A stretch of 48,745 bases of DNA, taken from a virus. Location: the IMG/VR virus record IMGVR_UViG_3300036046_000008. One strand, written 5' to 3'. The notes beneath the pieces were generated by a model. That model did not search any database. It was not told the DNA's origin and worked only from the letters and a program-made list of their open reading frames with translations. Below are positions 1 to 48,745 of the stretch, piece by piece (positions within the stretch are counted from its first letter, which is position 1; the number at the start of each line of letters is the position of its first letter). The translations under genes and the position numbers were made by a program.

Positions 1-127
1 AGATTGACTACCGCCCCAAAAGCATCCACAGCGTATCTGGGGACTTCGGGGATCCTTCGAAAACCGGTCAACGAACCTCCTCGATCGGATGGAAATTAAC
101 GGTTTTGTAGGGTCGGGAAAAAGGGTC
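1..127. repeat. Window-end duplication: identical to 48619..48745 (terminal redundancy or circular-closure overlap)
   Basis: Direct reading: first 127 nt match last 127 nt exactly; repeat is truncated by the window edge so true length unknown. Confidence 0.9.
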
Positions 128-445
128 GGGAAAAACATCGATTTTCGACCCAAAAAGTTTTCTGGAGAACGTGTTTTTTTCTCTATTTTTTTTACTTTCC
201 AAAAAGTCTTAGAAAGGGGGTATATTTTTCCCGTTTTCCCGACCAAAATGTCCTAAATGTCCGATTTGTACACATTTTAGGCCCTCTTATTGACAATGAA
301 ACCCCCTGTTTTTGCACTAAAATTTTCAAATTTACCCTCTTTTTGGCCCTTTTTTGGCCAACATTTTTCCCGATTTCCCGACCAGTTTTCAAAAACGCTT
401 GGTATCTCATATTTTTCCCGACCCGAAATGTCCGTTTTGTCCTTT
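108..445. repeat. Non-coding AT-rich region with iteron-like repeats (GGGTCGGGAAAAA x2 direct; TTTTCCCGACC x3 inverted; AAATGTCC repeats)
   Basis: Seen in sequence at about 110-135, 228-252, 366-385, 413-442; no credible ORF; lies between last and first gene of the circularised map. Confidence 0.6.
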
Positions 446-508
446 TTTTAGCCTGGAAGATAAAACTAAAATGCCGTGTGGGCACCTTAGTTTTTTGGGG
501 GTGTGAGA

Positions 509-778
509 TCACTTCAGCTCTTCGTTAGCGATAATGATCTCCCATTTAAACTCGCTCATGAGTGTTTCTGCGTCTGGGGCATACTTCAATCCGTGAATGT
601 CAAGTTTGTCGTTGACTCGTCGGCCGGCGAGCTTGATCGCGGCAAGCTCTCGATAATGGTTCTCAAGAATCTCTTCGCGTGCAGCTCGTCCCGCCTGAAC
701 GGTCTTTGCAATCTTAACACCTGCAAGGGCGGAGGATGCCCCAACAACAATCACTCGGGCAAGATAATAGGGGTTCAT
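509..778 (-). CDS. hypothetical protein
   Basis: Track ORF 89 aa; ATG with GAAAGGACC RBS; conserved promoter element immediately upstream. Confidence 0.55.
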   Translation of the reverse strand: MNPYYLARVIVVGASSALAGVKIAKTVQAGRAAREEILENHYRELAAIKLAGRRVNDKLDIHGLKYAPDAETLMSEFKWEIIIANEELK

Positions 779-796
779 CTCGGTCCTTTCAAATAG

Positions 797-833
797 TAGG
801 GGGTCTCATTATATGCCCTGCAATTTTCGCGCG
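797..833 (-). promoter_or_regulatory. Conserved promoter-like element copy (TATAATGAGACCCCCTAC core)
   Basis: Minus strand reads CGCGCGAAAATTGCAGGGCATATAATGAGACCCCCTAC; abuts the tRNA 3' end and precedes gene 509..778. Confidence 0.6.
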
Positions 834-906
834 TGGGCCCCGTGGGACTCGAACCCACACCTTACGGATTAAAAGTCCGCTACTCTGCCAATTGAGCTAG
901 AGGCCC
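834..906 (-). tRNA. tRNA-Lys (anticodon UUU)
   Basis: Manual cloverleaf fold: 7-bp acceptor stem GGGCCTC/GGGGCCC, D-loop AATTGGCA, anticodon loop CTTTTAA, T-loop TTCGAGT, discriminator A; no encoded CCA. Confidence 0.85.
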
Positions 907-913
907 AAACCCC

Positions 914-2062
914 TTACAAATATGCCGAGCGACTAGACTCGTTGAAAGAACGCTTTCGCCGAAGCGCTTCGCGAATTGCCCGATCCAGAGGCGCCGCACT
1001 CATCAACGTGTAGTAATATAACTTCTCATGCTGTGAGTCAAGACGATCGATTCGTCCTTGCGCTTGCTTATACATGCGATACGAATAAGTAAGCGAATAA
1101 AAGCACATAGCGTTAGTCTCAGTGCAATTCCATCCTTCGGCCCCGGCCAGATACTGCACCAAATATACCCAGGAATCTGAGGTCGGGATGTCTTCATGAC
1201 GATGCCCGTTCCATTCCGCAACTGCTACATCTTCGGCAAGCTCCCGCAGGATCGCAAGCTCATAGTCAAAGTTGTAGAATATAACTAAACGGGGATGTTT
1301 TTCCAGCAAAGCCCTCACCGCAAGGAACCTTGTCTCGTCCGTATTCAAGACCTTTCTTGCTACGTAGAAGGTGTTGGAGATAGTCTCGATCGGTGCCTCT
1401 TTGAAGACGTCCCAACGATCCCGCCACACCTGAATATACTTCTCACGGTCGTATTGCACAGGTGTTTCAACGAACTCTCGGTCAAGATGCGATCGGTAAG
1501 TCATCCCCACAAGAATCTGCGCACGCAGCTTGTACAGTTTGGTAAGACCAACGTAGCGATCGACTTTAGGGAACTTGGTAAAAGTATTGTACACGGCATG
1601 TTGCCGGGTGAAATCCGTCTTGTTCTTGTAGAACCCATTTGCGATAAAGACCGGAACGTAATCCATCCATGTGTCGCCCGGCGTTGCCGACAACAAAATC
1701 CAAGGGTTGTCTTTGACGACCTTCAGAAACGCCTTGACCCAGGCCCCATACCCAACCAGTCGCTGTTCGTCCGCAATGAGAAATATACCCTCAGCATCCG
1801 TATATTTCGCCAAGTTCTGCCAACTGTCGACGGTCAACTCCGTTACTCCTACCAAAGCCGCCTCTCGTTCCCAGTCACCGCTGTCCCGCTTCTTCGCAGT
1901 GGTGATGACAAGCAGCTTACGGTCACTGTGGTTCCGCTGGTAATATACCAGAGCGGTCAACGTCTTGCCCGAACCCACAGGACCATACAGAATCTTGCCC
2001 GTCGACAACTTCGCGAGAGCCTCCTCCTGATGCGGATATAGCTTCACGTGTCCGAGGTCCAT
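914..2062 (-). CDS. ATP-dependent helicase (SF2-like)
   Basis: Track ORF 382 aa; Walker A GPVGSGKT, Walker B-like LIADEQ, helicase motif VI-like QGRIDR; start overlaps upstream gene by 19 nt. Confidence 0.6.
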   Translation of the reverse strand: MDLGHVKLYPHQEEALAKLSTGKILYGPVGSGKTLTALVYYQRNHSDRKLLVITTAKKRDSGDWEREAALVGVTELTVDSWQNLAKYTDAEGIFLIADEQRLVGYGAWVKAFLKVVKDNPWILLSATPGDTWMDYVPVFIANGFYKNKTDFTRQHAVYNTFTKFPKVDRYVGLTKLYKLRAQILVGMTYRSHLDREFVETPVQYDREKYIQVWRDRWDVFKEAPIETISNTFYVARKVLNTDETRFLAVRALLEKHPRLVIFYNFDYELAILRELAEDVAVAEWNGHRHEDIPTSDSWVYLVQYLAGAEGWNCTETNAMCFYSLTYSYRMYKQAQGRIDRLDSQHEKLYYYTLMSAAPLDRAIREALRRKRSFNESSRSAYL

Positions 2063-2355
2063 GCAAGATTGGACGCGTTGTTGTAGAACGTATCCCCGTC
2101 CAGATGCGCGACAAGCCCGCCCGGCTCAAAACCAGGAACGAACGCCTTTGCGACGAGGCGGTGCACTACGCGCCAGGTGCGCCCGTCTGCATTGGTCAGT
2201 TGTACGGTCAAATAGGACGTCGTCGTGGCCCCTTCCTGCAACTTGAGCAAAGCGTATGGGACTAGCCTCTTCTTTTGAATATCGTAGACGCGCCCCCAGT
2301 CGCTCACAAGGTAGTTGGGGAATTCGGGGATCGCCAACCACTGCTCGAGATCCAT
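2044..2355 (-). CDS. HNH homing endonuclease (NUMOD4-like N-terminus)
   Basis: 103 aa; IPEFPNYLVSDWGRV N-terminal motif and C-terminal HLDGD...NN..NL HNH-like motif; paralog of 48153..48689; RBS GAAAGGAAG. Confidence 0.6.
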   Translation of the reverse strand: MDLEQWLAIPEFPNYLVSDWGRVYDIQKKRLVPYALLKLQEGATTTSYLTVQLTNADGRTWRVVHRLVAKAFVPGFEPGGLVAHLDGDTFYNNASNLAWTSDT

Positions 2356-2369
2356 CGCACTTCCTTTCA

Positions 2370-2396
2370 GTAGGGGGTCTGATTATATGCTCGCAA
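2370..2396 (-). promoter_or_regulatory. Conserved promoter-like element, partial copy
   Basis: Minus strand TTGCGAGCATATAATCAGACCCCCTAC then GAAAGGAAG and ATG of 2044..2355. Confidence 0.5.
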
Positions 2397-2423
2397 GGCC
2401 GGCGGACAAAACTGTACCCCCAT

Positions 2424-2460
2424 GTAGGGGGTCTCATTATACAACATGTGATTCCCGCGA
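2424..2460 (-). promoter_or_regulatory. Conserved promoter-like element copy
   Basis: Minus strand TCGCGGGAATCACATGTTGTATAATGAGACCCCCTAC; overlaps stop codon of 2437..2895. Confidence 0.55.
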
Positions 2461-2895
2461 GACCGGCCAATAATATGGTAGATCCGCTGGCACCCCCGGC
2501 CACATCAGACTGTATCGACCTGGATCCTTCCGGATGAGATTGCTCTGATGCGAGCGATGAAATTCTTTGATCCCGTGCCACCACGGAACCTGGCGATCCG
2601 GGTATTCCTTTAGCATCTGTGTGAAATATGGCAGTAGAGAGTCTGCGTATCCACGGGTTCGCCAGACTCGGCAGGAGATCAGCCCATATGCGCAAAGCGA
2701 TCCCTCGTAGCCTTGCCACATGCGAGCTGCGGGATGCGTGCGCCACCCCTTAGTCTCCCCACGCAAAGCCTTGAGGATCTGCATCGTCTCGACCCGCTGC
2801 TTTCCAAGGCGTTTTTGGTCTAGACGTGTGAGTGATTCATAATAACCAATCTCAGGCAGAAAAGTGTTGACCATAAATATCTCCCTCCGAGGCAA
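2437..2895 (-). CDS. hypothetical protein
   Basis: Track ORF 152 aa; no motif recognised. Confidence 0.5.
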   Translation of the reverse strand: MPRREIFMVNTFLPEIGYYESLTRLDQKRLGKQRVETMQILKALRGETKGWRTHPAARMWQGYEGSLCAYGLISCRVWRTRGYADSLLPYFTQMLKEYPDRQVPWWHGIKEFHRSHQSNLIRKDPGRYSLMWPGVPADLPYYWPVSRESHVV

Positions 2896-2927
2896 AACTA
2901 AAACCCCTTGTGAGAGTTTTAGTTTTT
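2893..2927 (-). terminator. Terminator-like hairpin (conserved-loop family)
   Basis: Plus AAACTAAAAC-CCCTTGTGAGA-GTTTTAGTTT; between stop of 2938..3195 and start of 2437..2895. Confidence 0.45.
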
Positions 2928-2937
2928 GGCGTCGGCG

Positions 2938-3195
2938 CTACGGCTGCTTACCGTCTACCGCACGTTGGATAGCTCGAGCAATACGTAGAACTCGCATGTC
3001 ATCGTCCATCCAAGCTGCAGAGCTGTCCAAACCAAGTTCGCTAATTAACTCGACTTGCCCGCGCAAATACTCACGACGCATCAGTTGGTCAGCCGTGTGG
3101 TTCAAGGCACAATGCTCGTGCAGACAGATGTCTGTTAGGTCAACACCATCCCATGCACGAGCCGCTGCGTTGACTGCGTCTTGATACGAAACCAT
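2938..3195 (-). CDS. hypothetical protein
   Basis: Track ORF 2938..3303 trimmed to internal ATG with GGAG RBS, because upstream 36 codons overlap 3222..3434. Confidence 0.4.
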   Translation of the reverse strand: MVSYQDAVNAAARAWDGVDLTDICLHEHCALNHTADQLMRREYLRGQVELISELGLDSSAAWMDDDMRVLRIARAIQRAVDGKQP

Positions 3196-3221
3196 AGAAG
3201 TCTCCAAATATAGGTCGGTGA

Positions 3222-3434
3222 TTAGTGGCGAAAAATGGGGTCCAGAGAGAGGAGAACGAATTTGTGCCCTCTGGGTGTGACGTTGGTTCGAATTCCATCC
3301 CAAATAGTGCCTTTAGGCAGGGACAGCGCTCTTTCTGCTTCAGTCACGCTTGCGTAGAGAGTGTTGGTCGTCTTGTCATAGACCATACTCTTAACGCGCC
3401 TGTCAGTCGGATACGGGACGCGGTTTGATCTCAT
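3222..3434 (-). CDS. hypothetical protein
   Basis: Track ORF 70 aa; strong RBS GGAGGA before ATG. Confidence 0.5.
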   Translation of the reverse strand: MRSNRVPYPTDRRVKSMVYDKTTNTLYASVTEAERALSLPKGTIWDGIRTNVTPRGHKFVLLSLDPIFRH

Positions 3435-3447
3435 TAGGTCCTCCGAT

Positions 3448-3480
3448 TTCGTTACACAAGAAGGGGGTTGGTTTTATTCT
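3448..3480 (-). promoter_or_regulatory. Degenerate copy of promoter-like element
   Basis: Minus strand CGCGCAAAACAGAATAAAACCAACCCCCTTC upstream of 3222..3434; weaker match. Confidence 0.3.
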
Positions 3481-3683
3481 GTTTTGCGCGGAGCTGAATT
3501 TGTTTTAACAGGGCCCGGACGATAGCAAATTAAGACGACAACTGATCGAAGTTTGAGCAAATAACCGATACGACGCGTTCCGTCCCAAACCACGCCCGAA
3601 TACAGGTGAGGGTTGTTTGTTTGATAAATATCAATCGTCCGCCCCAAGAGATTTATGTACACCCAATTACGCTGTTTCCGCAT
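3474..3683 (-). CDS. hypothetical protein
   Basis: Track ORF 69 aa; AAGGAGA RBS. Confidence 0.35.
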   Translation of the reverse strand: MRKQRNWVYINLLGRTIDIYQTNNPHLYSGVVWDGTRRIGYLLKLRSVVVLICYRPGPVKTNSAPRKTE

Positions 3684-3948
3684 CTCCAGTCTCCTTAAGA
3701 ACGTCGATTTGATACCAGCGCCCTACCGAGAAGTCATACTTGGGAAACGCAATTGTCCGCGCGTCTTGCGTGCGCATTACAACGTGCATTGGTAGAATAT
3801 ACTCGATCACACCCTGATAGAGCTCGATACTTCCCTGATGCGGCTCGGGACCATCGGGCAGCCAGAGAGTGACTTGCAAGACTGTATTGTTCTTGGCCCA
3901 AATCGCGATTTGCTTATCCATGTCCACGGCGCTTCGGTCAAAGCTCAT
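3667..3948 (-). CDS. hypothetical protein
   Basis: Track ORF 3667..4005 trimmed to ATG at 3948 directly after upstream stop. Confidence 0.45.
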   Translation of the reverse strand: MSFDRSAVDMDKQIAIWAKNNTVLQVTLWLPDGPEPHQGSIELYQGVIEYILPMHVVMRTQDARTIAFPKYDFSVGRWYQIDVLKETGDAETA

Positions 3949-3949
3949 T

Positions 3950-4174
3950 TCAGATTCCCTCCGGTAACGAGATCTCTTCGGGCGTGATGATAACGAGACC
4001 GCCAATTATGCGATCCTTCGTATGGGGGCCAATTCGCAAAAAGTTCTGTTCCTCTTGCGTCAACAAGATATAGCGCAACCACGGGTTATTATCGCGCGCG
4101 GCTATCATCTTGGCGTAGATGGCGCGTCCTAACAATCTGTCAAGAATGATTCGTGTCGGGTCCGATGATTCCAC
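3950..4174 (-). CDS. hypothetical protein
   Basis: Track ORF 74 aa; GTG start with AGGTGAAG RBS. Confidence 0.45.
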   Translation of the reverse strand: MESSDPTRIILDRLLGRAIYAKMIAARDNNPWLRYILLTQEEQNFLRIGPHTKDRIIGGLVIITPEEISLPEGI

Positions 4175-4186
4175 GTCTTCACCTGT

Positions 4187-4438
4187 CTAGTTAAATTTGG
4201 GACGGATTTTACTTTGCTGGTCGGACAAATATCCGCGGTCGTTCGGTTTCTTGCCCGACGGTGTCACACGCACCCATTCGCCTCGGGCGATCATCTTCTC
4301 TTCGTCCTCGGTTGCTGGCCGACGTTTGATCACGGGACCGGCTGCGGTTCCAGCTCCGCCTTTTGTTCCGGGCCGACCTGTGAAAACGACTTCGGGTGTT
4401 CGCCGATTCTTGTACCAGATCAAATCGTGGGTGGACAC
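4187..4438 (-). CDS. hypothetical basic protein
   Basis: Track ORF 83 aa; GTG start 5 nt after GGTAGGAGG RBS; preferred over overlapping Arg-rich frame 4209..4490. Confidence 0.5.
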   Translation of the reverse strand: MSTHDLIWYKNRRTPEVVFTGRPGTKGGAGTAAGPVIKRRPATEDEEKMIARGEWVRVTPSGKKPNDRGYLSDQQSKIRPKFN

Positions 4439-4657
4439 AGCGCCTCCTACCGGATAATCGTGAATATAACCAGGATCCAGACCAAGACAATGAACGTGAT
4501 GACTAGCACGAATAGCAGGTCTTCCACATTTTGCTCTTTTCGCCGCAGGGGTTCCGGGCGCCTGTTGGTCGTTTAAGAGCCGCAGCTAGGTGCGAAACTT
4601 CTTCTGCGGATCCCCGACGAAAAATATAGACCATTGTTCAACGACTAAACAGTCGTT

Positions 4658-4690
4658 GTGGTCTCATTATAGACGATGTAAAATTCGCGA
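4658..4690 (-). promoter_or_regulatory. Conserved promoter-like element copy
   Basis: Minus strand TCGCGAATTTTACATCGTCTATAATGAGACCAC; adjacent perfect 8-bp hairpin at about 4638..4657; no ORF of 60 aa or more downstream. Confidence 0.5.
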
Positions 4691-4692
4691 GG

Positions 4693-4938
4693 CTAGCGCA
4701 TCTTTCTTACCGCCCGTCGAAACGCAACATACCGTTCCTCATGCTTTTCGCTCCACGTCCGTCGAACCGCAGACACGACTACCACGCCAACTCGGGTATA
4801 GCTTCGGGCAGCCCACTCGCAATTTTCCCATTCCGTCTGCCATGTCCGGCGCCATATCGGTTTTTCCCGTTGCACGCGGTAAATAGTAAGATCGGACAAG
4901 TCAACAAGATTACGCCAGAATCGTTTAACCCACATCAA
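4693..4938 (-). CDS. hypothetical protein
   Basis: Track ORF 81 aa; start overlaps upstream stop. Confidence 0.4.
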   Translation of the reverse strand: MMWVKRFWRNLVDLSDLTIYRVQREKPIWRRTWQTEWENCEWAARSYTRVGVVVVSAVRRTWSEKHEERYVAFRRAVRKMR

Positions 4939-5141
4939 CGACTGCGCCCCTGCAAAGTTAGGGCTTCTTGGCGGCCGGCCTCAATAGCGCGTTGGAACCA
5001 GACGGTTAGAGTTTTGTGGTCGGGGACACTCCCCTGAATGCGATCGCCAAAAACCGCGAGAAAATGAGTAGCCCAGTCGCTTGGGTCAGTGTTGAACTCA
5101 TCCATCATCGCCCACATTTTGCTTAGGTGCGACTCGCACAT
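4935..5141 (-). CDS. hypothetical protein (start uncertain)
   Basis: Track ORF 4935..5228 trimmed to first internal ATG; no clear RBS. Confidence 0.3.
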   Translation of the reverse strand: MCESHLSKMWAMMDEFNTDPSDWATHFLAVFGDRIQGSVPDHKTLTVWFQRAIEAGRQEALTLQGRSR

Positions 5142-5310
5142 AATGCTTGTTTGGAACGGCCCAGGTAACGCCGGCCGCAACGCCAAAAGCCACCACAGCT
5201 TGCAGGATCTCACTCCATAGCAGTCCATCGTCGACCAGCGGCACCAGATATGCGATGGCAGCGAACAAGCCCGATAGAAGGGCTTTTCTCGACTCGAGCA
5301 CCAAGTCCAT
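5098..5310 (-). CDS. hypothetical membrane protein
   Basis: Track ORF 5098..5328 starts at TTG; ATG at 5310 has AAAGGAG RBS; hydrophobic segments. Confidence 0.4.
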   Translation of the reverse strand: MDLVLESRKALLSGLFAAIAYLVPLVDDGLLWSEILQAVVAFGVAAGVTWAVPNKHYVRVAPKQNVGDDG

Positions 5311-5404
5311 GACTAATCTCCTTTGCAAGTAGAATATAGGGCGCTCTGTTGAGTCGTTTAAGATGAGCGGTACCGGCGCCGCTCCATCCCCTATCTTTCC
5401 TGTC

Positions 5405-5743
5405 TCAGCTAGTGTGACTGAAGACCTTGACTTCAGGCTCCGGATTGATGAGAACGAGCTCCTCGCCCAGATCAGTCACCGGCTCGAAGTTGCTCTCGAA
5501 TGCGCGAGTGGTATACACCTTGAAGCCTCGTCCCGCGTAGAGAACCCAGTCCCCAGCAAACGCTCGAGTCTGCCCCGTCGACAAGGGGCGCTGCACGTTC
5601 ACCTTGACGAACGGCGTCCTCGATGCGGTGTAACGCACCTCGCCATCGCACCAATCGGCGACATCCTCCAGGTTGTCCTCGGTGACCTGAACGGCCTCGA
5701 CCTCGAACGGCTTACGCTTGTACAGCTCCGGGCTGACACCCAT
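5405..5743 (-). CDS. hypothetical protein
   Basis: Track ORF 112 aa; strong RBS AGGAGA. Confidence 0.65.
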   Translation of the reverse strand: MGVSPELYKRKPFEVEAVQVTEDNLEDVADWCDGEVRYTASRTPFVKVNVQRPLSTGQTRAFAGDWVLYAGRGFKVYTTRAFESNFEPVTDLGEELVLINPEPEVKVFSHTS

Positions 5744-5764
5744 TTGACTTTCTCCTCTTGTGAG

Positions 5765-6043
5765 TCAACGATAATAGACGCCGGCAACGACGACGCCTTT
5801 CCAACGCACTGGCCCAGCGTGCACCTTAGTGGACCAGCTTTTACATTGTGCGAGAACAGGGCAATCGTAGCAGATGTTCTGGGCCTGCCTTACAAGACCC
5901 TGGCGCGCCCAGTTACCTCTGCCGTCAAATATAAACGAGTCTGGAAACTGCGCGCACAACGCATCTCCCATCCATTCATACTTTTTTACAACTTCGAACA
6001 AAGGGCTATATACGTCGCTGTCAAACACTAGCCTCATCCCCAT
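5765..6043 (-). CDS. WhiB-like (Wbl) Fe-S transcription regulator
   Basis: Four-Cys pattern C-x27-C-x2-C-x5-C (DALCAQ ... ICYDCPVLAQC), size typical of Wbl; ATG second codon of track ORF. Confidence 0.55.
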   Translation of the reverse strand: MGMRLVFDSDVYSPLFEVVKKYEWMGDALCAQFPDSFIFDGRGNWARQGLVRQAQNICYDCPVLAQCKSWSTKVHAGPVRWKGVVVAGVYYR

Positions 6044-6509
6044 CAAACTCTGCGTACTTCAGAGCCAATGGGTCTTCGATAATAGTCACGTAGAGCGACT
6101 GCAAATATGCCTTGATTCCGCTTTTACCCTGGACTTTCCATTCATACGGACGGACAATAAGATCGCAGCTCTTAATATCGACCCAATCCAGCATCTCCAC
6201 ATCTGCCTCGGAGAGACGCGTCTGTCCACGAGACGTGATCTGGATGACGGTAGGGGGCCGGCCTTTGAAATTAACCGCGACTGGCAGCCACGGCTGATCA
6301 AGATCGCCTTCCTCTCTTGCCCGCAGGTATTTAATGTTGTAGCCGCAGTCCTCAAGGTGGTCTGCTTCAGACTGCGACGGAATCAGAACGCCGAAGTTTC
6401 GATCTCCTTCTCGATTATACATCCCCTCCTTCCCTGAGAAGTTGCGGAAAATAAGCCGCACATCTTGCATCACAACAGTTGGCTCGCAAGCGCGAAGCTC
6501 ACTACCCAT
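6021..6509 (-). CDS. hypothetical protein
   Basis: Track ORF 162 aa; ATG with AGGAGG RBS. Confidence 0.6.
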   Translation of the reverse strand: MGSELRACEPTVVMQDVRLIFRNFSGKEGMYNREGDRNFGVLIPSQSEADHLEDCGYNIKYLRAREEGDLDQPWLPVAVNFKGRPPTVIQITSRGQTRLSEADVEMLDWVDIKSCDLIVRPYEWKVQGKSGIKAYLQSLYVTIIEDPLALKYAEFDGDEASV

Positions 6510-6523
6510 CTATTCCTCCTGCG

Positions 6524-9500
6524 TTAGCTAACGAACGCTTCGAACGAGCCGAAACGTTCAATGGTGTCTACGGCGTCTTCGACCAGAGCTTGATAGAACG
6601 ATTTATCGATGTTCTGCCATTCCGATGGACCCAATTCCTTAACGACGGCGGCCTCCTTCCAGAAATATCCCTTTGTCCCAGACAGCGCGTACTTGCGCCC
6701 GTCTTTGACTCGGTAAAGCGTACCGCCGCCTGTGCCTTCGCGGACCGGAACGAAGCTTCCAGACCGTCCGACAAAGTGCATACGCTCGTCGCCGAAATCG
6801 ATGTAGATGGCGCCATTGGTTACCGAACGGACTTCGCACAAGTCTTGGAGGTGGATCTCGTCATGCGTGAACAAAGTTCGATAGACATATGGGTGTTGGA
6901 ATTGAGCGCCGACAGCGTCCCATTTGTCGCCTTCTCGGGCGATGTAAACGGCGTCGTTGACAAGACAGAATTTCTCGTATGTCTTCTCGTGGTCGAACGT
7001 GTACCCGTATCGCTCGCCAAATTCGGTTACAAACTGAATAATATCGGGCGTGGCATTAGGGATCTTGACTGAGTCCGTCTTAATATGCACTACCGGGAAG
7101 CCTTGTTCCTGGATGGCATGCTTGAGATCAATCATGAACAAAGCGCCACGCTTCGCGACGATGTTGTCTTTATTTCGAGGATCGCGGAACACCGTATCAA
7201 ATTTGGCACTGGTTAGGCCATAGACAATATTGATGACGATCTTCAACGCATGAGACAAGTCTTTGGCGGACTGGGTATCAGCGTCTGAGATAAAAGAAGC
7301 TAATTTTCCATCTAGCATCTGCGCCGCAGCAGAATAATCGCCTTTCTTAATGGCGAGCCGCGCGTCGAGCAGATCGTTAAAGTTCTTTGTATAAGGCCCG
7401 AACAAATTTAGAAGGCGAATAGACGTCGGGTGCATCGAGGCAACGTCAAGAACCGCAACATTCTCGTACATCCCTGGTTCAGCGTATACGTACCCGCCTT
7501 CACTAGGATCCTCGCCACGGTAAGAGCTTTTGCCGCCCTCGAAAATATAACCCGGAAACAACTCGCTGAGATCTGTATAGACGAATGAGCCTTGAGGAGA
7601 GGGGTCTCCCTCAAATACGATTCGCGCCGTGTGCTTCTGCGTAGTGTCGTTGACGCTGAGCCCGCTGATCGAAGCGAGAATCTGTCTCGCGACAAAGTCC
7701 TGGGCCCTGGACTCCGCGACTTTCTCCGTTGCAACGACATCGTTGGCGCAATAGTCGGCAACTTCGATCCAACGCTCCTCTGGCACCGGCTCGTCCCACG
7801 GGTGGTCGAGCTCTTTGTGGACGATGCCGAGCTCGATCTGGAACTTCTTCAGTCCTTGCTTCTTGGACGAGTAGTCGTACACATCGGCGTAAGATAGCCC
7901 ATACGCCTCGCCGAAGGTGGCGTTGCGGTTCTTGTCCACAATCAAAGCTTGACTGAGTCTATACAAACGCTCATTGTCGTAACCCAAGAACGCAGCGTAC
8001 AAAATATGGTTGTCATAGCGTCTGTTGTTGAACCCCACGAGCTTTTGAGCAAGAAGAGGTTCGATGTCATCGGGCTTCGGATTGATCATCCGCACAACAG
8101 GGTGATCGCCCTCAAACTTCCAACACAACACGAACAGGTTAGGGTACACCTCAACGTCGAAATATACGAGCGCGTCGCCTTCTCCGGAGATAGAGACTGT
8201 ACGATCCTCCGACTTAAACTTCATCTCCCTGACAAGCCGCAGACATTCCAACGGTCGGTTCGTGCTGTTGTTGGCGAAAGCCACGATCGAGGACCGCAGA
8301 TCTGTGACATCATAGCTCAAGTCAGAAGAATATGCGTCATCCAAGACCTTCTTGATGAAGTCGATTGACGACTTCGTGTTAGGATGAATCTCCTTTCTCA
8401 AATTTCGAGCAATCATCTCTCGAAGCCCGCGCTCAGATTTGATCTGTTTGACATCGATCATCTTTCTCTCCTTCATAGGCAACCCGCTTGTGATTTGCGC
8501 AACTTCATGGTCGTTGCATCGCGACAGCCTACGGCGAAGAGACGAGTCCCCGAGCAAAGTTTTAATCTCAATGCCCGGAGAGTACTCGTTATCTAGTTCT
8601 TTGATGTCGCCGTTGTAAATATAATGCAGATGCAGCCCTTTCCCGCTCATACTCAACTCAGTATAGGTTGGCGGCCACGCACTAGCAGCTTCAAGATTCT
8701 TATCGAGGGACTTCTCTCCACTTTCATCGCGCAAATCGAAATCGATCACAATATGATTCTTAGGAATCTTGACGTAATGCACCAGCGAAGTGTCCAGATC
8801 GGTCAGGGTGGTCTTGACTAAGCCCCAACGCTTACTAGGCTTACCTGTTTCTGTGGCGTACTGAGCCGGCATGTCTGCCAAAATATCGTCAAGCAACGAT
8901 CGGCGTTGAGCCAGATTGATTGAGAACGATTTAGGCGACGACGGAGCGACCCCAGTCAACTTCTCCAGCTTGAAGTCTTTGAACAAGCTGTACACCTCCT
9001 GACCGTCGACCATCGTTCTCTCTACGAAATTCTCGTAGTAATTCATCATCTCGTTACGAAATATCTGCATCTGCATCGGTTTGTTGTTTGACTCGGTGCA
9101 GAATTCCTTATACAAAGCATAGGCCCTTTTAAGGGTAATCCCGTCCGGCGCTTTCAACTCGGGCAAATATGCTTCGACGAAGTTGTAGAACACGTTGGTT
9201 GAATACATCATCTTCGTGGGGCGGTAGTTGTCATAATAATTCTTGCCCATGCTTTGATACACTCGAAGACAGTGCGATGCAATAGCGCCGAGTTCAAATT
9301 CGATCCTCGACATCAACACTTGATAATGATCAAACGTGTGCAAATTTCCGGTTGGTTGGACATCGATCAGTCGCCGCAATAAACCAGACCGAGAGTCACT
9401 AATCTTGACGGGGTTGTTAGTGCCCATAAACAGAAACGTGTTGATGCGTACATTATACTGAGATTTATACTTCTCGTTGATCACCATATTCTCATGAGAG

Positions 9501-10225
9501 ACCAACGAATTCAACCTGGTGTTGTCCTCAATCCGGGACAAATCGCCATCGTGTTGGATTCCCACCAACGGGTTCTCTTTGAAGACCTCCAAGGCAAAAG
9601 AGGTCCCGTTGGACCCGAGCGCCTTCGCGTCAAAGACGTTCGTATAGCCGGAGAATAGACGCTCAATAATATGAAGGACTGTGGATTTACCGGTCTTCGC
9701 GGAGCCATAAAGCACAATAAACTTCTGAATGTCGACAGAGTCTCCCGCCACAACGGAGCCGATTGCCCACTCAATCTTAGCGAGCTCCTCCTCAGAATAT
9801 AGCTTTCCAACCAGTTCGTCCCATGCGTCGTGTGCACCATCCTCTAGGGCGTAGTCAAGACGATGGCTGATGTAGTCGGTCTTCTTGACTTTCGTATTGG
9901 AGAACGCCAGGAACTGGTTCAACTGATGATAATTGTTCTCGTTGTTCCGCACATAGCGCAAAAATGCGTCATGCGACCCGGTAGAGTGCTCTTCCATCCA
10001 GCGAATATAAGGCTGATCAAACTCCGCGGCGACTCGGCGGAGCTCTGCATCGACAAGCTCAACCACCCTGTAAATATCCGTCGACCAGAGCCCCGCTTCC
10101 TCGTCCCAGATGGCATAAAACTTCCCGCCGCGCGTCATCAAGTCTCGCGACTTACGACTGAGGAATTCAGGGTAGACTTCGGTCTTCTTTCCGTTCTTTC
10201 GAACCTTTGCCTTGAAGAAGTCCAC
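6524..10225 (-). CDS. Multidomain replicase: P-loop (SF3-helicase-like) + primase-polymerase (AEP-like) + family B DNA polymerase with 3'-5' exonuclease
   Basis: 1233 aa; Walker A GSAKTGKST and LFMGTNNP; AEP-like VIDFDLRD and SGKGLHLHY; exo motifs FDVEV, GFNNRRYD, YCAND; pol motifs DVASMHPT, KIVINIVYG, KTDS; GTG start with GAAGGAGGGAG RBS. Confidence 0.7.
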   Translation of the reverse strand: MDFFKAKVRKNGKKTEVYPEFLSRKSRDLMTRGGKFYAIWDEEAGLWSTDIYRVVELVDAELRRVAAEFDQPYIRWMEEHSTGSHDAFLRYVRNNENNYHQLNQFLAFSNTKVKKTDYISHRLDYALEDGAHDAWDELVGKLYSEEELAKIEWAIGSVVAGDSVDIQKFIVLYGSAKTGKSTVLHIIERLFSGYTNVFDAKALGSNGTSFALEVFKENPLVGIQHDGDLSRIEDNTRLNSLVSHENMVINEKYKSQYNVRINTFLFMGTNNPVKISDSRSGLLRRLIDVQPTGNLHTFDHYQVLMSRIEFELGAIASHCLRVYQSMGKNYYDNYRPTKMMYSTNVFYNFVEAYLPELKAPDGITLKRAYALYKEFCTESNNKPMQMQIFRNEMMNYYENFVERTMVDGQEVYSLFKDFKLEKLTGVAPSSPKSFSINLAQRRSLLDDILADMPAQYATETGKPSKRWGLVKTTLTDLDTSLVHYVKIPKNHIVIDFDLRDESGEKSLDKNLEAASAWPPTYTELSMSGKGLHLHYIYNGDIKELDNEYSPGIEIKTLLGDSSLRRRLSRCNDHEVAQITSGLPMKERKMIDVKQIKSERGLREMIARNLRKEIHPNTKSSIDFIKKVLDDAYSSDLSYDVTDLRSSIVAFANNSTNRPLECLRLVREMKFKSEDRTVSISGEGDALVYFDVEVYPNLFVLCWKFEGDHPVVRMINPKPDDIEPLLAQKLVGFNNRRYDNHILYAAFLGYDNERLYRLSQALIVDKNRNATFGEAYGLSYADVYDYSSKKQGLKKFQIELGIVHKELDHPWDEPVPEERWIEVADYCANDVVATEKVAESRAQDFVARQILASISGLSVNDTTQKHTARIVFEGDPSPQGSFVYTDLSELFPGYIFEGGKSSYRGEDPSEGGYVYAEPGMYENVAVLDVASMHPTSIRLLNLFGPYTKNFNDLLDARLAIKKGDYSAAAQMLDGKLASFISDADTQSAKDLSHALKIVINIVYGLTSAKFDTVFRDPRNKDNIVAKRGALFMIDLKHAIQEQGFPVVHIKTDSVKIPNATPDIIQFVTEFGERYGYTFDHEKTYEKFCLVNDAVYIAREGDKWDAVGAQFQHPYVYRTLFTHDEIHLQDLCEVRSVTNGAIYIDFGDERMHFVGRSGSFVPVREGTGGGTLYRVKDGRKYALSGTKGYFWKEAAVVKELGPSEWQNIDKSFYQALVEDAVDTIERFGSFEAFVS

Positions 10226-10228
10226 CGG

Positions 10229-10774
10229 CTAAACTCCCTCCTTCTCGATGACGTAAGCATTCATCTGATACCAGATTTCTGTATTTCGTTGGTCTCGGGG
10301 CGGATGCATCAGTGGAAACAACCCTCCCGATCCATTGTAATCGTAGGTTCGCCAAATAAACCGATCCAGAATCTCGTCGATCTCCCTTTCTACGGCAGGG
10401 TTACGACTATAATCCCGATCGGAACACGGCGGAAACGACAAATTACGGAGAAAAAGCCAAAAATGGTTACGCGGATCTCCCCCGGCGAGAAAAGCAAAGC
10501 GGCGTGTAAGCGCCACTAGCATCTCAAGGACGGAGCATTTTTGGCCAGGCCAGAACAAATCGGCTTCGGAAATATCATGTGTGTCCAAGAATTCTTCGCG
10601 CAGCACTCGTCCGTCTTCTAGACGGTTATCATCGTTGGGGATAAACCAGATAAACTCCTTGAGATAAAGCTGATTAAACAGACGATGACACGTGCGATTG
10701 GGATTCTTGACGCGCGACGACAGAATGAGCTCATAGAGCCACTCCAAATATCGATCGTCAAGGTATTGGCTCAC
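10229..10774 (-). CDS. hypothetical protein
   Basis: Track ORF 181 aa; ATGA-type overlap with upstream gene. Confidence 0.6.
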   Translation of the reverse strand: MSQYLDDRYLEWLYELILSSRVKNPNRTCHRLFNQLYLKEFIWFIPNDDNRLEDGRVLREEFLDTHDISEADLFWPGQKCSVLEMLVALTRRFAFLAGGDPRNHFWLFLRNLSFPPCSDRDYSRNPAVEREIDEILDRFIWRTYDYNGSGGLFPLMHPPRDQRNTEIWYQMNAYVIEKEGV

Positions 10775-11550
10775 CCATCATCACTCCGAAACTTTCGGAC
10801 TTTCCGGAAGGCGCGTGCTGCATCGTGCTGCAGACTATCTTCCTCGTCATACCCCAGAACGTTCTTCTCCCACGAGCCGTAGTCGATAGTGATCAGAACG
10901 TCTAGGCGAAGCTGGTCGTTACGAATATAGACACAAACATTGTCGTCCGAATACTCGTCGAAACGACTGAGATCGGCGTATTCCCCAATTGTGCGCTCAG
11001 GCAACGAGACGACGGTATCTGTCTCATCGACTAGAGCTCCGTCTTCTTCGTAATAGGTCCACTCGACCTGAGCATTGCTGGGTTCGTTGTAGCGAAACTC
11101 TTCTTCTGTGATCAAATATGGAGTGCGGCCCGGCTCTGGGCGTTCGTCCGATACCGGATGATAAGACGCTTCTTGCAGTTTTTCGAGTGGGATCGGATCG
11201 TCCTTATTGGGGCCGTCGGCGTTAGAACGCTCCGGCACTGTATAGAGTCGGGCGTAATCTGTATAGACTGCGTAATCGGTGTCGACCTCTCCCAGCGGTG
11301 CCGGCTTGGCGTTCTCCTCGCCGTTTGGGGCCGGCACGACCTCGTATTCCTCTCGCTTATACAGAGTTTTGTAATATAGCTGGGCTCGTTTCACCTCCTT
11401 TTGCAGAATATCCTCAGAGCGCTCTGCCATAGCTTGCCGCACGAGAATTCCGCCCACGGTTGCTCCGACGCCGAGCCCCAACGCGTAGAAGCCAAACGGG
11501 GACGTTACCCTATGAGCAAGCATCGCCCGAATCAGGTTCATAGAATTCAC
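10771..11550 (-). CDS. hypothetical membrane-anchored protein
   Basis: 259 aa; N-terminal hydrophobic helix then acidic domain. Confidence 0.55.
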   Translation of the reverse strand: MNSMNLIRAMLAHRVTSPFGFYALGLGVGATVGGILVRQAMAERSEDILQKEVKRAQLYYKTLYKREEYEVVPAPNGEENAKPAPLGEVDTDYAVYTDYARLYTVPERSNADGPNKDDPIPLEKLQEASYHPVSDERPEPGRTPYLITEEEFRYNEPSNAQVEWTYYEEDGALVDETDTVVSLPERTIGEYADLSRFDEYSDDNVCVYIRNDQLRLDVLITIDYGSWEKNVLGYDEEDSLQHDAARAFRKVRKFRSDDG

Positions 11551-12500
11551 ACCTCTCGAAAGTTAACTCGGTCGACAATGACGCCATCCACGTTAAAATC
11601 GAGAAACACGGACAGCTCGCGCCCGTTTACAAAATCCCGCAAACGCGGATCATCTCCGTGCAGGAACCCGAAGTCAATATAGTTGTCTCCGGTTCCGTCC
11701 TCGTTGATGCGCCAGCCAACAACCTGCCCAGCTTTGGACCGTTCCATTCCGAGCATGTCGTAGACCTCGTTCAGGAACACATGTCCCTTTGCCTTAAGCA
11801 AATCGTTCGCATAGTTCTGCTGAGCGCGCAGGAACAGATAGTTGGCGTGCGGCACGTCCTGCCAATGCTGGTTGTACTCGTCAAAGAAACGAGCATACGG
11901 CGAATATGCGGTCTCTCCGATACGCTTACGCTCAACTACCTCTTTCGAACCTGTGTCTTTGTTCTCGATCGCCACGCGCTCAGAATATGCGTCGTAACGC
12001 AGGTCACGCTCAACTTCCTCACCGAATTCCTGCCGAACCCGATCGCGATACAGCTTGAACGCCCGGTCCAGTCCATTGTATGCCACCGTCAGGGCAGCCA
12101 CACGAGTGTTGAGGATGAAGTGCGCACGAGCAAACGCGGCGACGGTCAGGGTGCCCACCAAGATTGTGGGGGCGTACAGCCGACCCACGTCAACAAAGGT
12201 CCGCGTGTAAATATAGATGCGATCCCGCAGTGCATCTTCCTCCGTATAGTGATGCTTGGCCACCATCTCGGAGTCTTGCTCGACAGTGCGCACGTTCTGC
12301 AGGTCCTGCTGCGTCTTCTGCAGAACCTCATCGACGCGGAGAGTCGCCCGCGACGCCAGAACGGTGGTTGCCGCAAATCCTACCACGCCCGCACCGAACA
12401 GAATATGAGGCGAGTTAACCTTGCCCGCCAAGACCAGCCGCCCCATCTTTTGGGAGACGGCTGGTGACATGGCTTTTCTAATAAGTTGCAACTTGTTCAT
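11547..12500 (-). CDS. membrane protein, paralog of 15329..16117
   Basis: Track ORF trimmed to ATG at 12500 with GAAAGGA RBS; shares N-terminal TM pattern and C-terminal blocks with 15329..16117. Confidence 0.55.
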   Translation of the reverse strand: MNKLQLIRKAMSPAVSQKMGRLVLAGKVNSPHILFGAGVVGFAATTVLASRATLRVDEVLQKTQQDLQNVRTVEQDSEMVAKHHYTEEDALRDRIYIYTRTFVDVGRLYAPTILVGTLTVAAFARAHFILNTRVAALTVAYNGLDRAFKLYRDRVRQEFGEEVERDLRYDAYSERVAIENKDTGSKEVVERKRIGETAYSPYARFFDEYNQHWQDVPHANYLFLRAQQNYANDLLKAKGHVFLNEVYDMLGMERSKAGQVVGWRINEDGTGDNYIDFGFLHGDDPRLRDFVNGRELSVFLDFNVDGVIVDRVNFREV

Positions 12501-12510
12501 CTTAGTCCTT

Positions 12511-13197
12511 TCAGTCCAGTGGTTCGGGTTGCGAGAGATCGAGCAAATATCCGGACGAGATCCGCCGGACTTTGGCGCCACTTAGATCGTACCAACCCCA
12601 ATTGGCGTCGGTGTACGCCGGAGTCAGATCCAGCAGGTTGTAGAGATCTGAGACGGACACGTGCTGATAGCGATCGAGCAGATCATACATCCGATCCAGG
12701 ACTTCGTGCGCCTCGGCCCGTGTTGTTAGAACCACCTCTTCAAAATTGTGGCTAGTACGGGCTCTCCGACTCAACTCTCGGCGAGGCTGTCTGTCGTCCG
12801 GAAAAGGCGGACGCGTTCGGCTACCACGCCCGGCGTACTGCTCGTACTGAGTGTAAACTCGCGGTCGGCCACCACGCCCAGACCGAACTCTCGGATTGTA
12901 GTAGTGACTGTCCCCGAATAAGAGCCGCTCAATTCCGCCGCTCACCGCATCAGTGATCATGTCTTTCGCAGCGGGAATAAGCACGTCAAGAACCACATAC
13001 TGTCGAACGTTCTGCGCATCGGCCCCTAGGAACGTCTCACGGACTCGACTGCCAAGAGACCGTTTTCTACGAACCACACGGTTGACAACGACCTTCTCGA
13101 TCTTCTTGTCTTCAGCCGGCGGGGCGGGAGGAGGCGCCGGCTGCTGGAACGCTGTGCGCGTGTTTGGAGGAAACTCTTCCATAATATAACCTTCCAT
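12511..13197 (-). CDS. hypothetical protein
   Basis: Track ORF 228 aa; Pro-rich N-terminus. Confidence 0.5.
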   Translation of the reverse strand: MEGYIMEEFPPNTRTAFQQPAPPPAPPAEDKKIEKVVVNRVVRRKRSLGSRVRETFLGADAQNVRQYVVLDVLIPAAKDMITDAVSGGIERLLFGDSHYYNPRVRSGRGGRPRVYTQYEQYAGRGSRTRPPFPDDRQPRRELSRRARTSHNFEEVVLTTRAEAHEVLDRMYDLLDRYQHVSVSDLYNLLDLTPAYTDANWGWYDLSGAKVRRISSGYLLDLSQPEPLD

Positions 13198-13202
13198 TAG
13201 TC

Positions 13203-13239
13203 AAAAATAAAAACTAAAGATCCTTGTGGGGATCTTTAG
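13203..13239 (-). terminator. Intrinsic-terminator-like hairpin (conserved-loop family)
   Basis: Plus CTAAAGATCC-TTGTGG-GGATCTTTAG preceded by A-run, so U-tract on minus-strand RNA; downstream of 13253..13516. Confidence 0.55.
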
Positions 13240-13252
13240 CTCTGAGAGGTTC

Positions 13253-13516
13253 TCAGGGGGTAGGGGTGTCCTCAGTCGTTCCAGAGGTGTCAGGATCGAG
13301 GATCGTGCACAGTGCATTGTCAACATAGTTGGCAGCGTACTGTCCGGCAATCGCGCCCAACGTGATGGAGCCGATAGCAATCTGCATTTTCTGCAAAGGG
13401 CTATCGTCTTCCATTCCGTTAGACGAGAAAGTCCGGCTAGTAGCGCCAGCCACACTAGAGGCGACGACATACCGTACAAACGATCGAGCGATCCGAATTT
13501 TGGTCTCGGTGCGCAT
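13253..13516 (-). CDS. hypothetical protein
   Basis: Track ORF 87 aa; promoter element and GAAAGGAAG RBS upstream. Confidence 0.55.
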   Translation of the reverse strand: MRTETKIRIARSFVRYVVASSVAGATSRTFSSNGMEDDSPLQKMQIAIGSITLGAIAGQYAANYVDNALCTILDPDTSGTTEDTPTP

Positions 13517-13533
13517 GGGGATGCTTCCTTTCT

Positions 13534-13570
13534 GTAGGGGGTCTCATTATACGGCATGCAATTTTCGCGA
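13534..13570 (-). promoter_or_regulatory. Conserved promoter-like element copy (closest to consensus)
   Basis: Minus strand TCGCGAAAATTGCATGCCGTATAATGAGACCCCCTAC then GAAAGGAAG then ATG. Confidence 0.6.
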
Positions 13571-13649
13571 GAGACGGGCGCATGTTCAACTCGTGGCGTG
13601 GGCGGTAGCTACGCCAACAGGTTCTTCGGCTGTCGTTTAAAACCAGCAT

Positions 13650-13680
13650 CCGGTATAGGGGCCAACCCCCTACAGGAAAA
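13650..13680 (-). terminator. Hairpin downstream of 13711..14223 (different family)
   Basis: Plus TAGGGG-CCAA-CCCCTA palindrome. Confidence 0.35.
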
Positions 13681-13710
13681 CCCCTTGCTGGCTCCCGTCA
13701 TGCCCTGTGC

Positions 13711-14223
13711 TTACGCGCGATTCTGAAGGTGCGCGAGAAGCTGCTCTCTCGACATCGACTCCAACTCCGCTTGCGACAGTGTCGTCTCTGTGATCTCGGG
13801 CTCAGCCAAAGGAACGGTTTCGACCGTAGCGCGCTGCGCCTGCTGAATAAGATCGTTAGGCATCACCGCCAACATGAACTGAGCGGCCTTCTCCGGATTT
13901 TCGAACAAAGAGAACAGAAACGCGTCATACGCCGCGGTGTCCTTGAACGCCATCCAAATATCATCCGACTTAGAGAAGCGCTGCCCGTCAGCGCTACGCT
14001 CCCCGTAGGATAGCCGCACAATCTCCTTGACCAGTGCCAAAATCTTGGTAAGTTCCGGCAGAGTTACCTCGCGAACGTCCCCCTCGAGCATGGACTGGAT
14101 TTCCTGCATCTTCTCTCCAAGATGCAGATGGTCGACTAGCTCAGTCTTGGTGATGTTGAAATATAGCGTGCTTGTCTGCGTATTCCCGTTGAAATCTTCG
14201 TAGGTGATAGTCTGCTTATACAT
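13711..14223 (-). CDS. hypothetical protein
   Basis: Track ORF 170 aa. Confidence 0.6.
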   Translation of the reverse strand: MYKQTITYEDFNGNTQTSTLYFNITKTELVDHLHLGEKMQEIQSMLEGDVREVTLPELTKILALVKEIVRLSYGERSADGQRFSKSDDIWMAFKDTAAYDAFLFSLFENPEKAAQFMLAVMPNDLIQQAQRATVETVPLAEPEITETTLSQAELESMSREQLLAHLQNRA

Positions 14224-14566
14224 CCTCGTCCTCCGTGTCGTCTGGGTCTGTCCGCGGCGGGTTCAGTTCCTCAACCAGAATCGCATATAACAAAATCAGA
14301 TAGTTAATATGATCGATAATCTTTTCGTCCCACTCTTCGAGCGAGTGGGTATGAGGAGACTTCGCCATATCAAATATCGACACCGTATGCTTCGCCAGCA
14401 TCCCCGCAAGGGCGCCCGGGCGACTTGTATGCTGCAGATTCGCAGCGGTAGTAAAGTTCGCTAGAACGTCGACCTCCTTGGCGTACTCGCCTCGTTTAAA
14501 AGTTAAGACTGACGAGACTTGTTGGAAAATATGCCCCAACAAGGCGTCAAACTCTGCTTTCCTCAA
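14216..14566 (-). CDS. hypothetical protein (start inferred, TTG)
   Basis: Track ORF 14216..14773 has N-terminus overlapping gene 14628..14855 and a hairpin; trimmed to TTG after GGAGGAG RBS. Confidence 0.4.
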   Translation of the reverse strand: MRKAEFDALLGHIFQQVSSVLTFKRGEYAKEVDVLANFTTAANLQHTSRPGALAGMLAKHTVSIFDMAKSPHTHSLEEWDEKIIDHINYLILLYAILVEELNPPRTDPDDTEDEDV

Positions 14567-14580
14567 AACAACTCCTCCCA

Positions 14581-14616
14581 AAGAAAAACTAAAGAGCCTT
14601 GTTAGGGGCTCTTTAG
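14581..14616 (-). terminator. Intrinsic-terminator-like hairpin (conserved-loop family)
   Basis: Plus CTAAAGAGCC-TTGTTAGG-GGCTCTTTAG; U-tract follows on minus strand. Confidence 0.55.
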
Positions 14617-14627
14617 CTTTTGTGGAC

Positions 14628-14855
14628 TCAGATCTCGTCGGGGGTCGACTCGTCCGTCTTCTCCGGCTTGTTCTCGCAGTCGTCCGACTCCTCGGAGGTC
14701 GTCGACGTGAGAGCGTAGCCGAGCAGAAGGCCGGCGGCAAGCGTACCGCCAACAATGGCGACGCGCTTCCCAAGGGCCTTCCAGTCGACCACGATCACGG
14801 TCTTCGACTCGCTAGGAGCGTCGGCCGCGGGAGCGGGGGTCGGGGTGTGGGACAT
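14628..14855 (-). CDS. small membrane protein
   Basis: Track ORF 75 aa; central hydrophobic helix; promoter element upstream. Confidence 0.55.
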   Translation of the reverse strand: MSHTPTPAPAADAPSESKTVIVVDWKALGKRVAIVGGTLAAGLLLGYALTSTTSEESDDCENKPEKTDESTPDEI

Positions 14856-14871
14856 GGTGTTTCCTTCCTGT

Positions 14872-14912
14872 GAGGGGGTTTGGTCTCACTATAGAGGATG
14901 TAATTTTCGCGA
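14872..14912 (-). promoter_or_regulatory. Conserved promoter-like element copy (variant TATAGT)
   Basis: Minus strand TCGCGAAAATTACATCCTCTATAGTGAGACCAAACCCCCTC. Confidence 0.5.
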
Positions 14913-15290
14913 TTACTCGGTCTCGCAGAGCTCGAGAATATACGCTCCCGCCTCGTCAACGACGTCGCCAATTGTCAGATCCTCCGGCAACTTTGCCAGA
15001 AGGTCGTTGTCTGGCGCGAGCTCGGATACCTCACTAACCAAGGTGTCGCGATCCGGCAACTCATCACCCGCAAAGGTGAACAACATGGCGCCCATCTGCT
15101 CTGACGTGTCCACGCCAAAGAAAGCCAGCGCCTGGCAGAATTCCTCGGGGTCCTGCCCACCCTCGTAGAACACCTCATCCAGCTCGGCCCGCATTTCTTC
15201 TTGCCAAGTGGGGCCGCTATCCGCGCAGCCCGCCAAGGTCAAGATGCCGACCGTGGTAATTGCCGCGTACTTGCCAATCTTCTTCCACAT
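14913..15290 (-). CDS. putative lipoprotein
   Basis: 125 aa; signal peptide with lipobox LTLAGC; acidic mature part. Confidence 0.6.
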   Translation of the reverse strand: MWKKIGKYAAITTVGILTLAGCADSGPTWQEEMRAELDEVFYEGGQDPEEFCQALAFFGVDTSEQMGAMLFTFAGDELPDRDTLVSEVSELAPDNDLLAKLPEDLTIGDVVDEAGAYILELCETE

Positions 15291-15304
15291 TGTGATGCTC
15301 CTTT

Positions 15305-15335
15305 AAATATAGGGGGTTTAAATGTTGTCTAACTC
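15305..15335 (-). promoter_or_regulatory. Degenerate copy of promoter-like element
   Basis: Minus strand CATTTAAACCCCCTATATTTAAAGGAGCA before ATG of 14913..15290. Confidence 0.3.
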
Positions 15336-16117
15336 ACACGGTTGTAGTGTCGTGTCGGACTCACCATAAAATCCATGACAATGCACGGCCGATCGTCGTC
15401 TGCCATGGTGGTAGAGAACCGCAACTCCAAGAGCAGGTCTGAATTCCAACCGATGTCGTCAGAGAACTTCGTTAGATCTAGACCAAGTTGATTGTACAGA
15501 TCGCTCAGAGACGCGTAGAAGTCGTTGATGATCTTCTTGTTAATGTAGTTTTCTGCTCTCCTCATTGCCTCCATATCACTGTAGAAATATCGCCCTGCGT
15601 AGAGGTCATAGCACAGCACTGTGCCTACACCTTGAATAATGGGTTGATTGCGAACAGGGTTATCACGTACCCGATCTTGCGCAATCTCGTCTCTCAGTGC
15701 CCGTTCTTTACTTGAGCCCAGCTGCTCGGTAACCTTGTGCTTATACTCGGTGAACGCGCGCTCTGTCAGAGAATATGCAGCGACCATGGCGGCTGTCCGA
15801 CGATTACTGACATATACGGCGGCGATCAGGCACGCGCAAGAGACTACACCACTTGCTACCGCGGGAATATAAAGACGCCACGTCAACGAGACGATGTCTT
15901 CTTGAGCCAACGGTTCGGCAACGACATAGTTCTGAGCTGCGTCGTCTGCCCGCCGGTCTTTCTCCTCCTCGAGAATATAGGCGGCTCGAAAACCGGCTTG
16001 TGACGCAAGCACCGTCGTTGTAACAACCCCGGCAAGCCCTACAGTTGCAAGTAATGTAGGCGCATTGTCGACGAGAAACTTTTGCGACATCCGCATCACA
16101 TCAGTCAACATCGTCAC
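15329..16117 (-). CDS. membrane protein, paralog of 11547..12500 (start uncertain)
   Basis: Track ORF 262 aa; shared TM and C-terminal blocks with 11547..12500. Confidence 0.55.
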   Translation of the reverse strand: MTMLTDVMRMSQKFLVDNAPTLLATVGLAGVVTTTVLASQAGFRAAYILEEEKDRRADDAAQNYVVAEPLAQEDIVSLTWRLYIPAVASGVVSCACLIAAVYVSNRRTAAMVAAYSLTERAFTEYKHKVTEQLGSSKERALRDEIAQDRVRDNPVRNQPIIQGVGTVLCYDLYAGRYFYSDMEAMRRAENYINKKIINDFYASLSDLYNQLGLDLTKFSDDIGWNSDLLLELRFSTTMADDDRPCIVMDFMVSPTRHYNRVS

Positions 16118-16283
16118 TCCTCTCCATCATCTGTTCTAATAGTCGAATTTCACGTTCACGCTTTATTTGGTAATAATATGCTCGCGTCAATAAGACCGTG
16201 ACAAACGAGCATAAGAGAAACGACGTACTGAGAAAGATATATGCCGCTAAAACCCAGATGTCGCCTGGAACCGACGATCTCAC
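16101..16283 (-). CDS. small membrane protein
   Basis: 60 aa; GTG start after AGGAGGA RBS; hydrophobic core. Confidence 0.5.
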   Translation of the reverse strand: MRSSVPGDIWVLAAYIFLSTSFLLCSFVTVLLTRAYYYQIKREREIRLLEQMMERSDDVD

Positions 16284-16399
16284 TGGTCCTCCTGTAGTTG
16301 TCGGCGGTGACGCAGTTCGATCAGATCTTCAGCCATGAGCGACAGGAAATATGGCCCGAACATCAACAGAAGAATAATGGCGGAAATGACGTCGCCCAT
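16280..16399 (-). CDS. small hydrophobic protein (39 aa, not in track)
   Basis: Manual translation MGDVISAIILLLMFGPYFLSLMAEDLIELRHRRQLQEDQ; GAAGGGAAG RBS; stop overlaps next start as GTGA; coordinates approximate. Confidence 0.35.
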   Translation of the reverse strand: MGDVISAIILLLMFGPYFLSLMAEDLIELRHRRQLQEDQ

Positions 16400-16415
16400 T
16401 TGTGCTTCCCTTCAA

Positions 16416-16456
16416 ACAAAAAAAAGAAAACCTTAGCCCCGTGTTAGGGGGCTAAA
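16416..16456 (-). terminator. Intrinsic-terminator-like hairpin (conserved-loop family)
   Basis: Plus A-run then TTAGCCCC-GTGTTA-GGGGCTAA; just downstream of stop of 16461..16643. Confidence 0.5.
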
Positions 16457-16460
16457 GTCA

Positions 16461-16643
16461 TCAGACCTCCAGGTCCTCAAGAGCAGCCTTGAGCTTGGAG
16501 ACGGTCTTGTTCGTCTTGGTCTTCAGATCAGCAACCTCTTGCTCAACCTGCTGCTTACCCTTGACGGCTGCGTATGCAATGCCCAGGGTGGCGGCGAGGT
16601 TGGTAGTGGTCACGATCAGGAGTGCGACGGTGGAGCCGTTCAT
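16461..16643 (-). CDS. small membrane protein
   Basis: Track ORF trimmed to ATG at 16643 (MNGSTVALL...); the track N-terminus is translated promoter sequence. Confidence 0.55.
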   Translation of the reverse strand: MNGSTVALLIVTTTNLAATLGIAYAAVKGKQQVEQEVADLKTKTNKTVSKLKAALEDLEV

Positions 16644-16659
16644 TTCAATCTTCCTTTCG

Positions 16660-16696
16660 GTAGGGGGTCTCATTATACAGCATGCGATTCTCGCGA
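16660..16696 (-). promoter_or_regulatory. Conserved promoter-like element copy
   Basis: Minus strand TCGCGAGAATCGCATGCTGTATAATGAGACCCCCTAC then CGAAAGGAAG. Confidence 0.6.
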
Positions 16697-16709
16697 TGCC
16701 ATCGGCTCC

Positions 16710-16744
16710 AAAAACAAAACCATAGATCCTTGTGGGGATCTATA
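16710..16744 (-). terminator. Intrinsic-terminator-like hairpin (conserved-loop family)
   Basis: Plus ATAGATCC-TTGTGG-GGATCTAT with flanking A-run. Confidence 0.5.
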
Positions 16745-16760
16745 GCTTTAGAACTACTGG

Positions 16761-16904
16761 TTAACGGGTCTTGGCCAAACGGCGCCGAGCAACGATGAGC
16801 AGTCCAACGACGGCCGCGCCGTACGCAACAGTGATAGTGTTGTGAACGGTCGGGCTCTGGTTGTAGTGGTCAACGTTCTTCTGGCAGAGTTCAGTCCAGG
16901 TCAT
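16761..16904 (-). CDS. small protein with C-terminal hydrophobic segment (47 aa, not in track)
   Basis: Manual translation MTWTELCQKNVDHYNQSPTVHNTITVAYGAAVVGLLIVARRRLAKTR; AAGGAGAAG RBS; coordinates approximate. Confidence 0.4.
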   Translation of the reverse strand: MTWTELCQKNVDHYNQSPTVHNTITVAYGAAVVGLLIVARRRLAKTR

Positions 16905-16920
16905 GGTCTTCTCCTTAAGT

Positions 16921-16955
16921 AGTGGGTCTCATTATATGGCATGCAATTTTCGCGA
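16921..16955 (-). promoter_or_regulatory. Conserved promoter-like element copy
   Basis: Minus strand TCGCGAAAATTGCATGCCATATAATGAGACCCACT. Confidence 0.55.
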
Positions 16956-16961
16956 CCTAAC

Positions 16962-16995
16962 CAAGACTAAGACTCCGTGTGGGAGTCTTGTCTTA
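16962..16995 (-). terminator. Hairpin (conserved-loop family)
   Basis: Plus AAGACTCC-GTGTGG-GAGTCTT. Confidence 0.4.
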
Positions 16996-17001
16996 AGACG
17001 G

Positions 17002-17121
17002 CTATCGAACGACAGCCATGTCTTCGATCCGGCGGGTTGCGCGGGTCTGGCGACGCTTCTCTCTAAGGTCTTCGTCAAAGAGATAGGTCACCACAGTCGC
17101 GCGAGCGGCGGAAAGGGTCAT
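17002..17121 (-). CDS. small basic protein (39 aa, not in track)
   Basis: Manual translation MTLSAARATVVTYLFDEDLREKRRQTRATRRIEDMAVVR; GAAAGG RBS; coordinates approximate. Confidence 0.35.
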   Translation of the reverse strand: MTLSAARATVVTYLFDEDLREKRRQTRATRRIEDMAVVR

Positions 17122-17138
17122 GGTCTTTCCTTTCATTA

Positions 17139-17175
17139 GTAGGGGGTCTCATTATACTACGTGTTATTTCCGCGA
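17139..17175 (-). promoter_or_regulatory. Conserved promoter-like element copy
   Basis: Minus strand TCGCGGAAATAACACGTAGTATAATGAGACCCCCTAC. Confidence 0.55.
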
Positions 17176-17235
17176 CCTTCCTACAATTTTTGCTCCGGGG
17201 AATTTTTAGATTTTCAATTTATCCGAAGTGTGGGC

Positions 17236-17268
17236 AAAAGCTAAAACTCCTTGTAGGGAGCTTTAGCC
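17236..17268 (-). terminator. Hairpin (conserved-loop family)
   Basis: Plus CTAAAACTCC-TTGTAG-GGAGCTTTAG; downstream of 17296..17580. Confidence 0.45.
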
Positions 17269-17295
17269 TTTACCTTCAATCGTCCGGGGTTACGG

Positions 17296-17580
17296 TCAGC
17301 GCAGAATACGCAAGAAAGGCAGAGCCTTCGAGGTGATGACGTGAGTTCGTTCATAACCGACAATCACCAGAATTCCGGCAAGGTTACCAAGTACGGCAGC
17401 CCAAGCGTCCGGGCTCACGCGCTGAGGGCGGTCAATTTCCTTCAGCGCATAAAGCTTCGTTAGCTGGTCTGCCATCGCGGCATACTCGTCAGAGTCTGAT
17501 GTCAAGCCGGCCATTTCCGAGAAAATCTCGTCAATAGCCTCATCAAGCTTCGACTTCTCTTTAGTCTTACGGCGCAACAT
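17296..17580 (-). CDS. hypothetical protein
   Basis: Track ORF trimmed to ATG at 17580 (MLRRKTKEK...); upstream codons are translated promoter sequence. Confidence 0.55.
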   Translation of the reverse strand: MLRRKTKEKSKLDEAIDEIFSEMAGLTSDSDEYAAMADQLTKLYALKEIDRPQRVSPDAWAAVLGNLAGILVIVGYERTHVITSKALPFLRILR

Positions 17581-17593
17581 GGTGCTCCTTTCG

Positions 17594-17630
17594 GTAGAGG
17601 GTGTCATTATATGACGTGTATCAATCGCGG
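17594..17630 (-). promoter_or_regulatory. Conserved promoter-like element copy (variant)
   Basis: Minus strand CCGCGATTGATACACGTCATATAATGACACCCTCTAC then GAAAGGAGCACC ATG. Confidence 0.5.
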
Positions 17631-17824
17631 TCAGACCGCTCTACCGAAAATATAACGCGTTTCTTATGCTCCATGTCTAACGGATCGACATTAAGCTCCA
17701 AACTGAACAACTTTTTACCATCATGTTCAGTGATCAAAATAACACCGTCTGTTTTGCGCCGATGATAATACAAATATAACAGATTCAGACCGAGAAGCAC
17801 TAGAATTACTAGATACATTTCCAC
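17621..17824 (-). CDS. small membrane protein
   Basis: 67 aa; N-terminal TM helix; GTG start after TAGGAG. Confidence 0.45.
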   Translation of the reverse strand: MEMYLVILVLLGLNLLYLYYHRRKTDGVILITEHDGKKLFSLELNVDPLDMEHKKRVIFSVERSDRD

Positions 17825-17833
17825 GCTAAACTC

Positions 17834-19018
17834 CTATAGGTATGTAAACGCCGGATATGCCTCAAACCCCTCAGGGGTATCAGTACGAATATACTCAGTA
17901 ACACGAGCACGCACCATAGGCGTATATCGGCCACGGACCGAGACAATATCCCCCAGAAAATAATCCTGCCCGTAGACCCATTGCGATCGTGTAGACACCT
18001 CGCCGTCGACAGCTTGCAGTTTTAGATGGGCTTCGAGAATACGTTCGCCTTCGTCAACATTATGCTCGTTCCACTCAGTGTTATCATACCCTTCTTCGGG
18101 ATCGCCCCCGTCAATATAAAACACTCGACGACTAAGACCGGTTAGCTGCCCTTCCGGGCGACGAGCAATAACGATGCCGTTATTAACAAGAATCGCTGCC
18201 TCGTTATGGTAAATATCCATAGAGAAGGTATAGTTCGGCCGGATCAAATCGTCGATCTCAGTGTCAAAGATCACAATGGCGTACGTAGTCTGGCCATGGC
18301 TCTTGTTAAATCCGCGATACACGTCCCACCGCAGGGCAGTAATGTTTGTATTTGTCGCGCCCGTAACAGCACCTGTAGACGAATCAATATCTATTACGCG
18401 CCCTGAGGAAGGCGGTCGGATCGTCCGAAAACCATAAGGGCGATACCGTAAAAATTTCTGAACTTCGGGCAGCGCTGGGCCCGGACGAATAAACCGTTGC
18501 TTGATCGGCCCCGCGTTGCCGCTCGTAATATCGGTGGTGCTATCCGTGACGACAGTGTTTAAGACTCCATCGTTCGAATTCTTCGCGCTCACAACCGGAG
18601 GCTGCCGAGTATAGTCATACGTGGACCGTTCATGTAGGGCATGGTAAATCAATCGTAAAGCTGATGCAAGCGGTGAGTGCGAGAATGCTTTGTACCGCTG
18701 AGCTCGCTTTCTCCCCAAGACGCGATGATTCAGAAATGACGTGATAGATCTCCCAGACACAATAAGCTTCTCAATGCCGGCGTCATCCGTTTCAATGCGG
18801 ATATTCTCGACCATCATTACCTCAGTTGTCTGGCGCAGACTGACTAGGGTTTCCATGGGCAACACAGCCAAAGTCTTACGAACCGCATACGTCTCTAGCT
18901 GAAACTCGCCAGGCTCGGCGAAGCGCTCAGTCCAGATCAATGAATGATAATGCGTAATCGGATCGCCCACTGGCAAAAAGGTCGACGAGCTCAAAACAAG
19001 GAAATCTAAAGTAGACAT
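17834..19018 (-). CDS. minor tail protein (tail-tip, Tal-like position)
   Basis: 394 aa; second gene after tape measure; start abuts upstream stop. Confidence 0.5.
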   Translation of the reverse strand: MSTLDFLVLSSSTFLPVGDPITHYHSLIWTERFAEPGEFQLETYAVRKTLAVLPMETLVSLRQTTEVMMVENIRIETDDAGIEKLIVSGRSITSFLNHRVLGRKRAQRYKAFSHSPLASALRLIYHALHERSTYDYTRQPPVVSAKNSNDGVLNTVVTDSTTDITSGNAGPIKQRFIRPGPALPEVQKFLRYRPYGFRTIRPPSSGRVIDIDSSTGAVTGATNTNITALRWDVYRGFNKSHGQTTYAIVIFDTEIDDLIRPNYTFSMDIYHNEAAILVNNGIVIARRPEGQLTGLSRRVFYIDGGDPEEGYDNTEWNEHNVDEGERILEAHLKLQAVDGEVSTRSQWVYGQDYFLGDIVSVRGRYTPMVRARVTEYIRTDTPEGFEAYPAFTYL

Positions 19019-19840
19019 CTAGATCCCCCAATGCCGGCTACGATACTCAAAAGAGATCCATTCAAACTGCGAGGGATTGGATGTCTGAACGACGTGCGTG
19101 CCGCCATGTAGCGTTAACCATTTCGATTCTGCTGTCAGCATCTCCAAAAATCGGATAAACGAAGCCTCTCTTTTTAGTTTAACCTGTCGCGTGGCCTGAT
19201 TCGTATCAACAATCAGACGATCGTTTACTGCAAAAGCCGATTGGAAGTCCATAAAGGTTCCATTTTGAATTGCGATAGAGAAAGTCGAAACGGCTGTCAG
19301 AAATTTAATCTCAAAGGCCACGCCGGTAGGAGCGAGCCCCACATTGTCAATTGTCCACGTACTTGTTGCCGGCGGGATAAAACGGGTTACGTCCGGCTTT
19401 TCCAGATAAGGTCCTAGACAATCGATCGTAATCTGGACTTCTGGTTTCTTATTGAACGGAACAATCTCAATACGCTTAACGTAACCAACCGTCTCAACAA
19501 CAGCTTCGTTCTGGGAGAGAAAAACCACGCGAATGGACTGATTTGCCGGATCAACGCCCGGACTCAGCAGCCCGTACAGATAGTAACGCAAATCGGAGAC
19601 TGTTTGGCCAATCTTGTAATCAGGGTTAAGGCCCACCCGAGCAACAATCTGCCTGCCTTGCGAGCGCCGATCTACAAACACCCCGCCCGGAGTATGCGTC
19701 TCGGCGAGAACGACATCGAGTTCAGGCGGACCTAAACCGTCGATATGAGCAACTTGATACGGGTCGGTCGCCTTGACCCCAAAGATCGGCAAGTCGATCT
19801 CGGTCAGACCAATGAGCCGGACTGCGTCAAATACAATCAT
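19019..19840 (-). CDS. minor tail protein (distal-tail, Dit-like position)
   Basis: 273 aa; immediately downstream of tape measure with ATGA overlap. Confidence 0.5.
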   Translation of the reverse strand: MIVFDAVRLIGLTEIDLPIFGVKATDPYQVAHIDGLGPPELDVVLAETHTPGGVFVDRRSQGRQIVARVGLNPDYKIGQTVSDLRYYLYGLLSPGVDPANQSIRVVFLSQNEAVVETVGYVKRIEIVPFNKKPEVQITIDCLGPYLEKPDVTRFIPPATSTWTIDNVGLAPTGVAFEIKFLTAVSTFSIAIQNGTFMDFQSAFAVNDRLIVDTNQATRQVKLKREASFIRFLEMLTAESKWLTLHGGTHVVQTSNPSQFEWISFEYRSRHWGI

Positions 19841-22800
19841 AGCTGACTCAAAGCCTCCTTTGCGAGATCCAATTGATTGCGCGTATTCCGATAGATTTCC
19901 AAAGCGCTCAGAGCCTTGGGCGAGTTGTTGTACTGCTTAAATTCTACGCGAGCTTGCCGAGCGAGCTCCGCTTGCTGCGCAAACGCCTGAGCACTTACCG
20001 CCCGCGCTTGAGCAATATCTCCGGCCCGATTCACAGAGACCTGAGGGGTAAGCCTACCATTACGAAGCAACGCGTTGGCTGTCGCTGCGTCTTTACGGAA
20101 CGAAGTAAGGTCTAGAACAGGCGCCACGACTGGGCGAATATTCAGATCGCCGTCCATCATCTTGTCCATGTCTTTCAACGACGCCTTCATCGCACTAATA
20201 GCAGCATTCCCGACCCGCGCGGCAGACTTCTGAACCTGCTTGGAATTGTTATCCAGCCCGACAACGAGGCCGTCGTCGAAATATCGGCCCAGAAGCATTG
20301 TTTCTCGCGCCGGCGAGTTGATGCCAAACACATCCTTGGCAGCCTGAAGGGCGGCAATGGCGATTCGACGCGCTTCGGCCACAACTCGACCAACTCCGCT
20401 CGCAAGCCCACCCGTCATGCCATCAATGATTGCGCCAGCCAGATTTGCACCCGCCGCGCGCAAGTCGCCCGAACGATTTCTGATAGTGGTCGCGACGCCA
20501 TTGATAAACTTAATCACCGCATCGGCGCCCTCGTTCACCAATTTATTTGCTCCCTGACTAACCTCTCGAATGAACCGAGTAATAAGATTGATCCCAGCGT
20601 TCACGACCCGCGACATATTGTTGGACACACCGTTGATAAACTTTACCACAACGTTGACGCCAGCCGTAACAATCCGGTTCATGTTGCTCGCCAGACCGTT
20701 CAAGAAACGAACAACAATATCGCTGCCCAGCCGGACAATTTGCGGAATATTATCCCGGATCCCACGCATCAGACGAACCAACATCTCGAAGCCAACAGTG
20801 ATCAACGTCGGGAACAAGGCCCGAATATTCTTAATTCCTTCGAGCACTAGAGTGCGGAATGCTTGACCCATCTTTGGGACGTTCTGGATGACCGCGTCCA
20901 AAAGTGCGCCCAACAAGGCAGAGAACGCCTTTACCAGTTCTGTGGCACCTTTCCCAATCGTCGCGACGAACTCGATCATGCCTCTGGCCAAGGCGTTCGC
21001 AAGCCGCGGGATTGCTGTGGCCACATGCTCGAATCCGTCGCGAATAATTTGAACGCCCACCTGAACTGCTTTGATCGCGACATAGAAGGCTGCGGCAAAT
21101 ATAAGAGACGCTGCGCCTACAGCAGATAGGCCCAACCCAAACACAATCAGTGCCGCCCCACCAGCCGCAATCAAAGGGGCAGCGGATCCAAAGGCAACGC
21201 CCGCCGCAAAGAGCAAAGTCATTGCGATCGTAAAGGAGATAAGCGACTTTACCAGGTCGCCCCAACTCAATTCGCTCAATGACGTAATAACTGGGATAAA
21301 TATAGCAATGGCGGCTGCCGCTACAAGCAACGCGCCTGCGCCTGCCATGGTACCCGACATAGCTGCCAAAGCAACACCAATAATAGTCAGCGCCAACGCA
21401 AGCGTAATAAGACCTTTAGCAATCTCGCCGATTGACATCCCGCCAAACGTCTGAACAACTTTGCTGATGATGAGGAGAGCGCCAGACAACACGAGCAAGG
21501 CTGCCGCGTTCGCAAGCATGTTGGTAGGCATTTTGCTCATAGCTTTCGCCAAAATAACTAAGGCGGCGGCCATCACCAGCAAGCCCTTGCCCGACTCTTT
21601 AAGCTCTGGCCCCGCAAAAGACTGAATTGCTTTGGAGAGAAGGAGCAACGCTCCTGCAATAATAACCAGACTCACAGCCTGCCCTTTAAGGGGCGGCATC
21701 ATCTTCATGCCTTGACTGATGACGATCAAAGCCGCGGCTACAGCAGTCAGGCCTCGGGCAAGGTCACTCCAACTCAACGCGGCCAAGTCTTCTAGAGCCT
21801 GCGCAAGAATAACCATTGCCGTCGCAATTGCGATAATCCCGAGCCCGGCTCTAATCAACCCCTTGGGGTCCTTGGCCAAGGCATTGGCCGCCTTCGTCAG
21901 GGCAAGCAAACCGCCCGCAATGCCAACAAGACCTTTAGCAATCTCTTCCCAGCTGAGGCCGCTCAACCGCTTTAGAGCAGCCGCAAGAATAAGCAAGGAC
22001 GTTGACAACAGGACAAGGCCCGCCGCGAGCGCCGGCATCTTAACAGCTGCGGGGGAGTCAACAATTCGGTCCATGATTGCCATGCCGCCAAGCAACACTG
22101 CAAATCCCGCAGACATCGCTCCAATCGCTTTCGCTAGATCTGCGGCGTTGATCATAGACAAGATTACTAGCGCCCCTGCTAGAATCGCGATAGCCCCAGC
22201 GATCTTGAGCAGAGCATTGGCTTTCAGATTTTGCTGCATGCCTTCGAGAACGCCGGTCAGCCCCTGCAACGAGTCCTTGACGCTGTCCAAGAACCCACCA
22301 GACAGATCCAACGACACCCCGAAGCCTTCGCTGACAAGTTTGCGGATCGCTACCGCCAGAGCCCCTGCCCCGGCTGCGCCGCCCAGCGTAAATATAGACG
22401 ACCAGTCGATGCCGGCAAATACCTCAGAAAAGCGTTCTCTAACAGACTTGCCGAACTCTCCAATTTGCGAAAGGATTGGCGCAACAAAATCGCCAAAGCG
22501 CTTGAAAGCGTCACTCAACCCTTGAACACCTGTGGTAACACTTTCGACAACACCACTCAGCACACTAACCTGAGGTACCCCATCGTCAACCTTCTTGAAG
22601 AAATCGCCCACCTTAGCCGCGATCTCGAGGAAGCCGCCCGACGCGCCAAACAGCGCCGCAGCCAAGTCAAATATAAAGCCCGCAATACCCTTGATGACTT
22701 TGATGCCGATCGACAAGGCTGAGAAGACCCCTGTAGCAATGCGCCCGATTTGTTCAAGGGTTTCCTGAGACGGAATGAGCCCTTCGGTGAACTCTCGGAA

Positions 22801-24081
22801 TCGCGCCGTCATATTAACGAGATCGTCAACTGTCGTACGTGGAAATACATCACGGAATGCTTCGCGTACCGTTTGCAATACCGATCCGAGCCCCTTGAAA
22901 ATATTCGCGAGGCCTTCGATCAGATCAGTGCGACCACCGGCTTTAGCCCAGCCGCTCAGCAGCTCATTTCGCGCGCTCGACGACTCTTCAGTAATATTGC
23001 CAAATACAGTACTAATACGCGTGAACAGGTTCGTTGCCTGATTAAAGTTACCGATAACTGTACGGAAAGATTCCGACCATCCTGAGGCAACGGCTTCTTT
23101 GGCCGTATCCATAAGTTGAGTAAAAGTTCTTACCTTAGTCGCAGCCTCAACACCGGTTTTACCCAACTCTTGAATCTGAGCAATTTGCTCGGCAGTAAAG
23201 CCTTTCGCCTGAAGTTCAGCCTTGGACATCTCCCCAGTGAAGCCTTGGAGAGTGGTTGTTAGAACTTCACTAGTAACCCAACCCTTCTCCAAGGACCCCC
23301 GAAATGTATTGCCTGCGTCGGTCCACTGCTTGAAAGTCGTATCAATGGGAACATTTTCGATCGTTCCGAGTGCCTTGCCCGTCTCGAACAAAGCTTTCTG
23401 GAAGACCTGCCCACCCATACCCGCGTTGACGACCGAATTCCAGTCCATCAACTTGACGCTGCCAGCGGCAATCGCCTGTGACAACTGATACATTGCAGTG
23501 GACGCTTGCTGCGAGGATGACCCTGAGATCGCCGCCAGGTTCGCCAGGCCCTTGATCGACTGAACTGAGGTGTCGAGGTTCACGCCTGCTGCGGTGAACG
23601 TACCAATATTCCGAGTCATCTCGGCAAAGTTATAAATCGTCTTGTCGGCGTACTCGTTCAGCTCATCAAGCGCATCATTAACCTGGCGCAAGTTTGTGTC
23701 ATTAGTGTTTGCCAAAATAGTCTGAATAGACCGAATATTTAGCTCGTACTCTTGAAAACCTTGCATGACGGGCTCAAGAGTAAGAGATTTAACAAGACTA
23801 ATCCCGGCGTCGACGGCCCGATTTGTGATGTTTGCCAACGCCGTAATAGCAACCGTCGCCATGCCGAGGAAGGCGGTACTCACTCGACCAGCCGACTGCT
23901 CCAAATTGTTCAAATTCACTTTAGACGCTTCGGCCCCCACATTTTGAAGCGCTTTTTGTGAAGAACCAAAGTTCATGGCGTCTTTAAGCTTGCTGATGGC
24001 AGCCATCGTGACCGACGCCGCAGTTAGAAAATCTTTGTTGTCGAATTTCATCGTGAGAATTCGACTTTCAACGGTTGCCAT
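19837..24081 (-). CDS. tail tape measure protein
   Basis: About 1414 aa; Ala/Gly/Leu-rich with long hydrophobic stretches typical of TMP; start set to ATG overlapping upstream stop (TGATG). Confidence 0.8.
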   Translation of the reverse strand: MATVESRILTMKFDNKDFLTAASVTMAAISKLKDAMNFGSSQKALQNVGAEASKVNLNNLEQSAGRVSTAFLGMATVAITALANITNRAVDAGISLVKSLTLEPVMQGFQEYELNIRSIQTILANTNDTNLRQVNDALDELNEYADKTIYNFAEMTRNIGTFTAAGVNLDTSVQSIKGLANLAAISGSSSQQASTAMYQLSQAIAAGSVKLMDWNSVVNAGMGGQVFQKALFETGKALGTIENVPIDTTFKQWTDAGNTFRGSLEKGWVTSEVLTTTLQGFTGEMSKAELQAKGFTAEQIAQIQELGKTGVEAATKVRTFTQLMDTAKEAVASGWSESFRTVIGNFNQATNLFTRISTVFGNITEESSSARNELLSGWAKAGGRTDLIEGLANIFKGLGSVLQTVREAFRDVFPRTTVDDLVNMTARFREFTEGLIPSQETLEQIGRIATGVFSALSIGIKVIKGIAGFIFDLAAALFGASGGFLEIAAKVGDFFKKVDDGVPQVSVLSGVVESVTTGVQGLSDAFKRFGDFVAPILSQIGEFGKSVRERFSEVFAGIDWSSIFTLGGAAGAGALAVAIRKLVSEGFGVSLDLSGGFLDSVKDSLQGLTGVLEGMQQNLKANALLKIAGAIAILAGALVILSMINAADLAKAIGAMSAGFAVLLGGMAIMDRIVDSPAAVKMPALAAGLVLLSTSLLILAAALKRLSGLSWEEIAKGLVGIAGGLLALTKAANALAKDPKGLIRAGLGIIAIATAMVILAQALEDLAALSWSDLARGLTAVAAALIVISQGMKMMPPLKGQAVSLVIIAGALLLLSKAIQSFAGPELKESGKGLLVMAAALVILAKAMSKMPTNMLANAAALLVLSGALLIISKVVQTFGGMSIGEIAKGLITLALALTIIGVALAAMSGTMAGAGALLVAAAAIAIFIPVITSLSELSWGDLVKSLISFTIAMTLLFAAGVAFGSAAPLIAAGGAALIVFGLGLSAVGAASLIFAAAFYVAIKAVQVGVQIIRDGFEHVATAIPRLANALARGMIEFVATIGKGATELVKAFSALLGALLDAVIQNVPKMGQAFRTLVLEGIKNIRALFPTLITVGFEMLVRLMRGIRDNIPQIVRLGSDIVVRFLNGLASNMNRIVTAGVNVVVKFINGVSNNMSRVVNAGINLITRFIREVSQGANKLVNEGADAVIKFINGVATTIRNRSGDLRAAGANLAGAIIDGMTGGLASGVGRVVAEARRIAIAALQAAKDVFGINSPARETMLLGRYFDDGLVVGLDNNSKQVQKSAARVGNAAISAMKASLKDMDKMMDGDLNIRPVVAPVLDLTSFRKDAATANALLRNGRLTPQVSVNRAGDIAQARAVSAQAFAQQAELARQARVEFKQYNNSPKALSALEIYRNTRNQLDLAKEALSQL

Positions 24082-24470
24082 CAGGAAGTCACCACCTTCC
24101 AAGCCTCAGCGGCCATCGCGTCAAATATCGGACGAATTGCGGGGTTAATGTAGTCACGGCCTTGAACATACCCGCCGTTTCGAGTGCCATGGCCTACCTG
24201 CAGTAGAACCGCGATGGGCGCCCCATCCACCACGTGTGAATTGCCCCAGATGATGGAATAGGTATCACGTTCTTTCTTAATTTCATAGTACCACGACTGG
24301 GCGGTAACACCACTGTCAACAGGGGTAGCCGCCTGCAACGCTGCAACGCCGATGTCGCCATACTTTGCCAGAATATCTAAGGCTTGTCCGGCCGCCATCT
24401 TTTGCAGGAGAGCCTCCGTCTTCTGAAAGGAGCCCGAGGACGAAAACGAAAACACAATTGCTCCCTTCAA
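24081..24470 (-). CDS. tail-module protein (HK97 gp10-like size and position)
   Basis: 129 aa, immediately upstream of TMP. Confidence 0.45.
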   Translation of the reverse strand: MKGAIVFSFSSSGSFQKTEALLQKMAAGQALDILAKYGDIGVAALQAATPVDSGVTAQSWYYEIKKERDTYSIIWGNSHVVDGAPIAVLLQVGHGTRNGGYVQGRDYINPAIRPIFDAMAAEAWKVVTS

Positions 24471-25085
24471 TCAAGCATTGAACAAGGAGACCACTTCCGC
24501 AACCGGCGGCAGTCTGGGATGAGCCTCGTCAGACCCATAGAGAATCTTTTCAATCTCGTAGATCTTGGAGGAGTTGGCTTCATTTGAGTCAACAAAAATA
24601 TGAGAGGAGGGACGAGCCCCAGCAATTGGCACTGGAGTGGTTCTAAATATAAAGGTAAACGGTTTCAAAGTGGGTGTAGCACTGATTGTTTCGTAAGACG
24701 TTGTTTCGATGGTCGCAACCACATTGTAGACAATATGAATCCGATACCCTTCGCCAGTGCGCGTACGATAACTGAATCCGAACACGGACGAAGGCGACTG
24801 ATCCCCCACGAAAGTACGACCGTCGCAAAGAGCCAGAATGTGATCCTCGAGCATGTAGGGATAAATATACGCGCCGACCTTAGCAGAGTAATCTGACAGA
24901 TCTTGTTCAACGTTGTAGCAAATCCCGTCAAAATATAGTGGGTTCCCTGGGACCGCCGCAACATCCTCTGTCAAGGACACCAAGCCGTTCCACTCGACAG
25001 ACTCATTGTTATCGAAAAACAAAACTCCCCGATCGATCCCGGATTCAAAAGTCCTAGGAAGAGTCTCCCAAGAGAGTCGTGTCAT
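24471..25085 (-). CDS. tail protein, member of 3-gene paralog family (major tail subunit candidate)
   Basis: 204 aa; shares W..YE.GVD.GV, FGFSYRT, GY.IH.VYN and LYG...P.LP blocks with 25094..25783 and 26365..27024; TAGGAGA RBS. Confidence 0.55.
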   Translation of the reverse strand: MTRLSWETLPRTFESGIDRGVLFFDNNESVEWNGLVSLTEDVAAVPGNPLYFDGICYNVEQDLSDYSAKVGAYIYPYMLEDHILALCDGRTFVGDQSPSSVFGFSYRTRTGEGYRIHIVYNVVATIETTSYETISATPTLKPFTFIFRTTPVPIAGARPSSHIFVDSNEANSSKIYEIEKILYGSDEAHPRLPPVAEVVSLFNA

Positions 25086-25093
25086 GAGGTCTC

Positions 25094-25783
25094 CTAACGC
25101 AACATCTCGATCAATTCAGAAGGCGCGGGAAGCTCGGGCTCAGTCTGGCTCGTTCCGTACAGAACATCCTCGACGTAAGCAAGTTTTTCGGGACTGACAC
25201 TTCGAGAAGAAACAACAAAGTAAGCCCCGGGTGCAAATATCCCCCGCTTCCGTCGATACGTATAATCGTCTTGAGGATCGAACCAAGTAAACTCATGCTT
25301 ATGATACGGAATTGTCAGCACCTGCCACTCTTTCAGAGTTGGCTCGGCAGAAGACGTCAATGTAGCATACACGGTCTCCGTCGAAAATGCTACCGCATTG
25401 TGGACGATATGAATTTTATAGCCGTAATCCTGACCGCGCGCCGCGTTTCCCACCAATGTGCGGAAAGAAAACCCAAAACGTTCTCGAGGCTGATGTGTTG
25501 CATATACCCCCGGGGCCAACTTGGCTAGACCGTCATAAGCAGCAAATCCAGCCGGGGCGGCATAGGCACCGATCCGCAGCTGGATGTCGGCACGATCGAA
25601 ATCCGTAGCAAATTTTTGTCCCTCAAAATACTTATCGGCTAGATTCTGGTTCGCGTTGATAGTATCAATCACCCGAAGGCCCGGCCATGCCACACCAGGC
25701 CCATCCGGAGGATAAAATACGCCGCGGTCGACGCCCAATTCATATGTCTTTTCATTTAACAACCCCCAAACTAACCGAGGCAT
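25094..25783 (-). CDS. tail protein, member of 3-gene paralog family
   Basis: 229 aa; same conserved blocks; GGAAGGAG RBS. Confidence 0.55.
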   Translation of the reverse strand: MPRLVWGLLNEKTYELGVDRGVFYPPDGPGVAWPGLRVIDTINANQNLADKYFEGQKFATDFDRADIQLRIGAYAAPAGFAAYDGLAKLAPGVYATHQPRERFGFSFRTLVGNAARGQDYGYKIHIVHNAVAFSTETVYATLTSSAEPTLKEWQVLTIPYHKHEFTWFDPQDDYTYRRKRGIFAPGAYFVVSSRSVSPEKLAYVEDVLYGTSQTEPELPAPSELIEMLR

Positions 25784-25796
25784 GATTTACTCCTTC

Positions 25797-26339
25797 CTAG
25801 CCTCTCGTATGGAGCGCGGCTTTACGTCGGGCGTTCAACTCGCGATTCCGCGCAAGAATATCGGACTGCCTCATCTTCTTCGGTGGCTGGGTCTTCGCAG
25901 TACACACCTTAATCAAAGTCAGTAATCGATTTAGATGCCAAGTTTCACAACTGAACGGGATCGCAAAGGAAGTCATCCAATAATAGATGACCTCGGCGGT
26001 CACGATCTCAGAATCCGATTTTTTCGGTTTTTCGGAGAACCATGTGGCTGTCATCTTCCGGTCAATGTAGTTTGTGATTGCATTGTAATGATCAGACGTT
26101 AAAAGCTTAACGAACTCCGGAGGAACGTCTTCCGGAGCCATAACCATGCAAGAGATGTACGACCGAACTTCTTCATCGGTCTTTTCAGAATTTGTAAGGA
26201 ACGGCTTTTCGTGCAGAGACTCCCATTTTGACAGGGAGAGCAGAGAGTGCTCCAACTGAAGAGTCAAACCCGGAGACGTGAAGAAGGTTTGATCGCTCTC
26301 GTTAAAGAATTCCTGTTCCGGCAACTGGATGACAAGCAC
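25797..26339 (-). CDS. hypothetical tail-module protein
   Basis: 180 aa between paralogs; basic C-terminus. Confidence 0.45.
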   Translation of the reverse strand: MLVIQLPEQEFFNESDQTFFTSPGLTLQLEHSLLSLSKWESLHEKPFLTNSEKTDEEVRSYISCMVMAPEDVPPEFVKLLTSDHYNAITNYIDRKMTATWFSEKPKKSDSEIVTAEVIYYWMTSFAIPFSCETWHLNRLLTLIKVCTAKTQPPKKMRQSDILARNRELNARRKAALHTRG

Positions 26340-26364
26340 TCTCTACTCTCCTATCGTCTGTTCT

Positions 26365-27024
26365 TTATGGTGTCACCAGGGTGATGACCTCATCCGGCAA
26401 GGGAAGCCGCGGCTCCTCCGGGACCACGTCGTCACCATAGAGAATTGCCTCGAGCTCGGCCAAGGCAGTGTCGTCTGTAGTCCGACTGTCAATCGTCAAA
26501 CTGGAGACTGGATTGTAACCAATCACGGGCACCGGAGTCGTACTAATCTCCCAACTGAAAGTAATAGCCTCTGGCGAATCATTTACGGTAGTATAGCTCT
26601 TCTCCGTCGGAGCCGCCAAGCACCCATAAACAAGATGCAGCTTGTAACCCAGAGCATTGTTCTCAAGGTCGTTACCCACGATCGTTCGATAAGACAGCCC
26701 AAACAAGCGGCGAGGTTGCTGGCCGAGGAACAAACCAGGAGTGGGCTCCGCCGAGCCATCACACTGAGCAAACTCGTCCGGGTAAGTAAAAGCTTCGATC
26801 GTGCACCCAAACTCCTCAGCAGAGATCAGGTTCAGATACTTGATGTTATCGGCATACTGAGCCGAAGCTTCAGCACCCGAAGGGGACTCAGTGACGGAAA
26901 CCAGCCCGTTCCAAGCGAACCCCGTGTCATACTCTCCTGCCGTCAGCAGATAGAGCACGCCATGGTCAACGCCGGTCTCATAGAACCTCTCTCCAGGCTG
27001 ATCCCAAGTCAGAAGCTGTGCCAT
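26365..27024 (-). CDS. tail protein, member of 3-gene paralog family (major tail subunit candidate)
   Basis: 219 aa; same conserved blocks; TAGGAGGAA RBS. Confidence 0.55.
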   Translation of the reverse strand: MAQLLTWDQPGERFYETGVDHGVLYLLTAGEYDTGFAWNGLVSVTESPSGAEASAQYADNIKYLNLISAEEFGCTIEAFTYPDEFAQCDGSAEPTPGLFLGQQPRRLFGLSYRTIVGNDLENNALGYKLHLVYGCLAAPTEKSYTTVNDSPEAITFSWEISTTPVPVIGYNPVSSLTIDSRTTDDTALAELEAILYGDDVVPEEPRLPLPDEVITLVTP

Positions 27025-27035
27025 TTCTATTCCTC

Positions 27036-27350
27036 CTAGAAATAGAGCGAGAAAACGTCATGATTCAGATTGTCGGCGGTAAAGAAAGTGTCGTGGGTAC
27101 ACCGCGGCAGCGCCGCAACGGCGCTAACAAGACTGGTATCAGGATCCCGAGCAATGATCGTTACCGTATACTGCCGCGTATGAGTATACGGGTTATTATC
27201 TGCAAAATTAGTATCCATGCGAGATCGTTTATAAATAATGCATGGGTACTGAAGCTGGATGTTTGTAGGCGGCTGAAAATAGACTTCACTCGAGCCCAGC
27301 ACTTGTTCTAACCTTTGTTGCAACTCAAGCCGTCGGGCCATTATAAACAC
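27036..27350 (-). CDS. head-tail connector-like protein
   Basis: 104 aa, position between capsid and tail genes. Confidence 0.45.
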   Translation of the reverse strand: MFIMARRLELQQRLEQVLGSSEVYFQPPTNIQLQYPCIIYKRSRMDTNFADNNPYTHTRQYTVTIIARDPDTSLVSAVAALPRCTHDTFFTADNLNHDVFSLYF

Positions 27351-27648
27351 CTCCGAGCCTAAGAAGAAGGCGGGGGCTTTGAACTTCGACCTCTGTCACA
27401 GTCCACTTAGCCCCCGCCCACTCCACGTAACGGATGGCAAAGAAGTGTTCAAATGCGTAAGGATCGGCAAGAATACTAATCGAGTTCGTTACCGAAATAT
27501 CATTGTTGAGGTATTGGCCCACGTCAGACCGTTTCACATTTCGAACAACGTCTCCAAAATATAGCCGCTCAACAATCTGATCTACCCAAACGCCGGGGGC
27601 CGTCTGGACGTTTTGCCCGTAACCGACAACCCCAGAAAACTTTGCCAT
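27325..27648 (-). CDS. head-tail connector-like protein
   Basis: 107 aa, immediately after capsid gene; GAGGAG RBS. Confidence 0.5.
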   Translation of the reverse strand: MAKFSGVVGYGQNVQTAPGVWVDQIVERLYFGDVVRNVKRSDVGQYLNNDISVTNSISILADPYAFEHFFAIRYVEWAGAKWTVTEVEVQSPRLLLRLGGVYNGPTA

Positions 27649-27669
27649 CTCAGCTCCTCAAAATATAAA

Positions 27670-29625
27670 TCAGCTTCCGGTCGGGCGGAGGTAGCTCCAC
27701 TGAGTACGACTGCCCGGCGCCACGTAGTAGCCATCGCCAGCCACGGCATAGACCGTCAGAACCTCCCCAGCGTCAAGAACCTGAGCGCCCGTGAGCTCGT
27801 CACCGTTGGAGTCCTGGTAAACCACGCCGGTCTGCGTCGGAATCGTCACCGTGTAGGTAGAGCTGTCCCACGTCGGAGCGTTTGGCTTCACCTCGTCATC
27901 GGCTGCTCCGGAGTTGCGCACAACCAGAGCCGAATGCGGCTTGTTCAGAGCGCCACACAGCCGCGCCTCGATGAGATACTTGTACTGGTTGTAATCAATA
28001 TCAAAGTCATCGAAGAGACTCGTCTGGCCGCCTCGATCGGCGCCAATAACATAGTCCGTAAGATTGACGACAACGCCAACCAGCGACGGATCAGACTCGA
28101 ACGCCTCCACCTCGACAATGTTAGCGACGCGCATCGCGGTAGCCGCCTCAGCAACGGTCTTGTAAAGGCGCTTCCCGTCGCCGTCTTTAACCAGCATGAT
28201 CTCGGAAAGGACAGTCTCAGAGGTGTAGAATGTTGGCGTACCACTGCCCTTATAGAGACGACGGGCCCGAACCAAGGCGTCAACCAGCTCCTCGTACGAG
28301 GAGTCAGCGTCACCAAGGTTGACCGTCACAGGCACTGCGAAGAACGGGTGGTCTTTCGCAATGGGACGAATATGAGTCTCGAGAATCTTGTCCTCGTCGC
28401 CCGGGTCACGCCCGTCACCAATAAAGATGGCGCGGGCAATCTCCTCCTCGAGCATCAGACGCATCTCGCCCTTCATGAACGCGACAACGTCCAGGTCCAC
28501 AATATCAATCACGTCATCGCGATCGAGCTTCTGCTTCTTATAGACGGTTTGGGGAGTGGTGACGCGGCGCGAGAGCGAGAAAAACTCTTCCTTCTTCATC
28601 GTCCCCTTGACGTAGCCCTTCGCACGAGCCTCGTCAAACTTCAGATCGGCGCTCACGGACTTAATCCGAGAGAAGGGACTCTTCCGAACCCCAGACATCA
28701 CGCCCGAAACCCACTCGGTCCGACGGGAATCAAGCTGAATCTCGCCGACCATCTTGGCGTCTGGGAACAACACGTCGAGATTCTCCACACCGTGCTGCAG
28801 AGCGTAGTTCTCGAACGCGGTACGAAGCGACCCGACGCGCTGAGCGTCTGCCACAATTGCCTGAAGATCACTGTGCGAAAGAACTGGGCCCGACGAGGGC
28901 GTGGAGTCCTGCTCGAAAACGTTACGGGTCATTTCGGTGTCACCTTCCATGTGAGAATGTGTAAGCTGGTCTTGCTCTTCGCTGTCTGCCGACTGGGCCA
29001 CATTGTCGGACTCTTCGGCTGCCTGCTCAAGCGCCGCCCCCACCATATAATGCAGGACATCCTTCTGCTCTTGAGTCATTGAGTCATAAACATCCTGAAT
29101 AGTGAGCTCCTTCTCGGAGCCACTCTCGGTTTTCTCCACGTGTGCAACCTCCGGGTTCAAAGACTCGTGTTCGAGAAGTAGTCCAGTGTAGATGACGGCC
29201 TCGTCTTCCAAATGTTCAATCTCACCGTCCGCGTGGGCAACGGCTACATAATCGATAAGGGCTCCGGGATTGGCGCCGGACAGGACCAGACTGACCTCAG
29301 TAATGGCGCCGTGCAAAACCTGCTTCGCTCGCTCGACTAGGCGATTTGCATAGATAGACATGCGGGTAATATCACCGTGCTGCACCAAAGTCTTAGCATT
29401 CAAACCAGATGGGCTTGAATTAAAGAAACCATACGCGTACATGCCATCGTCACGAGCTTCGAGAATTGCATGTCCCAAAACATTCTCAGGGGACTTATGG
29501 CCATGCTGCCAAACTAGCGGCACGCGATGCCCATCCATGTGCTTGAAAGCATCAGGCGTAATGACTCGGCCGTCGGAGCACTTGAGACCCGCCTTCGTGG
29601 CGTAACCGCTGAAATCAGCTTCCAT
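27670..29625 (-). CDS. prohead protease (HK97 family, U35-like) fused to HK97-fold major capsid protein
   Basis: About 651 aa; N-terminal VPLVWQHGH...LGHAIL protease-like block, acidic linker, capsid-like C-terminal half; ATG with GGAAGGAGA RBS. Confidence 0.6.
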   Translation of the reverse strand: MEADFSGYATKAGLKCSDGRVITPDAFKHMDGHRVPLVWQHGHKSPENVLGHAILEARDDGMYAYGFFNSSPSGLNAKTLVQHGDITRMSIYANRLVERAKQVLHGAITEVSLVLSGANPGALIDYVAVAHADGEIEHLEDEAVIYTGLLLEHESLNPEVAHVEKTESGSEKELTIQDVYDSMTQEQKDVLHYMVGAALEQAAEESDNVAQSADSEEQDQLTHSHMEGDTEMTRNVFEQDSTPSSGPVLSHSDLQAIVADAQRVGSLRTAFENYALQHGVENLDVLFPDAKMVGEIQLDSRRTEWVSGVMSGVRKSPFSRIKSVSADLKFDEARAKGYVKGTMKKEEFFSLSRRVTTPQTVYKKQKLDRDDVIDIVDLDVVAFMKGEMRLMLEEEIARAIFIGDGRDPGDEDKILETHIRPIAKDHPFFAVPVTVNLGDADSSYEELVDALVRARRLYKGSGTPTFYTSETVLSEIMLVKDGDGKRLYKTVAEAATAMRVANIVEVEAFESDPSLVGVVVNLTDYVIGADRGGQTSLFDDFDIDYNQYKYLIEARLCGALNKPHSALVVRNSGAADDEVKPNAPTWDSSTYTVTIPTQTGVVYQDSNGDELTGAQVLDAGEVLTVYAVAGDGYYVAPGSRTQWSYLRPTGS

Positions 29626-29702
29626 TTTGACTGTCTCCTTCCTGGTTAGTGTCAACGGCCTGGAGTGCCGTTTCGGATTTGATAAGACTCATTAGAACCC
29701 CT

Positions 29703-30278
29703 CTAATCACTAGGTTGCTGAGCTTTTCTCTCTCGCCGTTGGGCAGACTTTCTCTTGGCCGTTTCTAACGCCTCTTTAATTTTAACTCTCGTCTCCGCAA
29801 TTTTGCGTTCCAACTCGAGAAGTTCTTGGGAAGGGTTGGTTTTCTGTTCTTTCTCTCGAGCTTCCTTGGCCCGCTCGGCGGCTTCTTTCTTTTCCCGAGG
29901 AGTCAATTTCTCTGCTTTATCTTTAGGCGTGTTTGCGGGTTTCTTTGGCGAGGGCTTAACTTTTTCCGGGTCCTGACCCGACCGCAGTTTAGCTTCAGCA
30001 ACTAGTTTTTTTAGAACCTCATCTAAACGGGCAAGTTTTGTTTCCAAGCGCTTAATCTGCGCCTCAACGGCTTCCCTACGAACTCTGGACGCCTCCTGTC
30101 GCGCCTTCAAGTCTGATTTAAATGTTGATTGACCGCGATCTTTCGGACCCGACGGCTCGTTAGATCGCCCCGTCTTTCGCCCCTTTAACTCGCGGGTCCG
30201 TAGATAGTACTCTCGGCTTTTTTGTGGGTCATACGGCCGATCGGCATGAGCTAGGATAAATGCTTGGGCGTCGAGCAT
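29703..30278 (-). CDS. scaffolding-like protein (highly charged coiled coil)
   Basis: 191 aa, K/E/R-rich, between portal and capsid. Confidence 0.45.
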   Translation of the reverse strand: MLDAQAFILAHADRPYDPQKSREYYLRTRELKGRKTGRSNEPSGPKDRGQSTFKSDLKARQEASRVRREAVEAQIKRLETKLARLDEVLKKLVAEAKLRSGQDPEKVKPSPKKPANTPKDKAEKLTPREKKEAAERAKEAREKEQKTNPSQELLELERKIAETRVKIKEALETAKRKSAQRRERKAQQPSD

Positions 30279-30284
30279 GACAGT

Positions 30285-31577
30285 TTATCCTCCGAACTCT
30301 GCCAGTGCTGAGTCCAACGTCCCTTCGAGCGCAGCCAAAGCCGCATCGACTTCGTCCGCCTCAACATCCCCGCTTGAGGGCACCTCATCTGCGTGAGGCA
30401 TGTTACTGTTTCGGAGTTGATCCGCCTTCGGATCGAGGGCTGGACGCATTCCCAAGAGCTGCCGCACTTCATTCGACGTCAGGATCTCGTTTCGAGTGAA
30501 CTTATCGGCGAGTTCGGCCATAAGACTCACCGGAACGAGGCGGAACGGACTTGTGAAGGCCATGACAAGCTGTTTTTGTGATCGCGCGGTCTTTGTGAGG
30601 AAGGCCCGAGACATAGCTTCAGTAATCGCGGCGAGCACGGGTTCAATCGTCCGATTCATATAGTTCGTCATAGTCTTCTCGTCCGCTGTGCCATTCATCA
30701 CACTATCATTAATACCGAGCTGAGTATACAGAAGTTTTGTCAGGTACTCGACTTGTTCGAGCAAATTATTCTCAACCGGGCGATTCAACTGAACTACTTT
30801 TTCAGTGGCGTCAGTATAGGCGATTCCGTACTGGCTACGGCGCAACTGAAACTCAATATCAGTTCGACGTTGCTCCGCCTGCTGGCGCCGAGCTTCTGAC
30901 TTGATGACGTAGGGCAGTTGAATAAGCAGATCCAACTTTCCGGAACTGAACTCTTTGTCAACCGTATCCAACATGCCCAATTTCAGGATCAGTCGCTGTA
31001 AGGTGGAATTTGGTTCATTCATTACTGAATATAGCGGATTTTCAACAATTGCAACCATCCGCTTGGCTAGAACGATATCTTCCCGTCGGCCAATCTTTTC
31101 GTTATAAAGCCGGACCTGGACGTGCTCCGGGTACCAAGAAAGAATCTCACCGACCCGCAAGTTACGAATATCATAGCCACCGGTTTCGTTAGGGCTCACC
31201 GATGTTTCAACCGGAACGACCGCCGCGACACCTTTATCAAAAAGTGTAAGAGCAATGTCCTGCCGGAGCGCTCGCGCGGCTTGATCAATGTTGGCTTCAT
31301 GCCTTAGACAATAATTGAGACCGCTGTCAATCTCTTCCACAAATCGATCGTCATGATCCAAGCGCACATGTCGAATGGGATACGCCGCTACATCGACACT
31401 CATTTGCGTCAAGATAGACGAAAGCAAAGATCGCTCGTTTGCTACTACAATTCGTGTCCGATCCGGTCGCAGACTACTATACGAAACGGACACTGGCTGC
31501 TCGTATGCAGGAGGTTCCTCTGGTCTCCCGTTAAACGCATTCCATGCGTGTTTGAGTTTACTAGAAATAAGCGCCAT
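30285..31577 (-). CDS. portal protein (candidate)
   Basis: 430 aa; position between terminase and scaffold/capsid; acidic C-terminus. Confidence 0.5.
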   Translation of the reverse strand: MALISSKLKHAWNAFNGRPEEPPAYEQPVSVSYSSLRPDRTRIVVANERSLLSSILTQMSVDVAAYPIRHVRLDHDDRFVEEIDSGLNYCLRHEANIDQAARALRQDIALTLFDKGVAAVVPVETSVSPNETGGYDIRNLRVGEILSWYPEHVQVRLYNEKIGRREDIVLAKRMVAIVENPLYSVMNEPNSTLQRLILKLGMLDTVDKEFSSGKLDLLIQLPYVIKSEARRQQAEQRRTDIEFQLRRSQYGIAYTDATEKVVQLNRPVENNLLEQVEYLTKLLYTQLGINDSVMNGTADEKTMTNYMNRTIEPVLAAITEAMSRAFLTKTARSQKQLVMAFTSPFRLVPVSLMAELADKFTRNEILTSNEVRQLLGMRPALDPKADQLRNSNMPHADEVPSSGDVEADEVDAALAALEGTLDSALAEFGG

Positions 31578-31616
31578 TCTTCACCTCCCTTCCTTACAAC
31601 CGCCGTCTACCCTGGA

Positions 31617-32489
31617 TTACCGTCTGGGCCGAGTTGCACCAACCACAAACAGCGCGGCCCCCGCCCCTAGAAGCCATTTTTCGCCTGTTGTACGTCTCTG
31701 AGCAATTTTGAGTTCGGGCGAATTAGCAAATTCCTTGGCGTCACGACGCAAAATGCGGAAGGCCTCTTTTCTCCCGCCAGTAACTAGCGATTTATAAAAA
31801 TTCAATTCGTTCCGAAGAGACCGAACTTGATACGCTTGGACTGTTTTCCGGGCAGCCAAAATTTCGGCGTCCCGAGCCTGTCTCCTTTGCGCACGAGTCG
31901 GGCCGGATGGGCCGCTAGATGACGCTCGATCCTTTCTCACGCCCCAGCGCATTCCTTTGACCCCGTAATGCGCGAGCTCTTCTGAAAAACGTTGGGCCTC
32001 ATTTGCCGACGGTTCAGAATCCATGCCAAGTCCTTTCGTCAAGGTAAACAGAGGTTCATACCTAAATTTTCGATTGGAGATTTCTGTTAAACTTTCGCCC
32101 CTGGCCATTCCTTTAACGCCGTAATGAGCCAATGAGCTATCCGACAGACTCCGCACGGATTCAGGTACAGGCTGAACCATCTGCTCATAAAGCTTCACAA
32201 GCGTTCGCGCCGCTTTTGTTTTCTCGTCTTTCGTCGCCTGCAAAGGCGCACGAGCTCCTGCAAGTGCAGCCGCAGCCGCAAATATTGCGTTCTTATTCAG
32301 CACGCCGCTGGGCGTCTTCACTGGCAGCTTGCATTGGGCTTTGGAGCGCAATTCATTCCGAGCCGGACGAATCAAACACGCCTCATACCATTGCTCTAGA
32401 GTGTAATCAGACGGCGAATATCTGATCCAGGGGGGTAGTGTCCACCAACTTTCCTCCTTACGCAATAGCAATAGACCATCCCGTGCCAT
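31617..32489 (-). CDS. head-module protein with two LAHYGVKGM(R)WG motifs and C-terminal TM (start uncertain)
   Basis: Track ORF 31617..32597; N-terminal 36 codons look non-coding and overlap 32458..33195; motif repeated at aa about 158 and 193 of track ORF. Confidence 0.45.
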   Translation of the reverse strand: MARDGLLLLRKEESWWTLPPWIRYSPSDYTLEQWYEACLIRPARNELRSKAQCKLPVKTPSGVLNKNAIFAAAAALAGARAPLQATKDEKTKAARTLVKLYEQMVQPVPESVRSLSDSSLAHYGVKGMARGESLTEISNRKFRYEPLFTLTKGLGMDSEPSANEAQRFSEELAHYGVKGMRWGVRKDRASSSGPSGPTRAQRRQARDAEILAARKTVQAYQVRSLRNELNFYKSLVTGGRKEAFRILRRDAKEFANSPELKIAQRRTTGEKWLLGAGAALFVVGATRPRR

Positions 32490-33195
32490 TACCTGACGAA
32501 GCCGACCAGGTGACACTAGCAGCGGGAATTGTTCCGGCAGAGGAAATAGGCGCCTGCGCGGCAACCGCATGGGCGCTCGATCCAGACGACGCGGCAAGAG
32601 CCTGATTTATTAAGGTGTGACCGGCTGGCAGAGTAACGGACGTCGACTTATTGTCTTTGCGAACCCAAAGTCTAACCAACAGCCCTTCGCCGTCGGCCGT
32701 GACCGCTGGGGCGGGCGCTACCGTGTTCGTATCTGGCTGGTTTTGGGTAGATCGAACAAACGACGTCAGGTTACGCACAGCCACGCAAACGTGGCTACAT
32801 TTTCGACTAGCAGAAAGAGACCAAGACGGCATCTCAAGGCCGTCAAAATATGTTGCTACATAAAGCGCTCTTTGGGTGGTCCCCTGGTTTGAAAGCAAAT
32901 TATCCTCAGTCCAATCCGAATGGTCGGACGTTACGGTCACACCACCCGAAGAATCAGATACTGACATCCCGCACACCAACCAGTCTCCATCCTGCAGACC
33001 GGAAGGAAGATCGGGGGTATAAGATGTTAAAAAGTTTGTGGCAGACGCAGACGAGCCTACAACGATAGGCTCGGTAGGAGGCTCCGGCTCTTCGCCGCTC
33101 TCATAAATAAGATTAGTCCCCACATAAGCCTTTAGAAGAGGAGAAGTTCCCGCGTACATTGCGGTCACACTCGAACTACCAGCACGAACAGTCAT
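32458..33195 (-). CDS. hypothetical Ser/Thr-rich protein
   Basis: 245 aa; ATGA overlap with terminase stop. Confidence 0.5.
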   Translation of the reverse strand: MTVRAGSSSVTAMYAGTSPLLKAYVGTNLIYESGEEPEPPTEPIVVGSSASATNFLTSYTPDLPSGLQDGDWLVCGMSVSDSSGGVTVTSDHSDWTEDNLLSNQGTTQRALYVATYFDGLEMPSWSLSASRKCSHVCVAVRNLTSFVRSTQNQPDTNTVAPAPAVTADGEGLLVRLWVRKDNKSTSVTLPAGHTLINQALAASSGSSAHAVAAQAPISSAGTIPAASVTWSASSGNGTGWSIAIA

Positions 33196-34937
33196 TCGAA
33201 CAACCCCTTATGAACTTTGTAAGCTACGTAGGCATCCAGCAAGGCCGAGAAATTATCGATTTTTGCATCTTTTCGCTTCTTGTAGAGCTTGCGATTGCCG
33301 TTCGTGTCTTCCAATGTTACCGCATTGCCCATCGCAAACGACATCAGTAACTCATCAAATATAAGCAATCGCTCATCCGCAAGATTTCGTAACTCGCCAA
33401 GCGGAACTGATTCGGTACGGACGCCCTGCGGAACTTTCTCCACACCAAACGGACCATTTTCTGAGATCCATCGATCAATGAACTCTTTCGCATTATACGG
33501 GTCATACCCTACCGCCCGAATATCGTAGTCTTGAGCGGCAATAAACTCATCGAGGTCTTCATAAACTTCCATCAGATCAAGAACCGCTCCATCTAAAACA
33601 TGGAGACTACCCTCAGAAATAAACTCGTCGTACTTCAGACGCATTGCCGCTGGAAGCTTCATCATTGTTAAAGAGGTAATATAACTACGAGTCTTGACGC
33701 CCCACGAACCATCCCGTAACGGGAATAAAAACGTAAAAGCACAGAAATCGTCGCCTTGGGAAAGATCGACGCCCATACTACAGGCCATCTTCCAGAAAGT
33801 CCGCGACGAATGCGGCAACGTCTGTTCGTAAGTGAAGAAGTAAGTGAACCCCTCCATGGGAATACCAAAACGCTTCGCTAAAATATCGTTTCGAGCAGCG
33901 GGCACCTTTTCAGCTCGCTCTACATCCAAATGATACGTGTCATAGCTTACCGTGATGCCAAGATTGGGGTTAGCTTTTACCCAAAGCTCCGGGTGATTTA
34001 CCTCGTCGAGAGTATCAAGTTTATAATGCCAAATCGAAACATGAGGCGCATAATACTCCCCTTTGAGAATTGATGCAAGTTCAAGCTTAACAGTGTCGCC
34101 CGAGCCGTTCCGCACCGTTCCTTCAGAACTAATCGCAACGATAACATAATCGTCAATTTTAGACGCACCTTGCTCCAGCGCCCCGATAATATCTTCGCGC
34201 AAATCGCCGGACAACCACTCGTCAATTGTATTAACTTTCGATCGAAGCCCTTGAACTTTATCAATGGTCATCGGGCGAATCTCGAGAAGCGAACCCGTCA
34301 AGAAATTCTCGATCCCGCGTTTGGTTGCGACGAGTTTCTGTCTGAGAGCACGATTACCAGTAGTGTTCTGAAGCGAGCCCTCGGTCAAAAACTTGAACAA
34401 AGGGCCACGGGCCCGAACAATGGACGTACGGATAGGAGACAAGACCTCTTCGGCTTGTTTCATCGTAAGCGCAGTTGTCACTTGATGCGTAGTGGTTGGG
34501 TCCACATTTAAAAAATAACTTTGAATGACGGAGGCGTACATAGACTTGGCTGCGCCCCGCGCCACGATCAAATACTGTTTATTTGTCAAGCGTTTCTTGA
34601 TAACCTTATGAACATAGTGACCGCCGCGCCCGTCTTCGTTAGGCTGATAGACGGTGCGATCCACAAAATAATACCATCCTAGTAACTGTTCAACCCAAAC
34701 TTTAAAAGAAAGCATAAGCCACAAATTACGCCCATCAGTCAGAGTCAGTTCATTCTCGCAATAACGAATAAAGCCCTCGACCGGCCCGTCGTCGTAATAA
34801 ATATTAGGGTTTGCAATAAGCTCGTCAATCCGGTTCATCTCAAGCGAAATTTCCCGATTCACAGGGATCTCGCCTCGGAGCACCGCGGATCTAAATTCAT
34901 CATAATATACGGGAACCGCAGTATTAGACAAGCTCAT
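33192..34937 (-). CDS. terminase large subunit
   Basis: 581 aa; N-terminal ATPase-like region (LIVARGAAKS) and C-terminal nuclease-like region; AGGTGGTGA RBS. Confidence 0.75.
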   Translation of the reverse strand: MSLSNTAVPVYYDEFRSAVLRGEIPVNREISLEMNRIDELIANPNIYYDDGPVEGFIRYCENELTLTDGRNLWLMLSFKVWVEQLLGWYYFVDRTVYQPNEDGRGGHYVHKVIKKRLTNKQYLIVARGAAKSMYASVIQSYFLNVDPTTTHQVTTALTMKQAEEVLSPIRTSIVRARGPLFKFLTEGSLQNTTGNRALRQKLVATKRGIENFLTGSLLEIRPMTIDKVQGLRSKVNTIDEWLSGDLREDIIGALEQGASKIDDYVIVAISSEGTVRNGSGDTVKLELASILKGEYYAPHVSIWHYKLDTLDEVNHPELWVKANPNLGITVSYDTYHLDVERAEKVPAARNDILAKRFGIPMEGFTYFFTYEQTLPHSSRTFWKMACSMGVDLSQGDDFCAFTFLFPLRDGSWGVKTRSYITSLTMMKLPAAMRLKYDEFISEGSLHVLDGAVLDLMEVYEDLDEFIAAQDYDIRAVGYDPYNAKEFIDRWISENGPFGVEKVPQGVRTESVPLGELRNLADERLLIFDELLMSFAMGNAVTLEDTNGNRKLYKKRKDAKIDNFSALLDAYVAYKVHKGLFE

Positions 34938-34947
34938 TGGTCACCAC

Positions 34948-35358
34948 CTAACCCTTTTTTTTCTGCAACGCCGCTTCTACCTGCGCGTTGAGAGCTTTTG
35001 TTCCCTGCGCAGTGACAACACCCTTAAGAATTTGCTTCCCTGAGTCGAGTGTGATCTCACGCACAAATTTTTGCCCCTCTTTTTTAAATCGACTTCCCCG
35101 GGAAGCACTACGATCAGCTGCCCTCCCAACAAGCTCATTATAAGTTCGTTCTAGCTGGAGACGACGATTAAACGCTTCCAATTCTTTGTTTGAGAGCGGG
35201 TCGGTACTCCCACGATTACGACGAATTTTGTCTGTTGTAGCTTTAACCGCAACTACATCAGGTGAATCGGAGTCGATTTGGGCACGAGTTCGACGAACGC
35301 CCCACTTCATACCTTTGATGCCGTAGTGAGCCAGAATATCAGAATCAGCCATTGTCAC
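34948..35358 (-). CDS. hypothetical protein with N-terminal AHYGIKGMKWG motif (terminase small subunit position)
   Basis: 136 aa immediately upstream of terminase large subunit; motif shared with 31617..32489 and the N-terminus of 44540..47221. Confidence 0.45.
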   Translation of the reverse strand: MTMADSDILAHYGIKGMKWGVRRTRAQIDSDSPDVVAVKATTDKIRRNRGSTDPLSNKELEAFNRRLQLERTYNELVGRAADRSASRGSRFKKEGQKFVREITLDSGKQILKGVVTAQGTKALNAQVEAALQKKKG

Positions 35359-35974
35359 TCCTTGCTGGTCGCCAAAGAAAAGTCACAATTACGGCCCGAT
35401 GGTCGGCGTTTCGGGGTTTATGCGTCTGGGTTTGAATTGGAAACCATCGCCCCGTTTTAACAGCTCCAACGTAGTCAATCGATTGGCCCTTTGGGCCGGA
35501 AGGAACGGGTTTGGACCAGCGACCCAAAGGCGACAGATGGCGCAGACGGGGCGCGCCGATTTTCCCGTTAAAATCTCCGCCTAAGATCCGATCAGAATTG
35601 CCTTCGAACCATCGAGCGACTTTCAGTTCCTGTTTATCGTATTCAATCCGATTGCGTGGTTTTCTGTTATAAAAAGCAGGCAAATGGACCGCCCCGATTC
35701 GAGCATGTCGGTTCGCCTTCAAAAAATGCTGCCAGATCAGCCAACGCTCACTGTAAAACGTTGGCGATGAAAGTCTAAAGTAACCATTATAAATAGCATT
35801 AATCCTGCGCGGGTCCCAATAGAGCACGTTGCTACGGGCCGGCGCAGGACGGAAGTATCGGCAACCATCCGGAACATTTCTTGCCGGGTCCCGATCCGTA
35901 TTTTCTTGCCCCAGCACAACATCGCAACGGTATTTTTCAAAAAGAATCTTATAATCGTGTGCGTGCGGCATCAA
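35345..35974 (-). CDS. endonuclease/exonuclease/phosphatase (EEP) family protein
   Basis: 209 aa; LGQENTD, GGDFNG and ADHRAV motifs in EEP order. Confidence 0.5.
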   Translation of the reverse strand: MMPHAHDYKILFEKYRCDVVLGQENTDRDPARNVPDGCRYFRPAPARSNVLYWDPRRINAIYNGYFRLSSPTFYSERWLIWQHFLKANRHARIGAVHLPAFYNRKPRNRIEYDKQELKVARWFEGNSDRILGGDFNGKIGAPRLRHLSPLGRWSKPVPSGPKGQSIDYVGAVKTGRWFPIQTQTHKPRNADHRAVIVTFLWRPARSDNG

Positions 35975-36045
35975 CCGATGCGCACTGTTAAACGTGGCGA
36001 CAATTAGTTTAGGGGGCGGACTTTCGCCCGGTTCTCCGCCCCCGT

Positions 36046-36270
36046 CTAAGGGCGTTCAATGCAATCGCCGACATCAAGATTGTTAGGATCCAAACCAGGA
36101 TTTGCTTCCTTGATTTGATCAACGGTCACTCCCCACTCTTTGCTCAAGGACCAAAGCGTATCGCCTTTCTTGACCACATGCCCATCGCACGCCTCAGGAG
36201 TGACGTCTTCAATCGCGTCCGCAGTATCCCGAAGACCCTGAAGGAGAGCTCTCCATCGGGCATTACTCAT
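36046..36270 (-). CDS. LysM domain protein
   Basis: 74 aa; VVKKGDTLWSLSKEWGVTVDQIKEANPGL LysM-like block. Confidence 0.6.
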   Translation of the reverse strand: MSNARWRALLQGLRDTADAIEDVTPEACDGHVVKKGDTLWSLSKEWGVTVDQIKEANPGLDPNNLDVGDCIERP

Positions 36271-36309
36271 AGTACACAGTCTCCTTTGTTTGGACGGACG
36301 ACAAGATTA

Positions 36310-37131
36310 TTAGCCATCTTCTTCCATTTTGACCAGCTTGGCTTCAAGACGTTGAACCGTCTTCTCGATCTGCCGCAACCGCGCGTTCCCCATCATCGGA
36401 CTTGGATTGTTGGGGTCTCTCTTCTCGCCCTTAGCATTGTAGTCTCCTAGGGTCCGATTAATTCTTGCCGCAATAGCTTCAATGTCTTTCTCACTGAGAG
36501 CCACGTCTGTTTCGCCTCCTTCTTCCGAATTCCCTTGAGCAAGTCTGAGAACCTGGGGTAGATTCAACGCGCCAGTGTCCCAGTGCGAATTCTCTGGAAC
36601 CGAGGCATGCGGCAAATGGCCGCGAAAGGCTTTATAGGCTTGACCGGACAACCTCTGAGGCGCGCTCAGCCCATACCTGGGGTTGCGAGTAAACTTTGGT
36701 ACGAGAGCCAGAGGAATCCCCCAATGTTTATTCAACCAGAGCGCAATGCGAGCCAGAAACGCTAGGTGCTTCTCAGTGAAGTCTCCGACCCAAAGTCCTC
36801 GGTAACGATCGGACAGAACACGATCCGAAAACGAAATGACCTCAATCTGAAAAGCACGATCCGTGTTAGTCTCCACGCCGCCTGGCAGATTTGCCAAGGC
36901 GCGAGAAGACATATTAGCCGGGAAATGTTGACGAATCTGTTCAGTACGAGGATCAATGGTGATAGTTGGAGCGGTAGAGCCCCCAGAATAGCCCGGCCAG
37001 GAAGTACCCTCTGTCGTATGCCAGACACACTTGTACAACGCGTCCGACCAGACGACGCCGCGGTACTTATTCGCATACCACTGCGAAGACCGGTCTGCTC
37101 CAGGCAAATAGAGTTCAGTCATCGGCTTCAC
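36310..37131 (-). CDS. putative endolysin (amidase-like peptidoglycan hydrolase) with C-terminal coiled coil
   Basis: 273 aa; WHTTEG and NSHWDTG blocks; adjacent to LysM gene. Confidence 0.45.
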   Translation of the reverse strand: MKPMTELYLPGADRSSQWYANKYRGVVWSDALYKCVWHTTEGTSWPGYSGGSTAPTITIDPRTEQIRQHFPANMSSRALANLPGGVETNTDRAFQIEVISFSDRVLSDRYRGLWVGDFTEKHLAFLARIALWLNKHWGIPLALVPKFTRNPRYGLSAPQRLSGQAYKAFRGHLPHASVPENSHWDTGALNLPQVLRLAQGNSEEGGETDVALSEKDIEAIAARINRTLGDYNAKGEKRDPNNPSPMMGNARLRQIEKTVQRLEAKLVKMEEDG

Positions 37132-37315
37132 TCGCTTCGTCGAGTACGTCAGAGTCGACGGTCAGATCACTGTAATCCTCGTCCTCGACCGCCATATAGG
37201 CGTACTCCTTGTCGGAGAGTTCACGATCCGCATGAGCAGACGCAGACTCGAACGCGATTGGCTCATCTTCGATCACGGCGAACACCTCAATCTGTTGTAG
37301 GGAGGGAGAGGCCAT
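37115..37315 (-). CDS. small acidic protein
   Basis: Track ORF 66 aa, very acidic. Confidence 0.3.
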   Translation of the reverse strand: MASPSLQQIEVFAVIEDEPIAFESASAHADRELSDKEYAYMAVEDEDYSDLTVDSDVLDEASEADD

Positions 37316-37568
37316 ACGGCCAATTTTCGGACTGATTGACCCTTATTGAATCCATTATCACCTTAACCTCATGGTCAAATATCTGCAACCACACTAACGA
37401 CACAGCACAAACAAGACTAAGAACCAATGCCGAGACTAGGATTAAAGAAGCATCAGTAACAAGATGATGACCACCAGGATCAAAGTCATCACGCCAATAA
37501 AATCCGAACGCACCGATCTCACCTCCAGCCGTAGACGACGATCTACCCATACTTATGCTAACCCCCAA
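37287..37568 (-). CDS. membrane protein (holin candidate by position)
   Basis: Track ORF 93 aa with one long hydrophobic helix; just upstream of the amidase-like gene. Confidence 0.3.
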   Translation of the reverse strand: MGVSISMGRSSSTAGGEIGAFGFYWRDDFDPGGHHLVTDASLILVSALVLSLVCAVSLVWLQIFDHEVKVIMDSIRVNQSENWPYGLSLPTTD

Positions 37569-38710
37569 GTATTAGCCTTGGCGGCTTGTACCACATAGTT
37601 CCAAGACCACGACAAACGGAGCCGACCATCCGTAAACTGCGCGTAATCGGCTGCACCATCGTTACGTAGCATCAAGCTGGAAAAAGAGCCATCGCCAAGG
37701 CGTTGCCCATTAGCGTCGGAGATGTTGTACCACTTACCGTTCCCACCAGACGTGGAGGTTCTGGAGACGGAGTTCTGTCCACCAGGCTCTGGTCCTCCGG
37801 CGTCCGAATTCGAGACATGGATATTCGTTGTTACCGTTCCACTTGTACCAACGCCCGCCTTCTTGAACAAATATACCTCAGCGCTCGTGCAAGATCCTTT
37901 TAACTGACGATCCACACCGTTCGTGCCGAGACGATCGCGTAAGGCTCCGCGGACACCGTTACTACCATAGAAAATAACACCCTTATAGTTTCCGTAGGCG
38001 GCTGTGAAATAACCCTGTGCCGCGATGTTTGCTAGCCAAGACCAGCCATCAACTGGACGCCAAGAATCGACTTTACTCGGCTCAAAGACCATGTCCTGTC
38101 GGCTACCTTGATCGCGCTCCTCAGACCGCCCCGAATAGTAGGTGTAAATAGAACTGTTCAGCCCAAGAATCCCATTTCGGAACGGTCGGACATAAATATT
38201 GATAGATGTGTCTTCAGAAGTCGACACAGCTTTGCTGGTGCCGGTCTGAGTGCCAATAACAACGTTGTTCCGGCGAATTTCATAATGCGTCGCGCCAGGA
38301 ACGACGGCCCAAGACACGGTCACATTCGTCAGCGTTCTGGAAGAGGCTGAAAGCGCGCCAACTTTCCCTTTGGGAATTACCGCATTAATACTTACTGGCG
38401 ACTCAGTCCCAGGGACGCCAAATATGATCGGCGTAACCCGGTATGAGTAAGACGCACCCCAATCTAACCCGGAATCATTGTAAATGCGGCCGACTTGAGT
38501 CGCGATAAGCTCACCATTTCTACGAAGCTCATACAACTCAGCGTTAACCACTTCGTCCCAAGACACAGACAGTGTGCCCGCCGAAGACACCGAACTAATC
38601 TTGGGTTGCCCACCTTCGGCGAGGGGCCAAACTAGATCCTGCCCAAGCGCCACGAATAAGATTTGTTGCTCGCCGAGCTTGACATCGTCCGCAGTATTGA
38701 GAAGAGGCAT
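37553..38710 (-). CDS. minor tail protein with two fibronectin-III-like repeats
   Basis: 385 aa; repeated SVSWDEVVNAELYELRRNGELIATQ / VSWAVVPGATHYEIRRNNVVIGTQ blocks. Confidence 0.5.
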   Translation of the reverse strand: MPLLNTADDVKLGEQQILFVALGQDLVWPLAEGGQPKISSVSSAGTLSVSWDEVVNAELYELRRNGELIATQVGRIYNDSGLDWGASYSYRVTPIIFGVPGTESPVSINAVIPKGKVGALSASSRTLTNVTVSWAVVPGATHYEIRRNNVVIGTQTGTSKAVSTSEDTSINIYVRPFRNGILGLNSSIYTYYSGRSEERDQGSRQDMVFEPSKVDSWRPVDGWSWLANIAAQGYFTAAYGNYKGVIFYGSNGVRGALRDRLGTNGVDRQLKGSCTSAEVYLFKKAGVGTSGTVTTNIHVSNSDAGGPEPGGQNSVSRTSTSGGNGKWYNISDANGQRLGDGSFSSLMLRNDGAADYAQFTDGRLRLSWSWNYVVQAAKANTWGLA

Positions 38711-38713
38711 GAG

Positions 38714-39220
38714 TCACCCCACAACGACATAAAGCGTATCAGGATCTTTAGTAACAATCGCGTCATACTCGGCAAGGGTCCCGCTCCACCATTGGCCTGC
38801 CTCACCTTGAGGCCCCTGCTCACCTTGAGGCCCCTGCTCACCTTGAGGCCCCTGCTCACCTTGAGGCCCCTGCATCGGCCCGATGTTGACCCAATCAGAA
38901 CCATCCCAAATATAACCGTTGTTGGTGTCTTCGGTAATGTACAAATCGTTCAGATCAGCGCTAACCGGCAAATTTGCAAACGATGGCACAACTCCTACAA
39001 TAGTAACGCCCTCTCCACGAGGCCCAGGCGGACCGACAGGACCTTGGATGCCCTGAGGACCAGTCGCCAACGCTTCGCCGAGCTCTGAGAAGGGCGTAAT
39101 TCCATCCCCAATATAAAAAACTCTAAGATCGGTAACGAACCCGATCTCACCGTCTAGCAAGATAGGATTTGAGTTGAGCCATTCGCTTTCAGTTCCTCGC
39201 CGAATTCGAATTACATACAT
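38714..39220 (-). CDS. tail fibre protein with collagen-like (GPQGEQ)x4 repeat
   Basis: Track ORF trimmed to ATG with AAGGAG RBS; N- and C-termini paralogous to 40245..41804. Confidence 0.6.
   Translation of the reverse strand: MYVIRIRRGTESEWLNSNPILLDGEIGFVTDLRVFYIGDGITPFSELGEALATGPQGIQGPVGPPGPRGEGVTIVGVVPSFANLPVSADLNDLYITEDTNNGYIWDGSDWVNIGPMQGPQGEQGPQGEQGPQGEQGPQGEAGQWWSGTLAEYDAIVTKDPDTLYVVVG
38801..38872. repeat. Perfect tandem repeat, 18 bp x 4 (CTCACCTTGAGGCCCCTG)
   Basis: Seen in sequence; encodes GPQGEQ collagen-like triplets in 38714..39220. Confidence 0.9.
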
Positions 39221-39240
39221 CAAACGCTCCTTACCCGTAG

Positions 39241-40224
39241 CTACTTGGAGAGCCACGCACAATCGGAAGAAGCCAGCGACTTAAGAAATTCCCGCGTCCG
39301 TGGTTCACCATCAGCCAGATACCAATTAACGCCCGGACGGTTATTCCGCGTCGAATTAAACCAAGCCACAGTCATAAATCGTTTGGAAGCCACGATAACC
39401 GACCAAGTAGAAACCCATTCGTCAGCAGTATGCGTACCAGTTTCGCCGAAACCAAACAAACCAGCGTACCGAGCCCGCTCTGCCCACTTCAGAATTCGGC
39501 CCACGCGGTTTGCGGGCCCATCTTTGGGGTCGCTAAGGGTGCCGCCGTGATAGACGTCCATTCCTAAAAGCTTCCAGCGCTCCAACAAATCTTGGGGGAA
39601 CCATTCAGCAATCTCAGTGTCAGTCCACGTGTCATGCGCGCCCCAAGGAAATCCATTCATGATAGGGCACAACGTTACTTGGCCAGTGCCACCAAGCCGA
39701 TCCGCAACATCCAGAAGACGCCGCCAGGTACGTGTATAGTGATCATACGTCATGTCGCCCACGGGCTCATGCGCCCACGTGATCAATGCCGGTTGAGACC
39801 ATGTCTGGTACTCCAAAACCCGACGCTCAAAATCAGCGTCAGTAAAATTAAGGCCCGAAAACGATCCCCACGGCAACGAGCCCCGTGCCCACGCCGTCTG
39901 CGCCACTGACCGTTCTTTTTCAAGCTCGGTCGGCTTACAATAATAACGCTGCACACCAGGCAAGCCTAGACGAGCAACTTCATCTTCGTAAGTAGGCAGA
40001 GGGTGGGCCCATCCGAGATAAATCTTGCTCGGCTGATGACCCGGGATCACCCCTTCGGAAGGCTCGCCGTCACCGGGATCGGAACCGCCGTCTTCGTCAG
40101 GCTCGTCTAGACGGGCAAGTACTTCCATTTTGAAGTCCAAAAACTGCTTTTCAAAATTCTCTTGCTGCGCCTTTGCGCTGGCCTTATACTCTTCAAACTC
40201 AGCCGAGGTCGGGACTTCAACCAC
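39241..40224 (-). CDS. tail-associated protein, possible glycoside hydrolase-like domain
   Basis: 327 aa, Trp-rich; between two fibre genes; function is a guess. Confidence 0.35.
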   Translation of the reverse strand: MVEVPTSAEFEEYKASAKAQQENFEKQFLDFKMEVLARLDEPDEDGGSDPGDGEPSEGVIPGHQPSKIYLGWAHPLPTYEDEVARLGLPGVQRYYCKPTELEKERSVAQTAWARGSLPWGSFSGLNFTDADFERRVLEYQTWSQPALITWAHEPVGDMTYDHYTRTWRRLLDVADRLGGTGQVTLCPIMNGFPWGAHDTWTDTEIAEWFPQDLLERWKLLGMDVYHGGTLSDPKDGPANRVGRILKWAERARYAGLFGFGETGTHTADEWVSTWSVIVASKRFMTVAWFNSTRNNRPGVNWYLADGEPRTREFLKSLASSDCAWLSK

Positions 40225-40244
40225 AACGATCTCCTTTGACGGGG

Positions 40245-41804
40245 CTAGACGATTGCATACAATGTGTTTGGATCTTTAGTGCCAATTGCATCATAAGCGG
40301 CCTGGGACCCTACCCATTGACGCCAAACCGTCTGGCCATCTTCTTTAATGCGGCCACCAACGAGATTCACGTCGTTAGCTGGAGTAAGCTGCAAATCCCC
40401 GCCAGTTAACTGCTCGACAACCGTCTGGTCAGCCTCTGTAGAATTTCGAATCTCCAAAGTGCTGCCCACGGTACGAATGCCTTTGTTGAAGTTAACTCGC
40501 CCAAGAACCCCAATCCGCATTTGAACAGCGCCAGCGAGATTCAAAACTTCGAGCATGTTGCCGGAGCCGCCCTCGGCTTGATCCCGAGCAATGATCTTCA
40601 TAGCCACTTCACCAGGAGCGGCGTCATTCGACGTCCTAAGGTTCCCCTTCTCGTTGACCCACGTCGCTCGTTTACCCCCGTACCGAATGTCCACAATGTC
40701 AGCGTCGGTAATGGTGGTGGACGTCGCCGTCCGCTCAACCACCAAACCGCCTACATCTTTACTCGAATTGATGATTGTCATCTTGCGGCGCAGCGTCGTT
40801 CCGTTTAGGCCCACACCCATAATAATGTCCCCAACATTACGGGCCTCGCGGACCTCAAAGAAGTCACCCAGAGAAGCTGGTGTCGACCCACTCTTGAACC
40901 CATGCACACGCAAAGCCACAGTGCTATCTTTGGCCGGATCGAACCTGCCTTCGCCGAACTCATTAAATCCACCAGTGCGGACACCATCGTACTTGAAATG
41001 CAACCGATCAGGCCAGTTCGCAGCCGGCGACGCATCGTTCACAATATTGAACTGTGCAACCTGCATGTTCGTGGGGTCGGTAATGGCATAATCCGCGTCA
41101 GTCTTGGGGCGCTGTTGCCACAAATATCGAGCGTTAGCGGTGCCCTCAGTGATACCGCTGCCGCCAACCAGAATAGCCCAGGCCCCGTTCTGTCTTACAT
41201 ACTGTTGGCCATCATTAGGAGCCTCCTCGACTGCGTCGTCTGGGGCGACTGTTACAGCCCAAGTCCCGTTTTGCCGCACGTATTGCGATCCATTACTTGG
41301 GGCGTCTCTCAAATATTGCGTATGAGGATTGGTGGCAGCGGTGTGCTGCGACAGCAAAGTCGACGCCACGCCGACGTTCTCTTTCCCGGCCAGAGCAGTA
41401 TTAAAAACCGCGCCGTCGGCAACGGACAAATATCGCTCATCAATATCCAGCCAGAAATTGTTATACCGCGCATAGATGGTGCCATCGGCGGGGGCATCGG
41501 TAATTCCAGCCCCTCCCCCACCGACTACGGCAGTCCAGGTCCCATCTCGCCGAGCGTATTGTTCGCCATCCAGGGGTGCTTCTTCAACAGGTCCTGGCGG
41601 GCCAACCGGTCCGTCTTCACCGGGAGGACCAGGAATCCCTGTAGTATAAGGGAGCTCAGTCCAAGGAGTAACCCCATCACCGATCTTGAACTGATTAAGA
41701 TCTGTGACATATGCAGGTTCACCGGAACTGAGAATTGGGTTAGCCAGAGTCCACTGTGCATCGGTGCCCCGGCGAAGACGAATAGTGAAAGGTTGAATTG
41801 TCAT
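40245..41804 (-). CDS. tail fibre protein with short collagen-like segment and triple DG.QYVRQNG.WA repeats
   Basis: 519 aa; GIPGPPGEDGPVGPPGP; three internal repeats; termini paralogous to 38714..39220. Confidence 0.6.
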   Translation of the reverse strand: MTIQPFTIRLRRGTDAQWTLANPILSSGEPAYVTDLNQFKIGDGVTPWTELPYTTGIPGPPGEDGPVGPPGPVEEAPLDGEQYARRDGTWTAVVGGGGAGITDAPADGTIYARYNNFWLDIDERYLSVADGAVFNTALAGKENVGVASTLLSQHTAATNPHTQYLRDAPSNGSQYVRQNGTWAVTVAPDDAVEEAPNDGQQYVRQNGAWAILVGGSGITEGTANARYLWQQRPKTDADYAITDPTNMQVAQFNIVNDASPAANWPDRLHFKYDGVRTGGFNEFGEGRFDPAKDSTVALRVHGFKSGSTPASLGDFFEVREARNVGDIIMGVGLNGTTLRRKMTIINSSKDVGGLVVERTATSTTITDADIVDIRYGGKRATWVNEKGNLRTSNDAAPGEVAMKIIARDQAEGGSGNMLEVLNLAGAVQMRIGVLGRVNFNKGIRTVGSTLEIRNSTEADQTVVEQLTGGDLQLTPANDVNLVGGRIKEDGQTVWRQWVGSQAAYDAIGTKDPNTLYAIV

Positions 41805-41813
41805 GAGCTTCTC

Positions 41814-42206
41814 CTAGGGGCTGCCGCCGTCGATCAGCACAGTGTCAAACGGGAGGGGTGGACTCCAAGCATTGCCCTCGCGATAAACGTTTAGGCGCCA
41901 TTCCATCTCTCGGAGCTGGTCCTCAAGCGCATTGATGAGGAACGACGTATTCGGAGGATCGAAAAGTAGACGCACGCGAAGATAGACGTAAGACTTAACC
42001 GGATTGAGCATCTGAGAATTGCCCAGAAGCTCTTCCCAAGTCGTTTCGGGCCCTTCGACAGAGAACCCCTCTGCAGGGCCGATCCCCAACTGACTTACGT
42101 ACATCAACGCCGAATTAATGTGCGTCATAATGTCTAAGTCGAAGACGGTGTACTCCTCGGCAAGACCAAGAATCTTCTTTGTACTGGTCAAGATACTGTC
42201 AGTCAT
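41814..42206 (-). CDS. hypothetical protein
   Basis: Track ORF 130 aa. Confidence 0.5.
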   Translation of the reverse strand: MTDSILTSTKKILGLAEEYTVFDLDIMTHINSALMYVSQLGIGPAEGFSVEGPETTWEELLGNSQMLNPVKSYVYLRVRLLFDPPNTSFLINALEDQLREMEWRLNVYREGNAWSPPLPFDTVLIDGGSP

Positions 42207-42245
42207 TGGGGCGAACCTCCTTAAAAGCTTCCATTTTGATTGGTG

Positions 42246-42653
42246 CTACCAAAGCTTAGTATCATTAGGACGGCGGGGAACATAGGGTTTCGGGAGTAAA
42301 TTCCGATCGCCGTAATGGATTGCGTTATGAGTATCATGAGTCGTAGTGATCAAGAACTCCGGATCCAAAACCTCGTCCCGTCCGTGAACTAAATCTTCGA
42401 CAGTGACTGGGTTCATATGATGAATGTAAGCACGCTCATAAATCTCATACCCGACGACACCAAGATCACAACCCAGATCTCTTGCAATGACGTGGGTCCG
42501 AAGTGCTCGCCATTGAGCCGACATGTAGAAGCGTTGATTCAACCAACGATCGTGTCCGAACGTAGACAACCCAACAGATCCACGCAGAACCAAATAGTCA
42601 AATCTATCTTCAAACTGACTCATCTGAATCAGCTCGGTATAACGTCTAACCAT
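42246..42653 (-). CDS. HNH endonuclease
   Basis: IHHMNP ... HDTHNAIHYG HNH-like motif; track ORF 42246..42710 trimmed to ATG with GAGG RBS. Confidence 0.55.
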   Translation of the reverse strand: MVRRYTELIQMSQFEDRFDYLVLRGSVGLSTFGHDRWLNQRFYMSAQWRALRTHVIARDLGCDLGVVGYEIYERAYIHHMNPVTVEDLVHGRDEVLDPEFLITTTHDTHNAIHYGDRNLLPKPYVPRRPNDTKLW

Positions 42654-42975
42654 TGTATGCCTCGTCAGTGTGACCGGAATACGACCGCATAGCGTCGAGA
42701 ACGCTTTCATAGAGCTCTTCTACTCGCTTGGCCGACTCCAACAACTCCGTCTTAGAATCTAGCAACTTGTTCTCACGGGCCAGCTTTTCCTGTTCCAAGG
42801 CTTCACGAGTGGACCCAAGACGCAGATAGTGAGTAATCACTTGCGCGGTGGCAGTACCATCTCGGAGCTGCTTCTCAGCGAGATTAGTAGCTAACAACAC
42901 GAGGCGCTGCTCTTGTTCTTCAGGAGTCCGTGCCGGCGGGCGCCGCGGTTCCGACTCCTTGCGGCGTTGCGCCAT
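42646..42975 (-). CDS. hypothetical protein (charged, coiled-coil)
   Basis: Track ORF 109 aa. Confidence 0.45.
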   Translation of the reverse strand: MAQRRKESEPRRPPARTPEEQEQRLVLLATNLAEKQLRDGTATAQVITHYLRLGSTREALEQEKLARENKLLDSKTELLESAKRVEELYESVLDAMRSYSGHTDEAYNG

Positions 42976-42987
42976 AACAACTCCTTT

Positions 42988-43422
42988 CTATCCTTTGTGG
43001 CGACGGAGTGTCTTTCGTCCCCCATGCTCAATGTGCATCGAGGTCGCCACCAAACCGCCGGTCAGAATTAGAAGCAAGACCACGACTTCGCCGACGCCAT
43101 CGATCAAGTTAGTTTCGAGCCCTGAGAAGAATAAGATGATGGTTAAGATCGCTCCGAAAACCATCATCAGATAGGCCCAACGAGTCACAACGACAAAGCG
43201 ATTAAAACTATGGCCCCACATAAATACCAATGCAACCACCGACAACGTACCCACGAAATACTCAAGAGTCCGTTCGGCGGAGCCTACGATAAAAAACGTT
43301 GGCGAGAAACCAAACACGATCAACGCAAGGTTGTAAGCCGTCAGAGAACACACAGCGGTCCAAAAAGCTTGCTCACGGCCAAACAAAGCAAAGAAACGCT
43401 GCTCAATCGGTTTTGGAGTCAT
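42988..43422 (-). CDS. multi-pass membrane protein (paralog of 43597..44046)
   Basis: Track ORF 42988..43590 trimmed to ATG with GAGAAGGAAAG RBS; shares WAYL block. Confidence 0.45.
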   Translation of the reverse strand: MTPKPIEQRFFALFGREQAFWTAVCSLTAYNLALIVFGFSPTFFIVGSAERTLEYFVGTLSVVALVFMWGHSFNRFVVVTRWAYLMMVFGAILTIILFFSGLETNLIDGVGEVVVLLLILTGGLVATSMHIEHGGRKTLRRHKG

Positions 43423-43594
43423 CTTTCCTTCTCTCTGGCAAGGGATGTTTGGCCTCCCAAAGATCCATTCGATGTTTGATCCACCTGCGTAGAGTCTCGA
43501 TGAGAATCGTAACCAACCCAGCCAACGCAAAGTAGAGAAGAGCCAAAGGATCCGTTCCTGAAGGCGGTGCCTGAAAAAACAGTAAAACAACCAT
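43403..43594 (-). CDS. small membrane protein
   Basis: Track ORF 63 aa; ATG after GGAGG RBS; TM helix then charged tail. Confidence 0.4.
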   Translation of the reverse strand: MVVLLFFQAPPSGTDPLALLYFALAGLVTILIETLRRWIKHRMDLWEAKHPLPERRKDDSKTD

Positions 43595-43596
43595 GG

Positions 43597-44046
43597 CTAC
43601 CTCCGCCTGAGATAGCGATCAAGTTGAGAAGAAAGAGGACGACCAGCGCCACCGTCTAGCAAGTGCGCTCCTGCCGCCCCGACAATGCCGATACAAATTG
43701 TAAAACCAATTACAATTTTAGCGTTAGGCGGGACAATGACCTGAGTAGGTGCAACTATCAGGAACGCCACAAGGACAGTAAGCCCATAACCCACAACAAA
43801 GAGATAGGCCCACTGGTTCAGAAAAATATAGGGGCGCTCCAACAAACGGCCTATGAGAAGAATCGTAAGAACCACGCCAACAACCGCAAACACGATTTCG
43901 ATGGACGTCAACGTGTTAACTTCCGGTTCGAGCCCGGGCAATGGTCTAAAAATAGGAAGAAGCACAAACAAGATCAGAGTGATCTGATAGATAACAAGGT
44001 CCGCAATGATAGCTATGACCGTTGTTACGTCTCTACGGAGTTTCAA
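43597..44046 (-). CDS. multi-pass membrane protein
   Basis: 149 aa, 3-4 hydrophobic helices; TTG start after TAAGGAGGGG. Confidence 0.5.
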   Translation of the reverse strand: MKLRRDVTTVIAIIADLVIYQITLILFVLLPIFRPLPGLEPEVNTLTSIEIVFAVVGVVLTILLIGRLLERPYIFLNQWAYLFVVGYGLTVLVAFLIVAPTQVIVPPNAKIVIGFTICIGIVGAAGAHLLDGGAGRPLSSQLDRYLRRR

Positions 44047-44267
44047 GGAGCCCCTCCTTAAAAGTTTTGAGGCACTTCGACAGGGGTTTTACACACTTTC
44101 TACGACCAAAAATCAACTTTTAAGGACCGTCAAGTCTGCGAAGAAAGCTTTTGGCATAGTTTGGCCCCACTTTTACCCCCTCAAACGACCCGCCGGAGAA
44201 ATTTTAGGGACGCGGCGATATGGAGGGGGTCTCGGTTTTGGCGGGCCCTCCCCCCTATTTTAATTTT

Positions 44268-44531
44268 TTAATTCGTTGTTTGCGACGAGGAGTAAACTTT
44301 TCGGTATTTACCTAAAAGGTTGTAGGTCACAATCTCGTCAATAGCTTGCTGTACTGCTTCTTTCTGTTGTTCTTCTGAAAGTTCGAAGGAAACTCTCGCG
44401 ACTCGAGCCAGCAGGCTAAGAGTGTGGTACCCCGATCGACGATCAAAAGCTTCCCACTCTTTGAAGTGGGTGAAAGGATTCCACGGATTGTCAGTAGTAG
44501 TTAACATCGCGTAAGTGTTATCACTCATCAC
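44268..44531 (-). CDS. hypothetical protein
   Basis: Track ORF 87 aa; GTG start, TAGGAGAA RBS. Confidence 0.55.
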   Translation of the reverse strand: MMSDNTYAMLTTTDNPWNPFTHFKEWEAFDRRSGYHTLSLLARVARVSFELSEEQQKEAVQQAIDEIVTYNLLGKYRKVYSSSQTTN

Positions 44532-44539
44532 TCGTTCTC

Positions 44540-47221
44540 CTAAGCGAGACTAGTCTTAAGAGTGGTGAGACTTACCCCAATAGCGTCAGCCACTTCTGCC
44601 TGAGTGTAGCCCTGCTTAAGCAAAGCCTTAGCCTGAGAGGTCTTCGTAGAAGTCATCAAAAGAGATGTACGTGGAGTGGCCAATTCCTTTACCTTCTTTG
44701 CATCGGAGTTCCTTAGAATTGATTCGAGCTTACTAGTTGTGATAGCGCCTGCTTGAATCGCTTCCCATTCCTTAGGCGAGATGTCGATACGAGCTTTCCC
44801 TGCACCAGTCCTAGCTCTCGCCTCGACCAACGCCATACCATCGATCTTCTTCTTCTCCTCCCGAGTCATGTCGGGATTGTCGCGCCGTTTTGCAGCCCGG
44901 ATAGCATTGGCTACAATTTGAGCCTGGCGTTCTCGAGGGGCGTTCTTCTCAGCCAGGTTAAGCTTGGCATCCAGCGACTTAACTTCTTTCTCATACACCT
45001 TCTTAGCTGAGGGAGAATAGGGAATGTTTTTGACCGCAAGACTTTCTTTCCTAGCCCGATTCGCAAGCGCTTTCATCCGATTGGAGTAAGTCGCATACTC
45101 AGTCTCAATTCGCGTCCCCGCAGACAGCGTAAATGCGTCGTCGGTTTCCGCAAGCTTCTCGCTTCGTTGTGTCTTCGAGACGACTTTACCAGTCTTGTCG
45201 ACGTAGGTACGGCCAGTGTACTCATACACTTTACGTCCTGTGGCGGGATCAATCGGGCCACCTTTAGACATACGCCGCGGCTGGCGTTCGGGAACATCAA
45301 CGCGAGAACCTGCAAGAGAGATCAACGTGGATGCGCCTTTATCGGATCGCCCCAGATACTTCTCTTTTAGAGCAGGGATTCCGTTGTCTAGATACGATTG
45401 TTTGTAATTCAGATTGTGTTTCTCAGCATCGATAACAACCATGGAATGTTTAACAGCTCTAGCAATTTCCGTTTGTGTTGCGCCCATGATAGTCATGTCA
45501 GTAATCAGATTTGAGATGGAACCCATCTCCATCTGTTTACGATCACTGCGCATCGTCGGCATACCCTCATAGGCGGGATACTCTCTGATGGGATCGAAGT
45601 TCTGCAACGCCTTCAGAGGCGGAGAGGTTTTGACTTGCCCTCGATCGTTCGGAATGACAATGACCGTATCCCCATCAAAGTCTGCACCAGACAAACGCTT
45701 AGCTACCTCAGCGTTGATACCAATCGCGTCTGGGGCGTTACCCAACAGTTTCTTTGTTGCCGGGTCCCGATTGTTAACTACCAACTCAGGAATCTCAAAC
45801 GTCCCACCGTGAGGGTGCCGGACTAGCACCACACGTTCGCCATTACGATACGTAGGAGCATACACCTCAGTAGGCTTCATCGAATTCGACGGAATAAGAA
45901 CTTTAGTAGACTGCCTTGGCATGGCGGCCGCAGCAAGATGTACGGCGGCGGCGTCGGCCTCATCACCGAACTTCCGCAACAGGTCGCGCTTGATGACAGG
46001 ATTTGTCAACGACATAATCTCATCGAGCGCAGTTTCGTTTTTATTGTAGAGAAAATCAAGCTGCTGCCTGGCAAGCTTTACATCCTGCTTAGAAAGAAAC
46101 TGAGATGACAACTGTCGGTTCCAAGTGTCCCAGGTTCCTTCTTCATAGATGAGGTTCATAGCAGATGTAACTTTTGGCTTGCCATCCGCACCCAGCGAGA
46201 TGATTTGGCGATTAATGGATGAACCGAATGGGTTGTCCATGTCAATCTCACCCGTCTTGCCGACGGTCTTCATAGGCTTCATAGCGTCAAGCTTATTGCC
46301 CGTACTCGACTTATTAGTATTAAAAACCAAGTCGACGCCGGCAGGCAGATCATCTTTGTAGACAGCCATCCCTTTGAGAAAGTGCGTCCCATCAACAGCA
46401 ACCCGGACCTGCGCGTAATTACCTCCACCAAGTGACAAATCAGCCACGCCCGGGCGCACAAAGATCACACCATCGGCATCGGCGCCGCCATCTTCTGCGT
46501 AATTAATTCCAATTCGCTTTGAATCCACCGACAATGGAGGAAGAAGGCCAAGGTTTGTGCGACCTCCATCATCAGAGAACTCATTGATCTGACGTAGATT
46601 CGCACGGTTTGCCCACGCTTCCTTCTGCGTTACCGACTCAGGAACCAGTACTTTATACTCGGTCAACAAGCCAGTTCCAACCTGCTCAATCTTGAACGAC
46701 CGAGTTGCATAACCTTCCTCGGAAAGCATTGCAACGGCCGCCGCAAGCTTTTCCTTACTGATACCCAACTGACGCTCGACGCCGGTACCAATATCGATCA
46801 TACCTTTTTCGTCAACGTTTGACTTCAACACGTCTGCAATGTTGCGCAACTGCTGAGTCTTATCAAGCTGGCCGGCTTTTAACAGCTCTCTAACAGAACT
46901 CTCATTGATACCCAACCGCTCCCCGATGACCGTATTCGCGGCGCCTTTTGCTTTGAGGCGCTGCGCAAACGTAATATCAGCCGCTCTTGCTTCCGCCTTA
47001 GCAATCGACTTCAGCGCCCGAAGTTCTTTAGTCGTGAGACCAACGCCTTCCGCAACCTGAGCTTCTGTCATCCCTTGCTTCTGCATTGACGATACGTAAT
47101 CCAAAAAAGATTTACTACGATTTGCGACGTTGCCGCCGGAGCCCCAAGGATAACGACCAGAACGACGAAGAATGCCGTAATGCTGAAGGGAATTGGTCTC
47201 ATCTTCCGTAATAACGAACAA
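44540..47221 (-). CDS. Non-canonical RNA polymerase-like protein (multisubunit-RNAP beta-prime-like double-psi beta-barrel motifs, YonO-like) with N- and C-terminal HTH-like segments
   Basis: 893 aa; VRHPHGGTFEIPELVV ... GADFDGDTVIVIP at aa 466-523 resembles beta-prime R.P..H..FEP...NADFDGD; GRSDKGAST at aa 624-632 resembles beta GRHGNKGVIS; HTH-like segments at aa 50-115 and 865-893; TTG start with GAGAGGAGA RBS. Confidence 0.55.
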   Translation of the reverse strand: MFVITEDETNSLQHYGILRRSGRYPWGSGGNVANRSKSFLDYVSSMQKQGMTEAQVAEGVGLTTKELRALKSIAKAEARAADITFAQRLKAKGAANTVIGERLGINESSVRELLKAGQLDKTQQLRNIADVLKSNVDEKGMIDIGTGVERQLGISKEKLAAAVAMLSEEGYATRSFKIEQVGTGLLTEYKVLVPESVTQKEAWANRANLRQINEFSDDGGRTNLGLLPPLSVDSKRIGINYAEDGGADADGVIFVRPGVADLSLGGGNYAQVRVAVDGTHFLKGMAVYKDDLPAGVDLVFNTNKSSTGNKLDAMKPMKTVGKTGEIDMDNPFGSSINRQIISLGADGKPKVTSAMNLIYEEGTWDTWNRQLSSQFLSKQDVKLARQQLDFLYNKNETALDEIMSLTNPVIKRDLLRKFGDEADAAAVHLAAAAMPRQSTKVLIPSNSMKPTEVYAPTYRNGERVVLVRHPHGGTFEIPELVVNNRDPATKKLLGNAPDAIGINAEVAKRLSGADFDGDTVIVIPNDRGQVKTSPPLKALQNFDPIREYPAYEGMPTMRSDRKQMEMGSISNLITDMTIMGATQTEIARAVKHSMVVIDAEKHNLNYKQSYLDNGIPALKEKYLGRSDKGASTLISLAGSRVDVPERQPRRMSKGGPIDPATGRKVYEYTGRTYVDKTGKVVSKTQRSEKLAETDDAFTLSAGTRIETEYATYSNRMKALANRARKESLAVKNIPYSPSAKKVYEKEVKSLDAKLNLAEKNAPRERQAQIVANAIRAAKRRDNPDMTREEKKKIDGMALVEARARTGAGKARIDISPKEWEAIQAGAITTSKLESILRNSDAKKVKELATPRTSLLMTSTKTSQAKALLKQGYTQAEVADAIGVSLTTLKTSLA

Positions 47222-47235
47222 GATCTTATCTCCTC

Positions 47236-47796
47236 TCAGGATCGGGCTTCTTCCTTAATGGATTCGATGCGCTTGTCAAAAGTGATAATCCGATCCATGA
47301 CGTGAAAGATAACGTCAGCATCAGGATGGTGTACACGCACCTCATTGTTCTGGTAGATCCGCAGCTCAGTTTCAAAGTCTACGGGGTTCATCTTATATTC
47401 AAGGCAGAAGAGGCCCACGTAAATCTCGAGTTGATGATACGAGGCGGGAACCGTCCCAGTCTTCAAATCATGGACACGAAGGACATTACGTCGAAAAGAA
47501 ATACAGTCCGCGTGCCCAAACGCATTATCCGAGTAATATAGTGGTTGCTCAGGCGTCATGCGGTAGCCGATTCCGTCGTTCACGTAACTGTTCAATGAAC
47601 CGGAAGTATCCGGAAGTCTAACGCCGAGACGGATCGCTTGATGCGCAAAACTATGCAACTCTGTTCCACGTTTCGCAGCTTGCGAAGCCAAGAACGCCCG
47701 GTCAAGTTTCTCGTCCGAGTAGTTTAACCAGTGGTACCGGCTCGGACTTAAAAACGCATGCTGATCCCTAATGCGTGAATGCATATTGAAGATCAT
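47236..47796 (-). CDS. PD-(D/E)xK nuclease (RecB/Cas4/YqaJ-like)
   Basis: 186 aa; GHADCISF ... VHDLKTG ... YHQLEIY motif order. Confidence 0.45.
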   Translation of the reverse strand: MIFNMHSRIRDQHAFLSPSRYHWLNYSDEKLDRAFLASQAAKRGTELHSFAHQAIRLGVRLPDTSGSLNSYVNDGIGYRMTPEQPLYYSDNAFGHADCISFRRNVLRVHDLKTGTVPASYHQLEIYVGLFCLEYKMNPVDFETELRIYQNNEVRVHHPDADVIFHVMDRIITFDKRIESIKEEARS

Positions 47797-48064
47797 TCAA
47801 AACCTCTTCTTCATTCTCGGGAGAGATAAAAGCCGCAAACGACATCTGGCCGAGCATCTGGACGTAGTATGCTTGATTAGGACGACGACGAGAATTTAAG
47901 GATGACTTAACCTCAAGCATCGCCCATCGTGACCCAAACAAAACCAAAAGATCAGGCAACCCCTGACGGTTTTGCGGATCGTTCTTAATCACAACGCAAC
48001 CAGGAAACATTTGCTTGAGCGCGTCAACGACGTGGCGTTGAAAGCGCGACTCACGAACAGCCAT
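47768..48064 (-). CDS. VRR-NUC-like PD-(D/E)xK nuclease
   Basis: 98 aa; GLPDLLVLFG ... AMLEVKS. Confidence 0.45.
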   Translation of the reverse strand: MAVRESRFQRHVVDALKQMFPGCVVIKNDPQNRQGLPDLLVLFGSRWAMLEVKSSLNSRRRPNQAYYVQMLGQMSFAAFISPENEEEVLNDLQYAFTH

Positions 48065-48152
48065 CGAACCTCCCTCGCCCGACGAAAGAGCAAAATCAAA
48101 AAGGCTTTATCTAGGTCCTTTATCTATTATATGCGAGGTATGCGCCGGGAGG

Positions 48153-48689
48153 TTATATGCTTTTTTGGTCAGATCGCGCGAAGAACGCAAAACGGTAAGA
48201 AGTTGGGAACGCCGGCTCGCCTTCTTGAATAGACGCAAAAAGATCATGAAGGAGGATCCCGTAGAACATGCACGTGATCCAAGCGTTCCCCACAACCTCG
48301 TTCGTGTCCAAGTTGATCACTTGTTTACGTCGCACCCACGAATATGGCCAGAACGTATATAGACCAAGACGATGACCTTGATGGTGGTACTTCATCGCGA
48401 ACCATCGAGGGCGCCAAGACAAATTATCGACATGCGAGTTCGATAGGTCGTAATCGTGATGTATGACACTATCAAAGTATTCGGACGGCGGGGGATCTAA
48501 GAAAGCGCGTGCCACAAGAAACGCAACCGGGCAAATGCGTCGCTCACCGTTGACATACAAACCCACATAGTAACGACCCTGTTGGTTTGAGCAAGGACGG
48601 AGCAGTCGATCTGTGTCGAGATTGACTACCGCCCCAAAAGCATCCACAGCGTATCTGGGGACTTCGGGGATCCTTCGAAAACCGGTCAA
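48153..48689 (-). CDS. HNH homing endonuclease (NUMOD4-like N-terminus)
   Basis: 178 aa; IPEVPRYAVDAFGAVVN and HHDYDLSNSHVDNL; TTG start after GAGGAGG RBS; 5' end lies inside the terminal duplication. Confidence 0.6.
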   Translation of the reverse strand: MTGFRRIPEVPRYAVDAFGAVVNLDTDRLLRPCSNQQGRYYVGLYVNGERRICPVAFLVARAFLDPPPSEYFDSVIHHDYDLSNSHVDNLSWRPRWFAMKYHHQGHRLGLYTFWPYSWVRRKQVINLDTNEVVGNAWITCMFYGILLHDLFASIQEGEPAFPTSYRFAFFARSDQKSI

Positions 48690-48745
48690 CGAACCTCCTC
48701 GATCGGATGGAAATTAACGGTTTTGTAGGGTCGGGAAAAAGGGTC

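Follow-up and report, generated by a model that had tools for sequence, protein, structure and literature searches.

A divergent WhiB-like protein with a predicted β-hairpin in place of the canonical C-terminus, encoded in the replication module of an uncultured phage

The Mycobacterium tuberculosis proteins WhiB1 and WhiB3 (PDB 6ONO and 8CWR/8CYF; PF02467) are among the closest known systems to the small WhiB-like (Wbl) protein described here. Every structurally characterised Wbl, and all three of the phage Wbls that have been tested, bind region 4 of sigma-A (sigma-A4), a binding mode that has been likened to that of the T4 appropriator AsiA (PMC13013590). The aromatic patch of WhiB1 comprises four positions, AP1-4 (W3, F17, F18 and W60), and the patch associated with sigma-A4 has been defined as at least two aromatics at AP1-4 with at least one of them at AP2-3 (PMC13013590). 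Most Wbls do not have a specific DNA-binding motif (PMC13013590); WhiB3 binds DNA through an Arg-rich motif, and its C-terminal tail is dispensable for activation (PMC10245118). Genes of this kind are routine in actinophages, where whiB is found in 24% of 2951 genomes and is the most abundant regulator class (PMC8612146), and phages dominate 19 of the 24 small Wbl subfamilies (PMC13013590), so that a divergent Wbl in a phage is to be expected. One phage protein, the WhiB of TM4, inhibits the function of the host WhiB2 (PMC13013590).

The protein reported here is, like TM4 WhiB and the three actinophage Wbls shown to bind sigma-A4 (PMC13013590), a small, phage-encoded actinophage Wbl, and it is likely to share their mode of docking. 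It has its place among the numerous small and divergent Wbl subfamilies in which phages predominate. It differs from WhiB7, which has an AT-hook, and from WhiB1 and WhiB3, which have a basic tail, in that helix 4 and the Arg/Lys-rich or RGRP tail that follows it are missing. The likeness to T4 AsiA, a small phage protein whose hydrophobic interface engages the primary sigma factor of the host at region 4, is a functional analogy only, as AsiA has no sequence or fold kinship with the protein and carries no Fe-S cluster. What is new is a small branch of the family in which a conserved hairpin takes the place of the turn and the tail; its members retain the ligands of the cluster and most residues of the sigma-docking surface. 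This branch is apparently known from uncultured sequences only.

The gene lies in a stretch of 48,745 nucleotides (hereafter the window) that has an exact 127-bp direct repeat at its ends (1-127 and 48619-48745). An identical 48,745-bp contig with a different start point is present in a second JGI sample and, because of the end repeat and the differing start points, the window is taken to be a complete, circularly assembled siphovirus genome of ~48.6 kb. The features of the Wbl region are as follows.

5405..5743, minus strand: conserved gene downstream of the Wbl gene (112 aa), with PHROG matches and a strong AGGAGA ribosome-binding site
5765..6037, minus strand: Wbl-like coding sequence (90 aa plus stop; TGA at 5767-5765), from public gene calls (P0001)
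5768..5803, minus strand: C-terminus W79-K-G-V-V-V-A-G-V-Y-Y-R90, from alignments; W79 and G86 are invariant in the subfamily
5843..5956, minus strand: predicted [4Fe-4S]-binding segment, with four Cys and an invariant C-x-x-C-P-V
5956-5954, 5872-5870, 5863-5861 and 5845-5843, minus strand: Cys28, Cys56, Cys59 and Cys65, respectively
5927..5974, minus strand: N-terminal aromatic-patch residues, from HMMER alignments to WhiB1/WhiB3 and position counts in 114 homologues
6038..6046, minus strand: candidate N-terminal extension, with in-frame starts TTG 6046 and ATG 6043, from the sequence
6021..6509, minus strand: upstream gene for an ssDNA-binding/annealing-type protein (162 aa; PF24083, 2.8e-58; phrog_4787)

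The open reading frame spans 5765..6046 on the minus strand, i.e. 93 codons counted from TTG. The original prediction began the gene at ATG 6043 and the public calls begin it at ATG 6037; a further candidate start is GTG at 6028, directly preceded by GGGGATGAGG. With the start at 6037 the gene overlaps its upstream neighbour by 17 nt, and an identical 17-nt overlap is found for the ortholog in locus L008 when the equivalent start is used. The choice between 6046, 6043, 6037 and 6028 leaves the family, fold and context results unaffected; residues 1-10 are of low confidence in both structure models (see below). The nucleotide sequence of the gene does not vary among five assemblies made independently, from two JGI metagenomes and three SRA runs, and the gene is squeezed between real genes on the same coding strand. 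We confirmed it as a genuine phage gene whose small product is an iron-sulfur protein of the WhiB-like kind, from a rare branch. Megablast with 7.5 kb around the gene gave no match among 50,697 phage records, and a word-indexed protein search with the single Wbl sequence returned only itself.

Assignment of the protein to the WhiB family, which had been proposed from its cysteines, held when checked against the family profile: PF02467 matched residues 25-75 with 28.5 bits, above the curated gathering cut-off of 23.6 (E=2.2e-6). This match is partial, covering profile positions 1-47 of 65 and ending ahead of the Gly-rich turn. Nine PHROG families also matched, eight of them annotated as WhiB-type regulators, while no NCBIfam model matched. 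Among solved structures, phmmer found WhiB3, WhiB1, WhiB and WhiB4 (best E=1.3e-3), and an exhaustive phmmer search of 1.84 billion representatives gave 48 proteins at E<=1e-3. The proposed arrangement, C-x27-C-x2-C-x5-C, corresponds to C28, C56, C59 and C65 in the 90-aa numbering, and its spacing proved to be kept in homologues, the four Cys columns being invariant in 42 of 42 aligned sequences. The other invariant residues in this alignment are W22, P60, V61. Of the 47 homologues listed, 46 are counted as carrying C-x2-C-x5-C, 42 of these being single-domain and four longer proteins; the exception, P0002, has C-x3-C. The gap between the first and second cysteines ranges from 22 to 29 residues across homologues. 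Taken alone, the cysteine pattern is weak evidence for a Wbl because it is found twice more in the six-frame translation of the window; these C-x2-C-x5-C matches (~16034 and ~26242) fall outside the frame of the long ORFs spanning them and were dismissed.

The predicted structures point in the same direction. An AlphaFold model built from the 42-sequence alignment had a mean pLDDT of 86, and a second model, built from 14 subfamily sequences alone, had a pLDDT of 83 with unchanged secondary structure. All of the 12 best Foldseek matches in the PDB were Wbl proteins, and, among the matches listed from predicted viral structures (BFVD), every neighbour with a name was either a WhiB/Wbl protein of a phage or a transcription regulator; the fold searches turned up neither a thioredoxin-like fold nor that of any other redox enzyme. 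On these models and matches, it is a Wbl-fold protein, with the helical fold around the cluster pocket. It is nonetheless a divergent variant rather than a canonical Wbl, since it has neither the Gly-rich turn nor the basic tail.

This divergence is concentrated at the C-terminus. In place of the turn G[V/I]WGG, which lies between helices 3 and 4, the protein has V-R-W-K-G, so that of the motif just the Trp and the final Gly remain. Beyond it, residues 82-89 are predicted as a β-hairpin (strands 82-84 and 87-89) with a pLDDT of ~91 in the two models, both of which lack helix 4 and the basic tail. The chain stops 11 residues past W79, with K80 and R90 as the sole basic residues there, as against a median of 22 residues and five K/R beyond the turn in 94 canonical homologues. 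Thirteen to 14 other representatives, all metagenomic and 29-36% identical to the query, end in W-x-[GDS]-[VI]-V-[VIL]-[AG]-G-x-[YF]-[YF] and likewise stop a few residues later. A profile made from this subfamily separates it from canonical WhiBs (at least 82 bits versus at most 56 bits). In a neighbour-joining tree of the short Cys core (56 columns), a comparison biased by the preselection of canonical sequences for similarity to the query, the subfamily did not form one clade. One member, L009 (68% G+C), lies in a different and possibly bacterial context.

The unusual C-terminus was not found in cultured phages by tblastn with three subfamily queries: matches had E values of 1e-4 to 1e-2, and the best-covering ones, when translated, showed a turn reading GIWGG or GIWAG with a basic tail after it, in both of which the window protein differs. 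It was also absent from all 15 Wbl loci found in IMG/VR, among which L023 (TGVVAGIYHGK) alone bears a partial resemblance, and the 46 loci found with a narrow pattern in 185,579 species genomes were all canonical WhiBs, none of them from the subfamily. A search of JGI metagenome contigs confirmed no loci; it did not return the source contig either, so that collection probably does not include these samples.

The Wbl gene belongs to a small conserved module. The order ssDNA-binding gene, Wbl gene and gene for a protein of ~100 aa is the same in L008 and L010, and in L011 the pair formed by the Wbl gene and the ~100-aa gene is conserved. The 112-aa protein of the window is 69%, 56% and 49% identical to the products of the downstream genes in L008, L010 and L011, respectively. 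When these three loci are compared with the window, the flanking proteins are 48-69% identical and the Wbls 30-35%. Judged by these identities, the Wbl evolves at a markedly higher rate than its neighbours in the module. The closest cultured relatives by genome content are the Gordonia Deejayvirinae and the Arthrobacter phage Lewando, which differ in having no Wbl beside the ssDNA-binding gene; a Wbl gene was absent from this position in the cultured relatives examined (Gill, Duffington and Lewando).

All long ORFs of the window with family matches are on the minus strand. The genes identified include those for the large terminase, the portal, a 1233-aa primase/polymerase, an exonuclease, HNH endonucleases and a ReqiPepy6 Gp37-like tail protein, together with a weakly matched endolysin and a 1421-aa ORF in the tail region. 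The further features are as follows.

833-906, minus strand: tRNA-Lys, anticodon TTT, the single tRNA
914-2062, minus strand: helicase-like protein, from weak, below-cut-off DEAD/Helicase_C matches
2437-2895, minus strand: T4 endonuclease V-type pyrimidine-dimer glycosylase (Pyr_excise)
11547-12581 and 15329-16117, minus strand: DUF6353 paralogous pair in the replication arm
27670-29655, minus strand: protease-capsid fusion-like protein (661 aa), N-terminal Peptidase_S78 prohead serine protease and C-terminal Phage_capsid
31617-32597 and 34948-35358, minus strand: paralogous pair of proteins with a short DUF7211 motif, flanking the terminase
40245-41804 and 38714-39262, minus strand: two tail-tip proteins, N-terminal Mtd_N and C-terminal Phage_tail_C
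44540-47221, minus strand: RNA-polymerase-like protein (893 aa), phrog_4291 ('RNA-dependent RNA polymerase'), 1280 bits

The last of these has a weak Pfam RdRP match, helix-turn-helix segments at both ends and the sequence GADFDGDTV, which contains the DxDGD signature by which two-barrel RNA polymerases bind metal. Its homologues, 48-58% identical over nearly the full protein, are found in ~250 phage records, most of which label them just as 'helix-turn-helix DNA-binding protein'. From these motifs and matches, a single-subunit RNA polymerase of the phage is the probable identity of this protein, which is probably also the first candidate for promoter reprogramming implied in the original prediction.

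The presence of a Wbl gene had been taken to indicate an actinobacterial host, on the grounds that the family is essentially restricted to Actinobacteria and their phages. That restriction was upheld by our searches, in which all 46 bacterial loci retrieved with Wbl patterns from the 185,579 species genomes were from Actinomycetota and the phages most closely related to this one have Streptomyces, Gordonia and Arthrobacter hosts. The host assignment is also backed by evidence apart from the Wbl gene itself. TerL is 76% identical to that of Streptomyces phages, the primase/polymerase is 59% identical to that of Gordonia Deejayvirinae phages and for the ssDNA-binding protein the identity to Gordonia and Arthrobacter phages reaches 58%; the genes for the primase/polymerase, the ssDNA-binding protein and the 893-aa RNA-polymerase-like protein occur in one common set of ~250 phage records, in which Arthrobacter, Gordonia and Streptomyces make up the majority and Lactococcus and human-associated viromes contribute a few. 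An actinobacterial host is thus supported by sequence relationships. As a Wbl gene is routine in an actinophage, its chief practical use here is as a host marker, and for this uncultured phage that marker agrees with the independent evidence. Host genera such as Gordonia and Arthrobacter typically have a G+C content far above that of this phage group. The low G+C content of the phage (51.6%) was considered as an argument against a high-GC host and rejected, since the related Gordonia and Arthrobacter phages are equally low (52-53%).

The sigma-contacting residues are largely conserved. W22 (5974-5972) lies six residues ahead of the first cysteine, matching W3 of WhiB1; F37 (5929-5927) lies nine residues after it, matching F18; F35 (5935-5933) is at -1 relative to AP2; and W79 falls on the turn Trp (G[V/I]WGG). 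By alignment and position counting, aromatics therefore occupy AP1 (W22), AP3 (F37) and AP4 (W79), that is, at least two positions of the patch including one of AP2-3. Our current working hypothesis, to which we would assign a probability of roughly 60%, is that this Wbl-fold protein carries a [4Fe-4S] cluster and attaches to the principal sigma factor of the host at region 4, which it would occupy or remodel. The protein would be small and monomeric, with C28, C56, C59 and C65 holding the cluster and with W22, F35/F37 and W79, around the cluster pocket, forming the docking surface. It would probably not read DNA through a C-terminal motif, because helix 4 and the basic tail have been exchanged for the β-hairpin. 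It would be expressed alongside the genes for phage DNA replication, its translation probably being coupled to that of the ssDNA-binding gene, and with sigma-A region 4 occupied or remodelled the outcome may be competition with host Wbls, as for TM4 WhiB and WhiB2, or a redirected host holoenzyme. The suggestion in the original prediction that the protein might reprogramme promoters is plausible by analogy, because the phage Wbls that have been tested bind sigma-A region 4 (PMC13013590). Against the docking model stands the loss of the Gly-rich turn (VRWKG), one of the two classical Wbl motifs, along with the partial nature of the Pfam match. In most members of the subfamily, moreover, the canonical FF pair (eight and nine residues after the first cysteine) is reduced to a single Phe, one position off, and, judging from this change, affinity for sigma-A4 could differ or vanish.

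A different outcome of docking would be that of a conventional activator, in which the sigma-A4-bound Wbl contacts promoter DNA and switches on particular middle or late promoters of the phage, the contact being made either by the basic loop between the first and second cysteines, as in WhiB3, or by a partner, as for WhiB with WhiA. WhiB3 is among the best solved matches to the protein and, as noted above, binds DNA by its Arg-rich motif without needing its C-terminal tail. The loop of the window protein contains R40, R45 and R50 and aligns with this motif (GRGNWAR with GERGRAR), and in several subfamily members the loop is strongly basic, being K/R-rich at the equivalent position; the conserved ~100-aa downstream gene could supply a partner. 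However, when G-N-W-A-R is set against RGRAR, which in WhiB3 lies close to helix 2, R45 is the sole match, so that only one of the three essential Arg positions of WhiB3 is retained. In addition, the promoter-like scan around the Wbl gene was at chance level, with no promoter motif or binding site found, and a phage with its own RNA-polymerase-like enzyme would have less need for late activation of the host polymerase. We therefore regard activation of this kind as possible, if rather unlikely.

The position of the gene in the replication module, overlapping that for the ssDNA-binding protein, invites a quite different explanation, namely that the protein has no part in transcription and is a redox- or thiol-active Fe-S protein, for example a disulfide reductase or a cluster-based or NO/O2 sensor serving the replication proteins. 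The conserved four-Cys centre and the missing DNA-binding tail would suit such a role. We consider it improbable, since the sigma-contacting aromatics are conserved together with the cysteines, the structurally characterised Wbls and the three tested phage Wbls all bind sigma-A4 (PMC13013590) and the fold searches pointed to no redox enzyme. That the ORF is a canonical whiB gene in decay, a truncated leftover of one or a functionless chance ORF might be read into the partial PF02467 match, the chance recurrence of the cysteine pattern outside long-ORF frames and the failure of the word-indexed search to find a close homologue, but is largely refuted, and very improbable indeed, given that the unusual C-terminus is conserved in 13-14 sequences at 29-36% identity and confidently modelled, that the gene order recurs in L008 and L010 and the Wbl/~100-aa pair in L011, and that the sequence is identical in five samples and tightly packed between real genes on the coding strand.

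To return to the docking hypothesis, if sigma-A region 4 is still bound, the window protein would be a natural minimal Wbl, useful for telling the sigma-docking role of the family apart from its DNA-contacting ones, and a candidate host-takeover factor in phages with an RNA polymerase of their own; the branch is tied to the replication module of a phage group in which a two-barrel RNA polymerase is also encoded. A bolder version, which we offer as speculation and think unlikely to hold as it stands, is that proteins ending in W-x-G-VVVAG-x-YY form a distinct phage-borne 'tail-less' class of Wbl, acting purely as AsiA-like blockers or appropriators of sigma-A region 4. It is just as speculative that, through such proteins, the host holoenzyme might be shut down or diverted while the phage two-barrel RNA polymerase (DFDGD, 44540-47221) transcribes the phage genes. 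Were the blocker reading true, the fast divergence of the Wbl would reflect adaptation to the transcription machinery of different hosts.

Several minor features of the window were also observed. The codons for G-V-V-V-A-G-V (GGCGTCGTCGTTGCCGGCGTC; 5776-5798, minus strand) form an 8-bp GC-rich hairpin that was flagged as terminator-like by a scan and sits ~30 nt ahead of the ribosome-binding site of the downstream gene; a terminator role was rejected, as the hairpin is formed within the coding sequence, by the VVVAG codons, and the number of such sites does not exceed the expectation from shuffled sequence. The tRNA-Lys, Pyr_excise and helicase-like genes all lie downstream of the Wbl region, and the Rfam scan found only the tRNA. 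One of the two Mtd_N tail proteins has a fibritin-like segment and the other collagen repeats, and the two may serve in receptor binding, either as alternatives or as a pair. In the ~500 nt at 4439-4934 no gene was called in the L001 assembly, and a 48-aa gene was called in L002. This stretch has no Rfam match, contains only short imperfect repeats (e.g. 16 nt at 4711 and 4756) and includes a promoter-like site at 4490-4463 (minus strand); it could be a regulatory or origin region.

Follow-up and report, generated by a model that had tools for sequence, protein, structure and literature searches.

The window, by which we mean the whole 48,745-nucleotide stretch of viral DNA that was analysed (IMG/VR record IMGVR_UViG_3300036046_000008), carries a single uninterrupted ORF, here called the replicase gene, whose position and parts are given in Table 1 together with three other genes. 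A strong ribosome-binding site (GAAGGAGGGAG) lies a few bases 5' of its GTG codon and, since an in-frame TAG stands one codon 5' of that GTG, an earlier start is impossible. Residue 1 also pairs with residue 1 (MDFFKA in the replicase, MDFYKT in GP55) of GP55 from Lactococcus phage 1706, a 'four-in-one replicase' whose biochemistry was reported by Zhang et al. (NAR 2025; PMC12205980). An open frame of 1233 codons in DNA of ~52% G+C is far longer than chance should give, and full-length conservation in thousands of proteins establishes that the ORF is a real gene.

Table 1. Replicase gene, its domains and three other genes in the window (domain boundaries in residues are approximate).
Feature	Coordinates	Strand	Residues	Motifs and residues	Basis
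Whole HelPrimPolB (GP55-like) replicase gene	6524..10225	-	1233 aa + TAA stop; GTG start		ORF list
N-terminal beta/alpha module	9896..10225	-	1-110		AF2 model; kept with GP55 from residue 1
D5-like SF3 helicase	8966..9895	-	111-420	Walker A G174-T182 (K180); Walker B D226/D228; motif C T269-N270; Arg finger R284/R285; GSAKTGKST at 174-182; LFMGTNNP at 265-272	Pfam and fold matches
AEP (PriS-like / PrimPol-like) primase domain	8471..8875	-	451-585	I D495-F-D497; II S527-G-K-G-L-H532-L-H534; probable III E553 in GIEIK; VIDFDLRD at 493-500; SGKGLHLHY at 527-535	GP55 equivalence and profiles
Alpha-helix domain (aHD)	8228..8434	-	598-666	Four helices; contains Y638, F650	
3'-5' proofreading exonuclease subdomain of PolB	7595..8179	-	683-877	ExoI D690/E692; ExoII N733/D738; ExoIII Y825/D829; FDVEV at 689-693; GFNNRRYD at 731-738; YCAND at 825-829	phrog_1252
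PolB polymerase subdomains	6527..7594	-	878-1233	A D927; B K995..G1003; C K1049-T-D1051-S; DVASMHPT at 927-934; KIVINIVYG at 995-1003; KTDS at 1049-1052	Pol II alignment, NCBIfam, Foldseek
Phage ssDNA-binding protein gene, directly downstream of replicase	6021..6509	-			Pfam PF24083 Phage_ssDNA_bind 3e-58; phrog_4787
Conserved gene, directly upstream of replicase	10229..10774	-			phrog_4678 at 1e-56
SF2 helicase gene	914..2062				phrog_62; weak DEAD, ResIII, Helicase_C matches

Phages in general more often encode primase-helicase and PolB in two genes (PMC4889955), and a long ORF of this kind might be a frameshifted or mis-assembled fusion of two such genes. The earlier note, made from the DNA letters, had claimed a single gene, and that claim held both against such a fusion and against an assignment of the regions to unrelated families. 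The same full-length single-ORF layout was present in 252 phage records (tblastn, each match in one piece), and the best 120 of more than 8000 database matches were without exception full length and in one frame (1215-1299 aa). In addition, a second copy of the identical protein occurs on an independent Logan contig, and the linker regions are kept in common with GP55 in the alignment, so that we see next to no likelihood of a fusion artefact. The tblastn matches in Streptomyces phages SendItCS and Scarif came in two pieces; a split replicase gene in SendItCS was rejected, as annotation and direct comparison show its gene 55 to be full length, and SendItCS gene 51, a distinct ORF of 165 aa, resembles the replicase in the Walker A segment alone (residues 129-191).

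The ORF aligned end to end with GP55 by BLASTP (38% identity, 841 bits, residues 1-1226) and matched phrog_4210 over nearly its whole length (1842 bits; residues 1-1232 against positions 1-1285 of the 1304-position profile). All ten motifs quoted in the earlier note were located in it, and the domains follow one another along the ORF as SF3 helicase, AEP primase, aHD and PolB (exonuclease and polymerase), collinear with GP55. Every GP55 residue proven essential by mutation is kept in the alignment: K180 (K189 in GP55), D497 (D509), Y638 (Y655), F650 (F667), D690/E692 (D712/E714) and D927 (D949). Across 121 family sequences K180, D497, F650, D690/E692 and D927 were invariant, and the Y638 position varied, with Y in 110 of them and F in the other 11. 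A helicase-primase-polymerase fusion was first noted in 2016 (Kazlauskas et al.; PMC4889955) and the name HelPrimPolB followed in 2020, in a paper that describes MotifC and KxY of the group as divergent (Kazlauskas et al.; PMC7544198); the paper on AEP families by Kazlauskas in 2018 makes no mention of a helicase-primase-PolB fusion. In GP55 itself an SF3 helicase and an AEP primase precede an alpha-helix domain, and a family B polymerase that includes a 3'-5' exonuclease completes the protein; the enzyme acts as a UTP/dTTP-dependent helicase, as an RNA primase, as a DNA polymerase and as a 3'-5' exonuclease, and it can replicate ssM13 de novo (PMC12205980). We conclude that the gene very probably encodes a member of the HelPrimPolB family, a GP55-like replicase, serving as the main genome replicase of a siphovirus. 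The placement of the P-loop N-terminal to the primase, as the earlier note had read it, is thus correct, but the order is not unusual, being the defining HelPrimPolB / GP55 layout; nor is the compact size, which the note had also singled out, since it is a described hallmark of the same family.

At the N-terminus, the AF2 model showed a module of high confidence (pLDDT >90) with strands between residues 4 and 48 followed by helices. Family profile searches gave no match of its own for this module (residues ~1-110), which the GP55 paper assigns to the helicase domain (PMC12205980); a role in origin recognition or loading is conceivable for it, if improbable. The block that follows had been described as Walker A / SF3-helicase-like, and this is borne out by a match to Pfam DUF5906 above the cut-off and by a fold matching the SaPI5, vaccinia D5 and ASFV helicases (Foldseek, model of residues 1-680); Pox_D5 matched just below threshold (21.0 bits against a cut-off of 21.4). 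Whether this domain is the fork helicase is a separate matter. It might instead aid DNA binding and strand displacement or load the polymerase, with bulk unwinding left to the SF2 helicase (Table 1) or to a host helicase. GP55 is mainly a dimer by SEC-MALS, not a hexamer, its unwinding requires millimolar UTP/dTTP plus the polymerase domain (PMC12205980), and a second, conserved helicase is encoded in the window, all of which speak for this alternative. However, Walker A, Walker B, sensor 1 (motif C) and the Arg finger are all invariant across the family, the D5-type fold resembles that of bona fide replicative helicases, and in GP55 the K189A substitution abolishes unwinding while deletion of the helicase domain markedly lowers strand displacement (PMC12205980). 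We therefore regard an accessory role as possible, though the less favoured reading, and a helicase that acts in unwinding as the preferred one.

The AEP region was detected by profiles repeatedly but faintly. PHROG primase families matched it in all 22 members (best E 4e-6), and Pfam Prim-Pol (PF09250) reached 16.8 bits against a gathering threshold of 22.8, with sub-threshold matches in 13 of 22 relatives. A profile of residues 440-600 found no match among PDB sequences even at E 10, hhalign of the region against NrS-1 PrimPol (N300) covered 16 columns of motif II only (26% probability), and Foldseek with the whole model of residues 1-680 returned no AEP entries among the matches listed, which were filled by SF3/AAA+ helicases. 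In the model the region has a pLDDT of ~90 and a core rich in beta strands. The sub-threshold Prim-Pol matches, the empty PDB search and the lack of a PriL or helix-bundle domain of the kind that AEP primases usually have would fit a degenerate, non-catalytic DNA-binding or structural module, with priming by host DnaG or another mechanism. We consider this very unlikely, because no member of the family departs from the DxD, sGxGxH and acidic motif III residues, and because D495/D497 align with D507/D509 of GP55, in which D509A abolishes primase activity and RNA primer synthesis (PMC12205980). The GP55-essential residues of the aHD are likewise kept, in a domain that the model resolves into helices at residues 598-609, 617-633, 641-652 and 658-666. 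The primase-like motifs pointed out from the letters thus appear to belong to a genuine AEP primase.

The proposed exonuclease and PolB motifs were confirmed: phrog_1252 matched the exonuclease subdomain at 1e-41, E. coli Pol II matched the PolB part at E 2e-7 along with NCBIfam Pol II models, and Foldseek retrieved 9N, KOD, Tgo, Pol II and Pol alpha at 2e-15 to 1e-12. Over the 121 sequences the ExoI-III residues were invariant or nearly so and MotifA/B were invariant, on a PolB fold. At the KxY position the replicase has NDAVY and GP55 has NKAVI. The canonical two-Asp DTDS of MotifC is absent, as had been noticed earlier: in the alignment KTDS sits opposite the DTDS of E. coli Pol II, with Lys (K1049) for the first Asp and D1051 alone kept. 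K1049 was found in 121 of 121 family members, active GP55 included, so that the Lys is a family trait and not an anomaly. KTDS is not to be read as the sign of an inactivated polymerase, since GP55 has the same motif and polymerises efficiently (PMC12205980). That the invariant Lys has a specific role in catalysis or primer hand-off, rather than being a neutral substitution, is conceivable but improbable. The first motif C Asp is also missing from piPolBs (PMC7544198), and the altered motif might reflect a protein-primed (phi29-like) or primer-independent polymerase, in keeping with the GP55 authors' alignment of its motifs with phi29 polymerase (PMC12205980). Yet every one of the 50 best structural matches is to a PolB of the RNA/DNA-primed kind (archaeal B-family, Pol II, Pol alpha and ASFV), HelPrimPolB was placed in the EpsilonN-like clade of primed PolBs by Kazlauskas et al. 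(PMC7544198), and de novo synthesis by GP55 depends on NTPs and the AEP domain (PMC12205980), which makes such priming extremely improbable and leaves a polymerase that extends primers as the reading we retain.

The replicase belongs to an actinophage-like siphovirus whose 48.6-kb genome is complete and was assembled as a circle, and this phage is very probably related to the supercluster of actinobacteriophages and Lactococcus phage 1706. About 20 genes are common with phage 1706, among them TerL (59%), a helicase, the ssDNA-binding protein and an exonuclease. A WhiB-like gene and best matches to Gordonia, Rhodococcus and Arthrobacter phages suggest that the host lineage is probably actinobacterial. 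Megablast of window DNA 1-25000, which includes the replicase gene, gave nothing in the phage collection; in terms of DNA the phage is new, and its relatives come to light only in protein comparisons. The ssDNA-binding protein, a likely replisome partner, is 33% identical to orf66 of phage 1706 and 57% identical to a gene of Gordonia phage Gill. The upstream phrog_4678 gene is syntenic with the replicase in relatives: in both Gordonia phage Gill and Streptomyces phage SendItCS the replicase is directly preceded by a counterpart with 40% identity. The SF2 helicase is regarded as a conserved partner on account of its 39% identity to orf67 of phage 1706.

Carrying over the steps of GP55, we propose that the N-terminal D5-like SF3 NTPase, through Walker A K180, would bind and unwind DNA and support strand displacement, while the AEP domain (D495/D497, H532/H534) and the four-helix aHD (Y638, F650) would make short RNA primers de novo on an ssDNA template. 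The C-terminal family B polymerase would receive these primers either in cis or, within an oligomer, in trans, and would extend them with D927 of motif A and D1051 of motif C as its predicted catalytic residues and with 3'-5' proofreading by D690/E692, D738 and D829. The motif C Lys, as the normal state of the family, does not stand in the way of efficient polymerisation. A minimal replisome is probably completed by the ssDNA-binding protein encoded next to the replicase, and two further proteins with genes elsewhere in the genome, the SF2 helicase and an exonuclease, may contribute. As 62% of replicase positions are unlike GP55 and a C-terminal insertion of GP55 is missing, the actinophage-type clade might work differently, including in the roles of the N-terminal module or the motif C Lys, although we hold this to be improbable. 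Possible differences are an ATP-driven hexameric helicase or another primer initiation site or nucleotide; with the insertion missing, the replicase might depart from GP55 in NTP preference, oligomeric state and primer site.

The replicase is a divergent new sequence (58.8% identity to its nearest isolated-phage relative and 64% to the nearest other database protein) but an ordinary member of an already described phage replicase family, and it raises no new question. Its main value lies in annotation, as the gene can be confidently labelled a HelPrimPolB (GP55-like) helicase-primase-polymerase. Many genome records give relatives no fuller name than "DNA primase/polymerase" or "hypothetical protein", or carry the erroneous "EcfA2 ATP-binding protein"; the first of these is the SEA-PHAGES label of, for example, Gordonia phage Gill gp62 and Rhodococcus phage ReqiPepy6 gp072. 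With the replicase, a divergent sequence of the actinophage type joins a family with one biochemically studied member, and this family is of biotechnological interest because a single polypeptide can start DNA synthesis de novo, proofread it and displace strands. The invariance of the motif C Lys across the sampled family members, together with the Asp lost from an enterococcal PolB, gives a useful pointer for work on how some PolBs can do without this Asp.

Among known systems, GP55 has the same domain order (N-terminal module and SF3 helicase, AEP, aHD, exonuclease, PolB), the same motif C KTDS and the same AEP motifs (DFD and SGxGxHLHY), and the genomic company in phage 1706 is alike (ssDNA-binding protein, SF2 helicase, exonuclease and YonO-like RNA polymerase). 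The two differ in Walker A (GSAKTGKS in the replicase, GAKGTGKG in GP55), in motif A (DVASMHPT versus DVESLHPH), in host (Lactococcus for GP55) and in length, the replicase being about 84-85 residues shorter, mainly through the absence of the GP55 insertion in the C-terminal (thumb-side) region. The HelPrimPolB proteins of actinophages are closer, with 49-59% identity over the full length, the same phrog_4210, divergent MotifC and KxY, and the same upstream and downstream neighbour genes. The D5-like primase-helicases (vaccinia D5 / MPXV E5, ASFV C962R, NrS-1 PrimPol and SaPI5 Pri-Rep) carry the AEP before the helicase, as do 94% of primase-helicase fusions (PMC4889955), and have no fused PolB, whereas in the replicase the helicase comes first, an aHD takes the place of a PriL or helix-bundle partner, and a proofreading PolB is fused behind. 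Finally, Enterococcus Efquatrovirus phages encode a stand-alone PolB, for example the 'DNA polymerase B-like protein' of SANTOR1, that shares homology with the PolB part of the replicase (24% identity, E 7e-18) and has also lost the first motif C Asp, but with Asn (NTDA) where the replicase has Lys, and, unlike the replicase, it is without helicase and AEP domains.

The replicase appeared in the ORF listing of the window as a single unbroken ORF of 1233 aa, starting at a GTG codon with a Shine-Dalgarno-like GAAGGAGGGAG 5' of it; since an in-frame TAG lies one codon 5' of this GTG, an earlier start is impossible. All ten motifs quoted in the earlier note were found in the ORF (residues 174-182, 265-272, 493-500, 527-535, 689-693, 731-738, 825-829, 927-934, 995-1003, and 1049-1052). 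A tblastn search of a phage collection revealed homologues in 382 phage records, and at least 80% of the query was covered at one place in 252 of the 382. They include phages of Gordonia, Arthrobacter, Streptomyces, Rhodococcus, Curtobacterium, and Lactococcus as well as contigs of human oral siphoviruses, and their usual label is "DNA primase/polymerase". More than 8000 matches were returned from a large protein database, the best 120 of which were 1215-1299 aa long (query coverage 98-100%; identity 58-64%), and among the matches listed was one identical protein, encoded in a Logan assembly (SRR8857720) independent of the window. The 252 single-place records and the full-length database relatives rule out a fusion artefact and so argue against a frameshifted fusion of two genes, which the earlier note had allowed for. 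Several JGI records list replicase homologues under the wrong name 'energy-coupling factor transporter ATP-binding protein EcfA2', an error that stems from the P-loop. In Streptomyces phage SendItCS (locus spanning 1486..1983 and 4265..8200), the full-length replicase is gene 55, and gene 51, a separate 165-aa ORF also annotated 'DNA primase/polymerase', resembles the Walker A segment alone (43% identity to window residues 129-191). We therefore rejected a split replicase gene in SendItCS and consider gene 51 a stand-alone P-loop fragment or remnant.

Pfam placed DUF5906, the P-loop core of D5-like helicases, at replicase residues 172-279 (47.5 bits; cut-off 27.6), and the match to Pox_D5 was slightly under its cut-off (21.0 vs. 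21.4 bits). In NCBIfam, the P4-family primase C-terminal (helicase) model and DNA polymerase II models matched below their curated cut-offs. Among PHROGs, phrog_4210 "DNA polymerase" spanned residues 1-1232 end to end (1842 bits), with partial matches to primase-helicase (residues 110-420), primase/PrimPol (about 466-558), and family B polymerase (PolB; 683-877) families. PDB sequences matched at residues 111-402 (SaPI5 primase-helicase) and 907-1053 (E. coli Pol II; 2e-7). Residues 1-680 and 560-1233 were modelled separately with AlphaFold2, each at a mean pLDDT of 85, and the C-terminal model resembled the RNA/DNA-primed family B polymerases 9N, KOD, Tgo, Pol II, and Pol alpha (2e-15 to 1e-12). 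The SF3-helicase-like P-loop block of the earlier note is thus borne out by DUF5906 and SaPI5, and its PolB motifs by Pol II and the structural matches.

The primase region is the part of the replicase with the least support from direct tests here. A 22-sequence profile of residues 440-600 had zero matches among PDB sequences; Pfam Prim-Pol was matched by 13 of the 22 family members, each below the gathering score, and PHROG primase families by 20-22 of them (best E-value 4e-6). An hhalign comparison with the catalytic domain of NrS-1 PrimPol aligned motif II alone (TYTELSMSGKGLHLH vs. SYTEISPSGDGLHVV), and our structure searches were whole-model, taking the AEP (primase superfamily) domain together with the rest. 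Invariant in the family are D495-F-D497, S527-G-x-G-x-H532-L-H534, and E553.

We aligned the window protein with GP55, the "four-in-one replicase" of Lactococcus phage 1706, and found the two collinear from the first residue through to the C-terminal end (38% identity; 841 bits). Every site at which mutation abolishes a GP55 activity has a counterpart: K189 of Walker A (K180 in the window protein), D507/D509 of AEP motif I (D495/D497), Y655 and F667 of the alpha-helix domain, aHD (Y638 and F650), D712/E714 of ExoI (D690/E692), and D949 of motif A (D927). In a 121-sequence family alignment the mapped residues are invariant except Y638 (Y in 110, F in 11). Purified GP55 has DNA polymerase and 3'-5' exonuclease activity, UTP/dTTP-dependent helicase activity, and strand displacement; it makes RNA primers of 2-22 nt, preferring GTP at 5'-CCAAC-3', replicates ssM13 de novo, and requires the aHD, a new domain between AEP and PolB (Zhang et al., 2025; PMC12205980). 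We infer from the alignment that the window protein probably works like GP55. In a mechanism derived wholly from homologues, the SF3 domain would bind, unwind, and strand-displace DNA driven by NTP, AEP and aHD would make short RNA primers, and PolB would extend them with proofreading; hand-off could be in trans, plausibly between oligomer subunits. GP55 is dimeric and its unwinding is modest (PMC12205980), so that either the SF3 domain or the SF2 helicase encoded in the window may be the principal fork helicase.

The earlier note had flagged the replacement of the first Asp of motif C by Lys. The substitution is real, with KTDS opposite DTDS of Pol II, but it is usual within the family: the GP55 motif is VVHVKTDSF, and 121/121 family sequences have the Lys. 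Since KTDS occurs in active GP55, an efficient, proofreading polymerase, we regard the Lys as a family hallmark and rejected it as a sign of inactivation. Primer-independent PolBs also lack this Asp, yet are active (PMC7544198). The stand-alone, more distant PolB of Enterococcus phage SANTOR1 (2207..4498) differs in reading NTDA, so the Asp is missing also outside the fused family. The PolB part only was matched in 107 Enterococcus phage records (about 24% identity).

The window ends overlap exactly (1..127 = 48619..48745), a sign that the assembly is circular and the genome complete, at 48,618 unique bp; an overlap of 127 bp is more typical of an assembler k-mer artefact than of a biological terminal repeat. 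Every long ORF lies on the minus strand.

Features of the window around and beyond the replicase
Feature	Coordinates	Strand	Remarks
tRNA-Lys (anticodon TTT), single	833..906	minus	just downstream of SF2 helicase gene
SF2 helicase	914..2062		homologue of phage 1706 orf67
Small conserved gene, phrog_35556	5405..5743	minus	just downstream of ssDNA-binding protein gene
WhiB-like regulator	5765..6046	minus	just downstream of ssDNA-binding protein gene
Phage ssDNA-binding protein	6021..6509		PF24083 at 3e-58; immediately downstream of replicase
Replicase	6524..10225	minus	
phrog_4678 gene, conserved			immediately upstream of replicase
phrog_2152 family, copy 1	11547..12581	minus	upstream of replicase; labelled DUF6353 on Logan contig
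phrog_2152 family, copy 2	15329..16117	minus	upstream of replicase
893-aa protein, phrog_4291	44540..47221	minus	
Exonuclease	47236..47796		homologue of phage 1706 orf69

In Gordonia phage Gill and SendItCS, too, the phrog_4678 gene sits at this position. Homologues of the paralogous phrog_2152 pair lie in the same region in Gill, SendItCS, and phage 1706. From these relationships, the whole replication module is common to this phage and its relatives. About 20 window proteins have phage 1706 counterparts, among them the large terminase (59%), portal, protease/capsid protein, and tail proteins, the closest replicases among phage records are those of Gordonia Deejayvirinae phages (58.8%), and the WhiB-like gene hints at an actinobacterial host; the phage thus belongs to a supercluster of actinophages and Lactococcus/Faecalibacterium phages that was described by Koert et al. 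(bioRxiv 10.1101/842583). Over its full length, the 893-aa protein corresponds to phrog_4291 'RNA-dependent RNA polymerase' (1280 bits), with a weak Pfam RdRP match at 505-608, a GADFDGDT (DxDGD) motif, HTH motifs at both ends, and 37% identity to phage 1706 orf75. Its 250 phage records have the host distribution of the replicase (252 records), most actinophage records calling it only a 'helix-turn-helix DNA-binding protein'; Koert et al. proposed that such proteins are YonO/crAss-like two-barrel RNA polymerases and a supercluster signature (bioRxiv 10.1101/842583).

The domain order in the earlier note, with the P-loop N-terminal to the primase-like motifs, was read correctly, and its sequence reading is accurate; the 'unusual' traits that it pointed out, however, were already described in 2016 and 2020, and biochemical verification followed in 2025. 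Primase comes first in 94% of primase-helicase fusions, and Kazlauskas et al. regarded the present architecture as an extreme case of helicase-primase-polymerase coupling (PMC4889955). The group was later named HelPrimPolB and placed in the EpsilonN-like clade of PolBs (Kazlauskas et al., 2020; PMC7544198). The window protein was positive in all sequence-level tests of HelPrimPolB membership that were run and has no feature setting it apart from its ~60%-identical relatives. Compared with classical D5-like primase-helicases, its domain order is inverted and a PolB is appended, two features by which this known family is defined; compared with GP55, it has small wording changes in its motifs and is 84 residues shorter, mostly through absence of a C-terminal insertion of GP55.

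Follow-up and report, generated by a model that had tools for sequence, protein, structure and literature searches.

The phage phi29 proteins p16.7 and p1 are membrane-anchored, non-enzymatic proteins that are encoded beside replication genes, and that consist of a helical stalk and a C-terminal domain. A further point of reference is the POTRA domain—a protein-protein interaction module—which, with the anchor-plus-POTRA layout of the FtsQ/DivIB type, is among the known systems compared with the two proteins of interest here, A and B. Proteins of the same family as A and B (DUF6353/phrog_2152) are encoded by Gordonia phage OlgasClover (gp50 and gp59), Arthrobacter phage Zeina (gp42 and gp57), and Faecalibacterium phage FP_oengus (gp15, gp18, and gp22). 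These share 34–47% identity with A and B, and the three phages show the same two-subfamily layout, with genes ordered in the same way with respect to the primase/polymerase gene. Literature searches (DUF6353, PF19880, the related phages, overexpression screens) returned no functional data on the family, and the single preprint that describes the phage lineage does not cover the A and B genes.

The window—the whole 48,745-nucleotide stretch of viral DNA analysed, IMG/VR record IMGVR_UViG_3300036046_000008—is a complete siphophage genome. It belongs to a lineage that takes in Streptomyces BI, Gordonia DJ, Arthrobacter, and Faecalibacterium phages, whose hosts range from Actinobacteria through Clostridia, and whose features include a YonO-like RNA polymerase and a primase-helicase-PolB fusion. 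Its phages are common in soil as well as in the gut of humans and animals. A search of the A/B region for near-identical DNA among 50,697 phage records gave no match, and hence the window phage is new. The genes referred to below are as follows.

6524..10225, minus strand: primase/helicase/family-B DNA polymerase fusion, 1,233 aa (Pfam DUF5906, Pox_D5).
10229..10774, minus strand: p181 (phrog_4678, 1.3e-56), between C and the primase/polymerase.
10771..11550, minus strand: C (phrog_4695, 2.7e-27); JGI start at 11541, 5 nt after the A stop.
11547..12500, minus strand: A, long-type DUF6353 protein, 317 aa.
12511..13197, minus strand: p228 (phrog_4079, 1e-64); JGI start at 13182, giving 223 aa.
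13711..14223: TAC17, matching Pfam Phage_TAC_17 ("tail assembly chaperone").
14913..15290, minus strand: predicted lipoprotein (MWKKIGKYAAITTVGILTLAGC...), 125 aa, immediately downstream of B.
15329..16117, minus strand: B, short-type DUF6353 protein; more likely 260 aa, or 262 aa from a GTG start.
16101..16283, minus strand: 60-aa membrane-peptide ORF with a strong hydrophobic segment (Hessa sum -0.71).
16280..16399, minus strand: 39-aa membrane-peptide ORF upstream of B, called by JGI.
24081..25085: genes in tail chaperone position, before the tape measure gene.
36310..37131: putative endolysin-like gene, the only one in the window.
42988..44046: small, strongly hydrophobic proteins (Hessa about -1.8).

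An earlier, sequence-only reading of this DNA had proposed that A and B are paralogues with similar N-termini and several shared C-terminal blocks. Both quoted N-terminal strings are present (GAGVVGFAATTVLAS in A, GLAGVVTTTVLAS in B), and pairwise alignment bears the proposal out: A and B are 26% identical across 237 residues (BLASTP, E=4e-21), and family profiles built from 72–76 relatives of each align over 248 columns (hhalign, probability 100%, E=1.4e-59). Each protein also matches Pfam PF19880 (DUF6353) end to end, A with 231.3 bits (1.7e-68, model positions 4–251) and B with 262.8 bits (4.1e-78, positions 2–252). Both thus score above the curated gathering cut-off of 25 bits, and cover nearly the full length of the 253-position model. 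Full-length matches to phrog_2152 (A 1.1e-75, B 7.9e-78; profile positions 4–270 of 273) give the same assignment, and four residues (P85, Y125, N193, and W224) are invariant across 106 sequences. A and B are ancient paralogues of the uncharacterised family DUF6353 (PF19880/phrog_2152). A belongs to a long subfamily and B to a short one, and the two are found together in essentially every genome of the lineage. The family is a large one: it comprises 7568 clusters at 50% identity, and A by itself has more than 6500 close relatives. The window proteins are metagenomic additions to this catalogued family in its usual gene position, with at most 56–60% identity to their closest database proteins. 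With regard to gene starts, the A start at 12500 is an ATG supported by an AAGGA ribosome-binding site and the JGI call. For B, the most likely start is the ATG at 16111; this codon is preceded by the ribosome-binding site GGAGAGGAG and is likewise the start in the JGI call (260 aa).

The sequence-only reading also described A and B as two-domain membrane proteins. The N-terminal hairpin and the C-terminal alpha/beta domain agree with this description; however, each protein carries two hydrophobic helices rather than a single transmembrane segment. In B, these lie at about residues 21–43 and 82–104 (Kyte-Doolittle 19-residue means of 1.70 and 2.06; summed Hessa insertion energies of 1.8 and 1.5 kcal/mol), and in A at about residues 32–50 and 112–130 (means of 1.63 and 1.65; Hessa sum about 3.3). 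The AF2 model of B (pLDDT 90.8) places helices at 19–63 and 72–133, followed by an alpha/beta domain. More fully, B would begin with an N-terminal helix, followed by the two marginally hydrophobic helices paired as a hairpin and then by a juxtamembrane helix, and would end in the acidic alpha/beta domain. A has the same layout, except that its inter-helix loop is longer and its C-terminal domain bears two insertions. Both proteins are accordingly modelled as a long antiparallel helical hairpin, then a helix, then an acidic alpha/beta domain.

A and B are probably membrane-anchored. Many homologues carry the depositors' annotation "membrane protein", B is probably coupled in translation to small membrane peptides, and the Hessa sums of A and B (1.5–3.3, marginal) are clearly separate from those of the window's soluble proteins (4.5 or higher). 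We infer that the two helices of each protein, both marginal in hydrophobicity, enter the membrane as a hairpin with N-in/C-in topology, which would therefore place the conserved juxtamembrane helix and the acidic C-terminal domain on the cytoplasmic side. A charge bias is clear in the long subfamily (N-terminus +4.4, loop -2.1, post-helix +2.4), and is weak in the short one. Insertion is nonetheless uncertain, because the Hessa sums are marginal (+1.5 to +3.3) and the two hydrophobic stretches are out of register by about 11 residues in the AF2 hairpin. It is conceivable, if quite unlikely, that the hairpin is soluble or peripheral—a tight, Ala/Gly-rich antiparallel coil of ESCRT-III/PspA-like shape, with its apolar stripe buried in a homo- or hetero-oligomer.

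Small and polar residues along one face of the hairpin are strongly conserved (S-P...L..G..G...T..L...A; Y.P....G; R..A..AAY). From this pattern, the hairpin would seem to be a specific unit of helix packing or oligomerisation, perhaps joining A to B, and not simply a passive anchor. Between the subfamilies, the best-conserved columns are those of the first hydrophobic helix and the juxtamembrane region, while the loop is variable; no invariant residues of catalytic type are seen in the family alignments. The C-terminal domain of DUF6353 is acidic (median pI 4.6–4.7, median net charge -5 to -6), and stands at the end of a roughly 250-aa protein in all of the best 150 of 7568 representative clusters. 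Among the matches listed from a search of its profile against 1.84 billion representatives, only this standard architecture appeared, with no informative domain fusion.

Comparison with known folds and systems helps to delimit the family. No solved structure resembles DUF6353: the family profile returned only chance matches from all PDB chains (E about 0.4, at E≤10), and Foldseek against viral predicted structures returned uncharacterised family members only. The modelled C-terminal domain superposes on many POTRA domains (BamA, TamA, FhaC, Toc75; 62–70 residues at 2.5–3.6 Å), with which it appears to share a beta-alpha-alpha-beta-beta core. Assignment of A and B to ESCRT-III/PspA/Vipp1, for which we looked for a charged alpha1-alpha2 hairpin and a family profile match, was rejected. 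So was assignment to the p16.7 type, given the acidic C-terminal domain and the lack of a PDB sequence match beyond chance at E≤10. The likeness to phi29 p16.7 and p1 is one of functional analogy only, the PDB profile search (which included the p16.7 C-terminal domain) giving no sequence match. Moreover, DUF6353 proteins have a two-helix hairpin whereas p16.7 and p1 have a single anchor; the acidity of the DUF6353 C-terminal domain (pI about 4.6) indicates that, unlike the phi29 organiser, it does not bind DNA; and protein priming is not known for the window phage.

Neighbour C was thought to have a similar N-terminal anchor followed by an acidic domain, and it does: a single hydrophobic segment at residues 19–37 (Kyte-Doolittle 1.75, Hessa 2.0) precedes an acidic remainder (51 D+E versus 29 K+R; pI 4.4–4.5). 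What it shares with A and B lies within that anchor only, and the match does not reach significance (BLASTP, E=0.004 over 64 residues). C was rejected as a third DUF6353 paralogue, there being no detectable homology (hhalign probability against DUF6353 2.3%; no Pfam match) and C itself belonging to phrog_4695. It has only three database relatives and evolves fast.

In 80 IMG/VR loci, and in phages OlgasClover, Zeina, FP_oengus, and Streptomyces GoblinVoyage, the genes follow the conserved order minor tail > p103 > B > TAC17 > p228 > A > (C) > p181 > primase/polymerase. The core of this order (B, p228, A, (C), p181, primase/polymerase) also holds in about 50 loci in bacterial genomes, mostly of Clostridia, where one to three short-type copies recur with p228, A, p181, primase/polymerase, and helicase. 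In the window, A and the polymerase gene belong to one tightly packed operon: p228 and A are 10 nt apart, A and C 5 nt, C and p181 overlap by 4 nt, and p181 and the polymerase are 3 nt apart. The fusion at the downstream end of this p228-A-C-p181 chain contains NCBIfam P4-family primase and DNA polymerase II segments, and is 50–57% identical to proteins named "DNA primase/polymerase" in phages of Gordonia, Arthrobacter, and Faecalibacterium. NCBIfam gave no match for the gene block around A and B. p181 is present in nearly all related loci, and p228 lies directly upstream of the long DUF6353 gene in all of them. p228, a basic protein, has an Arg/Gly-rich segment (pI 11.6) and an acidic C-terminal domain, and its profile has no match in the PDB. 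It carries a motif (SVSDLY..L.L....D..WGW) resembling the core of the DUF6353 C-terminal domain; a profile comparison that falls below significance (hhalign probability 53%, E=1.3e-4, 36 columns) is only suggestive of a shared domain.

Three roles had been put forward for these proteins: membrane replication scaffold, superinfection exclusion, and lysis regulation. Only the first gains support, because A sits in a tight gene chain with the primase/polymerase and this linkage is kept in every related locus examined. We therefore tentatively regard DUF6353 as a membrane tether or scaffold of the replication module that acts via protein contacts, a reading that we consider possible. A and B would then be core, non-enzymatic components that recruit p228, p181, and/or the primase/polymerase to the membrane through protein-protein contacts of the acidic C-terminal domain, p228 itself being basic, with an RG-rich segment. 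They would be functional analogues of the phi29 membrane replication organisers, unrelated in sequence and not themselves DNA-binding. The link to replication is drawn from gene order alone, which in phages can reflect shared timing rather than shared function.

The surroundings of B differ from those of A. B lies 3 kb upstream in a separate transcription unit with small membrane peptides and the lipoprotein gene, in a region dense in promoter-like repeats. The 39-aa and 60-aa ORFs overlap by 4 nt, and the latter overlaps the B start by 11 nt; hence, both are probably co-translated with B. In relatives, too, small "membrane protein" genes immediately precede the short DUF6353 gene, although no sequence conservation of the window peptides was found in them. 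The lipoprotein has an L-A-G-C lipobox after a basic n-region and hydrophobic core; it has no family match and no tblastn match in 80 related viral loci, and is thus an accessory gene. Against the tether, this company makes B look more like part of an envelope-directed early cassette. A and B could accordingly be early proteins that insert in the membrane by their hairpin and, acting with the small peptides and lipoprotein, block entry of competing-phage DNA or alter a host membrane machine. The many small membrane-protein genes, the adjoining lipoprotein gene, the repeats (typical of early genes), and the hairpin itself favour such a role, which we nevertheless judge unlikely. Exclusion in particular fits poorly: exclusion genes are normally accessory and variable, whereas A and B are core, strictly syntenic genes conserved between phages of Actinobacteria and Clostridia, and it is the lipoprotein and small peptides that vary between loci while DUF6353 is constant. 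In addition, temperate, integrase-carrying FP_oengus holds its three DUF6353 copies in a long lytic-direction operon before the polymerase, outside the lysogeny module and not near the integrase, and PADLOC-DB (anti-phage defence/exclusion) gave no match for A, B, C, p228, p181, TAC17, or the lipoprotein.

The hairpin and the position of the genes downstream of tail genes, the usual lysis-gene site in Gram-positive siphophages, also bring to mind lysis-timing proteins (holins, antiholins, or holin regulators), and relatives have a gene annotated "holin" a few kilobases upstream. Class II holins (about 70–150 aa, strongly hydrophobic helices, gene adjoining the endolysin) share the inferred N-in/C-in two-helix topology. 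However, A and B (260–317 aa) are three to four times larger, with a large, conserved cytoplasmic domain, and are far less hydrophobic than such holins or the small proteins at 42988..44046. The sole endolysin-like gene lies at a distance of more than 20 kb, A sits closely packed among replication genes, and the genes are conserved over hosts with very different envelopes. A lysis role is therefore improbable. Even less probable is a part as virion assembly helpers, such as chaperones of the tail or tape measure at the membrane. A and B do follow tail genes and have TAC17 as a neighbour, but the tail module has its own chaperone-position genes ahead of the tape measure, and no likeness to structural proteins was found in PHROGs, BFVD, or the PDB. 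Furthermore, in Clostridia relatives the DUF6353 genes stay linked to the polymerase while tblastn with the window protein (E≤1e-4) detected no TAC17 homologue, a result that divergence could also explain.

Taken further, the tether reading raises an unlikely scenario in which two to four DUF6353 paralogues, p228, and p181 form a previously unrecognised, membrane-anchored complex that organises how the primase-helicase-PolB fusion replicates the genome, across a large lineage whose hosts belong to Actinobacteria and Firmicutes; this would be an independent invention of a phi29-style membrane replication factory. DUF6353 is large, multi-copy, and apparently indispensable to its lineage, and its ancient, co-retained subfamilies, locked to the primase/polymerase module in two phyla, make it amenable to study in cultured phages of Gordonia, Streptomyces, and Arthrobacter. 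Should the replication tether prove wrong, DUF6353 would still represent a conserved core function awaiting discovery; should it prove true, the family would show how this lineage organises DNA synthesis at the membrane.

Three minus-strand genes are considered here:

11547..12500, minus strand: A, a long-type DUF6353 protein
15329..16117, minus strand: B, a short-type DUF6353 protein
10771..11550, minus strand: C, an acidic neighbour with an N-terminal hydrophobic segment

A pairwise protein alignment of A and B spans 237 residues with 26% identity (E=4e-21), the profiles of their orthologue groups align with a probability of 100% (hhalign, E=1.4e-59), and both proteins match Pfam DUF6353 and phrog_2152 over their full length. 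The relatedness proposed in an earlier, sequence-only reading is borne out by all three comparisons, the pairwise similarity being significant. We regard it as secure that A is a long and B a short member of DUF6353, and that the two are ancient paralogues co-retained as core genes of the lineage. For A, both AAGGA-N6-ATG and the JGI call (the gene prediction supplied with the contig) support the start at 12500; for B, the more likely start is the ATG at 16111, downstream of GGAGAGGAG.

A profile of the C-terminal domain matches 7568 clusters at 50% identity, with a uniform architecture among the matches listed. A PDB sequence search with DUF6353 returned no relative of known function, nor did NCBIfam or PADLOC provide a match to one; the viral structure library returned uncharacterised DUF6353 members alone, often several per genome, and a literature search for 'DUF6353' and 'PF19880' found no mention of either. 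A and B are new members of a known, uncharacterised family; both the family and its gene layout have already been catalogued.

The single N-terminal transmembrane segment initially ascribed to A and B is in fact a pair: each protein has two hydrophobic helices, and these are marginal. They score 1.5–3.3 kcal/mol on a simple insertion-energy sum, on which all soluble proteins of this phage score at least 4.5 and strongly hydrophobic ones (e.g., the tape measure) fall below 0; the A and B helices are thus marginal, yet distinct from soluble proteins. That they instead form a soluble, Ala/Gly-packed hairpin is improbable, and fits worse than the membrane tether for replication considered below. 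A confident AlphaFold model of B (alignment of 106 sequences; pLDDT 90.8) consists of a helix (2–17), a long antiparallel hairpin (helices 19–63 and 72–133), a further helix (135–152), a poorly ordered linker and a C-terminal alpha/beta domain. Three places show the strongest conservation between the subfamilies: one side of helix 1 (S19 P20 L23 G27 G30 T34 L37 A41), Y83/P85/G90, and the helix immediately after the second hydrophobic stretch (I103 R107 A110 A113 A114 Y115 ... Y125). The inter-helix loop varies in both length and sequence; together with the conserved positions, this argues for specific helix packing over a passive anchor. Charges in the long subfamily (N-terminus +4.4, loop -2.1, after helix 2 +2.4) point to an N-in/C-in arrangement, with the same, weaker trend in the short subfamily. 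The apolar stretches of the modelled hairpin are offset by ~11 residues, so the membrane-hairpin topology of A and B is one that we infer. The C-terminal domain is acidic (median pI 4.6–4.7), and no invariant acidic, His, Cys or Ser residues suggestive of catalysis were seen in it.

C had been described as an N-terminal anchor followed by an acidic domain, and this holds: it has one marginally hydrophobic segment, and the rest of the protein is acidic (pI 4.4). Homology of C to A and B was rejected by sequence and profile comparison. C belongs to phrog_4695, diverges fast, has three database relatives, and is detected by tblastn in only some related phages, which divergence may partly explain.

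The window is a JGI metagenome contig with an exact 127-bp direct repeat at its ends (bases 1–127 = 48619–48745), indicating a circular assembly and a complete genome of ~48.6 kb. All genes lie on the minus strand. They include tail-fibre-like genes, large terminase, portal, a protease-capsid fusion, major tail protein, tape measure, Dit and minor tail protein; beyond these lie a run of small genes, a primase-helicase-family-B-polymerase fusion (6524..10225), a single-strand annealing protein and a helicase. One of the tail-fibre-like genes (38714..39262, minus strand) contains an 18-nt unit (CTCACCTTGAGGCCCCTG) in tandem over 72 nt (38801–38872), probably encoding a collagen-like Gly-X-Y stretch. 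Two further features are:

44540..47221, minus strand: YonO-like 'RdRP-type' RNA polymerase, 893 aa, matching phrog_4291 'RNA-dependent RNA polymerase', with a C-terminal helix-turn-helix
833-906, minus strand: tRNA-Lys(UUU) gene, its 3' end directly abutting one copy of a promoter-like repeat

The former is a YonO/crAss-like single-subunit RNA polymerase, a proposed signature of an inter-phylum phage lineage (bioRxiv 10.1101/842583). No DNA-level similarity to the window was found among phage records; at the protein level, its kin are phages described within that lineage, namely Gordonia cluster DJ (Deejayvirinae), Arthrobacter, Streptomyces BI, Rhodococcus ReqiPoco6, Lactococcus P118 and Faecalibacterium FP_oengus. 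The presence of a weakly WhiB-like gene points to an actinobacterial host.

The strongest evidence bearing on A and B is gene order. In 80 IMG/VR loci fetched via p228 (the gene preceding A), the order is minor tail, p103, B-type, TAC17, p228, A-type, (C), p181, primase/polymerase. Some 50 bacterial-genome loci, fetched via A-type motifs and mostly from Clostridia, carry 1–3 B-like copies, p228, A-type, p181, primase/polymerase, helicase and sometimes the RNA polymerase; some lie within chromosome-sized records (e.g., Hungatella hathewayi and Clostridiales bacterium CCNA10). FP_oengus carries three DUF6353 copies ahead of its polymerase; they belong, without exception, to the lytic-direction operon and lie apart from the integrase. 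In the window, p228-A-C-p181-polymerase form a chain with junctions of 10, 5, -4 and 3 nt. The p228 protein is basic and carries an Arg/Gly-rich segment (pI 11.6), and its C-terminal motif SVSDLY..L.L....D..WGW resembles the core of the DUF6353 C-terminal domain at an hhalign probability of just 53%. A role for A and B in virion assembly is most improbable, and fits worse than a replication tether.

TAC17 (13711..14223, minus strand; 170 aa) matches Pfam Phage_TAC_17 'tail assembly chaperone' at 1.4e-39 and is encoded well away from the tail-chaperone site, which precedes the tape measure. Actinobacterial relatives retain it beside the short DUF6353 gene; a tblastn search with the window protein (E<=1e-4) did not detect it in relatives from Clostridia. 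Its role here may differ from what the family name implies.

B lies outside the polymerase chain. Its translation is probably coupled to that of two small membrane peptides, and the gene after it, for a predicted lipoprotein, is not conserved:

16101..16283, minus strand: small ORF, 60 aa, GTG start after GGAGGA, with a strongly hydrophobic segment; absent from the JGI gene calls
14913..15290, minus strand: predicted lipoprotein, acidic, 125 aa, canonical lipoprotein signal with lipobox LAGC, directly after B

The former, which overlaps a preceding 39-aa ORF by 4 nt and the B start by 11 nt, is likely a missed gene for a small membrane protein. This neighbourhood would suit a function of A and B in superinfection exclusion or envelope takeover, which is nevertheless unlikely given their core, cross-phylum conservation. 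An accessory exclusion function is more plausible for the lipoprotein, which is absent from the 80 related loci and comparable to lipoprotein exclusion factors of streptococcal phages, than for A or B.

Ten minus-strand copies of a ~45-nt motif (2.5 matches expected by chance) read, on the coding strand, TCGCGAAAATTGCATGnnnTATAATGAGACCCCCTAC, then GAAAGGAAG, with an ATG within ~35 nt that in most copies opens a small ORF of 39–103 aa:

802, 2376, 2430, 4660, 13540, 14882, 16666, 16925, 17145, 17600: motif core, GGTCTCATTATA on the plus strand
16989-16969, 16750-16715, 16459-16429, 14616-14589, 13243-13210, minus strand: terminator-like hairpins, several with the stem AAAGATCC...GGATCTTT

With an invariant TATAAT and lacking standard -35 spacing, the repeats look like phage promoters, which could be read by the host polymerase or by the YonO-like enzyme. 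The hairpins lie downstream of the small ORFs that these putative promoters would drive, and immediately precede longer operons (the B operon, phrog_6802-TAC17, and p228-A-C-p181-polymerase). An arrangement of promoter, small ORF, terminator and operon in succession points to control of B and A by read-through or antitermination.

Lysis control by A and B is quite improbable: hairpin topology fits, but size, hydrophobicity and position do not. Upstream of the terminase lie two strongly hydrophobic proteins (42988..43590 and 43597..44046, minus strand; Hessa sums ~-1.8) and a weakly endolysin-like one (36310..37131, minus strand; phrog_17214, 1.2e-11); the lysis genes may sit there, and not after the tail genes.

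Among the three roles first put forward—replication scaffold, superinfection exclusion and lysis control—gene order favours the first, and the other two fit worse. We tentatively propose that A and B tether the replication module to the membrane or act there as its scaffold. Their hairpins would insert in the membrane, leaving the acidic domain in the cytoplasm to recruit p228, p181 and/or the polymerase; because the acidity of this domain precludes DNA binding, A and B would scaffold replication via protein-protein contacts.

Follow-up and report, generated by a model that had tools for sequence, protein, structure and literature searches.

Morons, as Juhala and colleagues and Hendrix and colleagues are said to have described them in 2000, are genes with a promoter and a terminator of their own that lie between the core genes of temperate phages. 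In T4-like phages, composite terminator/promoter motifs are known as PeSL (promoter-early stem-loop) (PMC2839356, PMC4122927). Phages of clusters AM, AU, BI, CC and DJ carry numerous small transmembrane (TM) genes of unknown function downstream of their tail genes (PMC5513430, PMC13313380), with 14-16 such genes per array in the Arthrobacter phages (PMC5513430), and relatives in this lineage have been described as lytic (10.1101/2022.11.23.517428). The promoter of the polymerase YonO, which drives one late operon, is still undefined (PMC5467207).

The DNA analyzed here, called the window below, is the whole 48,745-nt stretch IMGVR_UViG_3300036046_000008, a metagenomic siphovirus of the actinophage supercluster AM/AU/AW/BI/CC/DJ/EL. 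Its lineage markers are a fused protease-capsid gene, Sipho_Gp37, two DUF6353 genes, a primase-polymerase and an RdRP-like protein with HTH. The fused capsid-maturation protease and major capsid gene (27670-29655) matches Peptidase_S78 and Phage_capsid, and, read along the transcribed strand, an endolysin-like gene (36310-37131) precedes TerL (33192-34937), as in AM and AU phages (PMC5513430). The DUF6353 paralogs are found at 15329-16111 (PF19880, E=4e-78) and 11547-12581 (phrog_2152, E=1.5e-75). The RdRP-like protein (893 aa, 44540-47221) shares 50-58% identity with its homologs, which occur in 250 phage records of the supercluster clusters; it has N- and C-terminal HTH domains and the sequence DFDGD at residue 514 (a DxDGD loop), and its match to RdRP PF05183 is weak. 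Homologs of this protein were given the same YonO-like, two-barrel polymerase assignment by Koert et al. (10.1101/842583).

The region studied here is the window phage's copy of the published post-tail array of small membrane genes. Gordonia phage OlgasClover has the same array layout. In the window, TM or signal segments downstream of the tail genes are carried by a 65-aa gene, the genes named A, C, D, E, F and G below, a lipoprotein gene and a 75-aa gene, but not by gene B. The genes themselves had already been flagged as unusual in Arthrobacter, Rhodococcus and Gordonia phages; what the present analysis adds is their regulatory frame, a shared promoter-leader-terminator arrangement of which no description was found in the literature searched. 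The original prediction, which had singled out five small ORFs (B to F), overlooked that arrays of this kind have already been described as characteristic of the AM/AU/CC/DJ/BI supercluster (PMC5513430, PMC13313380).

Layout of the array

Read on the minus strand, the array spans about 17630 to 15329, beyond which come more units of a similar kind. Its features, listed in the direction of that strand, are as follows.

17581-17630, minus strand: promoter-leader element of A, CCGC-N7-ACA-N5-TATAAT-GACACCCTCTAC-CGAAAGGAG
17296-17580, minus strand: gene A, 94 aa, with a C-terminal TM-like segment (phrog_5818, E=3.8e-33)
17233-17274, minus strand: terminator-like hairpin after A, 18-bp stem GGCTAAAGCTCC-CTACAA-GGAGTTTTAGCTTTT
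17122-17175, minus strand: promoter-leader element of B, TCGC-N7-ACA-N5-TATAAT-GAGACCCCCTAC..GAAAGGA
17002-17121, minus strand: gene B, 39 aa, basic, soluble-looking, without TM segment; an ORFan, called by JGI
16969-16989, minus strand: hairpin after B, AAGACTCC-CACAC-GGAGTCTT, poor in U-run, abutting the next promoter
16905-16955, minus strand: promoter-leader element of C (motif match)
16761-16904, minus strand: gene C, 47 aa, with a polar N-terminus, one TM segment and an RRRLAKTR tail
16715-16750, minus strand: intrinsic-terminator-like hairpin after C, GCTATAGATCC-CCACAA-GGATCTATGG followed by TTTTGTTTTT (U-run)
16644-16696, minus strand: promoter-leader element of D (motif match)
16461-16643, minus strand: gene D, 60 aa, with an N-terminal TM segment and an amphipathic, coiled-coil-like tail; a conserved family
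16419-16459, minus strand: strong intrinsic-terminator-like hairpin after D (hairpin 16459-16429), 12-bp stem followed by TTTTCTTTTTTTT
16280-16399, minus strand: gene E, 39 aa, with an N-terminal TM segment and a charged tail, heading the putative E-F-DUF6353 operon
16101-16283, minus strand: gene F, 60 aa, GTG start, with one TM segment and a charged tail; the least certain ORF
15329-16111, minus strand: gene G, a DUF6353 membrane protein of 260 aa (PF19880, E=4e-78; phrog_2152)

It can be seen that, as far as the sequence tells, the array has four monocistronic cassettes (A, B, C and D), all with a promoter-like element at the start and a hairpin at the end. The cassette hairpins are of a common sequence type, GCTAAAG..CCCnACAAGG..CTTTAG plus a U-run. 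A hairpin abuts or lies near the promoter of C and D and stands 60 nt off that of B; there is none in front of the element of A, which directly follows the last gene of the tail operon. Gene A, the first array unit, is the element's most conserved cargo, with homologs in 59 of 72 related loci and beside the motif in 84 of 120 IMG/VR stretches.

All five ORFs of the original prediction are present on the minus strand, and the starts it had picked for B and D (ATG at 17121 and 16643) are the true ones, the longer listed versions beginning within the promoter or Shine-Dalgarno (SD) sequence. Each has the good ribosome-binding site claimed for it: GAAAGGA-N6-ATG (B), AAGGAG-N6-ATG (C), GAAAGGAAG-N6-ATG (D), GAAGGGAAG-N6-ATG (E) and AGGAGGA-N3-GTG (F). 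Three of the five are shorter than 60 aa, as had been said (B 39, C 47 and E 39). The description of the set as mostly hydrophobic fits C, D, E and F, with one TM-like segment each, but not B. A promoter and a hairpin had been placed around every gene; this holds for B, C and D, whereas E and F have no promoter motif ahead of them and no hairpin between them. The picture of independently transcribed small membrane peptides fits B, C, D and their neighbor A, but not E and F, which are coupled to the DUF6353 gene. The array also begins further upstream than had been proposed, with the gene A unit (promoter 17630-17581, hairpin 17274-17233) as a fourth complete unit.

The stop of E overlaps the start of F (GTGA), and the end of F overlaps the start of G. 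Judging from these overlaps, E and F form a translationally coupled operon with the DUF6353 gene and are not cassettes. E starts 29 nt past the stem of D's terminator and about 20 nt past its U-run, and the order D-hairpin-E is also found in the related locus L079. Since no promoter follows the D hairpin, E, F and G would have to be reached by read-through, and they are probably expressed by read-through of the D terminator. G homologs occur in 237 phage records, and G is the conserved anchor of the array. Its predicted fold is a long helical hairpin with two TM-like stretches and an alpha/beta C-domain (AF2 pLDDT 78.5), and it is adjoined by the lipoprotein, which carries an LAGC lipobox.

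The promoter-leader element and its possible polymerase

The consensus of the element, built from 310 unique sites, is about 45 nt long and reads TCGC-N7-ACA-N5-TATAAT-GAGACCCCCTAC-(n)-GAAAGGA-N6-ATG, usually near a terminator-like hairpin. By sequence logic, from which the words promoter and terminator are taken here, it consists of a promoter, a leader that is short and conserved, and an extended Shine-Dalgarno site. The window has ten copies, each of them on the minus strand at a position downstream of the tail genes. Exact matches to its 13-mer TATAATGAGACCC number six in the window, none of them on the plus strand, and four further copies carry 1-2 mismatches; about 0.001 exact copies would be expected from length alone. 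The same element is found in OlgasClover. In 72 related loci (38-59% GC), 324 copies lie on the coding strand and 16 on the opposite strand, and the core of the element is strand-specific also in 31%-GC relatives and in ReqiPoco6. The exact 19-base pattern occurs in at least 120 IMG/VR stretches, and 117 of these code for homologs of proteins in the window; a search of 596 Gb from bacterial and archaeal genomes found it in 6 stretches only, about chance level. Not every copy precedes an ORF: promoter copies with an immediate hairpin and no ORF lie at 4659 and 2429 of the window, and others in L203 and ReqiPoco6.

The enzyme that reads the promoter may be a single-chain two-barrel (YonO/RdRP-like) RNA polymerase with HTH that the phage itself encodes (44540-47221), and not host sigma-A holoenzyme, a choice towards which we lean slightly. 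A phage with its own polymerase would be expected to have its own promoters. Motif and polymerase co-occur: the motif, present in hundreds of related phages, is confined to the polymerase-bearing lineage and is absent from its Lactococcus branch, and it is kept across host genera and GC contents. The distance from the upstream TCGC block to the hexamer is 13 nt, not the 16-19 nt expected of a -35 element, and a sigma-70 consensus scan found one of the four local elements, via a chance CTGACC. Among 176 unbiased sites, T3, A4 and T6 of the hexamer are kept in 95%, 93% and 98%; position 2, the most critical for sigma-70-type recognition, is A in 85%, about level with position 5 and second least conserved of the six. 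In a sigma-70-type -10 hexamer A2 and T6 would be the most conserved bases; T6 fits this, and A2 falls below T3 and A4. TGTAAT (16 times), TTAAAT and CTTAAT all occur, and the flanking non-sigma positions are nearly invariant. In Streptomyces phage RosaAsantewaa the hexamer is TTAAAT or TAAGAT and ATGAGACCCC is kept. A fuller version of this idea, in which the element is the promoter of the HTH-bearing YonO-like polymerase, maybe carried in the virion, and the small membrane-gene cassettes are its regulon, probably expressed early, is tentative. The ReqiPoco6 homolog of the 893-aa protein carries the annotation structural protein on account of its similarity to gp75 of Lactococcus phage 1706.

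A possible but rather doubtful alternative is that these are ordinary strong host promoters for actinobacterial sigma-A, with TCGC, ACA and GAGACCCCCTAC forming a phage regulator site or a translation or mRNA-stability leader, and with the phage polymerase transcribing something else, e.g. late genes. TATAAT is the exact -10 consensus, usable by host sigma-A, and is present unaltered in 106 of the 176 unbiased sites; many actinobacterial promoters are active without a -35 element. A CCCCCTA..AAAGGAG leader without the promoter core is found ahead of the lipoprotein gene (15316 region), so the leader is separable from the promoter, and in L079 the spacers between hexamer and CCCCCTAC vary in length. 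Lactococcus phage P092 has a polymerase homolog (37% identity) and lacks the motif, and YonO of SPbeta uses one start site to transcribe late genes (PMC5467207). Against host promoters stand the hexamer statistics and the TCGC distance given above, and the persistence of the 19-base composite in phages whose hosts span 31% to more than 65% GC, together with its chance-level frequency in cellular genomes.

Cargo of the cassettes

The in-frame codon-usage LLR per codon is 0.37 for B, 0.37 for C, 0.54 for D and 0.33 for E, compared with 0.32 +/- 0.13 for real genes of the same genome and -0.50 +/- 0.22 off frame. F scores 0.03, near neutral, and is absent from the JGI gene calls for the contig. 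Conservation in related phages had been proposed as a check on the five ORFs, and it bears out D, C, E and, weakly and by position, F, but not B, which matched only itself among 1.84 billion (1.84e9) representative proteins. D has homologs in five relatives at 30-48% identity, one of them an isolated Gordonia phage, and matches phrog_28025 (E=5e-4); it aligns nearly without gaps to 57-61 aa proteins of L079 (48%), L080 (46-47%), L078 (37%) and OlgasClover gene 46 (30%). C has one homolog (P0122, 60% identity), just upstream of a D homolog and within the same promoter/terminator frame, and C-D synteny is kept in L203. E is 35% identical, without gaps, to a 37-aa gene after D in L079 and 26% identical to a 41-aa gene upstream of F/G in L078. 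At 34% identity F resembles a 62-aa gene that immediately precedes DUF6353 in L081, and TM proteins of 55-63 aa occupy its position in L078, L079, L080 and OlgasClover. By sequence F is the weakest of the ORFs, its support coming from these positional look-alikes.

Behind 572 unique sites of the element we found 508 ORFs, with a median of 73 aa and a 5th-95th percentile range of 30-100 aa. A TM-like segment is present in 54% of this cargo, which falls into 224 sequence clusters, 170 of them singletons. A stable structure follows the cargo ORF in 71% of cases versus 35% of random 70-mers, and a hairpin of at least 7 bp lies within 75 nt upstream of 46% of the sites versus 28% of controls (median gap 12 nt). 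Between A and D the window has B and C; in L079 this slot is filled by a single unrelated gene of 78 aa, and in L080 by one of 81 aa. Of the 846 internal homology breakpoints (HSP ends) among nine DJ phages, 272 fall within 60 nt of the promoter core versus 70 expected, in phage pairs that are non-independent. Conserved motifs themselves tend to terminate alignments, a caveat on this enrichment.

The best overall explanation, to which we give a probability of roughly 0.6, is that the cassette array consists of PeSL- or moron-like expression units for envelope-directed accessory proteins, possibly read by the YonO-like polymerase. With this frame, each small protein would be expressed strongly and at a level of its own, and the hairpins would attenuate transcription into the genes downstream. 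The conserved flanks would behave like T4-type PeSL elements or lambdoid moron boundaries, with cassette-wise insertion, loss and swap. Flanks that permit such exchange of cargo would leave the cargo hypervariable and the frame conserved. The small proteins would insert in the host cytoplasmic membrane, mostly as single-pass N-out/C-in proteins with short charged tails, and may act on the envelope to exclude superinfecting phages, to take over the host envelope or to time lysis; the neighboring DUF6353 proteins and the lipoprotein would be their partners. Links to the envelope are the lipoprotein beside G and, in relatives, the lysis genes that head this array (a holin-family gene in L080, a hydrolase and a holin in RosaAsantewaa). 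This envelope action is the weakest step of the explanation; no family, structure or paper searched gives a function for the small proteins, and the original suggestions of host takeover, exclusion and envelope action are plausible.

It is unlikely that some or all of the small membrane proteins are the phage's missing lysis-control proteins (holin, antiholin, spanin-like or lysis-timing). Many holins are small single-pass proteins with charged C-terminal tails, and C, D, E and F are built in this way. No recognizable holin lies beside the endolysin-like gene, only a LysM protein and a 37-aa TM ORF. Lysis genes head the same array in L080 (a holin-family gene, Phage_holin_Dp1) and in RosaAsantewaa, where genes 23-25 (hydrolase plus holin) stand directly ahead of an A-like gene. 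However, none of B to F matches a holin family in Pfam or PHROGs, and the endolysin-like gene is 19 kb from the array. Such genes are far more numerous than a lysis system needs, 14-16 in the Arthrobacter phages (PMC5513430); the hypervariable cargo (170 singletons among 508) is unlike an essential lysis component, and each gene stands on a strong, constitutive-type-looking promoter common to replication-region genes.

That some ORFs, above all B and F, are untranslated, the units being short non-coding transcripts or regulatory or recombination spacers, is very improbable: the missing homologs of B, the low score and missing JGI call of F and the ORF-less promoter-hairpin copies of the lineage would fit it, but B has a canonical GAAAGGA-N6-ATG and scores like a real gene in codon usage, F combines a strong SD with the start/stop overlaps of coupled genes and with TM counterparts in L081 and four other relatives, and C, D and E are conserved as proteins.

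Comparison with known systems

One promoter-leader element, in phages from 31% to 59% GC, fronts hundreds of different tiny proteins. It could serve to find genuine very small phage genes missed by annotation cut-offs, and gives a concrete and cheap handle on the recognition sequence of the lineage's uncharacterized YonO-like polymerase. If it is indeed a phage-polymerase promoter, this polymerase class would gain its first promoter consensus, together with several hundred naturally occurring variants of it, and the array would be a PeSL-like cassette system on a phage-private transcription code. The element array suggests a second, independent case of PeSL-type cassette shuffling as a route for phages to sample new accessory proteins.

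The post-tail arrays of the supercluster (AM, AU and AW in Arthrobacter; CC in Rhodococcus, ReqiPepy6/Poco6; DJ in Gordonia; BI in Streptomyces; EL in Microbacterium) have the same position as that of the window, after TMP, Dit and the Gp37-like tail protein and before DUF6353 and the replication genes. They hold the same kind of gene (30-100 aa, about half with one TM segment), and A, D and DUF6353 are homologous. In contrast to the supercluster isolates, the window is an uncultured metagenomic member (JGI 3300021518), at most 58% identical in protein to any isolate; its array is shorter, with six small genes as against 14-16, and B is unique to it.

Like PeSL, the element, where a hairpin lies close upstream, would be a small conserved composite of stem-loop and promoter that occurs in many copies in a variable region and flanks small, mostly ORFan genes; breakpoints cluster at the elements, and cassettes appear to be gained, lost and replaced as units by recombination. 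Unlike PeSL, it belongs to actinobacterial siphoviruses, is unrelated in sequence, includes a conserved leader and SD, has a hairpin just upstream of only about half of its promoters, and lacks the sigma-70 -35/-10 geometry. Membership in the PeSL family was rejected on phage group, sequence and the lack of a -35 at 16-19 nt, and the element is an analogue only.

Morons often encode envelope-directed products (exclusion proteins, lipoproteins), and they are typically single, with individually different promoters, prophage expression and a deviant base composition. A, B, C and D resemble them as what look like self-contained promoter-gene-terminator units; unlike morons, the window units are in tandem, share one lineage-specific promoter and belong to phages described as lytic.

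The 893-aa protein, a predicted polymerase, resembles YonO of SPbeta and the crAss-like virion RNA polymerases in its DxDGD loop and weak RdRP match. It differs from YonO in its N- and C-terminal HTH domains and in its candidate promoter, which is present in multiple copies and precedes small non-structural genes.

Gene content of the array

Every gene of the window lies on the minus strand, and the small genes A to F lie between the tail genes and gene G, which encodes a DUF6353 protein. B to F are the five ORFs of the original prediction; together with their Shine-Dalgarno (SD) sites they are real.

Features of the array, in order of transcription (LLR, codon score as log-likelihood ratio per codon)
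19837-24102, minus strand: tape measure gene, upstream of the array
19019-19840, minus strand: Dit-like gene, upstream of the array
17834-19018, minus strand: Sipho_Gp37-like gene, upstream of the array
about 17627-17824, minus strand: gene for a 65-aa TM protein, first after the tail genes
17296-17580, minus strand: gene A, 94 aa
17274-17233, minus strand: hairpin after A
17002-17121, minus strand: gene B, LLR 0.37
16989-16969, minus strand: hairpin after B, weak U-run
16761-16904, minus strand: gene C, LLR 0.37
16750-16715, minus strand: hairpin after C
16461-16643, minus strand: gene D, LLR 0.54
16459-16429, minus strand: hairpin after D, with long U-run
16280-16399, minus strand: gene E, LLR 0.33
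16101-16283, minus strand: gene F, GTG start, LLR 0.03
15329-16111, minus strand: gene G, 260-aa DUF6353 protein (PF19880, E=4e-78)

The codon score compares in-frame with off-frame models, for which 16 large genes of the window served as the training set; controls gave 0.32 +/- 0.13 in frame and -0.50 +/- 0.22 off frame. The JGI annotation of the same contig (metagenome 3300021518, Ga0224722_1000099) calls A to E and G but not F. One TM-like segment is found in each of C, D, E and F, and none in B (MTLSAARATVVTYLFDEDLREKRRQTRATRRIEDMAVVR). The predicted starts of B and D proved correct, since the longer listed versions begin inside the promoter ATG (TATA-ATG-AGA) or inside the SD.

It had been proposed that each of the five ORFs has a promoter element on one side and a hairpin on the other, as in an array of independently transcribed cassettes. 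This description applies to three of them (B, C and D) and not to E and F, because E has no preceding promoter element, its stop overlaps the GTG start of F, and the end of F overlaps the start of G; the cassette interpretation is thus right in part. E starts 29 nt past the hairpin stem of the D terminator and about 20 nt past its U-run.

Conservation of the five ORFs in related phages was uneven. The nearest relatives by DUF6353 identity are four metagenomic loci, L078 (56%), L081 (54%), L079 (52%) and L080 (50%). D is 48, 46 and 37% identical (BLASTP) to 60-61 aa proteins of L079, L080 and L078 respectively, and 30% identical, with one 3-residue gap, to gene 46 of Gordonia phage OlgasClover. 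E shows 35% identity to a 37-aa gene after D in L079 and 26% to a 41-aa gene upstream of F/G in L078. The sole homolog of C among 5.8 billion proteins is P0122 (60% identity), whose 1.1-kb contig reads promoter-C-hairpin-promoter-D-hairpin-promoter-60aa-hairpin and then carries two promoters without ORFs. F is 34% identical to a 62-aa gene upstream of DUF6353 in L081, without a significant BLAST match. For B, a search of 1.84 billion representative proteins recovered no protein other than B itself. Between A and D, where the window has B and C, L079 has a single unrelated TM gene of 78 aa and L080 a gene for a soluble protein of 81 aa.

The putative promoter-leader element and its terminator-like hairpins

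The same element of about 45 nt, a promoter-like core (TCGC-N7-ACA-N5-TATAAT) followed by a leader and an SD (GAAAGGA-N6-ATG), stands ahead of each of A, B, C and D, for example GGTCGCGAAAATTGCATGCCATATAATGAGACCCACTACTTAAGGAGAAGACCATG. The 13-mer TATAATGAGACCC occurs in the window in six exact copies and four with 1-2 mismatches, all ten on the minus strand at positions 801-17611. A simple sigma-70 scan recognised one of the four local promoters; standard promoter finders would miss these elements. Leader (CCCCCTAC..GAAAGGA) and promoter can be separated: in L079 the spacers are variable, and the lipoprotein gene at 14913-15290 is preceded by a leader (CCCCCTA..AAAGGAG) without the promoter core.

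The hairpins after A to D are variants of a single sequence, GCTAAAG..CC-CnACAAGG-..CTTTAG-TTTT, and those behind a 75-aa and an 87-aa gene further down are of the same type. One terminator-hairpin type, with the conserved loop CCCnACAAGG / CCCTAACACGG, is found at 13210-13243, 14589-14616, 16429-16459, 16715-16750 and 17233-17274 (minus strand). The loop types CTAACAC, CCACAA, CTACAA and TACAT recur in relatives sharing only about 50% protein identity, which suggests that the loop itself is under selection, e.g. for protein binding or processing. A search of Rfam over 12.5-18.5 kb gave nothing credible (best E=0.49), which leaves the units unexplained by any known RNA family. A type I toxin-antitoxin-like arrangement of small hydrophobic peptide and antisense RNA was discarded, as antisense promoters and conserved antisense features are absent and transcription uses a single strand of the genome.

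Is the arrangement a peculiarity of this window? OlgasClover carries the same element (e.g. TTTCCTCGCACGAATTACATGCCCTATAATGAGACCCCTACGAAAGG) in eight copies within 12.8 kb, all on the coding strand. Two more isolated relatives, Gordonia phage Kenosha and Arthrobacter phage Circum, have it too. Allowing TATAATGAGACC up to 2 mismatches, a search of 72 related loci (GC 38-59%) found 324 copies on the coding strand versus 16 on the other; 310 unique sites yield the consensus tttt...TCGCAgaAAatACA.GgCcTATAATGAGACCCcta..aaaggaa. Relatives of 31% GC retain TCGCG-N6-ACA-N5-TATAgTGAAAG. For the core TCGC-N7-[AG]CA-N5-TATAnT, coding and opposite strands gave 5-6 versus 0 copies in the 31%-GC relatives, 11 versus 0 in ReqiPoco6 and 7 versus 0 in the window; Lactococcus phage P092 lacks it. 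At least 120 IMG/VR stretches contain the exact 19-base pattern, and 117 of them encode homologs of window proteins, most commonly gene A (84), DUF6353 (63) and the Gp37-like tail protein (57). Bacterial and archaeal genomes totalling 596 Gb contained this pattern in 6 stretches against about 4 expected by chance, and the multi-copy stretches among these are short MAG contigs.

Behind 572 unique sites lie 508 SD-preceded ORFs, with a median of 73 aa (5th-95th percentile 30-100 aa); 54% of them reach 1.6 or more in a Kyte-Doolittle window of 19 residues. Clustering by sequence gave 224 groups, of which 170 are singletons and the gene A family is the largest. The 70 nt past the stop fold to -18 kcal/mol or below for 71% of this cargo versus 35% of random 70-mers, and 46% of sites, versus 28% of controls, have a hairpin of 7 bp or more in the 75 nt upstream (median gap 12 nt). 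These results indicate that the module of conserved promoter-leader, tiny variable gene and hairpin is a property of the lineage and not of the window alone. When nine Gordonia DJ loci were compared with one another by blastn, 272 of the 846 internal ends of alignments lay within 60 nt of a promoter core versus 70 expected from coverage, although the pairs are non-independent and conserved islands naturally end alignments. A literature search for the motif string returned unrelated matches only, and no description of the promoter-leader-terminator frame was found in the literature searched.

Further copies of the element occur elsewhere in the window.

Other copies of the element
2375-2460, minus strand: tandem pair of promoter elements, with the hexamer of the first (TATAAT) at 2441-2436
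about 4600-4690, minus strand: promoter element without an SD-preceded ORF
833-906, minus strand: tRNA-Lys (UUU), directly upstream of the next element
779-832, minus strand: element driving a gene for an 89-aa TM protein

The first promoter of the tandem is directly followed by a hairpin formed by its own conserved leader (CCCCCTACATGGGGG) and TTTTG, and the second drives a 103-aa gene; this arrangement could be a built-in attenuator or give a transcript of about 25 nt. The transcript predicted from about 4600-4690, GAGACCACAACGACTGTTTAGTCGTTG..GGTCTATATTTTT, is a hairpin with a U-run and is a candidate small RNA; ORF-less copies are also found in the related locus L203 and in ReqiPoco6 (TATAATGAGAAGG...). 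At site 4659, the 12 bases GAGACCACAACG match the start of the T7 phi10 leader, probably by coincidence. In ReqiPoco6 one copy of the promoter lies 9 nt upstream of a tRNA gene.

The polymerase reading the element

The 893-aa protein encoded at 44540-47221 (minus strand) is 50-58% identical to proteins in 250 phage records. It has a weak RdRP match (PF05183), C-terminal HTH / sigma-r4-like matches and DFDGD at residue 514. Its homologs have been described as YonO/crAss-like two-barrel RNA polymerase candidates and as a signature of this phage group (Koert et al., 10.1101/842583). Judged by these matches, the protein is a candidate YonO-like single-chain two-barrel RNA polymerase. The ReqiPoco6 record labels its homolog 'structural protein' because it resembles a structural protein of Lactococcus 1706; this GenBank note, the sole basis for a virion polymerase, would fit an injected enzyme.

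We put the probability that the element is read by the phage polymerase at roughly 55%; that the lineage has its own polymerase-like protein points this way. Recognition by host sigma-A is a serious though less probable alternative, and the perfect TATAAT hexamer at most sites speaks for it. However, the sole conserved upstream block lies 13 nt from the hexamer and not 16-19. The strongest dependence of a sigma-70-type -10 element is on A at position 2, yet among 176 sites from loci fetched by protein and not by motif, this position is A in 85%, with TGTAAT occurring 16 times; positions 3, 4 and 6 are conserved at 95, 93 and 98%. In Streptomyces phage RosaAsantewaa (22573-26128), TATAAT is replaced by TTAAAT, TTAAAT, TAAGAT and TTAAAT, yet TCGC and ACA are kept and ATGAGACCCC is invariant, and these copies form a natural mutational series for asking which polymerase reads the element. 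Finally, the composite is retained across hosts of widely differing GC, while cellular genomes contain it at about chance level, which also argues against sigma-A.

Envelope context and comparison with the known array

Pfam and PHROGs placed the small proteins A and D in families of 'unknown function' and otherwise gave sub-threshold noise; PDB and fold comparison gave nothing informative. The context points to the envelope: the region contains two DUF6353 membrane proteins and a lipoprotein.

Envelope-related and other features
14913-15290, minus strand: 125-aa lipoprotein (MWKKIGKYAAITTVGILTLAGC...), LAGC lipobox, adjoining G
11547-12581, minus strand: second, longer DUF6353 paralog (phrog_2152, E=1.5e-75)
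36310-37131, minus strand: endolysin-like gene, 273 aa (phrog_17214, E=1e-11), away from the array
27670-29655, minus strand: single 661-aa gene, prohead protease (Peptidase_S78) fused to an HK97-type capsid domain
38714-39262 and 40245-41804, minus strand: two proteins with Mtd_N + Phage_tail_C domains

Relatives also have two DUF6353 copies; in ReqiPoco6, the annotation describes gp054 and gp069 as mutually similar. Homologs of the lipoprotein lie upstream of E-F-G or inside the E-F-G operon in L078 and L081, so the gene moves within the array; by analogy only, its product is a candidate for superinfection exclusion. In relatives the array is headed by a Dp1-type holin gene (L080) or by a hydrolase and a holin (RosaAsantewaa). 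In the window, a 74-aa LysM-like protein and a 37-aa TM ORF come after the endolysin-like gene, and no recognisable holin was found in this neighbourhood (36009-37131). This context leads us to propose that the small proteins may have envelope-directed accessory roles, in exclusion, takeover or lysis timing, for which private promoters would supply a high copy number.

By Megablast the region matched none of 50,697 phage records, so relatives are detectable at the protein level only. Such matches place the window in an actinophage supercluster (Arthrobacter AM/AU/AW, Streptomyces BI and relatives, Gordonia DJ, Rhodococcus CC, Microbacterium EL), with Lactococcus and Faecalibacterium phages as more distant kin; DUF6353 has matches in 237 phage records, the Gp37-like tail protein in 304. 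The protease-capsid fusion has been reported likewise for clusters AM and AU. The two Mtd_N/Phage_tail_C proteins, one with collagen repeats and the other with a fibritin-like segment, are encoded upstream of lysin and terminase, distant from the remaining tail genes, and may be fibres for receptor binding whose genes lie outside the tail module.

In the annotated OlgasClover genome, 15 small genes, many labelled 'membrane protein', lie between the minor tail genes and the DUF6353 gene. Directly upstream of the latter, a 36-aa and a 63-aa gene overlap by 4 bp, mirroring E, F and G. The region is an uncultured new example of an array type already published. Beyond the known array, the points of interest are that the promoter-leader-terminator frame is conserved and that it is probably linked to an uncharacterised RNA polymerase of the phage.

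Follow-up and report, generated by a model that had tools for sequence, protein, structure and literature searches.

Three tail-tube paralogs in the tail module of an uncultured phage, a minimal example of a known multi-copy arrangement

A three-copy locus compared with its described relatives

A published hallmark of the actinophage clusters AM/AU/AW/BI/CC/DJ/EL is a 'duplicated major tail protein' beside a capsid-protease fusion (PMC11080557), and the duplicated gene is also stated in PMC10652937 and in bioRxiv 10.1101/2020.01.10.891226. The extra tube genes are conserved in hundreds of cultured Arthrobacter, Gordonia, Streptomyces, Rhodococcus and Microbacterium phages and belong to the family phrog_2645, e.g. 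Rima gp17/gp19 and ReqiPepy6 gp28/gp30; Microbacterium phage Count has three annotated copies (gp22/gp24/gp25). The gene order in these phages is capsid-protease fusion, DUF7253 protein, terminator, first major tail protein (MTP1), a gene here called X, one or more secondary MTPs, a gp10-like gene and the tape measure gene. The Lactococcus phage 1706 group and Clostridia-associated one-copy relatives share an orthologous tail module in which X and the gp10-like protein are conserved, but they carry one tube gene and have the chaperone gene TAC_17 in its canonical place between MTP1 and X.

We examined the corresponding module of an uncultured phage known as a metagenome contig (IMG/VR record IMGVR_UViG_3300036046_000008); the window hereafter is the whole analysed stretch of 48,745 nt. 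The module is collinear with those of Count, Rima, Pepy6, Kenosha and Mudcat; at least two phrog_2645 genes share this late module with the capsid-protease fusion. The fusion is the product of 27670..29655, an orthologue of annotated capsid/protease fusions. It is followed on the minus strand by a DUF7253 head-tail connector (27325..27648, 107 aa; PF23911 E 1.7e-48; its orthologue, 1706 orf11, is annotated as structural) and a tail-terminator-like connector (27036..27341, 101 aa as called; phrog_78 'tail terminator' E 1.8e-9). Next come the three paralogs, MTP-C, MTP-B and MTP-A, with X between the first two, then an HK97-gp10-like tail completion (Neck1) protein (24081..24455, minus strand, 124 aa from a GTG start; phrog_5 E 1.4e-11 and a weak PF04883 match), whose orthologue 1706 orf17 is annotated as a structural protein, and the tape measure protein (19837..24081, minus strand, 1414 aa from the ATG at 24081; PF20155 TMP_3). 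The gp10-like stop codon overlaps the tape measure ATG (TGATG). An earlier note made from the sequence had placed the paralogs between connector genes and the tape measure gene, and this holds. The novelty that it implied does not, as multiple 'major tail protein' genes are the published hallmark of a phage supergroup. The window is a minimal, extension-free three-copy example of a known arrangement, real but not new.

Differences from the actinophages lie in detail. Most of these relatives have C-terminal extensions of 50-80 aa, which all three copies of the window lack, and unlike them the window carries no cargo genes after the secondary copies. Count and DoctorPepper combine two secondary subgroups, whereas the two secondary copies of the window seem to come from one, MTP-A and MTP-B appearing to fall together in a neighbor-joining tree with weak support (bootstrap 44-59). 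The C-X-B-A layout is also present in an independent metagenome contig (L008). At the nucleotide level the 10.7-kb module had no match among GenBank phages, so that the relationships are all at the protein level, and NCBIfam had no name for any protein of the tail module.

All three paralogs are encoded on the minus strand, with open reading frames exactly where the earlier note had put them: MTP-C at 26365..27024 (219 aa, pI 4.05, net charge about -24), MTP-B at 25094..25783 (229 aa, pI 5.75, nearly neutral) and MTP-A at 24471..25085 (204 aa with shortened loops, pI 4.64). Pairwise BLASTP alignment, proposed there as a check, showed full-length homology at 29-34% identity with E values from 6e-22 to 9e-36 (A-B 29.5%, E 6e-22; A-C 33.9%, E 9e-36; B-C 31.2%, E 2.5e-33). 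The three-way alignment contains 44 invariant columns at 32-38% identity and includes the conserved blocks that had been quoted (W..E.G.D.GV, FG.S.RT..G, GY..H.V and LYG...P.LP...E). All three match phrog_2645 'major tail protein' (C, E 2e-103; B, 1e-54; A, 9e-46) over positions 1-216 of the 270 in the profile, which places them in this family. Each gene starts at an ATG behind a Shine-Dalgarno sequence of its own, no terminator was seen between genes C, B and A, and scans of 23900..27700 for promoters and terminators found about as many as expected by chance. The observation of three full-length tail-tube paralogs in one module is thereby confirmed.

Copy C as the probable tube protein and variation in copy number

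The AlphaFold model of MTP-C predicts a tail-tube fold (Hcp/gpV-like beta-sandwich), and the same fold is assigned to MTP-A and MTP-B by their homology to MTP-C, which answers the question of a tube fold that had been raised for the three proteins. Against PDB sequences, neither sequence nor profile searches with the paralogs, X or TAC_17 returned anything significant. Tube lumens are acidic, and the strong acidity of MTP-C is in line with this. Its orthologue in Lactococcus phage 1706, orf13, is annotated 'major structural protein', and none of 120 C-type matches exceeds 295 aa. Between the window and L008, MTP-C is the most conserved structural protein of the module (67% identity), followed by portal (65%), capsid (58.5%), Dit (53%), MTP-A (48%), tape measure protein (46%), MTP-B (43%) and Tal (38%). 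In this pair MTP-A and MTP-B evolve 1.5-2 times faster than MTP-C, at about the pace of the tape measure protein.

The similarity of MTP-C to the first copy of other phages hardly depends on how many copies follow. MTP1 of the 1706 group and the Clostridia-associated one-copy relatives is 50-69% identical to MTP-C, the range seen in 63 one-copy loci (median 61%), compared with 56-73% in 51 two-copy loci and 61-68% in 6 three-copy loci; the median for the first copy of multi-copy phages is 66-67%. By protein identity, MTP-C is the orthologue of the sole tube protein in one-copy relatives. As the first copy is equally C-like at any copy number, the extra copies have not remodelled its role in self-assembly.

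Among close relatives, one has one copy (L015), one has two (L017) and two have three (the window and L008), with a first copy about 70% identical to MTP-C; judged from these contigs, copy number is labile. Of the 127 complete loci surveyed, 57 carry a secondary copy, and younger, independent tandem duplications of the tube gene with 51-74% identity exist. MTP-B and MTP-A arose by duplication of the tube gene. Regarding hosts, the titles of metagenome-assembled genomes name mostly Clostridia and span many phyla, which is probably binning noise.

Gene X, tail assembly chaperones and frameshift signals

X (25797..26339, minus strand) encodes 180 aa from a GTG start and matches phrog_4338 (unknown function). 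It is unrelated to the three paralogs, as had been noted (best E 0.73, nothing significant in BLASTP). X is kept in all genomes surveyed as a universal partner of the tube gene, and we regard it as probably a non-virion partner of that gene and a candidate tail assembly factor. There was no Pfam match for X at E ≤ 0.1, in the Phage_TAC clan or elsewhere; Foldseek gave weak matches to TAC-annotated proteins (E 0.01-0.1, TM 0.3-0.47).

A Phage_TAC_17 tail assembly chaperone homologue is encoded at 13711..14223 (minus strand, 170 aa; PF23803 E 1.4e-39, 136 bits against a cut-off of 27), displaced about 10 kb downstream of the tube genes. Each genome among 200 phage records has a single TAC_17 gene. 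Where extra copies follow X it lies far from the tail module and never in the canonical place that it occupies in one-copy phages. The earlier remark that no chaperone pair is evident is right in that there is no frameshifted G/GT pair, but a lack of chaperone genes holds only locally. The TAC_17 gene has no slippery site and no frameshift partner. A split G/T pair of TAC_17 and X with a common domain was rejected, as the alignment of the two gave an hhalign probability of 0.2%.

The check for slippery sequences in 25797..26339 and in the gp10-like gene revealed no G/GT pair. The sole in-frame heptamer in X is GGGTTTG at codon 23; from there the -1 frame stays open briefly and closes at 26187, well away from the 3' end of X. 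No in-frame slippery heptamer occurs in the gp10-like gene. Neither 3' end has an alternative-frame extension of the lambda G/GT type. Within the paralogs, no XXXYYYZ heptamer occurs in C or A, while B has two, at codons 90 and 111, both mid-gene and neither near the 3' end, and no slippery site for a frameshift extension of the SPP1/936 type was found at the 3' ends of C, B and A. Past the 3' end of the terminator-like gene the open frame is just that of C, and past the 3' end of B it is that of A; both genes have their own starts. Frameshift fusions of X to B, of B to A and of the gp10-like gene to the tape measure gene were likewise discarded, the downstream frames opening 24-30 nt before the starts with no slippery site.

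Possible roles of the secondary copies

MTP-A and MTP-B belong to a widespread class of predicted 'secondary' tube-fold proteins encoded after X, which we surveyed by length in the 150 best representatives found with MTP-B as query. Relatives in this class reach 600-1200 aa; among the 150 best representatives, 78 have 350 aa or more and 41 have 600 aa or more. Of the 78 long proteins, 75 carry the tube-like domain at the N terminus, and 75 of the 78 have a secondary copy (Count gp24, Rima gp19 or DoctorPepper gp18) as best reference. In their extensions there are matches to minor-tail and tail-protein PHROGs, to CBM_4_9 and to the C-terminal part of the Dit PHROG (phrog_33). The fused proteins are mainly of the Count gp24 type, a subgroup different from the one into which MTP-A and MTP-B seem to fall. 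In Mudcat the secondary copy and the gene for a 599-aa tail protein overlap by stop and start, and the slot after X in relatives also contains envelope-degrading or fibre genes, with products such as GDSL esterase, polysaccharide deacetylase, LysB, chitosanase, and CHAP and NAGPA hydrolases. L015, a one-copy relative without a secondary copy, nevertheless has envelope hydrolase genes in that slot, so such genes do not need a secondary copy. We propose that the secondary class serves as an anchor domain.

The explanation that we tentatively prefer, giving it slightly less than an even chance, is that MTP-C builds the tube and that MTP-A and MTP-B are low-copy adaptor subunits embedded in it. 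The adaptor role is favored because the secondary class is so often fused to fibre-like or carbohydrate-binding extensions. As in one-copy relatives, MTP-C would polymerise into acidic hexameric rings that enclose the tape measure protein, and MTP-A and MTP-B would be inserted in the tail as special rings or subunits, most likely at the junction of the distal tube and Dit, where they could be the adaptors or docking modules to which peripheral, host-surface-directed parts attach. T5 (p140) and T4 (gp48/gp54) have tube-fold paralogs that make special rings where the tube meets the tip or the baseplate; these have no sequence relationship with MTP-A and MTP-B, and the likeness is one of functional analogy only. 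Both secondary copies of the window would be reduced to the bare core domain that in many relatives carries a fused extension. With no extension on either protein and no partner gene after them, a docking role in this phage rests only on analogy. We infer that both proteins are present in virions, as well as their copy number and place in the tail. The strong Shine-Dalgarno sequences, ATG starts and lack of a terminator give no sign of low amounts of MTP-A or MTP-B. The literature that we searched yielded no virion proteomics for any secondary copy and no structural evidence of one in particles.

The comparative results thus lead to a concrete hypothesis, in which the first copy is the tube and the secondary copies are tube-embedded anchors, often with fibres or carbohydrate-binding domains. 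If true, this would reveal a general means by which siphophages fix their host-recognition equipment to the shaft of the tail, and it would allow better annotation, every copy now being labelled 'major tail protein'.

A heteromeric tube, in which MTP-A and MTP-B co-polymerise with MTP-C along the whole tail in mixed or interspersed rings, seems unlikely but is the most serious competitor. All three proteins keep the most conserved blocks of the family and are encoded in one transcription unit without internal terminator, each with a strong ribosome-binding site and an ATG start. Duplication is recurrent, and the young copies could plausibly still co-assemble; moreover, the fold matches include a heterohexamer of tube-fold paralogs, Hcp2-Hcp3 of B. 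fragilis (9vnd). In SPP1 (gp17.1/gp17.1*) and the lactococcal 936 phages (MTP/TpeX), programmed frameshifting yields two tube forms, so that a fraction of the subunits differs, and the extended ones go in along the tube. A heteromeric tube here would be the counterpart of this by gene duplication. The tails of these siphophages combine a standard tube subunit with a variant that has peripheral adhesion domains, and the long secondary fusions look like a gene-duplication version of this; in SPP1 and 936, however, one gene provides an identical tube domain, whereas here separate genes encode proteins 29-34% identical. Of the meanings suggested in the earlier note, an obligate heteromeric tube is disfavored, since MTP-C is so close to the sole tube protein of one-copy relatives, about as close as to the first copies of multi-copy phages, and since copy number shifts between genomes that share a first copy of about 70% identity. 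The faster evolution of MTP-A and MTP-B would be unexpected if all lateral and axial contacts were common, and with about 300 copies per tail, secondary relatives of 600-1200 aa would be implausible. The other meanings offered, variable decoration or host-range diversification, fit better with this fast evolution and with the frequent fibre and CBM fusions of the secondary class.

For this phage and the multi-copy supergroup as a whole, we think it doubtful that the tail consists of two or three tube-fold proteins, in segmented zones or mixed rings, that are swapped rapidly between lineages to retune adsorption. A segmented or mixed tube, if true, would make the siphophage tail tube a modular assembly of several proteins, of a kind that structural work has not described.

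We consider it improbable that MTP-A, MTP-B or both are non-virion assembly factors, i.e. tube-mimicking nucleators or chaperones in the T-domain role of GT, which would recruit MTP-C onto the tape measure or initiator complex and then be discarded. Their genes do occupy the usual G/GT place between tube gene and tape measure gene, where no frameshifted pair is found, and TAC_17 is never canonical in genomes with copies after X. TAC_17 has moved and is not lost, however, so that no chaperone role needs replacing, and replacement of a lost TAC_17 by the secondary copies was rejected for the same reason. In addition, the candidate chaperone X is present in all genomes, and the fibre, CBM and minor-tail fusions of the secondary class suggest a structural, exposed role.

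That MTP-A and MTP-B are redundant or decaying duplicates without distinct function, which their fast evolution and the variable copy number might suggest, is very improbable: both open reading frames are intact and full-length with good start signals, orthologues of conserved length occur in the independent contig L008, and secondary copies recur among the complete loci. Both proteins retain about half of the family-invariant core positions; in MTP-B, 48 are kept out of the 88 that reach 95% conservation or more in the position-1 set. Intact frames, persistence and core retention in compact phage genomes point to purifying selection on MTP-A and MTP-B. MTP-B carries two 9-residue insertions, including a basic loop (YRRKRG). 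For MTP-A only 43 database clusters were found, which drop quickly to about 35% identity among themselves.

Gene order and relatedness of the three tube genes

Every gene of the tail region lies on the minus strand of the window, which is a complete 48,745-bp contig of JGI metagenome 3300021518. In the direction of transcription the region opens with a gene in which capsid maturation protease and major capsid protein are fused (27670..29655, 651-661 aa), a published hallmark of the phage supergroup besides the extra tube genes, followed by a DUF7253 connector (27325..27648), a tail-terminator-like protein (27036..27341), the first tube gene C (26365..27024, 219 aa), gene X (25797..26339, 180 aa), the tube paralogs B (25094..25783, 229 aa) and A (24471..25085, 204 aa), an HK97-gp10-like tail completion protein (24081..24455), the tape measure protein (19837..24081, 1414 aa), Dit (19019..19840) and a Sipho_Gp37-like tail protein (17834..19018). 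Intergenic gaps in the module measure 8-25 nt. C, B and A each carry their own Shine-Dalgarno sequence and ATG start; for X and the gp10-like gene the start codon is GTG. Scans for promoters and terminators gave matches in the region at a rate not exceeding that of shuffled sequence. Antisense to C, the plus strand has a 236-aa ORF (26329..27039) that is without family support and most likely spurious.

The earlier note had described three related paralogs, separated by an unrelated 180-aa gene and placed between connector genes and the tape measure gene. The gene order agrees with this, and the relationship lies far beyond chance: C, B and A align end to end with 32-38% identity and 44 invariant columns, among which the sequence blocks quoted in that note are present, and pairwise BLASTP gave E values of 6e-22 to 9e-36. 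X yielded nothing significant against the three (best E 0.73, BLASTP). All three match phrog_2645, the 'major tail protein' family, and among the structural matches to the predicted model of C are tube proteins of myophages, Hcp proteins and tube-junction proteins, dozens in all. Full-length identity to C is 31-34% for A and B, and most of the differences map to loops or hairpin turns in the model of C; A has a shorter hairpin tip and one shorter loop, and B carries two insertions of 9 residues each.

By tblastn we found the family in 243 GenBank phage records at 480 places, two in most records and three in some, with Arthrobacter, Gordonia, Streptomyces, Rhodococcus, Microbacterium and Curtobacterium as hosts; a single copy is present in the Lactococcus phage 1706 group and some gut phages. 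The annotated neighbourhoods of relatives are collinear with the window. In Microbacterium phage Count gp22, gp24 and gp25 are all annotated 'major tail protein', with an X homologue between gp22 and gp24. A 'duplicated major tail protein' that 'warrants further study' has been reported for AU, AM, BI, DJ and CC phages (bioRxiv 10.1101/2020.01.10.891226), with the same description for cluster DJ (PMC10652937); neither proteomics nor a structure of a secondary copy turned up in the literature searched. The three-copy arrangement is real and was correctly described, and the window is a new metagenomic member of an already documented architecture.

Conservation of C and origin of the additional copies

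Several lines of evidence, namely conservation, orthology to one-copy phages, acidity and the annotation of an orthologue, point to C having retained the role held by the sole tube protein of one-copy phages, with A and B as accessory proteins. First-position copies are 58-76% identical across host genera, and secondary copies show 30-50% identity to everything else. Between the window and the independent metagenome contig L008, which has the same C-X-B-A order, C is the best conserved structural protein (67%), followed by portal (65%), terminator and DUF7253 connector (63% each), capsid (58.5%), X (57%), gp10-like protein (55%), Dit (53%), A (48%), tape measure (46%), B (43%) and Tal (38%). 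A survey of complete loci (n=127; isolates, IMG/VR and GTDB genomes) gave first-copy identities to C of 50-69% in one-copy loci (n=63, median 61), 56-73% in two-copy loci (n=51) and 61-68% in three-copy loci (n=6); a first copy about 70% identical to C occurs alike in genomes with one copy (L015), with two (L017) and with three (L008). At pI 4.05 and net charge -24, C is very acidic, as would suit a DNA conduit; B (pI 5.75) is almost neutral and A lies in between. In phage 1706 the C orthologue, orf13, carries the label 'major structural protein' in the record from the group characterising that phage.

In neighbor-joining trees the secondary copies of Count, DoctorPepper and two further relatives (L064, L093) fall into two different subgroups, and A and B from the window and from L008 branch side by side within one, which suggests, at bootstrap values of 44-59 and hence weakly, that the three-copy state arose more than once. 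Four Clostridia-associated GTDB genome contigs (L165, L168, L146, L163; three of the four loci complete) carry a younger and different tandem duplication, 51-74% identical and upstream of a local gene of the tail assembly chaperone family Phage_TAC_17; tube-gene duplication is therefore recurrent and independent.

Possible roles of the secondary copies

With B as query, an exhaustive phmmer search of 1.84 billion cluster representatives (E <= 1e-3) found 1963 family members. Among the best 150 of these, 78 have a length of 350 aa or more and 41 of 600 aa or more. In 75 of the 78 the tube-like domain is N-terminal, and likewise 75 of the 78 come closest, among the references, to a secondary copy (Count gp24, Rima gp19 or DoctorPepper gp18); these proteins are 39-54% identical to C, mostly under the first-copy range of 50-73%. 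The extensions match PHROGs labelled 'minor tail protein' or 'tail protein', the carbohydrate-binding module CBM_4_9 and the C-terminal region of the Dit PHROG (phrog_33). Gp18 of Arthrobacter phage DoctorPepper is such a fusion, and in phage Mudcat translational coupling links the secondary copy to a 599-aa tail protein, after which comes a 1292-aa tail protein carrying a GDSL esterase domain. The length ceiling among 120 C-type and 43 A-type matches is 321 aa. Between X and the gp10-like gene relatives encode LysB, chitosanase, polysaccharide deacetylase, or CHAP or NAGPA hydrolases; the last two occur in a one-copy genome and are therefore independent of a secondary copy.

The reading we tentatively favour, at somewhat under even chances, is that C would build the tube and that A and B would be low-copy structural subunits set within it, as adaptor rings or anchor modules. 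They would be akin to the class often bearing fibre or carbohydrate-binding extensions, with the core domain alone left in the window lineage. By analogy with T5 p140 and T4 gp48/gp54, a position at the distal tube/Dit junction is a speculative possibility. The strong translation signals of A and B count against low-copy adaptors, as does their lack of an extension or partner gene. A mixed tube of C, A and B, which seems unlikely though worth considering, would resemble SPP1 gp17.1/gp17.1* and MTP/TpeX of the 936 phages, but would have been reached by gene duplication instead. That A and B are assembly nucleators, discarded afterwards, we hold to be improbable, and duplicates without function very improbable indeed. 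The value of the finding lies in the question of what a secondary tube paralog does, which the comparative data narrow and make testable.

Chaperone candidates and further features of the window

No obvious chaperone pair had been seen from the sequence, and this holds for the module itself, where there is no G/GT-type pair and no alternative-frame ORF from the 3' end of X or the gp10-like gene; the search for a slippery sequence that the note proposed gave no usable heptamer in either gene. A Phage_TAC_17 homologue (PF23803, E 1.4e-39) does exist, however, at 13711..14223 on the minus strand, about 10 kb downstream of the tube genes. Orf15 of 1706 and its homologues belong to this family; orf15 and orf16 (X) are labelled 'unknown' in 1706, and orf11, orf12, orf13 and orf17 structural. 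Each of 200 phage records has TAC_17 exactly once; in one-copy phages it separates the tube gene from X, and in actinophages with copies after X it is 15-30 kb distant. In the surveyed loci a secondary copy after X is never accompanied by a local TAC_17 gene. TAC-local loci occupy two places on a neighbor-joining tree of X that is not robust, and only a few ancestral rearrangements may lie behind the exclusion. Secondary copies as replacements of TAC_17 are ruled out, since TAC_17 is retained.

X (phrog_4338) follows the tube gene in every relative examined and comprises at least 8000 database clusters of constant length near 180 aa. It has no fold match in the PDB and no detectable homology to TAC_17; outside its own family it gives only weak Foldseek matches, enriched for tail assembly chaperone and 'tape measure chaperone frameshift' proteins.

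Downstream of the tail genes, the TAC_17 region has one of two phrog_2152 paralogs on either side (11547..12581 and 15329..16117, both minus strand). About 150 nt immediately beyond the TAC_17 gene (13558..13710) are non-coding; this stretch has a GC-rich hairpin (AGGGGGTTGGCCCCT) as well as a TATAAT-like box and may be where the late operon ends and the next transcription unit begins. A short conserved motif, HYGVKGM(R/K)WG (Pfam DUF7211), appears twice in the 326-aa product of 31617..32597 and once in the 136-aa product of 34948..35358 (both minus strand); saliva phage D_HF5_2C has three proteins with this motif between X and the tape measure gene (L014, 7307..9333), and from the same pre-portal region actinophage ReqiPepy6 encodes gp019, whose annotation notes similarity to orf7, a structural protein of 1706. 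Upstream of the terminase and far from the tail module, 40245..41804 (minus strand) encodes a 519-aa protein with a tail-fibre-type N-terminus and fibritin-like or whisker-like segments, possibly a separately encoded appendage. An 893-aa protein matching phrog_4291, labelled 'RNA-dependent RNA polymerase' (44540..47221, minus strand), and a 1233-aa DNA polymerase whose N-terminal part resembles a primase/helicase (phrog_4210; 6524..10225, minus strand) are both typical of the supergroup. Some tube-gene relatives lie on very long bacterial contigs of 199-543 kb (L106, L146, L155, L157) of Lachnospiraceae, Oscillospiraceae and Christensenellaceae, which suggests integrated or prophage members of the group in Clostridia, in contrast to the cultured actinophage members, which are described as lytic.
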